This document shows positions 1-64,000 of a stretch of 64,000 nucleotides of DNA, piece by piece. The notes beneath the pieces are model-generated. The model did no database searches and was not told where the DNA came from. It saw nothing but the letters and a program-made list of their open reading frames with translations. The stretch is taken from assembly GCA_051294905.1 (NCBI GenBank), contig CM119373.1:31558001-31622000 (forward strand), in the 5' to 3' direction. Every line of letters starts with the position of its first letter. Within the stretch, counting starts at the first letter, position 1. This DNA is from Botryllus schlosseri. Lineage: Eukaryota. The position numbers and the translations under genes were made by a program.

Positions 1-202
1 CAACGGTAGGCCTATAAAGTAGGCTACAAGCTGTAGAATATCAAATGATAAGTTTACCTACAGCGCAAAATCTACGATACAAACGAAATGCAGAGATCAA
101 CAATTGTTTGACTTTGTACACAATTTTGACAAATCTTGACCTAACGCTACAATTTTGACCTAATTTTGACTTTTTTTGACATGTCAAAAAAAAATCGCCC
201 TA
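1..202. repeat. Unclassified dispersed repeat family A, 3' part (cut by window start)
   Basis: caacggtaggcctataaagtaggctacaagctgta...ttttgacctaattttgac...atgtcaaaaa is shared with about 25720-25920 and 41125-41325. Confidence 0.85.
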
Positions 203-1475
203 TTCATCACTGATTGACACGACACGGCCAGTCCACCATACGTGAAAATAAGCATCCGTTGGGTTGGCAGTAAATTCTATTGTTGCTGTCATTGACAGTT
301 GAAGCATTTTCGCATTCGTGTTTACTCTTATATGTCCTCCGAGGAAAAAACTAGCGTATCTGTGGTAACATAGCTATTTACATGTTAGAAATTTATACAT
401 GAAATTCAATGAAAACAAGAATAGTGATTTACATGCACATAATGTACAAGTACATATACGCTAAGCTTACAGATATACAGTTCATTGCGGCATAACTTGC
501 GAACTCAAGTTTGTTGTGATCGAAGAAACACATCCCAACGTTAGGGCTTGGCGAGATCGAGTCCCGAGCTGAGTGAATCGATTGAGGCATTGGTTCTCAA
601 CCACCGGTCCGAGGCGGATTTCCTGCCTGTCCGCCAAATACATAAGAGTTTTGTGACTTAATTCCAAAATGCAAGAAGTTCGATGCTTTTCCATTAAGTA
701 GAGAAATAAAACATCAAATTTTAAATTTATTTCGGAGTTTGGAACGTATTTTCTGCATGGTGTTGTAATAGGGAGTTCATGGTATACTTTGAGCGTACGT
801 TACAATGGTGCAATGTTGTACCAAACTGTTTAAAAGTGGCCTACAACTCGGTTGTGACAAGCTATATGTGAAAGCTACGGATACTGTTAAACAAACTTCG
901 TTAATTTCAGACAGTGCGATTAAGCAACACTTTACAGTATAATAGAGGCTCAAGACGCAATTCTTTCAATGGATACTGAACAATCGTATTCAAGTTAGTG
1001 GGATTTCATAGGACCTCGAGAGCTTCGCCTTGCAAAAACTCCAATAGAGTCACGTACAAGTACATGTATAACTATCTAATATCAAAAAGGCAGCATTAAA
1101 TGAAGTTTCGAACATTACATTTGAGCTACATACATTTGTCGTGATTACATTTAGGGTAAATTTTTATCAGATCAATACTCGACAAGATGTTTTACTTTCC
1201 CACCGTGACGAAATTTCATTTTTGTAACCTTGAAATGCTATTTTACGCCATTACTGACCGCATTTTATATCTTCTTACGCCATTATTGACCATGGTGCAG
1301 AAGACCAACAGGTGATGAGCGCCAACTTTTTCTTATAATAAATAAACAACAACAACGCCACAAGATGGCGATAAATGAAAAGATAGGAGGGTGCCGAAAC
1401 GACTCGGAGTTGTCTTCAAATCAGACACCCACTTCGGCCTAAAGCAGGGATCGTCAATTCAAAACGGGTCGCGAG

Positions 1476-2022
1476 TAGGGCTGGGCAAAATCGAGTACCT
1501 GAGTGATTCGATTCTGAATCACGCATTATGATCGAGTCGAGTCGAGTCGAGTATTTAAGTATCACGCATTATGACGTAATGACAGTACGTAAGATGTCCA
1601 TGTTCAAATTTGTACTGTTTAAGCGTCCACAAAAAATACAATGCCTGTTCTCCATCACATTACAGATTACAGGCCATTACAGGCCTACTTTAGGATTTTT
1701 TCGACCATACCGATTTCTATGCGCTTAGTGGCATGTGATGGGTTGATCATGACTTCATAAAGATGTTATTTCCAGTTACGCTAATGGCTTGTACTATGTG
1801 TTTCGTATGCTGCGATACGGCCGATCAAGGTTTCAAGGCTTCCACAGTCAAAAATAGTATAGAAAACTATAATTCTCGTTGATATAGTAGCTTTTAGAGG
1901 CGTGGAGCGTAAATTTCCAGTTCTTGTAAAAATCGCATTTTTATACTCGAATCGAATCATTAGAATTAATACCGGATTCATATTCGAATACTCGAATCAT
2001 TGTGCGCAGCCCACCAGCCCTA
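1476..2022. mobile_element. hAT-type MITE family B, inserted in a family C-like MITE
   Basis: Ends tagggctgggcaaaat...cagcccta with subterminal TCGAGT repeats, in opposite orientation to the 14025 and 34852 copies. Degenerate TSD gtcgcgag/gtcaaggg. The flanks rejoin to match the element end at 29101. Confidence 0.8.
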
Positions 2023-3954
2023 GTCAAGGGCCACTTTTCGAATTGTGTAGCGGCCGGGGGCCGCATGAATTCAATGTTGATATAAAATATGCCACACAGC
2101 TTAGCAACCACGTTTTAACACTTCATGTCAGTGCAGCGAGAGACGTAACTATTAGCTGAAAGACCATCTCCACGTAATGCCTGATTTTATGGAGAAACCC
2201 TAAGCCGTTTTATAAGCTTCTGTTGGTCTTGTTAGTGTTTGGGCCATTGGACGTAAAGAGTAGACAATATGCGCATTGCTCATGCCCAATGCCCATTGAA
2301 ATCAGCTGATTCTCCCTCGATGCAAAGCTGTTGCCATCGCCAAAGCCGTTTTAGGTAGTGAGGAATAGTGATGCAGGGCACAGGAGAATAGTTTATTTTG
2401 AAGCGACAACCACAATATGTTGAAACTGTAATCAATTTCAGCATTTCAGAATGCTTTTCTTAGCCTTCTTCCGAAATCTCAAATCAAGTCGCGGGCCACA
2501 TACGGCCCGCTTACCGTGTGTTATGGTGACCTCTGCCCTACAGCATGTAAATAAGAGGCACGCACACTGGATTTAAGAAAGGATAACATAAAAGGAAGCG
2601 ACAAAAGTAAATGCTGCATGTGTCGGTAGGCGAGGTCCATATATCAGATTGTGGTCCTGTAATCTTGCTGGCTGACTATAGTATTGATTCAGTAGATACT
2701 GCTCGTATTTTGATTTGAATGTGAACAATGCTCCACGCTTGGCCGCTCAAATGCCAATGTAACCCGCCATGAGAAACAAAAACAACCCCGAAGCCACGGA
2801 AGACATTCTATTGACGTGGAGAAGAGTGTGCGAAGTTGGATGCGACGACCGCATCCCGCAACGACCGCATCTCGCAGACATCAGGTTTGGGAAATATTTC
2901 ACGGATCTCCGAGCGTGGTCGTGTCGAAACATCGCGCCGCGTAGCCGAAATGCTGCTGTTTGAAATAACAACGAAGCCATCGCCTGAGCCAACAGCGTGA
3001 TATTAGTTGATGTTCAGCTCACCAACTGTTCTTTAAATAAATTGTGCTAGACATTAGTTTCGCCCATAGGTGACCAGAATAGTCGTTGTTGGTGTTCCAG
3101 TAGAAGTCGAAGTAACGTAAATACTCAAGTAGAAGTATATATTTCAGAGTAGGTATTCCAGGCCATGTTGTGTACAAACAACTGAAAAGTGATAATAAGT
3201 AAAAGTTGTCTAAAATCATAGCCACTGGATTACATATACCCTTGGTTGTCTATGGTCATATGCTTTCGGCGCTTCGTTCTGGCGACGGGAACTGGTGACG
3301 TCAAAGCTGACTGAAATTTTCGGAAGGTGGCGCTCAAGATGTTACAAGTGGCAAACTATTGTACTGGTTTCTAACCTTACGTAGCGTTGCCAGCAGGCAT
3401 AATCGGGTACCAAATTTTGCCACCTTTTCTTGTTGGTTGGCGCAGCAATGCTGAGTTTGGTCCGTTGGCATTATTTCGGCACTCCTAACTTCCACTATCA
3501 TAATTAAAATTTGTTTTCAGCACATTAGATCAGCAGCGAGTGTTGTCTAGCCTACTCGTGTACCTAAGGAAGAATTTGAGATTGTGTAAATAAAATCACA
3601 GTACGCATATTGTTATTATACGTCCTATGAATCGTTATCCTGCATTACATTGCGCATCACTTTGTCTGCTACCCATTGCGATAGTCCAGGGACGGGAAAC
3701 ATATACGGCCCGCGGGCCGGATCCGTCCCGCAGAGAGCAACCTTGACATAACGAACAGAATATTGGGAAATGAATGATGGAAGCACTCCGTGTGTTGCGC
3801 ATACCTCCAATCTCTTGTCAATCGACATCTAATTAGTGATAGAAAACGCCGATTTTAAAGGATTTCATAGCTGCCAAAGTGTCCACCTCTCTTCTCCACT
3901 TGGATTAATATATGTATGCGTGTGACATATGCCACAAGTCTGTTAAAGTATGTG

Positions 3955-4435
3955 CGTTGCGTAGTGCTACGTTCCATAGCTGCAACGGGGGAAGCGAGTG
4001 GCGCAGTTGCTTAAACACTGTAGTCACGACATCGATGGTTGATGGTTCGAGTCTCTGCCATGTTTCTATGTGTCGGAGGTTTATCTGGGCTCCTCATCGC
4101 TGATCCTGCTGTAATACAGCGCATTGAAAAGCCCAGACAAAGAGAGAGCCGAACTCGTGAAAAGAGGCAGCAAATGAGCCGAAAAAAGACTGAAGTTCAT
4201 GAAGACATGCCATTATGCGTTTATGAAATTTACTGTGTGGGCGCAAATAACCACGAGTTGCAAGCGCCAATTATATGAGTTAATAAAAACAACAAGAACA
4301 TAGCTGCAACGCCAATGAGTTGCGAGTTCGACTCCAGAATTTCTACCGAATTTTTACCGAGTTCGAAAGGATTCTCCTTGCCAGATGATCCACGTATGCG
4401 ATGTCCTACAAAAGCCGCTAACGAAAGTGGGCGAC
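3955..4435 (+). mobile_element. tRNA-derived SINE family I, interrupted by a family H SINE
   Basis: The head gcgtagtgctacgttccatagctgcaacg|ccaatgagttgcgagttcgactcc (A/B-box-like) aligns with the copies at 13045, 24006-24288 and 38085-38332. Confidence 0.75.
3988..4298 (+). mobile_element. Full-length tRNA-derived SINE family H
   Basis: A-box tggcgcagttg, B-box ggttcgagtct, A-rich tail taataaaaacaacaagaa, perfect 13-bp TSD catagctgcaacg (3975-3987 and 4299-4311). Confidence 0.85.
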
Positions 4436-4760
4436 TATAAACCCGCAGATCAGGAATCATAGAAATATCGGTCCGGTGTAAGACGACCAATCACCATAAA
4501 AGTCGAAACATCATGAATGCCAAAACAACAGTAACAATATCGCGACCTCGGGACCCACGCAATTTGAACGATTTCAATTACTAAACAGCCCGGAAAGTCA
4601 AACGGAAATGACTATATTCGGATCAGGAATACACTCCAGCAAGTTTATTACTTTCAGTGCTGTACTTGGAAAACCGATTTGTGCGGGTTAGATGGATTCG
4701 TTCTCCACTTGTGCAGTTCGGTACAGCTCATTCATAACTTCGGCCACAACTCATTCACAG

Positions 4761-5252
4761 CAGGTCTGGGCACAATGATTCGAGTACTCGAATCTGAATC
4801 GAGTAATTATTTTAATGATACGAGTCGAGTAGCAAAAGACGATTTTTTCGAGTAGTGAAATTGTACGCTCCTCGCCACTGAAAGTTATTTTATCGACGAG
4901 AATTATGGTTTCGATACTATTTTCCCCTGTTGAAGCCTTAGAACCTTGATTGGCCGTATAGCAGCATACGAAACATAGTACAAAGCTACGGCCGTTACAG
5001 GAAAAACATTATTGAAGTCGGTAGGGTTGAAGAAATACCGAAGTTCTTGAATTAAGTATCTTTAATGTGTTGGATAACAGGCAGTATATTATTAGTGGTG
5101 TCACAAAAGGTACATATTTGAACTTTGACACATAACATTTTGTTGTGACGTAATAAATAGTGGTACTGGAATAATCGACTCGACTCGAAGCATAATGCGT
5201 GATTCTGAATCGAATCATTCAGGTAGGCCCTACTCGATTTTGTCCAGCCCTA
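4761..5252. mobile_element. hAT-type MITE family B
   Basis: Ends caggtctgggcacaatgattcgagtactcg...tactcgattttgtccagcccta. Collinear with the 14025 copy. Confidence 0.8.
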
Positions 5253-6859
5253 CTCATTCATATGAATAAGTTGCTCAAAACAATCTAAAAGGAAAACTGT
5301 TGAAGTTGAATGCTTTGCTTTCAAAACAGAATCGACTGTGAAAGATTTTTGTTTGTCAAATTGAAATTTCACACAAATTGAAATTTCCGTCCTGTTCTAA
5401 GAATTGGCACAATCGACTTCCGTCCCTAATTTTGACGAAATGGTTATGGAGGACGACCAGATTACAAAATCTTATAAATGTTTCTGGCGTGAGTGCGTTA
5501 TCCTCAAATGAATGTTTCATTTGTTTTATATCTCCTTTCCTTTTGTCAAAATATTCAAATAAAAGATTGCGTTTTCGCTTGAAACCCCAACTTTACTGTA
5601 GTGCAGTACGCGAGTCCATTAAGATGGTGAATGCGACCCTCGACCTAAAAAGTTTGCGCTACAATCGTTGTCGTCCCCGTACCGTGTGGATATAGGCCCC
5701 ATCGCTAATGAAAACATACCTCGGTAGTTGAGGTATTGGTGATTGATCCGTTTATGTATGCGATCGAGTGATGATTGCTTGAGGCGAAGATGGCGATTAC
5801 TTGGGACCGCCTGAGTGTAGGCCGCTACAACGTTTCAGTAATAACATACTAACACGAAGCAGCTGCGGAATGTGATATCACATCACTCAAATACAGAATA
5901 TTCTACTTACTAAATTTTCCGAAATTATCACACATTGGAGCAGTACTCATGGTACTGTAAAGGGTCAACATGAGGGCGAAGAAGATTTTTGAACAATGAC
6001 CTGACGTGATGCAACCGTTATGAAATAATGAGTGTAGCGTCAATCGCACTTTTCGAAAATCTGCGGTCATTGGCGATACTTTAAAAAGATCGTCTCTTCG
6101 AAAAACGATCACAGGACAGGTGTTTACAGCAACTCATATCACCACTGGAAGCCGTGAGTACCTCTTATTATAGACAACGGACGAAAGTCGTGAAATGGAA
6201 TTTGTTTGGCGAAATCCATGCACCGTGAAGGCTTAATGAAACAATCTCGCCACAGCAATTGATAGCAAAGCATTCATCTGGGAGCAGACGTATGTTTAGA
6301 GATGATATAATATAATCACTGCGGCTACATGTGGGATGTGGGAGGCATCACTTACTTTATCTTGCTACGTTTCGTGGGACGTGATAACTACATACCTCTT
6401 TGCTTTATTATCTTGTTTCGCCTTTCAATTTGAGATAATAAACGTGATACTTTTCCCGCCTTTGCTGTTAGATACGGGCGGACCATTCCAATTGGTGATC
6501 CGAAATCAATCCGAATCAGATATGTTGATACTAAGCGGGTATTTTGAATACTGGTTCTACGGAATGACCACGAATTTAGTGTGCTTTTATTGTAGCTGCG
6601 TGTATGCGTTGCTCCGATTAAAGATGTCTTGGATTTATGAAGCACGTTGTGATCCTTATTCAAATTCGAATGTTTTCGAGGATGTTACAATCAATAGATC
6701 CTGAATCCATAGGTGATCGCCTCGGTAATGAAGTACTACTACTTAATCGACGAACTCAATCAGACTTAGCGCCATAGTTAACCGGTCATGTCTGCATATA
6801 TCATTTCCAGGGAGACGAATGGCGCATCGTGTAAAACGACTGCGCTTCAACACCAATGG

Positions 6860-6975
6860 TGGTTGGTTTGAACTTTGAACCCATGCTCAGGATATCTTCA
6901 ATGTGTCGGAGGTTTATCTGAGCTCCTCATCCGCGATCCCACTGTACCAACAGCCTCTTGAAAAGCCCAGAAAGG
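6860..6975 (+). mobile_element. SINE family H fragment (core)
   Basis: atgtgtcggaggtttatctgagctcctcatc...gaaaagcccaga matches 4067-4137. Confidence 0.7.
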
Positions 6976-7276
6976 TAATAAGCCTCTACTTTTACTTGAC
7001 AGCATTGACTACTTTGACAATCTCTGTCCGAATCACACGCTACTTATATCATAACAAGCGTAGGATACGTAATGCTCGTACTTTTGCATGGTTTTATGTA
7101 GATTTCGAATGCTTAAAGACAGGTGATCTGCCCAGATGAGCAACTTCGCAGATCAACCTCCTGACTGGCTGACTGAGAAACAGGCAGATCCTACACCCAA
7201 CTCACGCCATCATGAAATCAGTAACCTAAACACAAAACAGTGTAATTGGTAAAAAGCAGGGTAGCACGGTATAGAC

Positions 7277-8073
7277 CAGAGGTCTCAAACACGCGGCCCT
7301 CGAGACCATTTTGTGCGGCCCGCAACGGTATTTTGGATTTCGAAGTATTCGTCTATTCGACAATATTTAACTGCCAAATTTCTTTTTTTTTTAATTTGAA
7401 AACTGGAAATTCGCCCCAAAACTACTCCAGAAGCCTGAAACTAGCCTATATACTCATCAAACTTTACCATTATATCACTCTCAAAAGTTACCACGCAGTG
7501 GAAGATCAATGAATACTTCGGCGATTGGACATTTCTATTGCTATGGCACAGTACTCATTATATCCAAGTTGTTATAGATCTGTTCCAATATTCGAAGGTA
7601 AATCTAACGCTGATTTGATTTGACTTAGGTAATGACATGATCAGTAGCCCTGTCATCAGGAGTAGGCCTATGCCCGAAACCCGGATTAGGCTGTAATGCT
7701 CCAATGCTCTGATATCAGATCAATCCTTGTGAAATTGTGACACGTCAAATGTCCCCTAACTGCAAAATTATAACGCGACAGCTTTTACGATGTCCTGATT
7801 CATTTGTACCCTCACATGGTGCCCATAGCTAAATATACAGCATCTATGCCAAGTACAGCAACAATTTTATTTAAATATTTTAAAATGTTTTTTTTTCGTG
7901 TCAGGCGTGCGCGTGAATTCACAATCACATTTTCACGATGCGTGTGGAATGTCAGTCTGTAACGTCCCGTCATATAAGGCCTACTCGGAACCCCTTTTAT
8001 TGGTGCTGCGGCCCGCGCCGTCATCAAAAAGTAGGAGATTGACCCGCGAGCACATTTGAGTTTAAGACCTCTG
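7277..8073. mobile_element. hAT-type MITE family D
   Basis: TIRs cagaggtctcaaac/tttaagacctctg, perfect 8-bp TSD gtatagac, GGCCCGC subterminal motifs. Related to 15716-17254. Confidence 0.9.
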
Positions 8074-8094
8074 GTATAGACCAAAGCTCTGATC

Positions 8095-8610
8095 TCAAAT
8101 TGGCTTGCCGTTTCCATCTAAATACACATCAGTCGATGTGAAATCAAGGCGTTCGTCAGAAGATAATCGTAAACTGTAGAACAAATGAATAAAGCTCAAT
8201 ACCACACCAAAACCACACGCAGAAAGTATAACTAACTGATCGCACGACCAGGCGTACCCATGATACACGCTAAGCGTCAAAAAGGCGGAATAAAACACTG
8301 CCGCCGACGAAACAAATAATATAGAAATTACCAATCGAACATGGTTCATAAACTCGTGACGGTATCTGGTTTGAATTAATCCCACTGTTCCTACAACCAG
8401 AAGAAAAATCCCGATCCAAATTCCAGGGCACGCAGATAGTAAAGACGATGGATAAGTCTTTTCAAAACTTCCTGACCACAATTCTATGGCGATGCACATT
8501 CCACCGATAACGCACTCTGCAAGAGACATGTTCGCCATTGATCCTTTCATGTTAACGTGTGGTCGGATATATGTCTGATGTATAGTATTTGTAAACATAG
8601 GTTCTTTCAT
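8095..8610 (-). CDS. CD20/MS4A-like four-transmembrane protein, 171 aa, intronless CDS
   Basis: Four hydrophobic helices. TM2 PGIWIGIFLLVVGTVGL resembles the MS4A/CD20 (PF04103) W-x-G-x-F motif. A candidate splice acceptor (gtgtctttttcag, plus-strand ctg at 8718-8720) lies 107 nt upstream of the ATG, implying a 5' UTR intron. Confidence 0.75.
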   Translation of the reverse strand: MKEPMFTNTIHQTYIRPHVNMKGSMANMSLAECVIGGMCIAIELWSGSFEKTYPSSLLSACPGIWIGIFLLVVGTVGLIQTRYRHEFMNHVRLVISILFVSSAAVFYSAFLTLSVYHGYAWSCDQLVILSACGFGVVLSFIHLFYSLRLSSDERLDFTSTDVYLDGNGKPI

Positions 8611-9674
8611 TTCCTCGTTGAGTGTAGTACTTGCAGACTTCTAAGCAGTATCGATTATATAGCTACCGTACGTGCGTCTGCGACAGAGGCAAGATATATC
8701 ATTCAATTCATTCGGTCCTGAAAAAGACACCATTGTAGCATTATTCATGAAAAATCAATACACTCGATGCCGGTTCAAGTAAGGTTAAAACGTCAAGCAT
8801 GTTCAAAGATTGAGCGCATAAACTGCGCTGGTCAAAACGATTCGAGCACTCAAATATCACAATTTGAAATGATTCCGAGTCGCGTCAGTCGATTGCCTCT
8901 CGTCTGTAAGATGGTAAATGCGATTGGAATCGGAACTGATAAACTATGTATTACTAGCCTAAAGAGGTTAGTAATTTATAGATAAACTAGAGCCAAAAGA
9001 TATAGCTTGTTATGACGTCATATTGATAAATTCGATATCGAAATAGCAACGGAGCTTGGCATAGCAACAGATTACGAATGAAGCCAAATTATTTTAACGC
9101 ATCGAAATCGTATACGGTTCGAAATTTGAACGACACAAGAACTATGTGGTGATAAATTTGACTCTCCGTGAAAGTTATCCGGGAGAGGTCTATCCTATAC
9201 CTGAAGCACCGAGGCTGTGTCTAATGTCTATGACATTGTCCGCTGTTCAGAAATCCACCCTACATCTAAAATCTATAGATTACAGATTTAAGTTTTTAGA
9301 ACGATGCAAAATCAACGATACGGGACGTTTACTATATGTTTCGCAATCCCTCTTCGTTTTAGGTGATCACCCCTAATCGCTTTTGTCGAAATACAATGCC
9401 ATCATATGCGGTAGGGGTAGACGCTAGACATTTGCGACGGAGTAAGCTGGTTCCCGGTTCATACACAAACGGAAAACCTTCAAAACCAGCTACCCGCGGC
9501 AAGCCAGCAGGCCTATGTCGCGATTGATGCAGGGTCCGGTGTGAGTTACAATCTGACACCGGTGTATGAATAGTACGATACAACTGTGACATTTAAAATC
9601 GTAATATGATTAGGATTATTGCCGTTGTTGCAACTTGTAATTGTCTGCACAAATCAAACTTGTTCCGACTACAA

Positions 9675-10210
9675 CAGGGGCGGGCAACATCTCCGTTCGG
9701 CGGGCCGGATATGGGTAAATTAGGTAGGCTACTTGGCGGGCCGGATTACAGAATAAATACATTAGTCGCGTACTTATCCACCTATACAAGGAAAAATAGT
9801 ATTTAATGTACACTTAGGTTTAAAACATAGAGACCATAAACAGTGTTAAATGAATTTGCTAACAGTGGCTGTTAAAGTCAACCAGACATCTGCTGTCGGC
9901 CAAAGTTGTCAACAAGTTCTTTAAGCTCTGGCTGCATGTCGTACGTAGACACCAGTATAGTAAAGACTGCACGTGAATATCAGTTATATAGGAACGCAGC
10001 CTTGTCTCGTTAATGTTCATGGTCGAATATGTATGTAGATCCGAACAGAACAAGTAGTTTCATGTGCACCTTTCTCAGGTTGGCAAACTTGGATTCATTC
10101 TGTGACGCATAACTTTGTCAATATTTTTTGAATAGAATTCCACTTACAGGGTAGAAACTCTCTGCGGGTCGGTCAAAATCCCTTTGCGGGCCGTATGTTG
10201 CCCGCCCCTG
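9675..10210. mobile_element. hAT-type MITE family C
   Basis: TIRs caggggcgggcaac/gttgcccgcccctg and perfect 8-bp TSD gactacaa. Confidence 0.92.
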
Positions 10211-11833
10211 GACTACAAGAAGATTCGTTTCTCTCAGGCGATTTCGCGCCCCCTTCACCTGCTTTCATGTCCCCCAGTTTGAGAACCACTGGTCTAGGCC
10301 CAGGTAAGTGTCTGTGTCTGATTTCAAAGACTATATTCCAAGTCGTTTCGATACCATCCTATCTTTTGATTGTATGGCAATCGTGTGGCGTATTAATTAG
10401 ATGAAATTCCTAAATATTAAACTGAACTGAAGTGAGGCACTTATTCAGGTTATACAACCAAAACTTCCAAAATAATATCACTCGCTTTCGCTATAATGTT
10501 TTGACTTGGAAATATGCCAACCCAACAGCTAGTAAGGCGTCTCTAACATCAAATGAGGCAGGTTGCTGACGCCTTCCGAATCCAAAATTTGCCAAAACGT
10601 TGATGTCATTAGTCATTCACAAGCAGGCTTTTCCGCATACTCAATCCGGAAGCTGAGTATTGCGTCCCATCCTAAGCTTAGACTGTTAGCAAGGACGGAT
10701 TCGACGCTATTGTTCCAGGTGAGATGCGCGTTTGCCAACCGCCCACTGCTATCTCACGAGGATGCATAGCCTAATATTGCTACCTGTCATCGATCCGAAT
10801 TTAACTTCTACTCAGACTATGTTACGGCAATGATGCATGGTTCTGCTTGAAGGCATCCACCCTAAGGGCATGTTTTCACGAAAAGCGTATTTTCACCGCG
10901 CACGAAGTTTCTGCGAGCAGACGCAACTGGCTCTCGTTGCGAGAGCCCACGCAACGCGAAGCCCGGGAATAGGCTTTTTGTGGGACTTCGACCGCGTGAT
11001 TGGTTGCGGATAGCTGTAGCAGTAATCGACTGGGTTAGCAAGCTTCTCTCTTGTGTACCTGTGCTTATGGCAAAGTTATTGTAGTAAATCTTCGCATTAG
11101 GTTTGTTAACTGAAACATTCTGTGATCAATATAATTTGAGACTTCGCTACGTTAGATTTGCCTGCTGCAGAAATGATCGGTATTCTTTTCGGCAAAAACC
11201 CACAAACTGTGCGATGTGTTTCATGGTTGCATCGACATCACGGTACGAAATTCTATATAGGACGGGTACTGGATACGTTATTGATTGCCAGGTTGTGATG
11301 ATATAAACATCAGATGTTCATGTTTGCATACCCTCGCAGGGCCTGCCTTTGCGCAACGGTGTGTAGGCTACTGGCACGAATAATATAAGAGCATGGGTAT
11401 TCTCTGTTCAACTCGATCCTTTTGGATTGTAGCTGCGAATGTACAAAGTCGAATCACACTCCATGATTCAATCACATAGTCAATCTAATTTCAGTTTACA
11501 TACTTCTATACTTCTATATTACCGGTGATAAAGCGCTTGCAGTTCACACATACTTGTATTGTATTTCCCTTAGATGGTGAGTATAAAAGCCTACTTCTAC
11601 TTTTATCGGAATACTCGAGTAGGATTTGCGTACTTGTACTTCTTGCTCAAGTGGGTGTGTGTTTAGACTACTTCCAATTCTACGTAGGCAAAACCAACTA
11701 CTTTTTACACTTTGGATTATGTAAAGTAGAAAGTAATTAGATAACCTCAGTCTTATCAGTGATTTTCCCATCACTCATCCTAACCGCGTGAAACTCCCCT
11801 TGCATCACGATAACTGAATATATTTATTAAGAT

Positions 11834-12284
11834 TAGAGCTGGGCACAATGATTGGAGTACTCGAATCTGAATGAAGTATTAATTTTATTGATTCGAGTCG
11901 AGTAGTAAAGTAGGATTTTTTCGAGTACTGAAATTATACGCTTCTCACCACTGAAAGTTAATTTATCAACGAGAATTATAGTTTCGATATTCATTTTCAC
12001 TACGGAGGTCACAAGACGTAGCACATTCCCGAAGTCATGACTATCCCACAACATTGTCACCAAGTGGAAGGAAATCGGTATGGTCGAAAAAATACCACAA
12101 TGCCCTTTATGAGATGGGAAACGGGCATTATATTCTTTGTGGTGACATAAAGGGTACATATTCAAATTTTGACGTATTGTATTCTGTTGTGACGTCATAA
12201 TGGGTGATACTCCATTACTCGGCACGAAGCATATTACGTGTATCAGAATAGAATCACTCAGGTACTCGATTTTGTCCAGCCCTG
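11834..12284. mobile_element. hAT-type MITE family B (diverged, internal deletion)
   Basis: Ends tagagctgggcacaatg...attttgtccagccctg. Collinear with the other B copies. Confidence 0.8.
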
Positions 12285-13044
12285 CCTAAGATAGTACCTA
12301 TTTGCAGAATCATTAGTCATTTTGCGTTCATCGCACAGATACGTCTGGCAATGTCAAAATTACCCACCTCCGAGCAGGCCTGTGTATATGTGATCCCGAA
12401 AGTTACCTTTTGAAACTACGTACTTCAGTACTTTTCATACCTTTCATTTTTACTTCCACTTGAAATAGCTTTTTACCTGTCTTGGAATTTGATACTCCTA
12501 CTTGTAATTGAGTATAAATTTACGGCGTTCTTTCTAATTCTAGGCCTGCTTGAATATAGCAACGCCGACTAGTTTAACCTCGTCTGCTGTTTTTTGCACG
12601 CGCCATCGTTTCACATCTTAGGGTGCATTATCGACTCGCATAAGTCAGCTAAATATTTCGCAATTCCTGCTGATTCGTTTCAAATAATCTGACTCAATCT
12701 ACAAAAGACCTGATTCAATTAGTGCCATAGCGCGCCATCAAAGTGATTCTAATAGAGTTTGAAGGATTGATTGGTGTCAACTAAAGGCAGGATGTTGCAA
12801 ATCCAAGCTACTCTTTTACACGACTCGAGCGTAACTTCTCGATGAAGCTGTATGATATATCTCTACGCGGGCATTCAAGCAGTGGTTCCCGGACCTTTTC
12901 AGCTTGTGGCACACAATTAGCAGAAGAAAAAAATAAATAAAACGGTCATGGCACACGTACAAGACAAGAAACTTTTGCTTTTTAAAATGTCAAATGTTAG
13001 TGCGAGGGATGGGCTTGTTTATAGAACACGACTGAGGCGCAGTG

Positions 13045-13235
13045 GCGAGATAGCGTGCAATGGGCGGTTCCATAGCTGCATCACCAATGGGTTGCGAGTT
13101 TGAGTCAAACCGAGTTCGCCTCCAGAATCCCTACCTAAACGTTAGAGATTTATCTTAGTTTGTCCTCGTCATCTTATCCGCGTGAGAGGTGTCCTACAAA
13201 AACCTGGAATGAAAGCGAGCCGTGCTACAAGTAGG
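13045..13235 (+). mobile_element. SINE family I, 3' truncated
   Basis: The head gatagcgtgcaatgggcggttccatagctgcatcaccaatgggttgcgag and the core ending gccgtgctacaag match the other family I copies. Confidence 0.7.
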
Positions 13236-13530
13236 TTTGCAATTAAAACAAAAATCAATTTAAAACAAGCATGTTTAAAACAATGCCCTTGTTTAAAACT
13301 TGTTTTTTCAAAGCCATGACGTCACCAATATTCAATTGTGACTTCATAACGAACTGACATGCACAATTGAAGGTATAGGGTAAATATAGCTCCTTTGACA
13401 GAATATCTACGTACTACAGCTGTTGGACCGACTACTTTGAGGTTCACAACCATCCCATATCGTATACGACGGCTATATAGGGTAGTAGCTGTCCACAGGC
13501 TCATATAACACGTTTTTTGGAAAGTCTATC
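13236..13530. repeat. Dispersed repeat family G (probable non-autonomous DNA element)
   Basis: aaaacaaaaatcaatttaaaacaagcatgttt...tgacgtca...tagggtaaatatagctcc matches 47431-49139, and 26990-27132 in reverse. Confidence 0.7.
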
Positions 13531-14024
13531 CCCACTTCCTAACAGCCTCTCGTCTCTGTAGCATTTATAATTTCAGTCTAAACTGAACAGTGACCTTCAC
13601 ATGGCCATGAAGATGCAAATGAAAATATATTGTTGATTGCTTTTGCAATCAGGAAATCATGATTATGATCATGATCATCGCGTGAGCTTCGTCATCAGCC
13701 ATTGAAGCAGCTAGAGTACTTTTAAGTCGCATATGCTTGTCAACGTGCTCACTTTTAAATGTTCATACCGTTATTTTCTAAAAATTAATGCGCGACAGAC
13801 TAGCGGAACTGTGGCCGCGCATAGTTTGGAAATCACTGCAATTAGGATTTTACTCATCCGTAGCTTGTTACACGGTCTAGCCCTGCAAGTATATAGTATG
13901 AATCTGTGCAAGGCCTGATCAACTATTATTCCGCGTGGGATCGGAAATACTGCACTCCATGAAAGCCTGTCGGATGAAGGCGTACATGCTGTTGAGAGAT
14001 TGCTTGGTACGATAAACACATCGT

Positions 14025-14539
14025 TCGGGCTGGGCAAAATGATTCGAGTACTCGAATCTGAATCGAGTAGTAATTTTAATGATTCGAGTCGAGTAGTAAA
14101 AGACGATTTTTTCGAGTACTGAAATTATACGGTCCTCGCAACTGAAAGTTAATTTACTGACGAGAATTATAGTTTTGATACTATTTTCCACTGAGGAAGC
14201 CGTGAAACCTTGATTGGCCGTGTTTGAGCATACCAGGCACAGTTTGAAGCTACGAACGTTACTGGAAATAACACATTTCCGAAGTCATTATCATCCAAAT
14301 AAATTGTTAAGAAGTGCAATGAAATCGGTACGGTCGAAAAAATACCACAGTACCTTTAATGTGATGGATAACAGGCATTACGTTCTTTGTGGTGGCATAA
14401 AAGGTTCATATTTGGACTTCGACATAGTACATCCTGTTGTGACGTCATAATGAGTGATACTCGATTACTCGACTCGACTCGAAGCATATTACGTGATTCA
14501 GAATCGAATCACTCAGGTACTCGATTTTGCCCAGCCCTA
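14025..14539. mobile_element. hAT-type MITE family B
   Basis: TIRs t(c)gggctgggcaaaat/attttgcccagcccta and perfect 8-bp TSD cacatcgt. Confidence 0.92.
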
Positions 14540-15715
14540 CACATCGTCCCAACATTTGCCTCGTCCGCGAATAAAATGGTCGCCATCCATTCGCTAAATA
14601 ATGACTTACTGGACTGTAAGGAGTATCGGAACACAGAAATTTATAGCAGCAAGCTATTGGATGCTATTGCTATCGAAAGGCATACTGCCGCAACACCTGT
14701 TCTATTGCCTCAGGCATATCTGATTTATCTGAAATCAGGTCTAGAACATACCCAACCCGCACCACATTATTCCGTAATAGAACTCACAGAGACGAAACAA
14801 TTCACTCAAAAGTAGCCTAAAACAACCCCGTGGGATTTATGTTTTGAGATAAGTCGACAATTGACAGACAGGAATGTCCGACTGATGTCGTGACTGTTGA
14901 ACGGCTAAGTGACTCCTACAAATCACCCACCACCAAGTCTGACTATAATACACACTTCAATTCGTACAATCCACCGTTAGTCGCCCAGGAAGCAGTCAAA
15001 CTTGTTTCTACGCGTATAACATTGCCGTGATTAGCGCGATATCCACAGACCAAAATGTTCTTATTCGTACTATATAACTATAGCAACTTGATAGCAATAC
15101 ACGTGCTGAGATAAGAGTAAATTTTATGCTTTGTCCCTCGGTTATGCCTGAAATGTGATATAAACTGATTATAAGTAAGGCAGCTGTTGTACTGATTGTA
15201 TCTCAATATATCGATGCATACAGCTAGAAAATAAGTCACTCTATTTTACGAGCGATATTCGCAGCAAGTTGAAAATACATGTATACGATTATATAGATTG
15301 AATATCAATAATAAGGTATGGTCCGTGACTTTTGCGGTATCACCGAAGGAAAGTCTTTACTTCCTATATCTATATTCTAGAACGACTATCAGAAATAGAT
15401 ATCTTTCAAATTTCAGCCTGTGTAATCCTCCCACAGCGACCGGCGAAACTCGCTGTGTAGCTGCAAAAGTCAGCAACCACATAACGAAAAAGCCACACAA
15501 CTAACCCATACGAGTTTGCTTCCTTGTGTTTCGCTATAATCCCGAAACCGCAGACATATGCTTGCTAGTTGACACGCCGATACATAACATCCGGTGACAA
15601 AACCAGTCTGGAATATAGCGACCGTCACTTTCCAATGATTGAGATTCCGTCCGCAATATGCTGCCATTACCGGAGCATAATAAGGTATGGTATGGTATGA
15701 TATGGTAGGCTATAC

Positions 15716-17254
15716 CAGAGGTCTCAAACACGCGACCCGCGAGAGCATTTTCTGCGGCCCGCGACAGCATTTTGGAATTTCAAGTATTCGACAATATCCA
15801 GTGCTACATATCTTTTTTTAGATATAGGAACTTAAAGTTCACCCTAAATCTACCATAAAAACACTTAAATCTCAACAGACTACACTATCACATCACTTAT
15901 AAAAGCGACCACGCGGTATAACATCAGCTATTCGCGTCACATTTCTAGTTCATGATGATAAAACATGACCCGTTGATGACTGAACATTGTGATTCGGTTT
16001 TGTGCGGTCTTTTGTAAAATTACACGATTTCGGATTGACTGTGTAATTAAATAAAAATGACTCGAGTTGAGTTGAGTCAAACGTTAAAATCAGAGAAGGA
16101 CTTGCGACTCGGAACGGTGACTTGGCAATCCTACGGATGCCCAAATCTATGAAACTGTCACGGGGAATAGTAATATATCAAAAAATCGTAGCTTGCGTTG
16201 CGTAGGGTAGGCTATATATATTATATAACTATCTAATCAGGTCAGTATGTCAACTATCGGCATTATGTGACCCCCGTGACGTATAGTTGGTTACATGCTG
16301 GGTGTGGTCTGTTCTCTTTATCCATGTTATTATCGGTGGCGAGCAAGGTAGTAGTACGCTCAACAGCTGTGACACCAATGAATTCATCGGCGATTGGACA
16401 TTTCTATTCCAGGGGTTCTTAACCATGGTCCGTAGAGTCGTAGACCCCTTCGGGTTACGGAGCACCACTTCATGTTGTACGAGATGCATTGTGGAAATAG
16501 GCCTGATATGCTGTGAAATATTTTCTTGACCAATTTATTCAACTGGAAAATGATCTTCGCGCTACGCGTGATTTTATGTGTATAGACTTTCTAATTTTAA
16601 TGTATGGGTACAATCAGAAATTGTATTGAAGATGAACAGGGGCTACGAGAAATCTTATTGGAAGCACGAGGGGTACGATCGCTAAAGTAACAGTAACTAA
16701 GGCTCAATAATGATTATATTCAAGTTGTTAATCGAAGGCAAAATCTGAAGGTGATTTAAATTGACTTTGGCAATGACATAGTAACAATAGCCTACTTATT
16801 ATCACGACTATATCATAACCCGGATTAGGCTACACCGCTCAAATGCTCCGATATCAGATCAATCTTCAGTAGATTTTCAAATATTCTACACAAAACTATG
16901 GCACGTCAAAGGTCCACTAGCTGCAATATTATAACCCGGCAATTTGACGATGTCATGAATCATGATGCATCCTCTCGCATGATGTCTATAACTCATCCTT
17001 ATTTGAACAAAATGCCTGGCATAAAAACAATTTTATTCAAATATTTGAAAATATGTTTTTTCCGTGTCAAGCGTGAATAGTACAATAGTAAATTACATTT
17101 CATGATGTTTGTGAAATGCCTGTCTTCAAGCTACCGTCAAATAAGGTCTACTTGGAAATTTTGCGTTGAATATCCCTATTATTGGTGGTGCGGCCCGCGG
17201 CGTCGTCAAAACTAAGAAATTGGCCCGCGAGCACAATTGAGTTTGAGACCTCTG
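15716..17254. mobile_element. hAT-type MITE family D with internal secondary insertions
   Basis: TIRs cagaggtctcaaac/gtttgagacctctg and perfect TSD ggctatac. It is about 740 bp longer than the 7277 copy; the extra DNA lies near 15930-16370 and in a caggggttcttaacc-starting segment from about 16409. Confidence 0.88.
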
Positions 17255-19149
17255 GGCTATACGGAACGATGTTTCGCTATGAAATATGGAAATGTGCAAG
17301 TATATGATCTTGTATGGAACTTTTTCCACACTTCCATACGTTGGTAGACTTGCGATAACCATGACAAAGATAGATCCTATTTTCGATTTGTCAAATCGAT
17401 TGCATACCTAAAAAATAGTACACTGACAGGTGTATGTTCATATCTCAAATTTCGACTCAGACTCACCCACCCCGTATGACATGTACTTCAAGACAAAGAA
17501 CAGTTCTGCAACTAGCATATGAGCGAAAATAATATAAATGATAATTATTCCAATCTGAATATCATGAAGGCAAATTAATAGTCGTCCGCAGTCGCGTTAC
17601 AGCTTTTATTTCGTTTATCGTAAGTACCACTCTGTAAATTATTCAGACCGATTTTAAAACCGTAGACTATGTGAATGCAGTAGTTGCGTGAATATCCATA
17701 TCAATTTGCTGAACCGGAAAGTCATTTCCTGTGCTTTAGTTGGATTAGTCCAATTCTTGTGTTTCAATCAGGATCTTTGTGATACATGTGATACAAACCC
17801 TACAACAGCATGTTAGTAAGAAACCTCTTGACAGTCACTGTTTTAAACTTATCGATATCGCGAGGCCGCACTACCGATGAACGCCGTTTTAACTATAGTA
17901 TACAGTTTTAGAAGGCACTATTCGATGCTCGAACCACATTTATACTGGTAGGGGACGTCATTTGCTTGAGCAAATTTTGAAAAGTAGTTGTAATTGATAG
18001 CGTATGTTGCTCAGTCATAAGATCAATCACTACTCGCTTTTGACATCCTACCCACTGCTTCAGTGCTTAATTTTACCTATCAAATCGGTACTTTTCATGT
18101 AACGTTTTTCTGTTCATTTTTAAGAGTAAGTTGTATGGAAGTGAGATAGAAACATGCCGTTTTTGCATCTTTTGAGCCCAAAACTAGCTTTCTAGTATAA
18201 GCGGTTATCAAGATATGGCAAAATTGGCTATTTTCGGCTCGTACGGTGAAAATGCACGACCACTTGAGGGTGTACGAACCCAAAATCATGATAGAATTTA
18301 TTTATTTGCTATTCGGCACCACATATCAAGACACTTTTTTGAAATTTAATTTTTTTTATTTTTCACTCCACTCTAATGCATATATAATATACATATATAT
18401 TTTTATGGAACAAAACCTTTGTTTTGTTTAATTTTGTATATGATATCTTCATATTACCGCTAGCAGAGATTTGCCACACTAAATTTACATGTCATGAGTT
18501 TTTGTTGTGATTCTCATATAACGCCGTACATATTTTACGTTCCGTATTCGATGATTGGACAACCCTCATCGCTGACACTATGACACCAAGGAATTGGGGA
18601 TAGAATTGGTGCATGATGGCTGTTTAAATGGATTATTTCATCCAAAATATTTAAAATATAAACGCCGGAAAATTTTCACACATACATAAAATACTATCTG
18701 CGAGGTTTGGGCAACTGCGAGTATATCGAAAAAGTATCAAATATGGTATGGAAAATTGTAAGTATGGATTGGTATGGAACGGTTGAGACGACATAGACAT
18801 AGACTTACGCTGTATGCTCACATGGTATTTAGTTTGGTGAGAAAGCGTAAATAACGTTCGCAGTTCTTTAACATGCATGCACTTCTAGCAAATAATCCTA
18901 TGTTACATAACACACATGTAAGGTTGGGGTTCATCACAACACAAAACAGAATCATTCACTACTGACAATTTCATTTTGGAGCTCTCGAATACAAGGATAT
19001 TAAGGTATCTTCAAAGCAATGTCTAATCTACAAATGGCTTTCAGTTTCAAACGTGCTGTATAGAACAATGCTTCCAGAACTCGATATGCAATGTGCTGCA
19101 AGATACAGCACATGTTTCGAAACATTTGGATATTTGATGAATTTGCATT

Positions 19150-19695
19150 TAAATTTGCGGGTTCGAGTCCGACCGAGCTCGACTCCAAAATTCCTACCCA
19201 AGTGTTGGAGGTTTATCTAAGCCCCTCCTCGCCCTCTCATCTGTGTGAGCGGTCTCTTTTAAAAGCCTATAGAAGTGGGCCGTGCTACAAGTCAGGAGCC
19301 ACGGAATAGAAATGAGAAAAAGTGGACTGGCGTAAATGACCATGACCATAGTAGCCGGCAAACACCATCAATACCACAAACAACATTATTATTTGAAATG
19401 TTATTCATTTTCGGCTATATACGGATCAAAAATTAAGGGATTCTAAGAGATGATATCACGAATTCGGCCGCAGGGGTTAATAGCTCGGGCTGGACTAAGA
19501 GGTCCTGAATGGGATGCCATGATTACGGCAGGACTCAATAAGAAAGGACCGTTGAAAATCATATCTTGCACAGTTCAGGAGAAAATGGTCGACGGTTTCG
19601 ACAATATTACATCGAAGACAGAGAGGACTATCTGAACGTGCTATTCTAAACGAATGGGCGTTAAGCTTACAGTGGCACAAACAACAACAAGAAGA
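19150..19695 (+). mobile_element. SINE family I with a LINE fragment inserted in its (ACA)n tail
   Basis: B-box ggttcgagtcc, the shared core, and a tail accacaaacaaca[insert]cacaaacaacaacaagaag matching the tail of the 24006 copy. Confidence 0.8.
19386..19675 (-). mobile_element. 5'-truncated non-LTR retrotransposon (LINE) 3' end, ORF2 C-terminal CCHC knuckle, frameshifted
   Basis: Translates to HCKLNAHSFRIARSDSPLCLRCNIVETVDHFLLNCARY, then after a 1-nt shift LVQPELLTPAAEFVISSLRIP*. It has an aaataataa tail and an 11-bp TSD cacaaacaaca (19375-19385 and 19676-19686). Confidence 0.85.
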
Positions 19696-20220
19696 TTGGC
19701 TACTGTAGCAGCCTTGGTGCTGCTGCCAACATTGTTATTATAGTATCTGTGGTCATGGACTGTTCACGTAGTTTCTTGTGATCGTAATATTCTCCCTCTT
19801 TCTGGTCTGGACGTCGCGCTGGCCGGTCGTGTGACCACCGGCTTAATACCGTATTATGTTGAGGTGTCGAGTCGATACGTTGCAATAAGCTTGTGAAGCT
19901 CTGTAATAAAGCAATACCAATCCGAAGACCGGGCCGTTAGCCCGTTACACTACTTCATGTTATCACCTAGCGGTAGAATATAAGAGACGAATTATTTCAA
20001 ATCCGAAATAATGATAGTGCTGTTCCAGAAGGGGTACACAGCACCTGATAAGATTGATTTTGAAAACTGAGTCACCGACTTACCCAAGTTCGCACCATAC
20101 CTTGAAATTTCCTCACCCACGATCTAGGACGATGATGCATTGTTGTTACATTGCCGTGAGCATATTATTATTTGACAACATTCACACGAAATTTTGTTGC
20201 GTAAAATAACACATCTGAAT

Positions 20221-20640
20221 TAGGGATGATGTGAACGTGATTTTCACGTTCGCGTTCCGTGAATGAGCCTCGGAAATTTGAAGATTTGCGTTCGCAAACG
20301 AGCCTGGGTGGGTTCTGCATTGTGAGCCGTTTTCATAAATTACATTTTGTCCACGTCATTAGAACATGTTTGGTTGAACTATTTTGCATTTCAACTTCGG
20401 ACTACTCTCTGCACGGTAGCACGAGAAGAAATCAGGCAGTAAACGAGCATGCACCTTGACAATTTCAAAAAGTATTGTCATTGTTTGAAAAGTTTGCTCG
20501 AAATATTCAATTTTCAGTTTGTGGATATTTAGTGAATCTCTGCTGTGAGCTGTTGCCGGCAATCGCGCGATAGAAAGAACGACAAAGGCCATATGCACTT
20601 ATGCAGGCAGTCAGATACTTGTGCATCATCAATCAATCAA
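20221..20640. mobile_element. MITE family K, partial copy
   Basis: tagggatgatgtgaacgtgattttcacgttcgcgttc... is collinear with 22856-23210 and stops at the Chapaev terminus. Confidence 0.7.
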
Positions 20641-21099
20641 TTACACTGGTCAACACGCTTTTTTAGGCAGACATACTAAGAGTGGTTTTGGGGGTTCTAA
20701 GGGGAGCTGATTCCGAGTATGACCTTGGTTTTTTCAAATTGGATCTTCTTTTGGAAATAACCCATGGGGCCATTTTGACCGAAATCTCCCATTTTTGCTG
20801 TAATGGCTAGATAAGAAATCAGCTCAGTCGTACTAGAAAGTTTAGAAGTTCAATTTACTTGTTCTTTTTACACACAGAATACTCTTTTAAATCAAAATAC
20901 AGCAACAGCACTATATTTAGGGGTATAGATTCATCATAGTTATAGACTTTCACGGATATCATGTGCATAAATAAACTCCAGTCATGTATATAAGTATTTA
21001 CTTAGATACTCAAATAACGTGGCATTAATTCAATCAGTTTTACTTCAACCACCTATTGTTAATTTGGAATATTCAGTTGAAATATAATATTATTCATTT

Positions 21100-22500
21100 A
21101 TTTTAAAGCACGATTATTTCTTGTACGATTTTCGCCTGTGAGCAGCTTAGTGCAGTTTTGCGAAAGGTTCCAGCAATGGTCTGCCATAATATGTTTATCT
21201 CATCTGACCTAATATCTTTCTTTTGTTGTTTTGATATCTTGGTGGAACCTCTCCCCTTGCTAATTAACAAGATCATCGGGAAATATACCAAGATGACTGA
21301 ACAGGAAGTGAACTTTTATGCTTATATGTTTGTCCCAAGTTTTCCATATACAGATACGAATTTTCGGACCAACTGTTTGTAGTTGGGTGCTTTGTGATCA
21401 TCTTATTATTATTACACCTTAGTATAAATTCCATGCAGTTCTAATATGAAATTGGAATCTTTCATCCGTATTCGAATCTAAAATCTATCAAAGATACCAG
21501 ATTTAAGCTTCTCGTATGACAGGGATACTATAGTATAGATATTCCCACTTTGCTGACTCAGCAGAAAATTGTCCATTTACAAGTCAAGAGTAATGAGACG
21601 CATATGTGTATTGTAGTTAATCTCTTCAAGGACAAATTTCATAGCTTTATACTACTTTTTATCTTGGTACAATTGGTAGACCAATTGATACATTTTATTT
21701 TGATGGGGACAGATTCGCAATAGGAAGATGGCAGTAATTAGTTATAATGTGAGCATCTTAACTATCGTGATATTTCTCTTCCATTTATTTGATTTAAAGG
21801 AGAAACCGTCCACCTCGCTCTTCAGTCATATTTCACGGGTTTTTGGGAAAGCAATGACACTGAACTTTTATGCTCATGCTTATCCTTGATCCAAGAACGT
21901 TCGTGAACATCACCTACACGTTATCCCCATAGTTTTTTTTTTGTCGTCTCGACAGAAGCTAGGACCTTCGTTGTTTAGCTGAACTCGCGTAAAAGGCGTT
22001 GTTTCACTCTGTATTCGTAATACTGTTGAGAAGTCGGTGTTTGCCATATACATCTTCCACTACATCCGATATCGTAGCATCACTCGAAATCACATTTGGC
22101 ACGGAAGTAAAGCTGCAACTGGAATTTCAGGGGAGTGGTTAATTGGCTGCAAAGCAGCGTCATTGTTGAGGAAGTGCTATGACTTCTTGTTCTTGTTTCA
22201 ACCTCACATCTCATCCGTGTAAAACTATGAATCATCATGGTGGTTCTTTGGCTCGCACAAAACTACGGGGAATACAAATTGCATCATTTAGACTACACCT
22301 TGAGTCCATAAGCGCGAAGTTTCAGCCTAATGCTGGCGGGCCGTTTGCGGTGCCCGGCGTATATCTTGATCTCTCAGCGTCATATCAAATCACTCCTTGT
22401 AAGTGCACTTGGTGACATCTCACATATTGAATCGCTTCATCTTCAACGGGTTCTCGTAACATATGCAGCAAAACAAATCTAGGTCATTACGACACTTTCT
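21100..22500 (-). pseudogene. Degraded Chapaev3-type transposase
   Basis: Manual translation gives ordered motifs with many stops and frameshifts: RKCRNDLDLFCCIC; DQDIRRAP..RLWTQG..FVFPVVLCEPKNHHDD; PINHSPEIPV; MKFVLEEINYNTH..LLSQQSG; KLKSGIFD..IR..MKD; SIKVHFLFSHLGIFPDDL..QGERFHQDIK..MADHCWNL. Confidence 0.85.
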
Positions 22501-22855
22501 CTGTCTAGCTAACACTCAATTTTTACCATACTTATTAAAACACCCATTAATTGAAATTTCTGAAAATGATAGCGAGGGACAGTATCTGATATTGTAAAGC
22601 GTCAGAAAGCGTGTTGAATTTGAACCCACTAATCATCGGTGCTGAGATAAGTGTCATTTTACTCTTTCTGTGGCTTAAATGAGAGGTGTTAATTGACGTA
22701 ATCTGTCGTAAAAATAGTTTCTAAATGATAATTTTCAGGATAAAACTAACTATTGCTTCATCAGTGCACTACAACGCACATGTTAGTAATACATGGGAGA
22801 TCATATAAACTAATCTAAGCCCATATTCCCCTCCTCGAGCGCGAGTTATATTACC

Positions 22856-23804
22856 TAGGGAAGGTGTGAAGGTGAGGTTCACGTTCGCGTTCTGTGTGTG
22901 AACCTCAGAAATTTAGAGGTTCACGTTCACAAGCGAACCTTTTCAGGTTCTGCACAGTGAACTTTCTTCGTATGTAACAATTTTCACCTCATTATAACAT
23001 CTTTGGTTTAAATTTATTGCATTTCAACTGCGGGCTACTCTATGCAAGGCGCTGTCAGCGTAAAAAAAATCAACACTAAACGAGCATGCACTTTGACAAT
23101 CTCAAAATTTTCTGTTGTGAGCTTGACCCGCAATCACACAACAGTAAGAACACAATACACTGGGTGTGTAGGTAGTCAGCGAATGATGCTTATTCAGCCA
23201 ATCAATGGAATTGATAGCGTTGTCTGATTTAAAAATTCTAGCAGGCGTATACGGGTCGATCTTGACTTCATATGTTTATTGTGTCATAAAAACCAAATTC
23301 GTGCGATTGGGTTGTCGGCTACTTCTGTATAACTTGTTAACGGGGTAATATCGGTACCAAGTATAAAAACCCGTTTTACATTCGGCTCAATATCAACGTA
23401 GCAATACTCAAGACGCTGATTACATTGTCTGGTCTGGCTTAGATCGTTAAGGCCTAAGCTTATATTCTTTGCAAGTCGTTGTCGAAATTGTCGGCAAAGT
23501 GACGGAAGATATTGATTTAATGGGATCAGTATGTTATTTGGTTGCCCCAGTTGATATATTTGGCGACGTTTAAAACGTCAATATGTACTTCAGCATAGTG
23601 TCATTATGTGGCCCGAATCGTCGCTAGGCATCGTGTACAATCTGTAAATTAATATATGCTATCACTTATCTGAAATGTAGGGTTGACAGTAGCAATATGA
23701 CGTCACGTGACGTCATGAGGTTCACGTTCGCGTTCACACAGAACCTTTGAAAAAGGTTCACGTTCACACGAACCTGAACCTTTCAGAGGTTCATGCCTTC
23801 CCTA
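22856..23804. mobile_element. MITE family K nested in the Chapaev element
   Basis: TIRs tagggaagg/ccttcccta, with GTGAAC/GTTCAC subterminal repeats at both ends. No clear 8-bp TSD. Confidence 0.8.
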
Positions 23805-24005
23805 TACCCCAAAATATACTACTTTTCGTGCCATATATAGGTAGAAGCAATACCTAAAAAAGGGTGCCAATAACTCGGCAAAAGTAATGCCATTTTCGGA
23901 CTCGGCGCCCCCGATTTACCCCTATATCAATCTCACATATCATGATTCGAAAAAAAATTGTTGACCTGCGTTATTGAGTTCGTAAAGAAATTGAATAATT
24001 ATTAT

Positions 24006-24288
24006 TTCTTGTTGTTGTTGTCTGTGGTATTCATGGTGTTTGTCGACTGCTATGGTGATTTACACAAGGCCAGCTGTCTTCATTTTTATTTTGTAGCGGC
24101 CGATTGTAGCACGGCCCATATCTAGGCTTTTTATAAGACGCCGTTTACACGGATGAGAACGCTAGGACGAGCCTAGATAAACTTCCAACACTAAGGTATA
24201 GAAATTCTGATGTCGACCTAGGTCGGACTCGGACCCGCAATCCATTGGTGCTGCAGGTGTGGATTATACCACTACGCTATCCCGTCAC
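24006..24288 (-). mobile_element. Full-length SINE family I
   Basis: On the reverse strand: gggatagcgtagtggtat (A-box), ggtccgagtcc (B-box), the core, and an (ACA)n tail. Confidence 0.85.
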
Positions 24289-25321
24289 GGTAAAGTTTTG
24301 TTTGTATTGATGGTCTGCCAAAAAGATCTCAACGCAACAGGCATTCTCCACATCTCTACGGTTTGTGGGGATCTCCGCCGCAGGATGGGGTAGTGTAGCG
24401 ACTCTACAAGGCCCGCTCATCTCGTTTGATTGTTTGATTGACTTGATTGGCGGATGGTTCCGCTGCCTTTTCGCTGTATACCAGGGATATATAAAACTCC
24501 AGGGATATCCCTGCTGTATACATAATTACATATTATGCATGTAACTGTATTTTTTGGCGGAGTTGCTAACATCGGTCGCAATAAACGCAACTAATCGCTT
24601 CAGCATTATTATTCCTAAAAAGATATACTCCTATTGCCAAATTTATTCTATAGTTAGTATAGAGTCGCAGCGTATACTTCAAACTTTCCAGCTGATTATA
24701 ATCATCATAATTATCAATATAATTATCATAATGAGCGAAGATTAGTGAATGCGATGACATGAATTCGAACTAAAGAAAGAATTTTGTCACTGAGACAAAA
24801 TCATGACCGGTCAACAGGCTCTCGAGAATAACAAACATGACAACCCAGTAACGCGGAGAAATTTGAATATAGTATGACTATACTAAACAAATCCACACGA
24901 TATTTACGGAGTACCACCTAGGTTCATTGTTGCTACTAAAGTAGAAATATATAGAAGGAAGGCCTACAATTTCTACTTAAATACAATTGTGGTATACCAA
25001 TTTAGCGATGTCAAAACTTTGCGACTCTCGCTAAATGACTGATGACTAGGGTATTTTTTACCTAACAAACGGAAGATTTTGACCTAACAAATATAAATAT
25101 TGACAATTTTTACCTTAAAAAAAACTTAATTTTGACCAAATTGTGACCTAACGTATATACAAATTAGGTGTTTCCCACATAATGTTAGAATTGTACTACT
25201 TAAGTTCATTTCTGGTTGGAACTGTCTGTCCTTACGAAGTAGTTTGGGCTGAAAAAACTTTTTTGACTCAAAAAATGACATATTTTTACATGAAAAAACT
25301 TTATTTTAACGAAATCTGGAC

Positions 25322-25920
25322 CTATGAAGAATTCCAGTAGTTACATCACGTATTATGGTAGAAACAATTAAAGTTTGTTGTAGTACAACAACGAAAGATA
25401 CATTCCTGCATTCTCGGGTAGAAAGTGTCTGTCCTTACTGAGTAGCTTGCCAAGAATGGAGAATGAACGTTCAACAGTAGCAGTTGTTGGCTGACACCAC
25501 TGAAGTTGTGCGTACACTGCTATGGTGTCATACCGTGTTGCTTCATTCTGACAATGGTGTCTACATCACAAATTTTCATCATGCGCTTCTTGATATAAGG
25601 ACTAAGCAATGCCCACGCAATCATGCTTCAGTTAGGATATTGCGGTACGTTATCACCATGTCAGCCTATTTGTTTCATTTGAATGTTTATGATTCACAAT
25701 GAGCAGACAATGACCGTCTAGAACGGTAGGCCTATAAAGTAGGCTACAAGCTGTAAAATGTCAAATGATAAGTTCACAGACCGTGCAAAATCTACGATAC
25801 AAACGAAATGCAGGTTGTAAAAAAATTTGACTTTGTTTACAATTTTGACATTTTTTGACCTAACGCTACAATTTTGACCTAATTTTGACTTCTTTTTTGA
25901 CATGTTAAAAAATAATTGCC
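25322..25920. repeat. Unclassified dispersed repeat family A (about 600 bp)
   Basis: Collinear with 40317-41325 (minus the nested MITE) and with 1-202. Confidence 0.85.
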
Positions 25921-26989
25921 TTACCTATAAGTTGTTTTCCATGGACTATTGAGTTCAGATCAGTGTAAAACGGTACATACATCTTTGAAACACGTTTTTC
26001 CATTTTTTTACTGTTTTCGTCGGTCAAAGTGGGAGTTTGATTGATTGACGTCATCAAATTGTTTCGACTCTTTTTCCAAGTATTGCAATTCCTTTTGGTA
26101 TCATAAATCTAATGAATATAAAATAACACGGATGCTGATGCTGAATTTTCCGCATCCACAGGTAACTGGCAATCTTCGAAAGTATCGTTACTTGTGACTA
26201 CTACGTTACAAAGACAGATCTCGGTATATAATTGGAATAAAGATTTTAACATTTGGGCTACGGAATACTTCCCAACGGAAAATGCGTCGCGCTTATTTCA
26301 AGGTAAAGCATGTGACTGTAAGGCATTGATACGGCATAGCCTACGCATCGAATTTCCAGCAATATAACAATAATATGGCTTATATCCTTCAGGGGAGAGT
26401 AATTTTGTGAAAACGTGTCTCTAAAGTATGTGAAATCCGGGGATGCAATTATTACGCTCTGCCAACTATGAAAATATAAAAAAGTAATGTTGCCATATCT
26501 CGTATCATCTCGTCATTTTGTTCTGTGATCCTATATATGCAGAGGATAATCCCTATATTTTCAGAAAGAGTACGTGTGAAGCATTTACCCCCCTATAAAT
26601 GAAGGGCACAGTTAGAGATCTTGTTGCCAAGTATCACTCGCAGCTTGTTGTAAATAGGGTTGCAGTGTTTTAAAGAAATGCCTTTTTTTAAAAACTTTTA
26701 AACGTTGTATGAATATGCCATAATTGTGTAAATACTTTCGAAAAACATGTAGTATGAGCCTAGTGACGATTTGCACCCAATAAAGTCGATGAATACGATA
26801 TGGAATGGGTGGAACCCTCGAAGTCGTCGTTAGTTCTACAGTTATAGCAAGTAGATATAGATATTGGTACGAAATGCGTGTTCTGATGATGATGACCGGC
26901 AACCGTAAAAATGATGCATATCGATGTAGTCCTGGTTAAAGATAGTTTTGTTCTGTTTATGACAATGTTCGGAAGCCCTTTTCGCCGAA

Positions 26990-27132
26990 GGAGCCATATT
27001 TACCCTATCTTTTGAATTGGGAATGCCAATTAAAGATTCGTGACGTCATGGATAAAAAGACATGTTTTAAACAAGGGCCATGATTTGAACATGTTTGTTT
27101 TAAATGGATTTTTGTTTAAAATGCAACCCTAA
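26990..27132. repeat. Family G fragment, inverted
   Basis: Reverse complement of the 13240-13390 and 47431-47560 segments; ends aatgcaacccta. Confidence 0.65.
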
Positions 27133-28534
27133 TTGTAAATATGTCTGCTCCTACCGCACGAGACTATAGTCTTCTTCCGATATAAGTAAGTAATGAAAGG
27201 TTGCATGTACTAATTTAGTAGTTCCTGACAGGAGCGGTCGTCTTTGAGCACATACTCAAACAGCTTCACCGAGTTTGTGTATACAATGGATGCCTTGAGT
27301 GTATGCACTCACGTAGTTTATGTAGCAGGTTAAGAAAACGAGAAAGACGGTGTATAAGAAAGATAGCAAGGTAGTGTTTATTTCCGTCCCAACATAGGTA
27401 AGTAAACAATAAACACTAACCATTACCAAAAAGAATACATCGAAACGTATAAACATAGCTGCTGCTATTGCTCAGTATTCAGGAATAGTCTTATTAGGAT
27501 CACTATCGCAATGAAAAGTCCCCCCTATTTGGCCTTGCACGCTCAGAGCCAGCACAAATGGCGGTTATGTAATTGCTTTCTATGGCTATGATTCAGCCAA
27601 GTCAGGGGTCGGGGTAAATCAAATCAGCAATCAAGCACTGCCATGATAAATCGTGACGTGTTCGAGGAACAGTACGTTACAATTGCTGTACCCGGAATTT
27701 GAGACGGCATGAGTCAAGTCAAAATATCACTGAATAAAATAATATCGCATTGGTAGTGATGTCAGTTCTGGAAAATTCCGAACTTTTGCCAGCATCTTTG
27801 AAATGCGTTGGACGAGATATCCTCCGTTTGTTTCTTAGTTTAACCCCGCCTCGAAACCAATTTGAATAGTTGAGCTTTCACATCTAAAATTCTACTGAGC
27901 AGCGGAAGTAATCAATGATCATGAGACTTGCATATATCATAAGCCTCATTCGGTTGTCCGACATGATTTGGAATCTGTGTCTTATAGATGGCAAGATGTC
28001 ATAGCTACCGATGTAATTAATAAATTTAGGGATTACCTATTTGAAGCGCCGGAGACTTCTGTCTAAAACTTGAAACTATGTAATTCCACTATACCCTAAA
28101 CACGACAAGTTGCCTGATGATGTCTGTGACGCTGCAACTCATCAGACCTAAACAACTAAATCCTTTGGAGCTTTTAAAAATGACACTAAAATGAGAAATA
28201 TAGCTACTCAGTTTACATTGAATCAAGTTAACTTCATATCAAATCATAGCGCATTCCGATGAACATGAGAGTAGCAAATGCCTGTACGCGTACACTGTAC
28301 AGCAGGGGCGGGCAACATACGGCCCGCGAAGGGATTTTGTCCGGCCCGCGGAGAGTTTTCCGTCTTACATGATAATGTGGCCTGCAGCCCCAGTCTGCCG
28401 AGAATTGCCACTACTTGCTTACTACGTCAAATTTTAGTGACTGTGTGTTACGATATACGTGTATGCGCAGCGTGCGAGAGTGGAGCTTACGCGTAAGTTC
28501 GTCGAATCGGCATTTACGATGTACTCATCCCTAA

Positions 28535-29100
28535 TGTCGTTTGTGGTAATCATGGTGTTTGTCGACTGCAATGGTCATTTACACCAGGCTGATATTTTTT
28601 ATTTTTCATTCCGTAACCGCGGACTTGTAGCACGGCGCACTTCTAGGCTTTTGTAAGACGTAGGGTTACCATATTTTGGAAATCTCAAAAGATGCTAATT
28701 TTTCAAAATTTTCAGACTAGCAAAACCGGAGGAAAATCCTGAAAAATTGGTAAATTTTTCCCACTTCGTATTCGGTTGACTAAAAAAAGAAAAGGTCAAC
28801 TTTCTCGTTCAGCGCCCAAAATACAGTTTTTCCTTTCACATTATCAGTTGGTTGACTGAAAAAATAGGTCGACTTTCCGGCTCATATCCCGAAATACCCA
28901 CTGGAGCGTTACTTCAGTGCTAATTTACTGTATCTCAGTCGATTTTGCCATATATTTAACCAAAATTCTCAAAAAAGAGGACAAAATCTCAAAAAGAGAC
29001 ATTAGGGCGTCTTCCGAGGGCACTTTCAAAAAAGTCAAAAAAGTGGACAAATCCCCTTAAAAGAGGACGTATGGTAACCCTAGTAAGTCACCGCTTATAC
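28535..29100 (-). mobile_element. SINE family I 3' part, split by MITE J
   Basis: catggtgtttgtcgactgc...ttgtagcacggc...ctaggcttttgtaagacg|insert|gtaagtcaccgctta matches the 24006 and 38085 copies. Confidence 0.75.
28661..29082. mobile_element. hAT-type MITE family J
   Basis: TIRs tagggttaccata/tatggtaacccta. TSD gtaagacg/gtaagtca (6/8). Confidence 0.85.
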
Positions 29101-30898
29101 CAGGGGTCGCCAACTCAAAGCGGGTCGCGGGCCACTTTTCAAATTTCGTAGAGGACGCGGATCGCATGAATTCACTATCGAGATTAATCAGGTCACACAG
29201 TTGAACAACGACGCTATCTATCTCGTCATCTACTCAACCCTAATGAATTGATATCTTGGTAAATTATGAGTACCGGGGTTATCGAACGCCTTTAAATCTT
29301 AATTAAGGATTGCACCGTGTGTTGACTGATCACGATCAGTGATCATATAGAAGAAGACATGGCGGCGCCTGTATAGCAATGCTATTCTTAAATCCATACT
29401 GTCTTCGCCACTATCGGCGAGAAATGGCTTTGAAGTGACATTGCTGTCGTTAAAATACATTCATTAAATACGATTTATTCCTTGTATATGTGGATAAATG
29501 GGCGAATAATGTATCGATTCAGCATTCCGGCCCGCCAAGTAGCCTACTTAATTTTCCTATATCCGGCCCGCCGACTGGAGAAGTTGCCCGCCCCTGCTGT
29601 ACGTACAGTGTACTGTACACACTACACGTTGTACAGCAGGCTTGGCTGGTTTCGCATTACACAGTTCTCGTGTAGCATTTATAGAAAAACACGAAATTAG
29701 ACTTGAAATAAAATTAGAGAATAGAAACATCTCAAAAATTAGACAAGAATTAGAGCAAAGAAACATTTTACAAATTAGATAACTCTAATTAGTCTAGCTG
29801 TCCAAGTCTGCAACTCATTGCTTAGGATTATACATAGACTACGAAAAAGGCTAGAAGAATCGGTAGTTACGGCTGTGGGAGTGGCCGGAATTCTCGAGTA
29901 GATCACACTGATGTCGCTTTGGATACAATGTTAAGCCTAATACGACAATGACGCGAACACGGACACTAGAATTTCACCCCATAGTTTACATATTGCACTC
30001 AACGAAGCGAAGGCTTTTCGCTGTCGGTAAGCGTTAAACCATGCAAGCCACTCGCTAGACGAGAGCGTGGTATCCAATTAACACACGATTAAACAAGAGA
30101 ATTGCAGCGCGCTACGCTTGTTTTACAACAGCGTTATAGTAACAGTTGAATGCTTTCTAGACAGGTGAGCGGCCAAGTTTGTTGAAACCCCAGTAGTAGC
30201 AGTGCGTATCACTCAAATAACCCAGACTTACGAGCCGAATGACGCGTAGAGTGGGTTTCATAACTATGCCGGCAGTAAAACCGCATGATTTGCCGAAGAA
30301 CGCGGGGGACCGAGTCTCTTCGTCATATAGATTCCTAGGGATCAGGATATGACGAAAGTTTTCTTGTTGGGGAAGAATAAGAAAGTGAACGGTATCTGAG
30401 GACTATTCAATAGCGCGTCGCAGATTTCGAGTGTGATGTAACACTGTGAGAGCGCTGATTATGATTTGTATTTATTACGGTTGAGAATTCTATAAGTGAG
30501 GAATTGCGCTATCTAAACTGGAGGCTAACGTAGTACCGATTTGAAACTGTGCATATTTACATACAATTCAGATTGTAGCATTGCAACCGTTGATATTGCG
30601 ATGAAAGTGTTCAAATCTTCACAGTATCGTTGTTTTTCACCAGGACGTCGGGCCGTTACGCGCAGCTGTAAATTTAATTGTGCATTTAATCACACTCGCG
30701 CAACTTGTTCAGTGTTCACGCATATCACAGGCTTTTCTGAATATTGCGTTGTGTGCCCTTCGCGCGTTAAGGTCGTATAGAGTAAATGTGTACTTTCGAT
30801 TTACGATTCAGTTGACTATCCTACATGTGTTATGAAGTGAATGTTTTATTAAAACCATAAATCCGAAATGTACAGATGTATGGTGGCCCACGCTACAC

Positions 30899-31169
30899 CT
30901 AATGACTTCCCGAGTGATTGTCAGGGGCAACTATTGCGATCCCCATTACATCCCCGTCACTGAGAAGCCGAGCGTGACACCGTTTATTGTGTGCGAATCG
31001 CGGTATAATACCAGATAAGTTATACCTGTCAATTTCCGTCATCCAATTTTCGTGCACATAATGCTTTGGATTTATAAACACGCCATTACGACGTGATATT
31101 GCTAGGTAACCCCGAATTATTTGTCCAGAATCAAAAGTCACAGGACTATGGTTGCTAGACTCGCTTGAT
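30899..31169 (-). other. Possible orphan coding exon with FHA-like motifs
   Basis: Open frame SSESSNHSPVTFDSGQIIRGYLAISRRNGVFIN...RLLSDGDVMGIA, with a candidate tgcag acceptor ending at 31170. No partner exon found. Confidence 0.25.
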
Positions 31170-32943
31170 CTGCACCAGACATGATGTAATAGTGATTTGT
31201 ATCATATAATTTATTACAGCGATTACAGCATGTCGAAGTAATCATATTCGAATAGTTTACATACATTCTCCATTGTTCTGTGAAAGAACGATTACTCGAA
31301 TGTATATACTTATACGAGGACTACGACATAAACTGAACTGAGCACTGAACACGAACAGTTGTGATCAAGGAGTAGTGCGTTGTATCAAATTAAACATGTA
31401 AACTTTACTGCTCATGATTAAGTCACAAGAGTTAGCTAATCTCATCGGCATACACCGCTACCTCCTACTAGAAACTAGATGTTTTGCTACGATTCGTTGA
31501 ACGCGGCGTGAACGTTGCTGTTAGGCGAGGAGCATTTACACCGCACAGAGCTTTAAAATTTGATACTCGTCAAATAAAACATGACTATTTCCGCATCAAG
31601 CCATTAGAACTGAACAGTCGCTGATATTAATCATAACTGAGTTGCTCGTTGTCGTTACTCATCACGGCGGTACGCAATATTCGTGTTAGATGTGATGTGA
31701 AGTATACGTCTGTTCAACTACGCGAAAAGCATTATCCGTTACGGCAGAACTTTATGTTCATGTTATCTTATTTTCTTATGGATCTACTTTACACGGGCAC
31801 CAATAGTGCTTTTCAAAAATAACCTTTTTTTTTCGGATAACAGCCATTCACTGATTAAATTGTCAAGTTACCCTGAAAAACGCTGCACACCAAATTTGGT
31901 TCAATTCTAACGAGTAAAGACTCCGCAAATCCAATTAAAAATTTTGATTTATTAGAGAAAATAAATTATAAAAAATCAAATTTTTCTGTCAACATCATGA
32001 AATTGTTGAGCTGTCTTCAAATGCGATGCAAAACAAATTTGACTCAATTCCAACAAGAGGCGGAGTTATTTGAGTTATTCGTTGATAATTCTCGGATGAT
32101 CCTTGATTGGTGGATCTACGCTACCGTCAGCCATCCGCCAAATCACCACTTTAGCATGCGTTGAAGCTAGAATGAAAACCGTTTGAGAGAGAAATCTTCA
32201 GCTAGAAATATTGGGCAATGGGACATATTGAGACGGAACATGCGAACTACGTCACAGTTATTCAAACAATTACTCCCTCTTGAGGCACTCCAGTCGCAAT
32301 CGTTAAATTGCCTTCGAATATGTGTTCAGTTCAAGGCTTGAGTTCAACGAAGCAAAATGTATGGAATCGTGGATAATAATAACCGTGATAACTTTTCCAT
32401 GTAAGCGTAATCGTGATTGACTGGGATTAAGCTGTGATCGTATTTGCGCGGATGTTTCCACGCTTGAACAACTAGAAAACTTTGAGAGCTCTTCCAGATT
32501 ATATAAGAATTCGAATGATAGCGACACAGCTTTTTTTCCAAATTAGATTATAATTAGAATTACTGAACTCGCAAACTTGGAAATTGAAACAATTGAAGCT
32601 TGAAAATTGAATTATACTCCGAATTAGAAGGAAATACAATGAAATCCAGTTGGCTTCATATGAGATCGGATAACATTCTCATAAGCATGATAATGACAAA
32701 TATCGGTACATCACTCTCGACTCGTTTCGCACAATGCAAGTGTCCTACAGCATTTTCCAGAAAACCATGAATTAGATTAGAATTGAAATTACAGCATGGA
32801 AAGATTTCACAAACTAGATTAGAACTTGGTTACAAGCTTCTCCCTTTCATTAGACGACTATAACTATCTGCTTGTTTCATACGAGTTGTATGTAGACAGT
32901 GACGCGCCGAGTCACACCGCCAGTCCGGACGTATCTCCTAATA

Positions 32944-33795
32944 CAGGGGTTCTTAAAGTATGGGTCGCGATATTAACATTAAACATGTGTCGCCAAGGCA
33001 AGGGTATAATTTTGGGTCGCCACGACACCATAGCGATGAGCGATCTTTTAATACGTGTGTTATTTGTTGAATTTCAAAAAAAAAATTTTTCTCGCTTCGC
33101 GCGATTTCTGTAATTTGTATGTGCATGTTCGAGGTCACCATGATGGGTACTATAGCCAAAAACACGTAGAAAAGTCGTTACTACAGTATGGCTTGGTCAA
33201 AAAAATGTGTCGACCATTGTACTGCATAAATCTGTTTCAAATCATGGTAAGGTTTATCCGATAACGGTGTCTCTGGAAAACACCGTCCGAGACGGTTGGG
33301 ATGCTTTAGTGTAGGGCTGCGCAACGAGCGGATGTGGAACTCTGATACACAGGTATTTCAAGGGCAGCCTCTTCCGCGCCGGAACAACTGAAGACATGAA
33401 ATCTTGGTCAACATATGGCTTGGCAACGTGCGATGCCAAAAAGATCGTTGGCGATAAAACCTTGACCAAAAGACCGTCCTTAGTTGGCCAAAAGCTTGGA
33501 TATTGATATGTCGAGTCGTCGAAATAGTCTTCACCAAATAGTCCCGTCCTTGCGATCTGAGTAGACAGTAGTACACATGCCGCTCAAATGCGACCAGCAG
33601 AGAAAGATAAAGCACCCCAATTTGAAAACGCGTGCGACCGAAATGTTTCATAGCTGCGTTGCGTACAATTGTTGTCTGCGCGTTCTATGTGTCATACTTG
33701 CCCGTAGCATTATAGATAACTAACCTATAAATGCATTTTTTTGATGCGCGAGGCGCCACTAAAACTCACAAGTCTGAAAAGTTTGAGAACCACTG
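32944..33795. mobile_element. hAT-type non-autonomous element family N with a non-family interior
   Basis: Ends caggggttcttaaagt/gtttgagaaccactg. TSD tcctaata/tcctgata (7/8). Termini resemble about 51004-51736. Confidence 0.7.
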
Positions 33796-34851
33796 TCCTG
33801 ATATGTAGTTTAAAACAATTCCGGGTTACGAGAATGACAAAGTATCCTGAGGTCGCCGCTTCCTTGAAGCGTGAAAAAAGCGCAAATTCCAACTGTCGTG
33901 AGATTTCGACATATTCAACTAAATAACTACATGTGCCGCCGATTCATAAAGGGTGAATCAGCGCACACGGGTCAACCCCGAATTAACGTCTGGCTTTGAA
34001 ACTTCAAAACAACTCGTATCTGTGCGATTACGGAAGTAAAATATTGTGACGTGGGAACGGCCATTTTAGAAATAGTTTCTCGGAATAGACGCTCGGTTAT
34101 TCGGTGTCAGCCTTCGAGAACGTGCGCTTCGTCAGGCACATCGCATGCAGTGCGCGGCGTATCTACTATTATTGTTGCACCTGTAAACGGAGCGTTCCGA
34201 ACCGGTGGTTTTGACGCAATGACGGCTGGGGCGTTGATAAAGTGCTTGAATACCAGGAAACCTTGCAAAATTTCGAGAGGCTTTACAATTTAAATTATAG
34301 TGGGCATGCGCTATAGAAGATTTACGTCTGCCACGATCACCAACTGCTTGTACCGAGTTTGTGATGGGTTAAAACTATTTTTTAATATTGTAATATACTT
34401 TGAATATTGTTATATATTCGATTATACTTTTGAAATAGTGGGATTTATCAATCAGCCAATCGAACGCACTGAGCTTGTTCGTTATGTGGAGAAGTGGCCA
34501 AGTCTACAACCAATTCACAGCATTCAATTCGTCAATTGGTCATCATCATCACCAATCCAACCTTGTGCCAGTAATTACTATAATTATGATCACTGTGATT
34601 GTTCACTGTGATCGCAATGTTCACTGTGATTGCCAAAGTCAAATATGTCTTTAATTTCTCTGTATTGGAGTCGACAGTTATTATATAATCCAGAATCCAC
34701 AGAAGGAGTTACGTTTCTCCGTGTATCGTGAAATTTGATTCTCGCGCGTTATCTCGTGATCTTTGTTTTGACTATCGCAAAGTTGCAGCTGACTGAGTGT
34801 AGCGTCAAAATAACTTTGTTGCGTCATACTTGGCTAAATCGGGGTTGAATC

Positions 34852-35422
34852 TAGGGCTGGGCAAAATGATTCGAGTACTCGAATCTGAATCGAGTAGTAA
34901 TTTTAATGATTCGAATCGAGTAGTAAAAGACGATTTTTTCGAGTACTGAAATTATACGGTCCTCGCAACTGAAAGCTAATTTACTGACGAGAATTATAGT
35001 TTTGATACTATTTTCCACTGATTAAATAGTATATTCATATTGAAATGAACCCGAATATTTTCGGCTGACACTCGTCAGGGAAGCCGTGAAACCTTGATTG
35101 GCCGTGTTTGAGCATACCAGGCACAGTTTAAAGCTACGAACGTTACTGGAAATACCACATTTCCGAAGTCATTATCATCCAACAAAATTGTCAAGAAGTG
35201 CAATGAAATCGGTATGGTCGAAAAAATACCTAAGTATCTTTAATGTGATGGATAACAGGCATTACGTTCTTGTGGAGGCATAAAAGGTTCCCATTTGGAC
35301 TTCGACATAATACATCCTGTTGTGACGTCATAATGAGTGATACTCGATTACTCGACTCGACTCGAAGCATATTATGTGATTCAGAATCGAATCACTCAGG
35401 TACTCGATTTTGCCCAGCCCTA
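34852..35422. mobile_element. hAT-type MITE family B with a ~57-bp insertion
   Basis: TIRs tagggctgggcaaaat/attttgcccagcccta and perfect TSD gttgaatc. Near-identical to 14025-14539. Confidence 0.93.
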
Positions 35423-37909
35423 GTTGAATCTCTGTTCATTTTGCTTGTGCCATAGGCCTTGATAAGGTGCACACAACGGGTCTTCGCGTAATGTAAATTA
35501 TTCTGCAATGAATCTAGTCCCGAAAGCAATGTTTTACTATTGCAGGAATACAGCACAATGTAATCGGGGTAGAAGTAGAAACGAGAGTTTGACGAAAATT
35601 GACACGCAGTATCATACTCAAGGTATATCGCGAAAAAGTTGTATTCGAGACTGTGATGTAGGAGCTAGCTAACCTGTTGCGAATTACTCTGTGCTGAGCA
35701 CAACAGTATGCGACCCAGTTGAAGGCGGCTGCCCATCGTCGTCGGAAATTATCGTATCTATAACACAATCCCGGATAATGATTTCATACTTGCGAATTCG
35801 ATTACGCGCTTCGCAAAACGAGGTAGTACTCAGAAAAGGTAGTAGTTAGCATGATTATAACAGTTGCCATTTATTCGAAGTGGGGCTATGCCTGCAGTAG
35901 GAGGGCTGCTTCGAACACATTTAGCTATATCGTGTGATTAACTAAATATCGCACAAGACTTTATAAATCATATAATTATATTCATGATTCAATCCCTTGT
36001 GACTGCGACAGACAATTCGAAATGTGTCCCCGCGTCGCAACTGACTGCTTGACTATGCTTTTATCAAACCTTATCATTGATCAATAACAATTCTAACTGT
36101 TGTCAACATTGGTGATAGTTCGGAATCCTTTGTCGTACATTTCTTTACCGATTTTCGAGTCTTTACATTTCACACAGGAAATATTCTGAAACGTATTTGA
36201 GCGAAAAGACCACTATGTCGAATTCCCGCGCCAAGAGTTCTTAAAGCAACGCTGTCTTGCGTGAAACTGATATTGGTTTGTAGTGTTTAGTTCTCTGAGG
36301 AACAATCCGTCCGAGTCCAAATAATCTCGTCCAAAAGTCCACGCGAATCCGGAAAAATTCGTCTAGAATCTAAAAATCCTAATTGAGTAAATTTCCCGCC
36401 GATTCCTAATTGCACAGTTGAGCTAAGATTCAGATAAAGGCATAGTCATTACAAAGGCTGTGGTTAGGATTAGCTGATTTATATTTGCTTGGGCAGAACA
36501 ACCTTAGAGTGCTACCAGTCCTACCACAAGGTATTAAGTGACCCGCGTTTGATTGTCGATCTGGCGATTTATTCTTACTGCTTGGCAGAACTATCACAAA
36601 ATATCCTAGCTAAACAAATGTTACCAGTATCCGAAAATATCCGAAACATAATCTGCCATATGATCCGAGTCCTATCTGCCACAAATCTGTGCAAAATCCG
36701 GTACGACTTGTATCCGAGTCCATCCAATGCTCATCACTGGTGTTGATTCACGGAAGATCGAACGCCTAGGAGTTTTGCACAGTGCATTATACCAAAATAT
36801 TCCACCGACTGGTTGTTTCTCTCGCGGGACCCTCGACTTAGGCTGGTGCAAGGCCTGTTGTGTTTGTGCTGATTGTATTTCCATTTCCTCTTCCTTATTC
36901 TGGCGGTTCATCGAACCCATTTGCCCAAGATAAATCGAACTATGACAGATTCCTTCTGATCAGGAATTGATGCTAAAAATGGGTTTAGAAAGCTGTGAAC
37001 AGCATCTATAGCCATTATCATAATCGCCGAAGTTGTTACTGCGTATCAAAACCCCGCTGAATATCGGCTCTTAGGATAAAGTTTGCAATAGTAACATGAT
37101 ACTCGACGTTAGTGTAATTAATCGGCCGGAACTATGTGAATAGAAATTGTCTCGTGTGGTGATTTACGAGACAGAAAAGTCAAGTGTATGTCAGGCACGC
37201 CATAGTGACATTGAGATTGCCAACTTCAGCCAATGTGCAGTAGGGCGTTTTATTACGCGGAGTATATTGGGGCCTGAAAGTATACCGACCGGATAACGTT
37301 CAGGGTCAGCAAAATGTTTAGCAGTTCTGAAAATACGTCGCAGTTTTTGCATGTCTGGTTCAGATCTTTCTCAAAATCGTTTGGCACAAGTTGTAAGTGA
37401 ATAAGACACCGCGTCAATGTCTGCCTGTCTAGTATATCCAATCTCCTTGATACGTTACCTGTAGTTTATGGTTGGTCACGTCACTCAATGGAAATCTAAA
37501 TTTATCGCCGTTGCCCCGAAACACTATACCTACAATAAACCGTGCATTGTTGTATAATTGAAAGACTGTGGCATTTGTAGAAGGGTGTGGCTTGGATCTG
37601 TTGCTGAGTTTAGATACTTCCGAGATTGTAGTTCGCTGGTACGACCCGTTAGTTTCCCTTCGTGCTGCTAGGTCCACTGTTTCTCTTCGGCGTTATATTC
37701 AGCCAATTGGTCCGAGCGAGATTAGTGTAATGGTGATGCGTCCGGCTTCTTGGTCGGTAGGTCGTGGGTTCGGTCTCCAAGGGTCAGGCCGGGTGCGCTC
37801 AGCCTCTACGGATAGCAGGGAGGAGAAAAAACGGGGGTGCAGACTAAGTGACCTTACGATGGCATCGCATCTCAAAGCATCTTCATGATGCAAGCGAAAA
37901 TTAATATCA

Positions 37910-37932
37910 TCTCTCTCTCTCTCTCTCTCTCT
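37910..37932. repeat. (CT)n microsatellite
   Basis: tctctctctctctctctctctc run. Confidence 0.9.
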
Positions 37933-38084
37933 CGCAAAATCCGAGTACCTGTGTGATGCGATTCCGAATCGAGAAATTGACTTCGAGTATCACCCATACC
38001 TGTGTGGATGATGCGGAAAGTTCAAAATGTACCTTTTTCCGACCATGAAGAGAAAATGGTGTCAGATCTACTCCTCACACAGTT

Positions 38085-38332
38085 GTTGTGTTTGTTGTAT
38101 TCACGGTGTTTGTCGACACAACTATGGTCATTTACACCAGGTCAATTTCATTTTTGCGTACTTGTAGCACCTCCAACTTCTAAGCTTTTGACACCGCTTA
38201 AGCGGATGAGATGGTGAGGAGGAGCCTAGATAAACCTCAAACACTTCGGAAAGAATTCTGGTGTCGGCCTCGAACCCGGAACTCATCGGTGTCGCCGCTG
38301 TGAAACATACGCCTACGCTATCTCGCCACACT
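38085..38332 (-). mobile_element. Full-length SINE family I
   Basis: On the reverse strand: gagatagcgtaggcg head, gggttcgaggcc B-box, core and (ACA)n tail. Flanked by cctcacacagtt/cctcatacagtt (12-bp TSD, 1 mismatch). Confidence 0.85.
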
Positions 38333-40316
38333 TCCTCATACAGTTAATTTGGTATTTTCACGACCTTGCTTATTTTATTACAGTTAGTGGCAAAGCTGTG
38401 GGTTGATCACACACAATTTCACATGGATGTCGTTTCCCCCATCTTACCTCGCGGACTTATCTTACCCAAAACATAACTAAACACTTCATAATTTCGATTT
38501 TACTCGGCACCCGTTTAGTATCTTTTATTACTGGTAAAATGGTTATAAACGTTTTTCTCTATTGTAAAATTTTGTTGCACAGCTTCATGATAGATCAAAA
38601 ATTTGTATGACATATATTTCGTATAGTGTTCACTGTTCACTCAGGTCTGTTTGAAAAGCTAACATCGAGACCTATGCTATGCTAAGAGTCGTTTGGCCTA
38701 GGCCTACCCTGCTCTGCATTACAGAACTTCACAGCAAACTTTTTTGAAAAAATATTTTGAGATTTCAAAATGAAATCTCTGCCAGATGGGTTGGACATAT
38801 TCCTTCAAATTTTAGCATAGCACAGCACTGTGCTAGCACTTACTAAAGAAGGCGTTAGATTAAAAAAGGGGATTCACACAATTTTGAGATTTTGCATTCC
38901 TCGTGTCGGTGCATTTATTCTCCTTCAAATCCACAATCTGCAGAGTAGAACAAAATTTGTTGTTTTTGTGTATAGCACAGCAACAGCTAGCGACTGTGAA
39001 AATTTCATGGTGATGGGGCAGCCATCCGCAAGTTAGGTTTTTGACTAAGTAGTACCCTTAACGAGACAGTGAGGAGTGAGGTTATCTCAAGCGGTTCTTC
39101 GCCAATGTTCCCTATAATTTTTGACCAGACCGCGCACACTCACCAACTCACTGCGCAGACCTTCGGACAACAGTGCGTAACGACTAAAAAAAGGTCATCA
39201 CTTCGGGTTTTATTGTGCGCAACTTGGATATTTTACGCGCTGAGACCGTGTCAGCACTGCGCATTTGCGTACGTTCTCAGTTTAGAGGGAACATTATTCT
39301 TGACTGATTTTCTCAATTTCACTAATTCAAGCATATCCCCGAAATACCATCGAAGTAAAGAGTCGCTAGTTTTGCTTGTAAAAATGTACAAGGCGAAGTG
39401 GAAGTACTCTAAAAACCTACTTGACTACTTCGAAAAAGTATAATTACATCGTCACTGACCCCATCTTATTGTATTTCATCTGGTTAGAAGGCTCTTTCCC
39501 ACCCACGCCACGACACTTGGACCCTGGACAGACTGGTCTCCAGCCAAAATGGGCTATGGGACAAATTCTAGAACTTGGTGAACGCCACCGGCCGCATGGT
39601 CACAATAACACATTGAACCCTACACGATCTCGGATAGGTTCAAATATGCCACCCCGACTCACCGTATATCGCTTTAAGGCGTGTTTAAACAATAGACTGC
39701 AGTTTGCTCAGGAAGAAGTGAGATGTAATTCAATAAACCCAAACACAACAAAGAAATTTTATGATGTGTTGCCCTTCATAACGTTTTTACGGGGAGCATC
39801 TTACGAGCTGTTAAAATTTATAGATATGAACTCCTATGTAAACTGCGAGAGTTCGATCCTGCTCGCTTATTAACGTAGTTGAAAAATCTGCGCGTGGCTC
39901 TATTTAGTTCGGTCCCACCAACAACGTTTTAACAACTGGTGTTCAGGGAAGGCAGCGCTGAACTCGTATGTCGTTACTATCAAATAGTCATTGGGAATAA
40001 TACAACAGATAGGAATAGTTCAACTGAGCTTATATTGTGCAGATAAGATGAGTCGCTGGATGAAATTCGTGCGCGTGAATCATCGTTAAGAACATGATAG
40101 TGCGCATGATTTGGCAGGTGGTAGGAATTCTTGGCGAGTTATTACTATATATCGAGGAGATAATGATTTGGATGCGACGTTGAAAGCTTTCCCAGCTTTG
40201 TCTTAAGCTTTAAATTCCCATTGATTTGTTCGCGAGAAGCATGCGATATCGCGTCATTTTCTTCTATGATTTTGAAAGCTCATCGCAGTTGGGTCGCGCT
40301 GTGAAAGCACAATGCA

Positions 40317-41325
40317 CTATGAAGAATTCCAGTAGTTATAATTGAAATTTGTTGTAGTACAATGAAAGATACTTTCCTACATTCTCGGGTAGAAATGTGT
40401 GTCCTTACTAAGTAGCTTGCCAAGAATGGAGATGGAACGTTCAACAGTAGCAATTGTTGGCTGACAACGCTGAAGTTGTGCGTGCGTACTCTACTGGCGA
40501 CACGCCTTGTTGCTACACTCTGACAATGGTGTCTTCATCACAATTTTTCCTAATTAGCTTCTTGATATAAGAACCATGCAATGCCCACGCAGTCTTGCTT
40601 CAGTTAGGATATTGCGGTACGTTGCAGAGATGAGCATGGATTAGGATTAGGTTTTGAAAAAACAAGATTTGTGAAATGTTGTTGGATTTGGATTGGATTT
40701 GGATTAGACATTTTTTTCAGAACGGATTAGGATTTGGATTGGATTTGCCTATTTTCTGGGAGATTGAAATGTCGTGTGGCGAATGGCGACAAACTTTATT
40801 CAAATCAGTTATTAATGTACTTATGGTTACTAAGTTATCTTGAATCAAGTGAATCGTTAGTTGTGAAAGAAAATTTCCGAATCCCTCCATTGCATAAATT
40901 AGTATTTTTTCTGAATTTCCGGTAGGAATCGGATTAGGATTGGACATGGACTTGAATAAGAAAAAGTTATGGATTAGGATTTGGATTTGGATTTGAAGGT
41001 TCGGATTTGGATTGGATTAGGACATAGAAATTTCAAATCCGCTCATCTCTGGTACATCTCATGTCAACGTATTTGTTCCATTTGAATGTTTATGATTCAC
41101 AATGAGCAGACAATGGGCAGTCTACAACGGTAGGCCAATAAAGTAGGCTACACGCTGTAAAATGGCAAATGATAAGTTCACCGACAGTGCGAATTCTACG
41201 ATACAAACGAATTGCAGGTTGTAAAAAAATTTGACTTTGTAAACAATTTTGACTTTTTCTGACCTAACGCTATAATTTTGACCTAATTTTGACTTTTTTG
41301 ATATGTCAAAAAAAAAATCGCCCTA
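40317..41325. repeat. Family A copy interrupted by a MITE
   Basis: Collinear with 25322-25920 on both sides of 40625-41051. Confidence 0.85.
40625..41051. mobile_element. hAT-type MITE with GGATT(A/T) subterminal arrays
   Basis: TIRs cagagatgagc/gctcatctctg. Absent from the orthologous position in the 25322 copy. Degenerate TSD gtacgttg/gtacatct. Confidence 0.85.
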
Positions 41326-43129
41326 ATCATAACTAAACATTTGAATGTCGATATAGGACGGGAGTCATTCGAAATTGTTGCAATGGTTTCGCTGTACTAA
41401 TGGTAAAGGAGAACGCAAATAAGAGAACACCATTATAATTTTCAACAGCAAAAATATACGATGTATTTTGGAGTGCGAAAGAAATAATCAATGTATTCTC
41501 GGGTTAGCAATCAAAAGTTTTAATCAATCTTGGTATGCATGAATGCATCAATTGCCGCGCAATTTTCGATAGAGTTGTAACCGTAAACTCAGATTGCGAG
41601 CAGTGAGTTGACATATCATATCAAGAACTTGTTCTAAGCTGTCCGATCTCAAATCGGTAACAAACGTTGCTTTGAAATCTAACCATATCAAGCGAAACGC
41701 CAAATTCCAATAACCGCGACCGTGGAGGTTGCGTTATTGCCACTTCCTGACACCGTTTATAATAAGTCAAGAACATGAAACCATGCAAAACTTGAGTCAT
41801 CATACGCTGAAACGAACGAAGTACTGCTGCTTGTGTCAACTGGTAACCTAACAATAGCAATTGCGGTCCTGTGTCGGAATTAAGCGGATATTTGTCCGAA
41901 TTAGCGGATTTTTTTACATGCAATTATTACTCTTGTTCCGTTCCCGAGCATTTTGGCCGGAAGAAGCGGCTGTCCGGGTTATCCGGTATCTGAATTAACC
42001 GGGCTCGACCGTAATTCACTATTTGGATTCCCTGCTCGCGAATCCGGATCAGGAAAATTCGTAAATCACCAAAACATTCACTCGGATAGTAATATGTTGC
42101 CAAGATGAGCGCGATAAGGGAGCTATAAATTTTTATGTTTACGGATGGTCGCATCCCGCAAAAGCTAAATTTAGAATCTTAGAAAATGCATCTATTTACA
42201 ATGGACCATCAATCGCCACTCGGCGACCGGGCGATTCGTTAGGCGGTGATTATTGCCATGCGTTTTTACAAACGTGTATCGCAAGATCTCAAAACGCAGT
42301 TTTGATGCGGTACTTTCTCAGCGTAAAATCCTTGGAAGTGAGATATACGTCTTAATCACGCGCTTCTCCGTAACTGTATACATTCAGGAATTTTCAGTTC
42401 TGTTCTTCTTGACTTCGTTAGCTATAGGTTGTGTTTTCGACCGAACATAAACAGATAGTATACGCAAATCCCTCTCACCGAAGTCTCTACGCTTTACGGG
42501 GCAGCAAGCAAACTGACTACTATAATTGCGGACTTACCAATACTCTTATAAGTCTGATTAGTATGATATGATAAGTCCGATTATCATGATACATCTGAGA
42601 TTGTAATTGAGCAAGGACCTCTCCGCAGATCATACAACATTCCTTACAGTATTGAAAACAGTTTAACGAACTGTGAAGATTGATTTGGATATGCGCGGCA
42701 TCGGGTGAAATGACTCGCTGATATACTTGCATCGAATAGGTTATTGCCATTTTCATGATCTCAAAAATACCACAGAAATTCCGATACAATGAAAACCGGA
42801 AGAAGTTAAAAACGACTTGGTGATATATGCTAACAATCAATCAAACTCATACATTGGACTACGTATATAGTAACAAAAATAGAAAAACGTGTTAAAAAGA
42901 GACCAGATGGGGAATAGCCAACAGTTATAAAAAAGGGGACAGGCGACGAAGAGGCATATGTTATTTGAGCAAAGAGAGTCTAACTGCATGGAAAGTGTGA
43001 TAACTTACATCATTAAAAGCGATCTGGTCATATGACAGTGTTTGTCAAAGCATGGATCACGAAGGGTATTAATTTGAGTCGCGGTAATGACAATGTTAAT
43101 TCTCAGTTTCTTAAAATGACGCTCCAGAT

Positions 43130-43623
43130 CAGGGTCGGCTAACTTCTTCAGTCCGCGGGCCGGATATGGGAAATGAAGTACTTGGCGGGCCGAATTCCTG
43201 AATCGATTCATTAAACGCGTTTTTATCCACCTATACAAGGATTAATCGTATTAAATGTAAACTTTAAGTTTGAAGCGTAGAGACCAAAGCAGTATCCAAT
43301 GAATTTATTAACGTAATGCACATCAATATCTGTTGTAGTATATGAGAAACCTGTTGTCGATCAAAGTTGTATGCATGTTCTTTCAACTCTGGCTGCATGT
43401 CGGACATAAAGAAAACAAAGAACTAATGAATAACTAACAAGAACTCTATTGTTTATGTCCGAAAACAAGAAAGAATAAGCTATACTCGCCATAATTTGAC
43501 GTAGTATGCAAGTAGTGGAGAATTGTGGAAGACTGTGACCGCCAGCCATATTATCATTTAAGACCGAAAAAGGTCTCCAGACTGTTCAAAATATCTCCGC
43601 GAGCCGTATGTTGCCCGTCCCTG
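43130..43623. mobile_element. hAT-type MITE family C (diverged)
   Basis: Ends cagggtcggctaac/gttgcccgtccctg. Interior collinear with 9675-10210. TSD ctccagat/ctgcatat (6/8). Confidence 0.82.
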
Positions 43624-45192
43624 CTGCATATGAATCATTAAATTTTCCGAAAATTTTCCGAATTACTTGCTACGTCTTCCGTTTGCTGCGGCTACGGCTA
43701 CGATGAGTGTAGCTCACGTAAAATGCACCGTCTAAACAAGAAGTCCTGATCGCAGTAATAACACTATACGTCGGCTACTAAGGGAGCAAATTGCTGTCAA
43801 AAGCATGTTTTGCGTAATGATGGGTTAGCGTCAATTATTAAGGATTTGGGATTTCCTGAGCTTCGATATTTCCCGCAAGGACTGATGGGAAACACTCATG
43901 CACAGAATCCACCCATTGCGATCACTGAATCGAGTTGTGCATTGAGATGTTGTGAAGGTGAAACTGAAGTAACAACCGTCCTCTGCGTCTTTGTATTCTA
44001 GCCTACTACAAGTGGTTGTCTGTGACTTGACTATTCCATTTCCATACATTATGATATTGCAAATGCATTTTATCATTTTATCTAAGTTTGACGTATGGGT
44101 CGTGAGAGAAGTATCTAGGACTCAGATCTGGGTCGCACTCTAAAACGTTTGAAAGTGTGAGAGTCAACGTCATATAAGGAGAAACTTTAACGGCGGTTGT
44201 CAGAGGAGATTTGAATGTTTTGAAGCATGAGCATATTTTATCTGAGATTCCCAACTTTTTTCTGGTGTCAGGGCCGAATTTTCAAAGTTCAGAGTAGTCT
44301 ACATATGAAACCGCATTGAAAACACCGAAGTAATTGTAACGTATACAACGGAAGATATATGTCGTTATGCGATAGCTTTTCCGTCTCATACATACAAATG
44401 TACAAGCGGGGATATTCGCGGGGTAATATTTGATATATTGCCAATTATACTTTGCCAATAACCGTTATATTGATGTTAGTAAAGTTTTATAGGCATGTGC
44501 TCTTCATGGAGACAAGTTATAAAGGTCCATCACGAGTATGACTATAAGTGACAGGTATTCATCCTAGCGTTTGACTCAAGTACGGTAGTCAGTTGGAATT
44601 CTCTTACTGGTTTTCCAAAGCGGCTTAGACATCACTGGTATTGAATATTTTTGCATCGTTATGATGAATTTGATTAGAACTATCCATAGAAACAAACTAC
44701 AACTGTCGATTATATTTCTGCGGGATTTTCATCGATGATAGCCGCAAGAAGGCTGGATTGGAGCGGTTTGAAATCACTGATTTATATGGTGGACATTTAA
44801 TCCCATACTTTAACTGCACGTACGACTGGGGAAGGGCGGCTCCTATATATGATATCAGACCAGTATCGTATCCTCTGTTCGTTATACCCCGATATTTCAA
44901 GCTGACATGTTTCGGATATCATATTTTTCACTTTACTTTCACTCGCTCTATGCCTTGTCTCTTGGAGATACGAAATAGGGATAGCGCGGGCCGTACGAAA
45001 CTTTATGACTCTGAGGTTGGAGCTCACAATCGAACCTGGTCAGATTCTACCCCGTGAACGTGTTCTTGTGAAATGCTGGCATTTCAAATTAATCTTAAGA
45101 TAATCGATCAAACGTCGTTGCATTTTAACTGTATCACAATATCAGAAAGAAGATCAGCTGGAAATTATATATTTGCTTAGATTTAGGATGGC

Positions 45193-45208
45193 GGCGTCAC
45201 GTGACGCC
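45193..45208. promoter_or_regulatory. 16-bp perfect palindrome GGCGTCACGTGACGCC (extended E-box / CLEAR-like)
   Basis: Seen directly, about 265 bp upstream of the ATG at 45473 and overlapping a gatggcggc YY1-like motif. Function is inferred. Confidence 0.4.
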
Positions 45209-45472
45209 ATAAGTTCGTTTTCACATAAAATCTTTGAAAAACTAAGTTGGTGTTCACAGTTGACACGAACTAGAACATGGCAGGACTTTGCGCCATCCAC
45301 AACGTGAAGTCGATTGGAACTCATATGCAGTGTTTGGTTTCCATTTTCCAGGTGTATGAATAGGTTAACTGATTACAATCAGTTACCTGCAGTGATTCGC
45401 TGGAAGCTGAATTTCATCGCGTCAAATTACACTGGTGCCGGCGGGACTTCAATCAAACTACGTCCGCAGAAG

Positions 45473-45533
45473 ATGAGGAGATGGCGGCGAACGAATATCG
45501 CTTCTGCGTACATCGTACTGGTACTATTTGTCG
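45473..45533 (+). CDS. Mucin-CUB-EGF gene exon 1: signal peptide (MRRWRRTNIASAYIVLVLFV-G)
   Basis: Basic n-region and hydrophobic h-region, gtgagt donor, phase 1. Joins exon 2 to complete the c-region GSSWT/Q. Confidence 0.75.
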
Positions 45534-47430
45534 GTGAGTATTAAGCCCTACCAAATTGACTATAATGACGATCGCAAATTGTTATGTATCATATGATATT
45601 TTGTCGTGTCATTCTGGTGATTCAAGGTTAGGTTTTTCGGCTCGAATACCGTGACGTTTCGTTGTGTCGATCAATCACGCTGCAAGCTCTGATCGCGCAC
45701 GAAGTGATGATATTTCTACCGAAATAAACTAAGATCACATCTGATCACGTATCCCCCACCATTCGCACCCATATCATACAACCGGCTACTCACCTATGTA
45801 TTGTATAGATAAGGTCTGGGTTCAAAAGTTGAAAATTTGCTTATTGGTCCACTATAAGTCTCATGAAATTATTTATAGTCACGCAAATTTGTTGCGGTTT
45901 CAGTCTCAGAATTAGTTTATAGTAATTTCATCATTTTGAAACACCACAAGACTACGATTCAATGAAAAGATAGGAAGGTGTCGAAACGACTTGGAGTAGT
46001 CCTTGAAATCAGACACCTAAGGACAAGCGACGACATGAGGTGACAAGTGACGGAAGGCGAGATCGATATGTTAGGTCGTGGTCCGGTAAACTTGAAGGCT
46101 AGCTAGTATTCATTCACTAGAAATTGCTTGTATTTAGACTCGAATGTGGACATGCTCAGTATAACTATATGCAAAATCGGGTGAAGCGGTATTGTTTTGT
46201 TAGTCGAATTAACGATGATGTCCGGATTCAACACCGAAAAGGATCGCCACAGTTGAATAGCCCTGTCAACACTTAACAGTTTTTAGGCCACGGGTGATAA
46301 TGTGCGATATCTGTTGATATAGAACTCTTCTCATTCAAATATGTCCCAGCTGAGTTGATGCGCAATCTATAGGACATATTTGAAACTGATAATTTTCTGA
46401 ACGCCTCAAAGTTACAACCATATATTTGATGGAAAATTGTCATGTGTCTTTGTCATGTGTTTCAAAATAATATGTATGGGACGTTATATATTCTGATGTC
46501 GATCTACAGATACCCTGTTATTGCACCCGACTACATCGCTGTTACATACAGCTGCACTTGCGATTTTACATTGGTTTAGTTTCAGGGAGCCATCCGTCAA
46601 TAACGAAGATGACCTATTTGAAAATTGACCTTTACCGACCATAAGACAATATCAGATTAACTCACCATTGAAGTTGTTATTTTAGTAGTTGCGGCGTAGA
46701 TGATCACATGGGTCTTGACGCACGTGATTCAAAAATAAACCCCGCAATGTTCGACGTGAGATTAAATAATGTTAGATTTGCGAAATGCATCATACAGAAG
46801 TGACGCGTGGCCACGTAGGAATTTGCGTTGTAAATAACGCGATGTAAGCCAGCGCGCCACACCTTGTGAGTAAATGCCACGGCGGGATGATTATAATGCA
46901 TGCTACGTTTCCCTCAGCCAAGATGCGTCAAACGATGCGTGCAGAGGGCTAAATCCTAGCAATTTTCCGAGATATTGGCTATCTTCGGCTCATGCGCATT
47001 CGTAAGACCTTTGCATTGTCCGTCTATTCACCGTTCCAAGAATGCTGTTTCGTTAATATCAAATTTGGGCACTGACGCGAAACTGGAATCTCAAAGAGTT
47101 TTCACGAAACATCAAAATCATTTCGATTGGGTTGCCGCCTAAGTAGTCGATTTGGATCTTGACTGTTTAATCAATATTAGTAACGATAAAGGCTGTGACG
47201 TCGATACCAAATTCCGAAAGGAGCAAAGTACACACGGAGTGCAGAGTTTTCATGAAAATATGCACCGAAAACTATAGTTATTCAGATGCGAAAACGCCAA
47301 GGTTAACCCGCGGAGTTTTAGATATCTCCGGTATAAACCGTTGGCTTTCTTAATGTAAAGTTGTATACAGGTTACAATGCTCAAAGAACGTACTCCTTGT
47401 CCTCGAAAACTGCTTCACATAGATATCACT

Positions 47431-49139
47431 AGGGTTGCATTGAAAACAAATCAATTAAAAACAAACCTGTTCAAAACAAGGTCCCAATTTAAAACATGTT
47501 TTTTATTGTTTTTTTAAGCAATGACGTAACGAATATTCAATTGTGACGTCATAGTGGATTGACCAGAGGTGGTCAAAGTAGGCAAGAAAGCTACTCAAGT
47601 AGAAGTAGAAGTAGCGACGTGAAAATCTACTCAAGTACAAGTAAAAGTACTTCTTCCATAAGCCACCTAAAACTACTTGAAGTAGAAGTAGAATTGACTG
47701 ACTTTAAATCTACTCAAGTAAGTATGTAGTTTTGAAAACAGTCTCAATTCGTTCGCATGGCCTGTTAAAATCTGCTAATTGAGCTATGGGAAGGTGCATG
47801 CAGAGAGCTTGATTCGTATTGATGCATCCTAAGAGGTATCAATTTTCAACTTAATAAGCATTCTTTCGCATCATGGGATGCAAATTATAGTATTGATATG
47901 AAAATGCGATACTAACCCTTTGTTTACTAGAAAACCCCGTTTTAGAGAACATCATGGCATGGCGCTCGGCCCTACCTCATATTATAAGGCGCCAAGTTTA
48001 GGCAAAGAGCAATACGGAGAAGTTGTATCGGATTCGGTTTCAACACGCGATTAGTAGGCTATACGGTAATAACAAATATTGTGGATCGTAAAATTTATAT
48101 TCAGTGTAGCTTTATTTTCGGAAAATAGAGGCATTACCACACTTGCTTTTATGCTTCAACATGTATGTTCTGCAGAAAAAAGAACTGAAAGTAATTAGAA
48201 CTCAAAGCATGATACTCGGCATTGAAAGTGAAATACAAATTTAACCTCTAAAAAGCGGAAAATATATGTCGTGTCTTTTGTCCATAAAGCTTCAAAGGTG
48301 ACGTTCAAAAAAGCCAGGTGTAACGTTGAAAAAGCCAGATTTTCCAGATTAGCAGGACACGTCGTTGGCTACTAGATTACGATATGATAGGTAATTGCTA
48401 GATTGCGAAATAGTAGTTTCAAACGTTATGGTGGGCCATATTTACTGTGATGAAATATTTGAGATGGGCGACAATGCGGTGTGAGCGGAACCAAGCAATC
48501 CGGTACCTAAATTATATTCACTGATACTTTCGTGAAAACATAGCTGTCACTCCATAACTACTGTGCGCGAAGCGCAACAAAATTTCTGGGCTTTACTTGA
48601 CTTTTATGAATATTGAATGTTGGTACTCCGTGAAAACAGCCCCGAAATTCCTCAGGCTATCCTTCGTGTTGGGAGTTGAACTACTTCTACTTGACAAACT
48701 TAAAATAGCGAAAAGTAAGTCAGTAGATCACAAAATAATACGAAGTAGAAGTATAGAAAATCAGATCTACTTGAGTAAGTACCACAAGTAGAGGAAAACT
48801 ACTTGAGTACTTCTAAAAAGTAGAAGTACTTCGTTACTGACCGCCTCTGGGATTGACATTGACAATTGAAAATATAGGGTAAATATAACTCCTTTCACGA
48901 AATATTTAGTCTACATACCATAGCTGTTGAACCCATGAACCGATTATTTTGAGGTTTCCGACCATCCCATATCGTAAACATCGGCCATATCGGGTGGTAG
49001 TAGTCTGTAGGCTCATACAACATGTTTTTTGGAAAGTATTTACACAATTATGGCATGATTTTACAACTTAAAAAAAGCACAAATTTTTTTAAAAAGGCGT
49101 TTGTTTAAATGAGACACCGTTTGTTTTAAATGCGACCCT
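47431..49139. mobile_element. Family G element (agggttgcatt...aatgcgaccct) interrupted by family F
   Basis: Inverted termini. The flanks of the F insertion rejoin to match 13240-13530. Confidence 0.75.
47564..48849. mobile_element. hAT-type non-autonomous element family F (AGTAGA/TACT subterminal repeats)
   Basis: Termini cagaggtggtca/tgaccgcctctg and perfect TSD ggattgac. Confidence 0.9.
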
Positions 49140-49558
49140 CCATCTCACACTTTCTTTAGTGTAACGAGTTGGTTCAATGCGGCGATTTCATAACCCTTTT
49201 TGCCGTGACGCAAAATCGCATCATGAGGACACCCGACTGGTGATTTAATAGTGATAAATCAAATTCATTTACAGTCAAATCTCTTTTATTCATCAAAACG
49301 CATACGCAAGGCCGTCAGTGCGTCACGAGTTCAAATAGGCCAGCTTACATCGTCATAACTCGTTAAGCTTAGGTTAAGAGTCAGGGTAACCACATCACAC
49401 CAGGCCTTCACTGCATAGCACGCCGATGACCGTTCTAGTCTTGTGTAGGCTATCTGTATTCAAACGGCCAAATATTGCATTTCTATAAATCGCATGGTTT
49501 GCGAATAAAAGTGTTTCTGGAGCAGAGACATAATCATCACCAATATTACACATTATGT

Positions 49559-50259
49559 CAGGGCCGGCCAACCCGTGGCCCGCGGGCCACATGTGGCCCG
49601 CGAGAAGGTTTTGAGTGGCCCGCGAGGTAATTTCCGAAATTTCTAATATCAAAAATGGATTGCACAGATTGTGATTTGATTAGTTTCGCCGCAACACTTG
49701 AGATGTGATGACAAAAATATCAGTTCCGACGCATTGACAGATTCATCAGCCAGTCCCATATTGGTATATCTTCGTACACTACAATAAAGCAGAATAATTT
49801 GAGATGGATTTATCAAAAGTAAAAATTTTCTACAAGCTTAGCGCAACATGTTGTCACTCGATTCCTTATTTTTAATATTGTTGCCCTTTTTGTGAAAATG
49901 GAAGAACGCCTAATGTATCAGATTGAGTCTAACTATATTCGCGATTACGAGACAAAGTGTCGTTCAACATATGCGACCTTGCGTTTGCGCTCGCAGTAAG
50001 ACCGTTGACTATGAAACCTAGGCACGGAATGATTGACGCATTTTGGTCGCAGCTTTCGATATCGATATGTTCATGCGCCGAATAGCCCAGTCCTCGCAAA
50101 CTTGGCCCAGCGATATACGGCAGGCCCGCAATATAGTCAAGTTACAATATTATTGACCTATGAACTTCATAAAATTTTCGCGCTTCGCGCGGTAAGTGGC
50201 CCGCGCAATATTTCGTCAATCGAATGTGGCCCTTTGGCTGAAAAGGTTGGCCAGCCCTG
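49559..50259. mobile_element. hAT-type MITE with GGCCCGCG repeats
   Basis: TIRs cagggccggccaacc/ggttggccagccctg and perfect TSD cattatgt. Confidence 0.92.
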
Positions 50260-50824
50260 CATTATGTAGTACCTAGTACGTAAGTAACGGGCATGATATG
50301 AATCTTCCCACTGAAAAACAAAGGTATTGAATTTGGGATCATTTGAGTGGTCCTGCCCTTAACCTAAATTTTAGTTTGACACGCCTGGCCTGTGTATTCG
50401 CGACAAATTAAAAATAGAAGAAGTGAATTGTGACGAAAATTGTCATCCATTATGTCGTCATCGTTATTCCTGTTCTGTGTTTCATGTATTGATATCATCA
50501 GATGGTGTCAGGGTTGGATTTGCGGTTCAGGACATGGGTTAGGTTAGGCTGAAGATTTGTGTAACGGCTCAAGCTGCAGAATCCAAGAAAAGAGACTACC
50601 GGTATGCGATAGGCCTACCATAGCGTGGTGGTGGTTGTATAACAAAGTAGATCTTCAAAACTATCCGAAACAAAGAATATCCAACCCGACTGGTGCGGTA
50701 TTCTTGACAATCAAGAACTCAGTCAAGACTTACTATTCTGATAGCTCTTTTCCTACAATAATGATACTTTTATACGCCTAAAAGCAATGAAAAAAGCCCA
50801 CAATTAAATGCCTCCTATTTTCAG

Positions 50825-50863
50825 GCTCTTCATGGACCCAGACGACTGACGACACGGCCACCG
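50825..50863 (+). CDS. Mucin-CUB-EGF gene exon 2: 39-nt microexon (G-SSWTQTTDDTAT)
   Basis: ctattttcag acceptor, gtgagt donor, phase 1-1. The TDDTAT motif recurs at the start of exon 3. Confidence 0.8.
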
Positions 50864-51003
50864 GTGAGTGTAGCACATTAGGTCATGCAATCTGTTTCTA
50901 GTGTTACGGAATATACTTAAAGACAATAGCTTTCCTACTTTTTGCTTTTTAAAATTAATGCTTCTAGGCTACTTGTACGCCATTACAACTTAATGTTATA
51001 ATT

Positions 51004-51736
51004 CAGTTGTTAAGTATGGGTCGCGACCTCATCACAGCGATCGTCCAATGTACCGTACCGGTAGGCGGTAGGCTATGTGATCTTGAGGAATTTATTTCCA
51101 AAAAATATTGGCCTGTGGGTGGCTTATGCATTTCCCAATCCACAGTCATCATTGTTACTCAAAGAGAAGTTGAAAACTGTAGATTTCTACTCAATTACAA
51201 TTGAAGTAGGGATTTTCAAGGTGCCATATTTGTTACAAATGGATGTATAAGTTGAAGTTTTGAATAGGGAGGGAAAAGGGGATTACTTTCGAAATTGCAC
51301 TGCGCGTATTCACGACTAACGAGAAATGACTAATATGCCGTTGGAATTTATGTTTAGTCACCAATGTTACCATGATGCACCACTGTTACCGCTGTGAAAA
51401 TTTCAGTCTAAACGTAATGGGAATGGGAACCTATCCCAAAGGCACATTTTACTTTACAAAATTCAAAGTTTAAATACTGAGGGTTTCTGCCTAAAAATGT
51501 TCAAGTAGAAGTGAAAGTAGTTATAAAATATAACCACTTGAGTAAGTAGTGTAAATATTCAAACATTTATTCAATAATTCAATTGTTTGTGCCTTCTCTA
51601 TTTCATACATGCCGGTAAAGCATTGCATAGGCCTACTAGCATTGCAATGGATTTTTGAAGATGTACGGAGCTTGGGTCGCTAAAGGTAGAAATAATCTAG
51701 ATTTGGGTCTCGCTGTGAAAAGTTTAAAAACCACTG
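51004..51736. mobile_element. Degraded family N-like hAT element
   Basis: Starts cagttgttaagtatgggtcgcgac and ends gaaaagtttaaaaaccactg, resembling the 32944-33795 termini. Confidence 0.55.
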
Positions 51737-51849
51737 TTATCATTTCTTGTAGGCCATACAAGAGAAATAATGATGATCATCGTGACCATTAATCGAAAAT
51801 AAAGTACAGTACGGTGCTGAAAATATGACGGCACACCTTGTCGTTTCAG

Positions 51850-53829
51850 TTGATTTTACCGACGATACGGCGACTGAAGTACCCGATGGGGCTACCGACT
51901 CAGGAACAATGTACGGAGATTTGACGTCTGCAGTGACGATCGTAGATGATGATACTTCGGTCACAAATGCAGACGATTATAACGAAGAGACCACTGCTAT
52001 AATGGAAACCGACAATCCATCAACGCCAGAACAAAATGTTGAAGACGGAACAGGCACTGTTGATACGTCTGATGAGACTGAACCCACAGCTACAGAACTC
52101 CCCAACAATAACGAAACCGTTTCGGACACAGCAATGGACACCAGAACTGTCATTTCTGATACTGAAAACTCTGACGTTACGGAATCCGACAACACCACAA
52201 TCGAAGATGATGATGATTCATTCACTACAGCATCATCCTCTGATGATTCTGAAGATACCACTGTAGAAAGCACCATAACACCGGTGTCAACAGACGGAGA
52301 TATACCCACAACTGAATCTGATTCACAAGGTACTGAGCAGGACACATCGGCGATGTCATTAACAACTAATGATGTGGATATTGAACCGACAAATGCAATG
52401 TCAACTGAAGCCTATGATTTTGGAGGAACCACAGAGGAAAACACCCCAGAGACGACAGTGCCAACTGAAAATAGCGTGCCCACAACTACATCGAATACTG
52501 ATGAAGGTGTAGAACCGACAAATGAAACTTCAACTGAAGCAGATGATCTTGTAGGTACCACAGAAGAAAACACCCCGGAGACGACAGAAGCAACTGACAA
52601 TGATGAGCCCACAACTACATCTACTGCTGATTCAGACAACACTGATCAAAGCACATCAACAATGTCATCGACTACTGATGCAGTTATTGAACCGACAAAT
52701 GAAACTTCGACCAATGAAAACACCGCAACCCCAGAGACGACAGTGCCCACCGACGGGGATATTCCCACAACTACATCTGCTGCTGATCAAGACACATCAA
52801 CAACAATGTCATCCACAACTAGTGCAGATATTGAAAGTACTAATGCGATGTCAACAACGGTCGAGTCCGATGTTACAATTGATAATGAAGTCATAACGAT
52901 GTCAACCACGGAAGGATACAATCAAACTGTAGCGACGGAATCAAGTCAAACTAGATCCTCCACCGACCCCACTGGTGACATCCAAACCACAGCTGCATCC
53001 ACCTATAGAATGACGACAGAAGACAATCAGTCCGGGACTATGGCTTCAACAGATATGGATAATCAAACTGGACCAGTCTCCACTCCCACTGATGACATCG
53101 AAACCAGTGCTGCGTCCACCACTGTAATGATTACAGAAGGCAACCAGCCTGAGACTATGACTACTACAGAATCAGGCAATCTAACAAGATATGTCACCAC
53201 TACCACTGATGATATCGAATCCACTGCTTCATCTACCACTGCAATGGTTACAAGAGGCAATCAGTACGAGACTATGGCTTCAACAGGCATGGACAATCAA
53301 ACAAGATCTGTCACCGATCCCACTGACGATATCGAAACCACTTCCGTAACCACTACTGTAATGGTTACAAGAGGCAATCAGTCTGGGACAATGTCTTCAA
53401 CAGGCATGGACAATCAAACCAGACCTGTCACAAATCCCACTGATGATATCCAAACCACTGCTGCGTTCACCACAGTAATGATTTCAAAAAGCACTGGTGA
53501 TGTTATCAGCACCACTGATGTATCAACTGCTACTGTGGTCACACCTACTACTGTTTTGGCAACGACACGTATCACAGACTTGACTGGACAATCCACAATC
53601 GTGGCAAGTACTGCGAGCACTACCACTACTGACATAACTACCAGCCCAATGAGTACTCCTGAGAGAACTACAATCGCTGTCAGTGCTCCTGACATGACTA
53701 CATCTACTGCGAGCACTCGTGACACGGCTACAACCACTGCAAGTGCTCCTGACACAGCCACTACCACTACTATTACCGCAAGTACCCCTGACACAACGAC
53801 ACAGTCTACTGCCCCTCAACAAAATGACA
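51850..53829 (+). CDS. Exon 3: 660-aa Thr/Asp/Glu-rich mucin-like region
   Basis: Lies within the 672-aa ORF. gtcgtttcag acceptor, gtaagt donor, 1980 nt, phase 1-1, with internal tandem repeats. Confidence 0.92.
52935..53490 (+). repeat. Five ~117-bp (39-aa) coding tandem repeats
   Basis: Unit TGMDNQTRSVTDPTDDIETTSVTTTVMVTRGNQSGTMSS; caacaggcatggacaatcaaac occurs at 53281 and 53398. Confidence 0.9.
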
Positions 53830-54686
53830 GTAAGTTATTTTAAATGCTTTAATGAGAGGAGATAGTTTATTACGTGAGATTTTGACTCTTTTTAAATATA
53901 GCGCCTAGATAGGCCAGTTAGTGATAAAGCAAGTTTAAGTCAACTGGGTAACATTAGTTGTATTTATTTTCGCAAACATGATCGGGATCTTGTGCAGGTT
54001 TTTGGGTTAGGAATTGGATCTAGACTCTTGTTATTTGAAAACAACCCATTCCGAACTACAGTTCACCAACGCTGAAAAATTTCAATCTGGGAATGATTCT
54101 TTCTTTATTGGCTTACTGTAAAAGCTCTGAAATTCCTGTCACCCTTTTGTACGATTGCAATGTATGACAGCGTTCCTCATTCCAATTATCGACCAGATTT
54201 TGTGGATTGCAGTTTGATGTTAAGCGCTGCTTGATGACATCATCTATTTATGCTCCAGTGGCCGTCTAAAGATGGATATGTAATTCCTTTCAGCTGTCTT
54301 CTCAGCGGCGGAAACTGTTTTACGATTGCGGTTTCTAAAATTGGATCGTAACCCCTCCAAATTTGATCTCATACCCTGTAATTTGTTTCGTGTCTGAAGT
54401 AGCCTATCACTCTCCATTGCTAAATATTGTGAATTGGTGAATTAGTAGCCTAAGTAGTAAGGAAGTACCGTAACTCTGTCTACTAATTTGTATCCGTATA
54501 ACTAATAACTTTTTGACAATCGCTAGGTGATACGAGCCCTGGAAGTTACAACTTGCTAATGTAGCATTGGCGGTCTTATACTGAGCTCACGCATGTTGTA
54601 ATTTTGTAGGTAACGGTGTAACACTTGTAGATTTGACACAACAATGTAATTTTCTTGATTCAATGATTAAATATGCCTCTTTTCAG

Positions 54687-54865
54687 TTTGCACATTGGAG
54701 AACATCCAAGTTCGAGAAGCTGACACCATCGCATCGCCCAACTATCCACAGAATTACGGTGGGAATCGGAACTGCATGATCCAGCTTCAGAACCCCGACT
54801 CTTGTGGCCGTATTTCGATTACGTTGGAAAGATTGAGGACTGAATTTCCTTATGATACTTTGCAG
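54687..54865 (+). CDS. Exon 4: CUB domain, N-half
   Basis: CTLENIQVREADTIASPNYPQNYGGNRNCMIQLQNPDSCGRISITLERLRTEFPYDTLQ has the CUB SPNYP..Y and YD.L motifs. Phase 1-0. Confidence 0.92.
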
Positions 54866-55240
54866 GTCGAGCCATAGTTTATTTAGAAGTGATTACCAGC
54901 TGATTTCAATGAATGTATGCATAGGTAAAATTGAGCTTATTTTCCAGTACCGGTAATGCTGATTTTTCAGAAGTAGTGACTTTTTTTCAGGTTTGTTCAG
55001 TAACCACGTACTTATGCTATTTCCGAGTGTTCAGAGTACAGAGTATGGTTGATGTACAAACAAGGTTCTTTCCAATTCTCTTAGTTGCTGACGATATTAA
55101 AAGATATTCTGATATATTTTCATATTAATATATTCTTCAAATGCGTATTGAAGTTTTGTACTTCTTCAGTCTTGAAATGACACTGGAATTTTACAGTATA
55201 TCGGCCGCAGTTAACATTGAATTTCATATTATCATGACAG

Positions 55241-55397
55241 ATTGACGGCATTGAAGGCGTTGAAGGCGGCGAGGCTAGGCTATCTGGGCTGGTCTCCAGG
55301 ACGACGTATTATTCCACAAGCGATACAATCACAATTCGTTTCGAGAGCAGCGCCAACACCCTTGGAGAGCAGGGATTCCAGCTGACATATGAGCCTG
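55241..55397 (+). CDS. Exon 5: CUB domain, C-half
   Basis: IDGIEGVEGGEARLSGLVSRTTYYSTSDTITIRFESSANTLGEQGFQLTYEP. Phase 0-1. Confidence 0.9.
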
Positions 55398-55855
55398 GTA
55401 TAAAGCGATTCCGCAACTTTCGGACTATTCTCAGATAGTAATGAGCCATGTTCCCAATGAACACTCATTTTTAATGACGTGTAGCTGGCATCACTTTGCT
55501 TGTGGCACCGGAAAGATACATATCGGAACTTTGCAACACATAATTGCTGTTGCTGTCCAAGTGGTCTGTATATTTTGATGATGCTGTCTCCAATCATTCT
55601 CGCTTTTTCTACGAAGTGTTCTCATATCCATTGAATATGACACTAGTGTACAATGTACACTGTACATGTACATTTCGATACGTCTGAATTGCTTGTAAAT
55701 ATGCAAGACATTATTTAAGATGTAGGCCTATTACAGTCACATTCATTTGATGCCAATTATCTATCAGATGCACATTGATGTTGTGTTTTGCAGTCACCTT
55801 GCTTAAGCTTTGCGCAGTAGCTATTCGCGTTGTTTGATACGCAACTCCATTTCAG

Positions 55856-55996
55856 TTACGAACGAATGCGAGTGCTCTAATCCTTGCGGAAATCATTCCA
55901 CGTGCTCCTATTCGGCGGGAAAAACAACATGCGAATGCGATTGTGGTTACAGTCATGTGGACATGCAGGACGGTAGCAAGCCTGGTAGTAATTGCG
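55856..55996 (+). CDS. Exon 6: EGF-like module with 8 Cys
   Basis: TNECECSNPCGNHSTCSYSAGKTTCECDCGYSHVDMQDGSKPGSNC. ttcag acceptor, gtaagt donor, phase 1-1. Confidence 0.9.
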
Positions 55997-56269
55997 GTAA
56001 GTACTGGTACCTATCATTTTCGTTGAGATGTTTTCAGAGACTACCGGATTTATCTCCTACTCCAAAAACAAGTGGAGACTAAGATATGAATTGGCGATCA
56101 GCGGCATGACCGTTAATTCATTAGGCCAGCTGGTCTCAGCATACCATCATATATAGGTCTATAGCCTATGTCATTAATTTGAATATAATATGTTATAAAA
56201 AGTATAATGCAGTAATATGTATAACATTGTATTTAAATGTGATATGTCAATCAAACTAGATGTCACTAA

Positions 56270-56751
56270 CAGGGTTGCAACCGAGTCATAAGGTTTCGAG
56301 TCACAAGTCGATCTCACTGTTATAGTTTTGACTCGAGTCAAGTCTGAGTCCGAGTCAGTGAGTAGAGGGCCGAGTCTGAGTCGTGGTGTTTTGACCCGAG
56401 TCCACGTCATTATGTTCACTGTTAAGTTGTCTATTCCAACCGGTACAACCCACTTTTTTCAACTCATCTCATCTGTGATTTTTCTCAGTCTTTAACAGTT
56501 TCTGGCCTTATTTTCTAAGTACCAGGACTGATAGACCCAATACCAATAATGTTGTAACTTTACTATTTTTTTGAAATTACAATGAAATGTCTGTCTTCGC
56601 CGTGGTAGTCTCGAGTCGTATGACTACAAGTCGCGTCAATAAACAGATTGACTCGAGTCGAGTCACTTTACACATTTAAGAAAATGACTCGAGTCAGGTC
56701 GACTCACCAAAAAATCGTGATTGTCGTCCGACTCGAGTCATTACAACCCTG
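56270..56751. mobile_element. hAT-type MITE family E (GACTCGAGTC repeats)
   Basis: TIRs cagggttgcaa/ttacaaccctg. TSD gtcactaa/gttactat (6/8). Confidence 0.88.
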
Positions 56752-57036
56752 GTTACTATACAGCGTAAAAATGTAGTAAAGATTGAGATGTTTTTATATA
56801 TTAAGTCTTGGGTCATTAAATGACCCTCAAACTGTTCCCCAAGAGTTTTGCTCATAATAAGGCAATAGATCTCTATGTTACCAAATACGCTCGTGGGTGT
56901 GGTTACATATAGTCAAAATACGGCACACACTAAGATTCTTTCGTATATTAGAGTGGTTACTGTTGCTATGTGTGAATGAAAATACAATTTGGCCACAATT
57001 ACAAATTAGAACCTGACTCGCATTGTCTCAAGAGAG

Positions 57037-58175
57037 CAGGGTTTTAATGACTCGAGTCCAATTCCAGTTTCTGAAGACTCGACTTGACTTGAGTCATTTT
57101 CCCAAAATACCCAAATCACTCGACTCGAGTCAATCTATGTCATCGAGGAATTGAGCATGACTCGGAACAAGTCATATGACTCGAGTCTCAGACGGTTGAG
57201 ACCGACATTTCACTGTAATTTCGAAGAATAGTAAAGTAACCACACTGTTAGCAGGGTTGTAACCAAGTCACAAGGCTCCGAGTCACAAGTCAATCTCACT
57301 TTTATATTTTTGACTCGAGTCAAGTCGAGTCATTTTCAATTCCCACCGAGTCAAGTCCGAGTCCAAGTCAGCGAACAGAGGATCGAATCCGAGTCATGGT
57401 ATTATGACTCGAGTCCGAGTCCAAGTCATTGTGTTGACTGCTCAGTTTCCAGTTAAAGTCATCCTAAACCCACTTTTTATAACTCTGTATGGTGATATTG
57501 AATGGTTCGCATTAATAATATATCAATTTTCCTCACTTTTAGCAGTTTCTGGTCCCATTTTCAAGCACCAGTACCAACAAACGAAATCGCAATAGTGTGT
57601 TGGCTTCGAAATTACAATGAAACGTCGGTCTTGGCCGTCTGAATCTCGAGTCAATGACTTGCTTCGAGTCATGCGCAATGACTCGAGTCCAAGTCGAGTC
57701 AATAAACAGACTGACTCGAGTCGAGTCGAGTCATCTCCGTATTTTGAGAAAATGACTCGAGTCGAGTCGAGTCATCCGAAAATCGTGACTCGAGTCGGAC
57801 TCGAGTCGAGTCATGACTCGAGTCATTACAACCCTGACTGTTAGCATGTCACCTGTTGGTACTGGTACTTGAAAATACGACCAGAACTGTTAAAAGTGAG
57901 GAACATTATTATATTTTAAATGCTAACCATTCGATATCACCAAAAAGTGTCATAAAAAATGCTTTTAACAAGCCTTCAACTCGAAACTGAGCAGTCAACA
58001 CAATGACTTGGTCTCGGACTAGAGTCTTATAACCATGACTTGGACTTGACCCTCTGCTTGCTGACTTGGACTTGACTCGGAGGTGTATTAAAAATGACTC
58101 GACGTGACTCGAGTCAAAACTATAAAAGTGAGAATAACTTGTGACTCAGAGCCTTGTGACTTGGTTACAATCCTG
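57037..58175. mobile_element. Family E copy in reverse orientation, split by another family E copy
   Basis: Ends cagggttttaa/ttacaatcctg. TSD caagagag/caagagcc (6/8). Confidence 0.85.
57252..57836. mobile_element. Family E MITE nested in its own family
   Basis: TIRs cagggttgtaa/ttacaaccctg and perfect TSD actgttag. Confidence 0.93.
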
Positions 58176-58330
58176 CAAGAGCCTAGAACAAAACACTGTA
58201 TCCATGTAGGCTACTGTTTGCGTACTATATTCAGTTCCATTTACTGGAAGCGAAGCATATTGTGTAGGTGTTGGCCTATTCAAGTTGCTCCAGCATGATC
58301 TAGACAGCTTTCAATTGTATGTGATTTTAG

Positions 58331-58453
58331 ATCTTGACGAATGTACGATTGGTACGGATGATTGCGACCAGATATGCACAAACAAAGTCGACGACTATTC
58401 TTGCTCTTGCGATGAAGGTTTTACTTGGAATAGTGATGAAAGGAAATGTGAAG
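58331..58453 (+). CDS. Exon 7: calcium-binding EGF domain
   Basis: DLDECTIGTDDCDQICTNKVDDYSCSCDEGFTWNSDERKCE matches the D-x-D-E-C...C-x-N cbEGF consensus. Phase 1-1. Confidence 0.93.
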
Positions 58454-58956
58454 GTGAGTAATGTCTTCCATATTACAGAAAAACTATCCGTTTTTTGCAG
58501 TTAATCGGTGCTGGCTAGTTTTATGCAGAAATATTTTCGATAATGACCGCGGCGGTTGAATCCTAGGTAACGGCTTCACCAAACAATTAGACCGTAGTGT
58601 CCTATATGGTGTGGACACAAGCAAATCTTGTGGCTCAGTGAAATAGGTTTACGTCACTCTTTCCATTTGGTTAAAAGCAATTTGAATGTAATTTTTGATC
58701 CGGTTGCCAAGCATTAAATTTGATAAAATGATATCAATCGAAAGCTACCGCGGTACTGATAGCGAAAATATAAATTTTATTCTGCTCGTGGTCCCGGAAC
58801 CCCCCAAAACCAGCCTGGAATGTTGCATTGTAACGGATTTTGGTATTGTGACGAAACCATGCCGTCTGAGCAGGTCAGGAGCAAGTGCGTAAGAGAGTGA
58901 GAGTGTGAATGCTCAATCGGTTGCGTAACAATGGCTGATACGCTTGCGGTTTGCGC

Positions 58957-60284
58957 CAGGGGCGTATCCAGAGCGCGAAAAAGGGGGGGTTTTGCGTTAC
59001 GAAATTGGCTATTGTGACGTCATCATTACGATCACTCGTCTCCACGCCATGGCGAATATTTAATATATTATAGTTTAATAATAAACAGAGATTTGCGGTG
59101 AGTGGGAGATGTACGAATACGATACGGACATTGCCTGAAAATCGCGTTTCTTTTACGGTATGATTGAAAGAAATTCGTAAATGCTCACATTTAGTCATGA
59201 GCTGGCAAACGCCGCCCGTCTTCAAGCGCCTAGTTCCGGTCAGAGATGCGCGATTTTGTTGGGTATCGACGATATTATGCGCACGGTCGGTAGTATCGCA
59301 GCGGACGAACAAGCGCGGAATAGGGCGGTAGCATAAACGAGGGCGATCGCGATCGCCACAGCGAGGTGTGGTGTGAACAGTGTACGTCGTACACGAATGT
59401 GTGCTTTTCGATGGCTTTACTAGCCATACGGCTGAGCGTGTAGTACGCGCGAAGATAATTAGACCTTAATTTGCAAGCACGCAAGTCAGTCAACTAATAC
59501 AGAGTACACACTGGGATAATAACTTGATCGACAGAGAAACTTGTCAGCGGATATAATTAGGTTAACTTTACTACTAGGCCTACTCTATTCTCCCGTTCGG
59601 CGACAACATAGGCCTGTATTTGGACGACAGCAAGCCACCTAACAATCGGGAACGTAGATTGCTAGGCTTGTATTTTGAAATGTGAATGTCAATCCTAGGC
59701 CATTTCTCGCCAATAATCGCGAATACAACGTGGATTTGAGAATAGCATTGTCGTACTGGTGCCGTCGTGTCTGCGTCTCGCTGATCAAACAACACGCCGC
59801 GTGCAATTCTTAATTAGGATTTCAAGGCGAGCAGGTGCAGCGAATTCGCGAGCAATGTTGATTGCCGACAACTTCGTCTTTGCAATTACGTATCGCGTCG
59901 GCCAATTAGATTAGATTTTCCTAAAATGCGTCTCTCGTTTTAGCAAGGCGAGAGAGAAATCGAGGGAAGAAAGTTGAGAACGTCAGCAATTGCCACAGCT
60001 GAAATGTAGCTGAACAAGCGCAGAATTCGTATGGAATTAGCGAATTATAATGACCTATTTTATCCTTTCGACTAATTCGGCGCATAATTCCAATATTTTG
60101 TAGGGGTGTTAGTCCCCTTAAATAACATTAAGACACCATATTCGCCTTCTCATACGTAAAAACGAATATGTTAAACTAACAAATTAGCAAATATTAGAGG
60201 CTATATTTGACATCAATTTTTAGGATTTTGAAAAGGGGGGGGGGGGTTCCGACCCCCTAAAACCCCCCCCTGGATACGCCACTG
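58957..60284. mobile_element. hAT-type non-autonomous element, 1328 bp
   Basis: TIRs caggggcgtatccag/ctggatacgccactg and perfect TSD gtttgcgc. Confidence 0.9.
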
Positions 60285-60642
60285 GTTTGCGCTGCTTCTC
60301 ACCTGCTCCCACCTGTGTTTGTTAAATATTGCATATTTATATGAGTTCTATTCATTTTGGCGTCATCGGTTGACGAAATAAATCTCTCTCTCTCTCTCTC
60401 TTAGTGGAACGGAGTTAATAATTTCAGTAGGCCAACCGTACTGGTAAAAATAGCCTGCCACTACTTGGGTCAAATCATTTGAATTATTACTCGATTCAGT
60501 TTCGAGTACTCGTATCATTTTGCCCGGTTGTAACCGTAAATAAGCCTACTATTCAACATGCAAGATGCTGTTGGCCGTTGATTATATACCAATGAAGCTG
60601 GCAGCTTGTTAACTGCAGCTTATCGACTCTTTCTTTCTCTAG

Positions 60643-60797
60643 CGGACTTCCCATACCAAAGGTCGACTTGCCAGGGCGGCATTGCGTATTACGACGCGTC
60701 TCAAAGAGTGCAGTGCAAGTGTCCCAAGTATTACGTGGCGAACGGGTTTACATGTGTTCTGGCCGGAGGTGACTTGGGCGCTTCCACATGCTCTGAC
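60643..60797 (+). CDS. Exon 8: 4-Cys EGF-like module plus the start of a second
   Basis: DFPYQRSTCQGGIAYYDASQRVQCKCPKYYVANGFTCVLAGGDLGASTCSD. Pyrimidine-rich acceptor, gtaagt donor, phase 1-0. Confidence 0.88.
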
Positions 60798-60969
60798 GTA
60801 AGTATGCCTTAGATTCTTTGCAGCATACTTTTACAACTGGATACTTTTAGTTGTCTAATTAGACTGCTAAGAGCTTAAATGCCGGAATTCTAATTCTTAT
60901 CTAATTTGTTACATGTTTCTGTTCTCTAATTTACGGTTTCCCTGAAAATGCTACTGGAGAACTGTATAG

Positions 60970-61620
60970 TAGGGCTCTTCAAAAATGGCTTTTTTTCTCA
61001 AATCGTACTGGATACTTGATAAAATTGTTAGGTTACCTAATTTAGGCTTACACACAAAATTTGGTCCAATTCCAACCAGTAACCGCTTTGCTACAGGAGA
61101 AGAAAGTTTCTGTTTATTATATAAAATAAATGATGAAAAATTTGGAAATTTTCTGTTCACCCCATGAAAGTGTTAGGCTGTCTGTAGAAACGTTGCCCAC
61201 CAAATTTGGTTCTATTCCAACCAGTGGAAGCGGAGTTATTGCCGTCGAAAAATTTTGATTTGAATAAAATAATATTTACGGTGAGCACAACTATAATAAA
61301 TAAACAAAGAATCGGTCAACGTAAATACTATTTTATTCAAATCCAAATTTTTCGATGGCAATAACTCCGCTTCCACTGGTTGGAATTGAACCAAATTTGG
61401 TGAACATTGTTTCTATAGACAACCTAACACTTTCATGGGGTGAACAAATTTTTTGTTATTTATTTTTATATAATAAATAAAAACTTTCTTCTCTTGTAGC
61501 AAAGCGGTTACTGGTTGGAATTGAACCAAATTTTGTGTGTAGGCTTAAATTAGGTAACCTAATAATTTTATCAAGTAGCCAGTACGATTTGAGAAAAAAA
61601 GTCATTTTTGAAGAGCCCTA
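60970..61620. mobile_element. Foldback hAT-type element with ~300-bp inverted arms and a 39-bp spacer
   Basis: Arm 60970-61280 is the near-perfect reverse complement of 61320-61620. Perfect TSD ctgtatag. Confidence 0.93.
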
Positions 61621-62241
61621 CTGTATAGTGCAGTGATTCTTAACCTATTTAACACTCATACCCACGAGCTTTCAATAAAATTTTCGTAGCCCCTGTACAT
61701 TTTCAACGCAACTAAATTGGAATTTGAAAAAAACCATTGGCGTAAATCGCGCCTACTGCGACGAGAATTCTTCAGTTCAATGAATCTGCCGGAAAATATT
61801 GCACTTTATATTGATTTGTAAAATAATAGGCCTAATTCCGAAATACATCTCGTCGCCTAGATTTGATGCTTGGTACCGCAAGGGTGTCCAACTGTCCACG
61901 GACTCCGGGTTAAAAACCCACGGTGCGACATGGGCCAAGGATTTTTGCACGGAGGTTTGCTATTCTCGGGCTTATGAGTATGAATACAGACCTGATATGA
62001 ACTGAATTTTATTTTTGTTTGTTTTGAATTCTGTGGTTTTATTTTGATTTAAATAACTCAAGCGTAACGGGGTTTGATTTCAAAATATCAAATCCTCATC
62101 GCCGGGATCAACCTGATGTTTTTTTTTGTGTGGTCACTCAACGGTCTGGTGGTTTTCACACGATATAATTGGCAGAGTGCTACGCTTAGCTATGCGACCA
62201 ATTTCTCGAAATAACTACCGGTACGCTTTTTGTCCTGACAG

Positions 62242-62321
62242 GGTTTGCGATCACTGCCAGTTTCACCTGGATTCAAATGCACTTGTCCGACGGGATTTAG
62301 TTTATCCAGTGTCAGCAACAA
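62242..62321 (+). CDS. Exon 9: middle of the second 4-Cys EGF-like module
   Basis: GLRSLPVSPGFKCTCPTGFSLSSVSN. Phase 0-2, exactly bridging exons 8 and 10; gtacgt donor. Confidence 0.82.
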
Positions 62322-63011
62322 GTACGTTGTTTACTATATACTTTCTTTCATGGCTACATTTATTGCAGCATAAGTTATTGAAATTGGGTGACTCTTCCGA
62401 CTCCCGCCTACCATGCTGTGACATTGCCGATATTTTTTACCTCAACGGCTGACACCGATATTTCTTTCAAAGTGCGCTATCGATTTGATGTTATCCGCGC
62501 CCCAAATTTGTCGGGCGCTAGTCATGACTGCCATATAGTTACCGGTACAGCTGACTGATTTTTAAAATTACATTGTACGTCAGACTATACCAAATTGGTT
62601 TTTTTCGTATATCCATTTATTGGCTTGTTATTGTGACATTACCTCTCGAGCAGTCTTCGAGTTCAAATAATTGACGCGTTGTGTAATAATTGCTAAAGAT
62701 ACGGCTGGCTAAGTCTTGGGTAGAACTGGGCAAAATGAATAGAACGATCAAACCTAAACGAGTATTTTTCATTTGCGATGATTCAAATCGAGTATTGCGA
62801 GACAAATCTCTCCAGTACTAAAATTATACTTCTCAGTCCTCTTGGAGTTTTATCATCAACGAGAATCGTAGTTTCGATACTTGCTTCGCAACTAGGAAGC
62901 CTAGAAACATTGGTGGGTCATATCTCAGGACCGAAAAGATTAGTGCAAAGCTAAGCACGTTAGGGGAAACCATATTGTCGCGGTGGTAATCAACACGCTG
63001 CATTATCTCAG

Positions 63012-63136
63012 CAAATGCTGTGTAAAGGAACAATGCACCGATGATACATGCAACGGTCGCGGTGAGTGTGCGGAAAGTGACGCAGGCCCGGTGTGTACAT
63101 GTGACAACACGTCCAAAGGCGACAGATGCCAAGACC
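63012..63136 (+). CDS. Exon 10: EGF-like domain
   Basis: KCCVKEQCTDDTCNGRGECAESDAGPVCTCDNTSKGDRCQD. Phase 2-1, gtgagt donor. Confidence 0.9.
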
Positions 63137-63420
63137 GTGAGTACTTGCTCATTTTATTGGGTCAATTCTCTATTTTTCGTTTTCTCCATTTTCTACGACT
63201 TACGCACGGGGTTATGTTACTTCTCTCTAACAGTATTTTAGTGAAATCTACTACAGCAGGCTGTAAAATAGGGGAGCATCGATTTTTCAAAGTTTTTAAA
63301 GGTGGGCACAGTGTAAAAAAGGTTTGGAACCCCTAGCCTATGTATTCCTGCTTGTATAGTAACTATATCGGTGCAGTGCGACTTTTCCCTTATCAACCGA
63401 TGTCACTTGTTGTTTTTCAG

Positions 63421-63533
63421 TGGTAACGTGCGCTGATGCCGAATGTAAATTTGGTGAATGCGTTGACTTGGAACAGGGTGGATTTGAGTGCCGTTGTGGA
63501 AAAGGATATGAGTCAACTGGAGCAGCATGCGTT
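63421..63533 (+). CDS. Exon 11: EGF-like domain (gene probably continues beyond the window)
   Basis: VTCADAECKFGECVDLEQGGFECRCGKGYESTGAACV. gtttttcag acceptor. The gtgggt donor at 63534 is inferred; read-through would stop 2 codons later. Confidence 0.85.
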
Positions 63534-64000
63534 GTGGGTTGAATTTTACTTTTTGAGCTGTTAATCAGTAGTTCTCAAACTGCGGTACGCCAAGCGATTC
63601 AGGTTGTACGCAGTAAATTATAATTAAGGAGCTTCTTGGAGGTCCAGAACTTCAATTTACAATTGAACATTATATTCAAGTCTTGTGCCTAGATAAGGAG
63701 TTCGTGTACCATCTAAAAATAATACATGAATGCTCTCTTATTCGAAATTTCATGCTGGTGACGTCATACGATTGTGATACGATTGTTGATATACAAATAA
63801 TACAATCCCTGCATTGTTTTTTTCCAATTCTGTACTACGGTAGTTTCTGATGATTACCTCTGACGAGTGTACGCCGAAAATATTCAGGTTCATTTCAATA
63901 TGAATATACTATAAATTACTTTATAAGTATGGTAACAGTACAGTTTTCACAAATCGTTAAACGCATTTGTTTCTCATTTACGAAATGTGTTCATTGAATG

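What the first reader, a model, noticed from the sequence alone, without database searches (positions are those of the whole stretch)
45473..63533. Hidden 11-exon gene for a secreted or surface acidic-mucin + CUB + 6xEGF protein (at least 1051 aa)
The ORF track shows only fragments. Exons 45473-45533, 50825-50863, 51850-53829, 54687-54865, 55241-55397, 55856-55996, 58331-58453, 60643-60797, 62242-62321, 63012-63136 and 63421-63533 join in one frame (3153 nt), all GT-AG. I cannot match the architecture to a named gene. An N-terminal polyanionic mucin ahead of CUB-EGF modules could be a lineage-specific adhesive, tunic/mucus-net or mineral-matrix protein, or the ectodomain of an adhesion GPCR or similar receptor. 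These roles are hypotheses; the C-terminus lies outside the window.
Basis: partly seen in the sequence, partly recalled or inferred. Interest (0 to 1): 0.7.

Follow-up and report, generated by a model that had tools for sequence, protein, structure and literature searches.

The report
Front end of sea-squirt MUC4-like mucin
The eleven exons are real and transcribed, but they are only the first quarter of a roughly 3,800-residue membrane-anchored mucin of the MUC4-like family in a sea-squirt genome. It is a new, oddly headed member of a known but little-studied family, not a new kind of protein.

Summary
Observation confirmed. All 11 exons join in one frame with GT-AG borders: 3,153 nt, 1,051 aa, no stop. 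RNA contigs from three studies show junctions 2>3, 3>4, 4>5 and 5>6 exactly, and their loose ends read exon 1 and exon 7. Exons 4-11 and their splice sites are conserved in a paralog 290 kb downstream (dN/dS 0.20). Pfam confirms the split CUB and the EGF/EGF_CA exons. Exon 3 is a Cys-free Thr/Ser/Asp/Glu domain with net charge -113.

The interpretation needs extending. The gene runs about 71 kb past the window to a stop codon at C3:31,692,561. Downstream lie another EGF, NIDO, an AMOP-like Cys-rich region, VWD, an Ig-like domain, about 10 EGFs, FN3-like repeats, and two PTS-SEA-like-EGF-EGF modules. It ends in one TM helix and a 33-aa tail.

The assembled middle 962 aa align at 38% identity (580 bits) to an uncharacterised Styela clava protein. 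Cut into domain-size pieces, that protein scores NIDO, AMOP (24.9 bits against a cut-off of 25), VWD, fn3 and a weak SEA.

So this is a single-pass MUC4-like transmembrane mucin, not an adhesion GPCR. The acidic-mucin + CUB head is lineage-specific. The scan had already noted another family member on other DNA of this genome (s1-300865). Exons beyond the window have no RNA support yet.

The parts
45473..45533 (+). Exon 1: start codon and the n- and h-regions of a signal-peptide-like segment (basic start, then a hydrophobic core of about 13 residues).
   Evidence: GT donor. The RNA loose end upstream of exon 2 equals 45503-45532 in X1, X14 and X15. Hydropathy peaks at residues 7-15. An alternative in-frame ATG lies at 45356.
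50825..50863 (+). Exon 2 (39 nt): end of the signal-peptide region.
   Evidence: The joint 50863|51850 (GT..AG) is seen in RNA contigs of three runs.
51850..53829 (+). Exon 3 (1,980 nt, 660 aa): Cys-free acidic PTS/mucin-like domain. Composition: T 28%, S 11%, D 11%, E 8%, P 5%, K+R 2%; net charge -113. It contains tandem repeats of 117 nt x4.7 (52946-53493), 129 nt x1.9 and 30 nt x3.5.
   Evidence: Composition. TRF. Covered end to end by RNA contigs. Single copy in the genome. No Pfam hit.
54687..54865 (+). Exon 4: N-terminal half of the CUB domain.
   Evidence: Pfam CUB 22.5 bits, profile 7-57. RNA joints on both sides. 76% aa identity to the paralog.
55241..55397 (+). Exon 5: C-terminal half of the CUB domain.
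   Evidence: Pfam CUB profile 73-110, E 0.035. RNA joints on both sides. 77% aa identity to the paralog.
55856..55996 (+). Exon 6: EGF-like module 1 (six Cys, phase 1-1).
   Evidence: Cys pattern. RNA joint 55397|55856, and the loose end after 55996 reads exon 7. 80% identity to the paralog. No Pfam hit.
58331..58453 (+). Exon 7: calcium-binding EGF module 2 (phase 1-1).
   Evidence: Pfam EGF_CA 34.3 bits, above the cut-off. The RNA loose end matches 58331-58360. 85% identity to the paralog.
60643..60797 (+). Exon 8: short four-Cys EGF-like module 3 and the first Cys of module 4.
   Evidence: Splice sites shared with the paralog. 82% aa identity, pN 0.09 against pS 0.22. Weak EGF_3 hit. No RNA junction checked.
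62242..62321 (+). Exon 9: remainder of EGF-like module 4.
   Evidence: Sub-threshold cEGF/EGF hits. Splice sites shared with the paralog. 65% aa identity. This is the weakest exon of the model.
63012..63136 (+). Exon 10: EGF-like module 5.
   Evidence: Weak Pfam EGF hit at 17.6 bits. 85% identity to the paralog. Aligns to residues 1998-2044 of the Styela homolog.
63421..63533 (+). Exon 11: EGF-like module 6. It ends in phase 0 on a GT donor, so the gene continues past the window.
   Evidence: Pfam EGF 25.1 bits, above the cut-off. Splice sites shared with the paralog. The next conserved exon, an EGF at C3:31622880-31623015, is phase-compatible.

Best explanation
The 11 exons are the 5' quarter of one gene of about 89 kb and more than 55 exons (C3:31,603,473 to about 31,692,561, + strand). 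It encodes a type I membrane glycoprotein of about 3,800 aa in the MUC4-like transmembrane-mucin family of a sea squirt.

Domain order: signal peptide; 660-aa polyanionic O-glycosylation (PTS) domain; CUB; about 7 EGF; NIDO; AMOP-like Cys-rich region; VWD; Ig-like (He_PIG) domain; about 10 EGF/EGF_CA; FN3-like repeats; two [PTS, SEA-like, EGF, EGF] modules; one TM helix; 33-aa tail.

Shown: the in-window exon structure and its transcription, the CUB/EGF/NIDO signatures, collinear homology to a Styela clava protein, and a conserved stop codon after the TM helix.

Inferred mechanism: the protein sits on an epithelial surface. Its densely O-glycosylated, strongly negative N-terminal brush projects outward as a hydrated barrier or lubricant. 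The CUB, EGF, NIDO, AMOP-like and VWD modules bind partners.

Also inferred: each SEA-like module carries the self-cleavage-type motif G-S-[VI]-[VI] (GSVVA, GSIIG) at the predicted beta2/beta3 turn. The protein is therefore probably cut into a large shed-able ectodomain held non-covalently to a small membrane stub. That would replace the GDPH cleavage of vertebrate MUC4, which is absent here (GEPL).
For: Exon model and RNA junctions.

CUB/EGF.

Extension: the collinear tblastx chain with the paralog runs from exon 4 to the TM exon. Phase-compatible chains exist for the whole stretch and for the last 1,078 aa, whose only stop is at the end. The TM exon reads a hydrophobic helix, RRKRK, a 33-aa tail and a stop. 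The same stop is in the paralog, and AATAAA follows about 50 nt later.

NIDO: 21.5 bits directly on exon L005:1674-1898.

Styela homolog P0006 (XP_077970402, 4,273 aa): NIDO 72.5 bits, VWD 41.3, AMOP 24.9 (profile 4-141 of 143), fn3 25.7 and 28.3, He_PIG 27.8, SEA 16.2. FCGBP VWD in the PDB at E 5e-8 and fibronectin at E 3e-11.

This gene against P0006: 962 aa at 38% identity, 580 bits. By region: AMOP E 1e-16, VWD 2e-55, FN3 3e-16, SEA-like 5e-10 and 1e-5, EGF-EGF-TM 6e-28.

SEA-like fold: the AF2 model has beta-alpha-beta-beta-alpha-beta topology with GSVI at the beta2/beta3 turn. The best TM-scores are to SEA domains of MUC16 and Gpr126.

Purifying selection: dN/dS 0.20.

Mucin character of the family: the paralog has one 10,779-aa PTS open frame.
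Against: No RNA reads were laid beyond exon 7, so continuity from exon 11 to the TM exon rests on homology, phase and the absence of stops. Downstream exon borders are provisional, and the automatic chain mis-set some borders already known from RNA.

AMOP, VWD, SEA and fn3 were not detected by Pfam directly on this gene's short exons. They are transferred from the Styela homolog. There AMOP is 0.1 bit under the cut-off and SEA is well under it.

The SEA-like model is low confidence (pLDDT 59) and no Foldseek match reached E 0.001.

Proline is only 5% in exon 3, which is low for a classical mucin. O-glycosylation, cleavage, membrane location and tissue are all untested.

Exons 2-3 are 10-30x deeper than exons 4-6 in two of the three RNA sets. 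The full-length form may therefore not be the main product everywhere.
Confidence: 0.8

Rival explanations
1. The gene gives two products. One is an abundant short secreted acidic mucin made from exons 1-3, spliced to an exon outside the laid stretch or otherwise ended. The other is a rarer full-length membrane form. This can be true alongside the main explanation.
For: In X14 the exon 2|3 joint has depth 1,587 and exon 3 has 250-2,270, but the exon 3|4 joint and exons 4-6 have about 59. In X15 the figures are 49 against 5. In X1 they are equal. Exon 3 is single-copy, so no paralog inflates its depth.
Against: There is no read-through into intron 3 (depth 0 at 53900-54499), and no alternative joint from 53829 is listed. 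The laid exon 4-5 contig already differs at 13 of 335 positions. Allelic contigs of a very polymorphic animal may therefore have fallen under the 95% likeness filter and been left uncounted. Contig word depth is a poor measure of expression.
Confidence: 0.2
2. There are two separate genes: a secreted mucin-CUB-EGF gene that ends just past the window, and an independent NIDO...TM gene downstream.
For: No RNA evidence was collected for junctions after exon 7. Introns of 8-9 kb with transposon debris lie within the NIDO part.
Against: Exon 11 ends in phase 0 on a GT with no stop. The next conserved EGF exon is phase-compatible. The paralog keeps the same order from CUB to TM. In the Styela protein the exon-10-like and exon-12-like EGFs are contiguous with NIDO in one polypeptide. 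No TM helix was seen in the conserved blocks between exon 11 and the NIDO exons; signal peptides and poly-A signals were not searched for there.
Confidence: 0.07
3. It is an extracellular matrix, tunic or biomineral protein. The polyanionic head binds calcium or cellulose matrix, as proposed for coral mucin4-like skeletal matrix proteins, instead of forming a cell-surface barrier.
For: Net charge of -113 over 660 aa with no Lys or Cys. Coral mucin4-like proteins were recovered from the skeletal organic matrix (PMC4890752). SEA-type cleavage would allow release of the ectodomain.
Against: No localisation or proteomic data here. The architecture ends in a TM helix and cytoplasmic tail. Acidity could simply reflect a sialomucin-like brush.
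Confidence: 0.1
4. It is the ectodomain of an adhesion GPCR, one of the first reader's options.
For: CUB, EGF and SEA modules occur in adhesion GPCR ectodomains. Gpr126 was among the fold matches.
Against: The conserved chain ends with a single hydrophobic helix, 33 residues and a stop codon in both paralogs. No GAIN or 7TM exons appear in the 30 kb examined beyond the stop; a retrotransposon ORF lies about 3 kb past it. The Styela homolog is also single-pass.
Confidence: 0.01

Closest known systems
Vertebrate MUC4 (sialomucin complex)
   Same: An N-terminal PTS domain encoded by one very large exon. The NIDO then AMOP(-like) then VWD order, followed by EGF modules, a single TM helix and a short cytoplasmic tail.
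   Different: Here CUB plus about 7 EGF sit between the PTS and NIDO. An Ig-like domain, about 10 EGFs, FN3-like repeats and two PTS-SEA-like-EGF-EGF modules follow the VWD. The GDPH autocleavage motif reads GEPL. AMOP is only indirectly supported. No orthology test against MUC4 itself could be run.
Styela clava LOC120328603 (XP_077970402.1, 'uncharacterized protein', 4,273 aa)
   Same: Collinear homology from the exon-10-like EGF to the C-terminus: NIDO, AMOP, VWD, He_PIG, EGFs, FN3, PTS, SEA-like, EGF, EGF, TM. Identity is 38% over 962 aa.
   Different: The Styela protein has about 2,000 aa of EGF_CA repeats (about 45) with an internal SEA-like piece at its N-terminus. It has no CUB and no N-terminal PTS, and only one C-terminal PTS-SEA module.
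Cnidarian mucin4-like proteins (Actinia tenebrosa, PMC9080433; Acropora skeletal matrix protein, PMC4890752)
   Same: A NIDO-AMOP-VWD core with lineage-specific extras: N-terminal CUB/ZP/FN3 and a C-terminal SEA in sea anemones, and TSP1 in corals. They also have variable PTS regions and a TM anchor.
   Different: Different phylum, and a different number and order of accessory modules. Sequence relationship was not tested here.
SEA-type membrane mucins (MUC1, MUC3/12/13/17, MUC16)
   Same: A juxtamembrane PTS, SEA, EGF, TM, short-tail layout, and a G-S-[VI]-[VI] motif where SEA domains self-cleave.
   Different: Those mucins lack NIDO, AMOP and VWD. The SEA assignment here is below Pfam threshold and rests on motif, topology and weak fold matches.
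Paralog at C3:31.87-31.99 Mb, and a third family member at C16: about 0.83 Mb, in this genome
   Same: The paralog has the same exon structure from CUB to the TM/stop exon, at 65-85% aa identity per exon. The C16 gene shares VWD and EGF exons at 45-56%.
   Different: The paralog's PTS exon is one 10,779-aa Thr/Glu-rich open frame, against 660 aa here. The C16 gene is probably the EGF-rich member described in earlier finding s1-300865.

Membership tests
MUC4-like transmembrane mucin | Large Ser/Thr-rich (PTS) O-glycosylation domain with tandem repeats | tested here: met
   Exon 3 is 40% T+S, Cys-free, with 117-nt and 129-nt tandem repeats. Further PTS exons of about 190 and 420 aa lie downstream. 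Proline is only 5%. Glycosylation itself is not testable here.
MUC4-like transmembrane mucin | NIDO domain | tested here: met
   Pfam NIDO at 21.4-21.5 bits (E 3e-4, profile 102-157) on a single 66-75-aa exon of this gene. That is below the 25-bit whole-domain cut-off because only a third of the domain was scanned. The collinear Styela segment scores 72.5 bits. Pairwise E is 1e-19.
MUC4-like transmembrane mucin | AMOP domain between NIDO and VWD | tested here: inconclusive
   Not found by Pfam on this gene's exons or at this locus in a six-frame scan of the genome. The Styela counterpart scores 24.9 bits (cut-off 25) over profile 4-141 of 143. This gene aligns to that segment at 31% identity, E 1e-16, with the cysteines conserved. 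ESM features point to an AMOP+VWD cluster. The AF2 model failed, with pLDDT 32.
MUC4-like transmembrane mucin | VWD domain | tested here: met
   Indirect. The Styela segment scores VWD 41.3 bits and matches FCGBP VWD in the PDB at E 5e-8. This gene aligns to it at 42% identity, E 2e-55. Single exons of this gene give no Pfam hit.
MUC4-like transmembrane mucin | GDPH autocatalytic cleavage motif at the start of the VWD | tested here: not met
   The aligned position reads GEPL in this gene and its paralog, and GDPT in Styela.
MUC4-like transmembrane mucin | EGF modules, then a single TM helix and a short cytoplasmic tail | tested here: met
   EGF-EGF, then a hydrophobic helix, RRKRK, a 33-aa tail and a stop, conserved in the paralog. 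This part aligns to the Styela C-terminus at E 6e-28. No TM-prediction tool was available; the helix was judged from the sequence.
SEA-domain membrane mucins | SEA fold with a G|S-V-V-V-type self-cleavage motif next to the membrane | tested here: inconclusive
   Motifs GSVVA and GSIIG are present. Pfam SEA reaches only 16.2 bits on the Styela counterpart, and there is no hit on this gene. The AF2 model has pLDDT 59 but beta-alpha-beta-beta-alpha-beta topology with the motif at the beta2/beta3 turn. Foldseek E-values are above 0.01, with the best TM-scores to SEA domains: 1ivz 0.58, 6v55 0.56. ESM SEA clusters score 0.82.
CUB domain proteins | CUB domain | tested here: met
   Two adjacent exons match the two halves of PF00431: profile 7-57 at 22.5 bits (cut-off 21.4) and profile 73-110 at 14.9 bits. 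The exons are joined in RNA.
Adhesion GPCR | GAIN domain and seven transmembrane helices | tested here: not met
   One TM helix is followed by a stop codon. No further conserved coding blocks of that kind lie downstream.
Gel-forming mucins / VWF family | Repeated VWD-C8-TIL units and a C-terminal cystine knot | tested here: not met
   Only one VWD-homologous region exists. No C8, TIL or CTCK hit appears in the Styela counterpart or in this gene's exons.

The most novel reading that the evidence does not exclude
One locus makes two very different mucins. The first is a highly expressed short secreted polyanionic mucin from exons 1-3. The second is a rare ~3,800-aa tethered MUC4-like receptor whose shedding is governed by two SEA-type self-cleaving modules, in place of the GDPH site used by vertebrate MUC4.
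Probability: 0.15. Interest if true: 0.45.

Novelty: new member of a known kind. Interest (0 to 1): 0.3.

Why it matters
It turns an unannotated 18-kb 'orphan architecture' into the head of a defined gene of about 89 kb. It also adds a chordate (tunicate) example to the thinly sampled invertebrate MUC4-like family.

The gene and its paralog show how this family diversifies. The conserved NIDO/AMOP-like/VWD...SEA-like/EGF/TM chassis is kept, while the N-terminus is swapped. Here it is an acidic PTS of 660 aa (10,779 aa in the paralog) plus CUB, against about 45 EGFs in the Styela relative.

MUC4-type and SEA-type cassettes occur in one polypeptide, and the GDPH site is lost. Both bear on the old idea that MUC4 descends from a SEA-bearing ancestor. 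However, the same build was already noted elsewhere in this genome and in cnidarians, so the surprise is modest.

Tried and rejected
1. Pfam on single downstream exons for AMOP, VWD, SEA and fn3 gave no hits. Six-frame genome scans with PF03782 and PF01390 gave nothing at this locus. The three weak AMOP 'hits' elsewhere are near-identical repeat copies with no similarity to this gene.

2. Scanning the Styela homolog in 900-1,000-aa pieces missed AMOP, fn3 and SEA. Domain-size pieces were needed.

3. The search for homologous proteins with the NIDO-VWD part of the Styela protein found only that protein or nothing. The length window and word seeds are the likely cause, so this says nothing about the family's range.

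4. The search of protein representatives with the NIDO exon gave 12 hits and none from this genome. The genome's own protein model is apparently not in the library, so no annotated full-length model could be compared.

5. Fragment alignment A1 (exon pieces against the Styela AMOP-VWD segment) was badly stretched by MAFFT and was discarded. Single-sequence AF2 of that segment failed with pLDDT 32.5, so no fold search was done on it.

6. The first automatic exon chain had phase breaks. A freer one closed all phases but mis-set some RNA-proven borders. It shows only that an open path exists.

7. Rfam found no RNA family in the window.

8. The spliced 1,051-aa protein could not be handed to any search or fold tool, because it has no reference and was not typed in. 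SignalP-like, whole-protein Pfam and whole-protein homology searches were therefore not done.

Full report
OBSERVATION. Each is bounded by AG and GT. The joined length is 3,153 nt and the 1,051 codons contain no stop.

RNA contigs from three runs of three different studies were laid on window 50,500-56,499. Depth is confined to the exons and is zero in the introns. Spliced joints sit exactly at 50863|51850, 53829|54687, 54865|55241 and 55397|55856, all GT..AG. The unaligned contig ends before 50825 and after 55996 are letter-for-letter the 3' end of exon 1 (45503-45532) and the start of exon 7 (58331-58360). Six of the ten junctions are thus seen in transcripts.

A paralog 290 kb downstream on the same chromosome conserves exons 4-11 at 65-85% amino-acid identity, with every splice site at the same aligned position. 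Synonymous differences far exceed non-synonymous ones: pS 0.42, pN 0.11, dN/dS 0.20 over 397 codons.

The start codon is the least certain point. An in-frame ATG at 45356 lies upstream.

DOMAINS IN THE WINDOW. Pfam on exon translations gives the two halves of one CUB domain in exons 4 and 5 (profile 7-57 and 73-110). Exon 7 is EGF_CA above threshold, and exon 11 is EGF above threshold. Exons 8-10 give weaker EGF-type hits. Exon 6 has a perfect six-Cys pattern.

Exon 3 has no Pfam match. It is 28% Thr, 11% Ser, 11% Asp, 8% Glu, 5% Pro and 2% Lys+Arg, with no Cys and a net charge of -113. It carries 117-nt and 129-nt tandem repeats and is single-copy in the genome. The first 26 residues have a basic start and a hydrophobic core, consistent with a signal peptide. 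No predictor was available.

THE GENE DOES NOT END NEAR THE WINDOW. The window is G000:C3:31,558,001-31,622,000 of a 495-Mb assembly. I fetched 100 kb downstream and the paralog region. A collinear tblastx chain between the two loci runs from exon 4 for another ~80 kb.

In order, the chain contains these elements. Positions are window coordinates continued past 64,000:
- An EGF exon at 64880-65015.
- NIDO exons at 65086-75875. One of them scores Pfam NIDO at 21.5 bits on its own.
- A Cys-rich region at 77487-83897.
- VWD-like exons at 84594-89497.
- An Ig-like region.
- About ten EGF/EGF_CA exons at 95539-110616. One scores EGF_CA at 37.3 bits.
- FN3-like exons at 111496-116124.
- A 190-aa PTS exon.
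- A SEA-like module with the motif GSVVA, then two EGFs.
- A 420-aa PTS exon with its own repeats.
- A second SEA-like module with GSIIG, then two EGFs.
- A last exon that reads a hydrophobic helix, RRKRK, a 33-residue tail and a stop codon.

The stop is at the same place in the paralog, and AATAAA follows about 50 nt later. For the last eleven exons, good splice sites give a single open frame of 1,077 aa with the only stop at the end. A phase-compatible path exists for the whole stretch. Its borders are provisional, because the automatic chain mis-set some borders that RNA had already fixed. The estimated protein is about 3,800 aa and the gene is about 89 kb.

HOMOLOG AND DOMAIN TRANSFER. A full HMMER scan of 1.8 billion representatives with the NIDO exon found few relatives. 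The informative one is XP_077970402.1, 'uncharacterized protein LOC120328603' of the sea squirt Styela clava, 4,273 aa. It aligns collinearly to this locus from the exon-10 EGF to the last EGFs. My assembled 962-aa middle segment aligns to it at 38% identity, 580 bits.

Scanned in domain-size pieces, the Styela protein gives:
- NIDO: 72.5 bits.
- AMOP: 24.9 bits against a cut-off of 25, covering 138 of 143 profile positions.
- VWD: 41.3 bits.
- He_PIG Ig: 27.8 bits.
- fn3: 25.7 and 28.3 bits.
- SEA: 16.2 bits, sub-threshold.

It also matches FCGBP VWD domains and fibronectin FN3 domains among solved structures. Region by region, this gene is significantly similar to each of those segments.

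An AlphaFold model of the Styela SEA-like segment, aligned with four exon copies from this genome, is low-confidence (pLDDT 59). It nevertheless has the SEA beta-alpha-beta-beta-alpha-beta order, with the GS[VI][VI] motif at the beta2/beta3 turn. Its best TM-scores in the PDB are to SEA domains of MUC16 and Gpr126, although no match is statistically significant.

Pfam did not detect AMOP, VWD, SEA or fn3 directly on this gene's short exons. Those four assignments are therefore inferred by homology. AMOP and SEA remain 'likely', not shown.

WHAT IT IS. The block NIDO / AMOP(-like) / VWD, then EGFs, one TM helix and a short tail, behind a giant PTS exon, is the defining build of MUC4. Invertebrate 'mucin4-like' proteins with extra N-terminal CUB/ZP/FN3 or TSP1 domains and a C-terminal SEA have been described in sea anemones and corals (PMC9080433; PMC4890752).

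The gene is therefore a MUC4-like transmembrane mucin. The Styela relative has about 45 EGF_CA repeats there, with no CUB and no N-terminal PTS. The paralog here has the same CUB-EGF head behind a single 10,779-aa Thr/Glu-rich open frame.

A third, more distant family member lies on C16. It is probably the gene of earlier finding s1-300865, whose follow-up called the MUC4-plus-SEA build usual for invertebrate relatives. I checked only that a third member exists. That note lowered my rating of the hybrid build.

MECHANISM (INFERRED). This would be a type I surface glycoprotein whose acidic, O-glycosylated brush forms a hydrated, negatively charged barrier. CUB/EGF/NIDO/AMOP-like/VWD modules serve protein binding. 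The ectodomain is probably released or force-sheddable through SEA-type self-cleavage, because the VWD lacks the GDPH site (GEPL). None of this is tested.

UNEXPLAINED. In two of the three RNA sets, exons 2-3 are 10-30 times deeper than exons 4-6. This may be a short isoform. It may instead be an artefact of allelic contigs falling below the 95% likeness filter.

VERDICT. The gene is a new member of a known, little-studied family, with modest interest.

Noticed in passing
G000:C3:31870618-31902954 (outside the window, about 290 kb downstream): The paralog's mucin exon is one uninterrupted open frame of 10,779 aa (T 42%, E 17%, no Cys). It is built of about 23-aa Thr/Glu-rich repeats, followed by the same CUB-EGF...TM exon series. 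It is among the largest single coding exons one is likely to meet.
   Followed up: partly
window 63615-63922: A short interspersed repeat of about 200-300 bp in intron 11 has at least 60 copies at 73-92% identity across many chromosomes. Copies often sit as adjacent inverted pairs, which looks MITE/SINE-like.
   Followed up: no
window 56300-56499 (intron 6): RNA contig depth jumps to about 3,300-4,000 in all three runs, with 17-19 different contigs and many loose ends. This is an expressed, highly repeated element and not part of the gene. A weak inverted repeat flanks it at 56233-56252 and 56660-56679.
   Followed up: no
window 8095-8610 (- strand): A 171-aa ATG-started open frame with about four hydrophobic segments. 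It has only faint Pfam hints (CD20-like E 0.13, DUF3188 E 0.0015). It may be an exon or small gene of a tetraspan membrane protein.
   Followed up: partly
G000:C16:832344-832517 and 844757-844876 (- strand): A third member of the same gene family, with a VWD exon 45% and an EGF exon 56% identical to this gene. It is probably the EGF-rich MUC4-like gene of earlier finding s1-300865.
   Followed up: partly
G000:C3:31695479-31696903 (L021, about 3 kb past the gene's stop): A 475-aa open frame. From its sequence motifs alone I read it as a reverse-transcriptase-like ORF of a non-LTR retrotransposon; no domain search was run. Related debris lies in the long introns of both paralogs.
   Followed up: no
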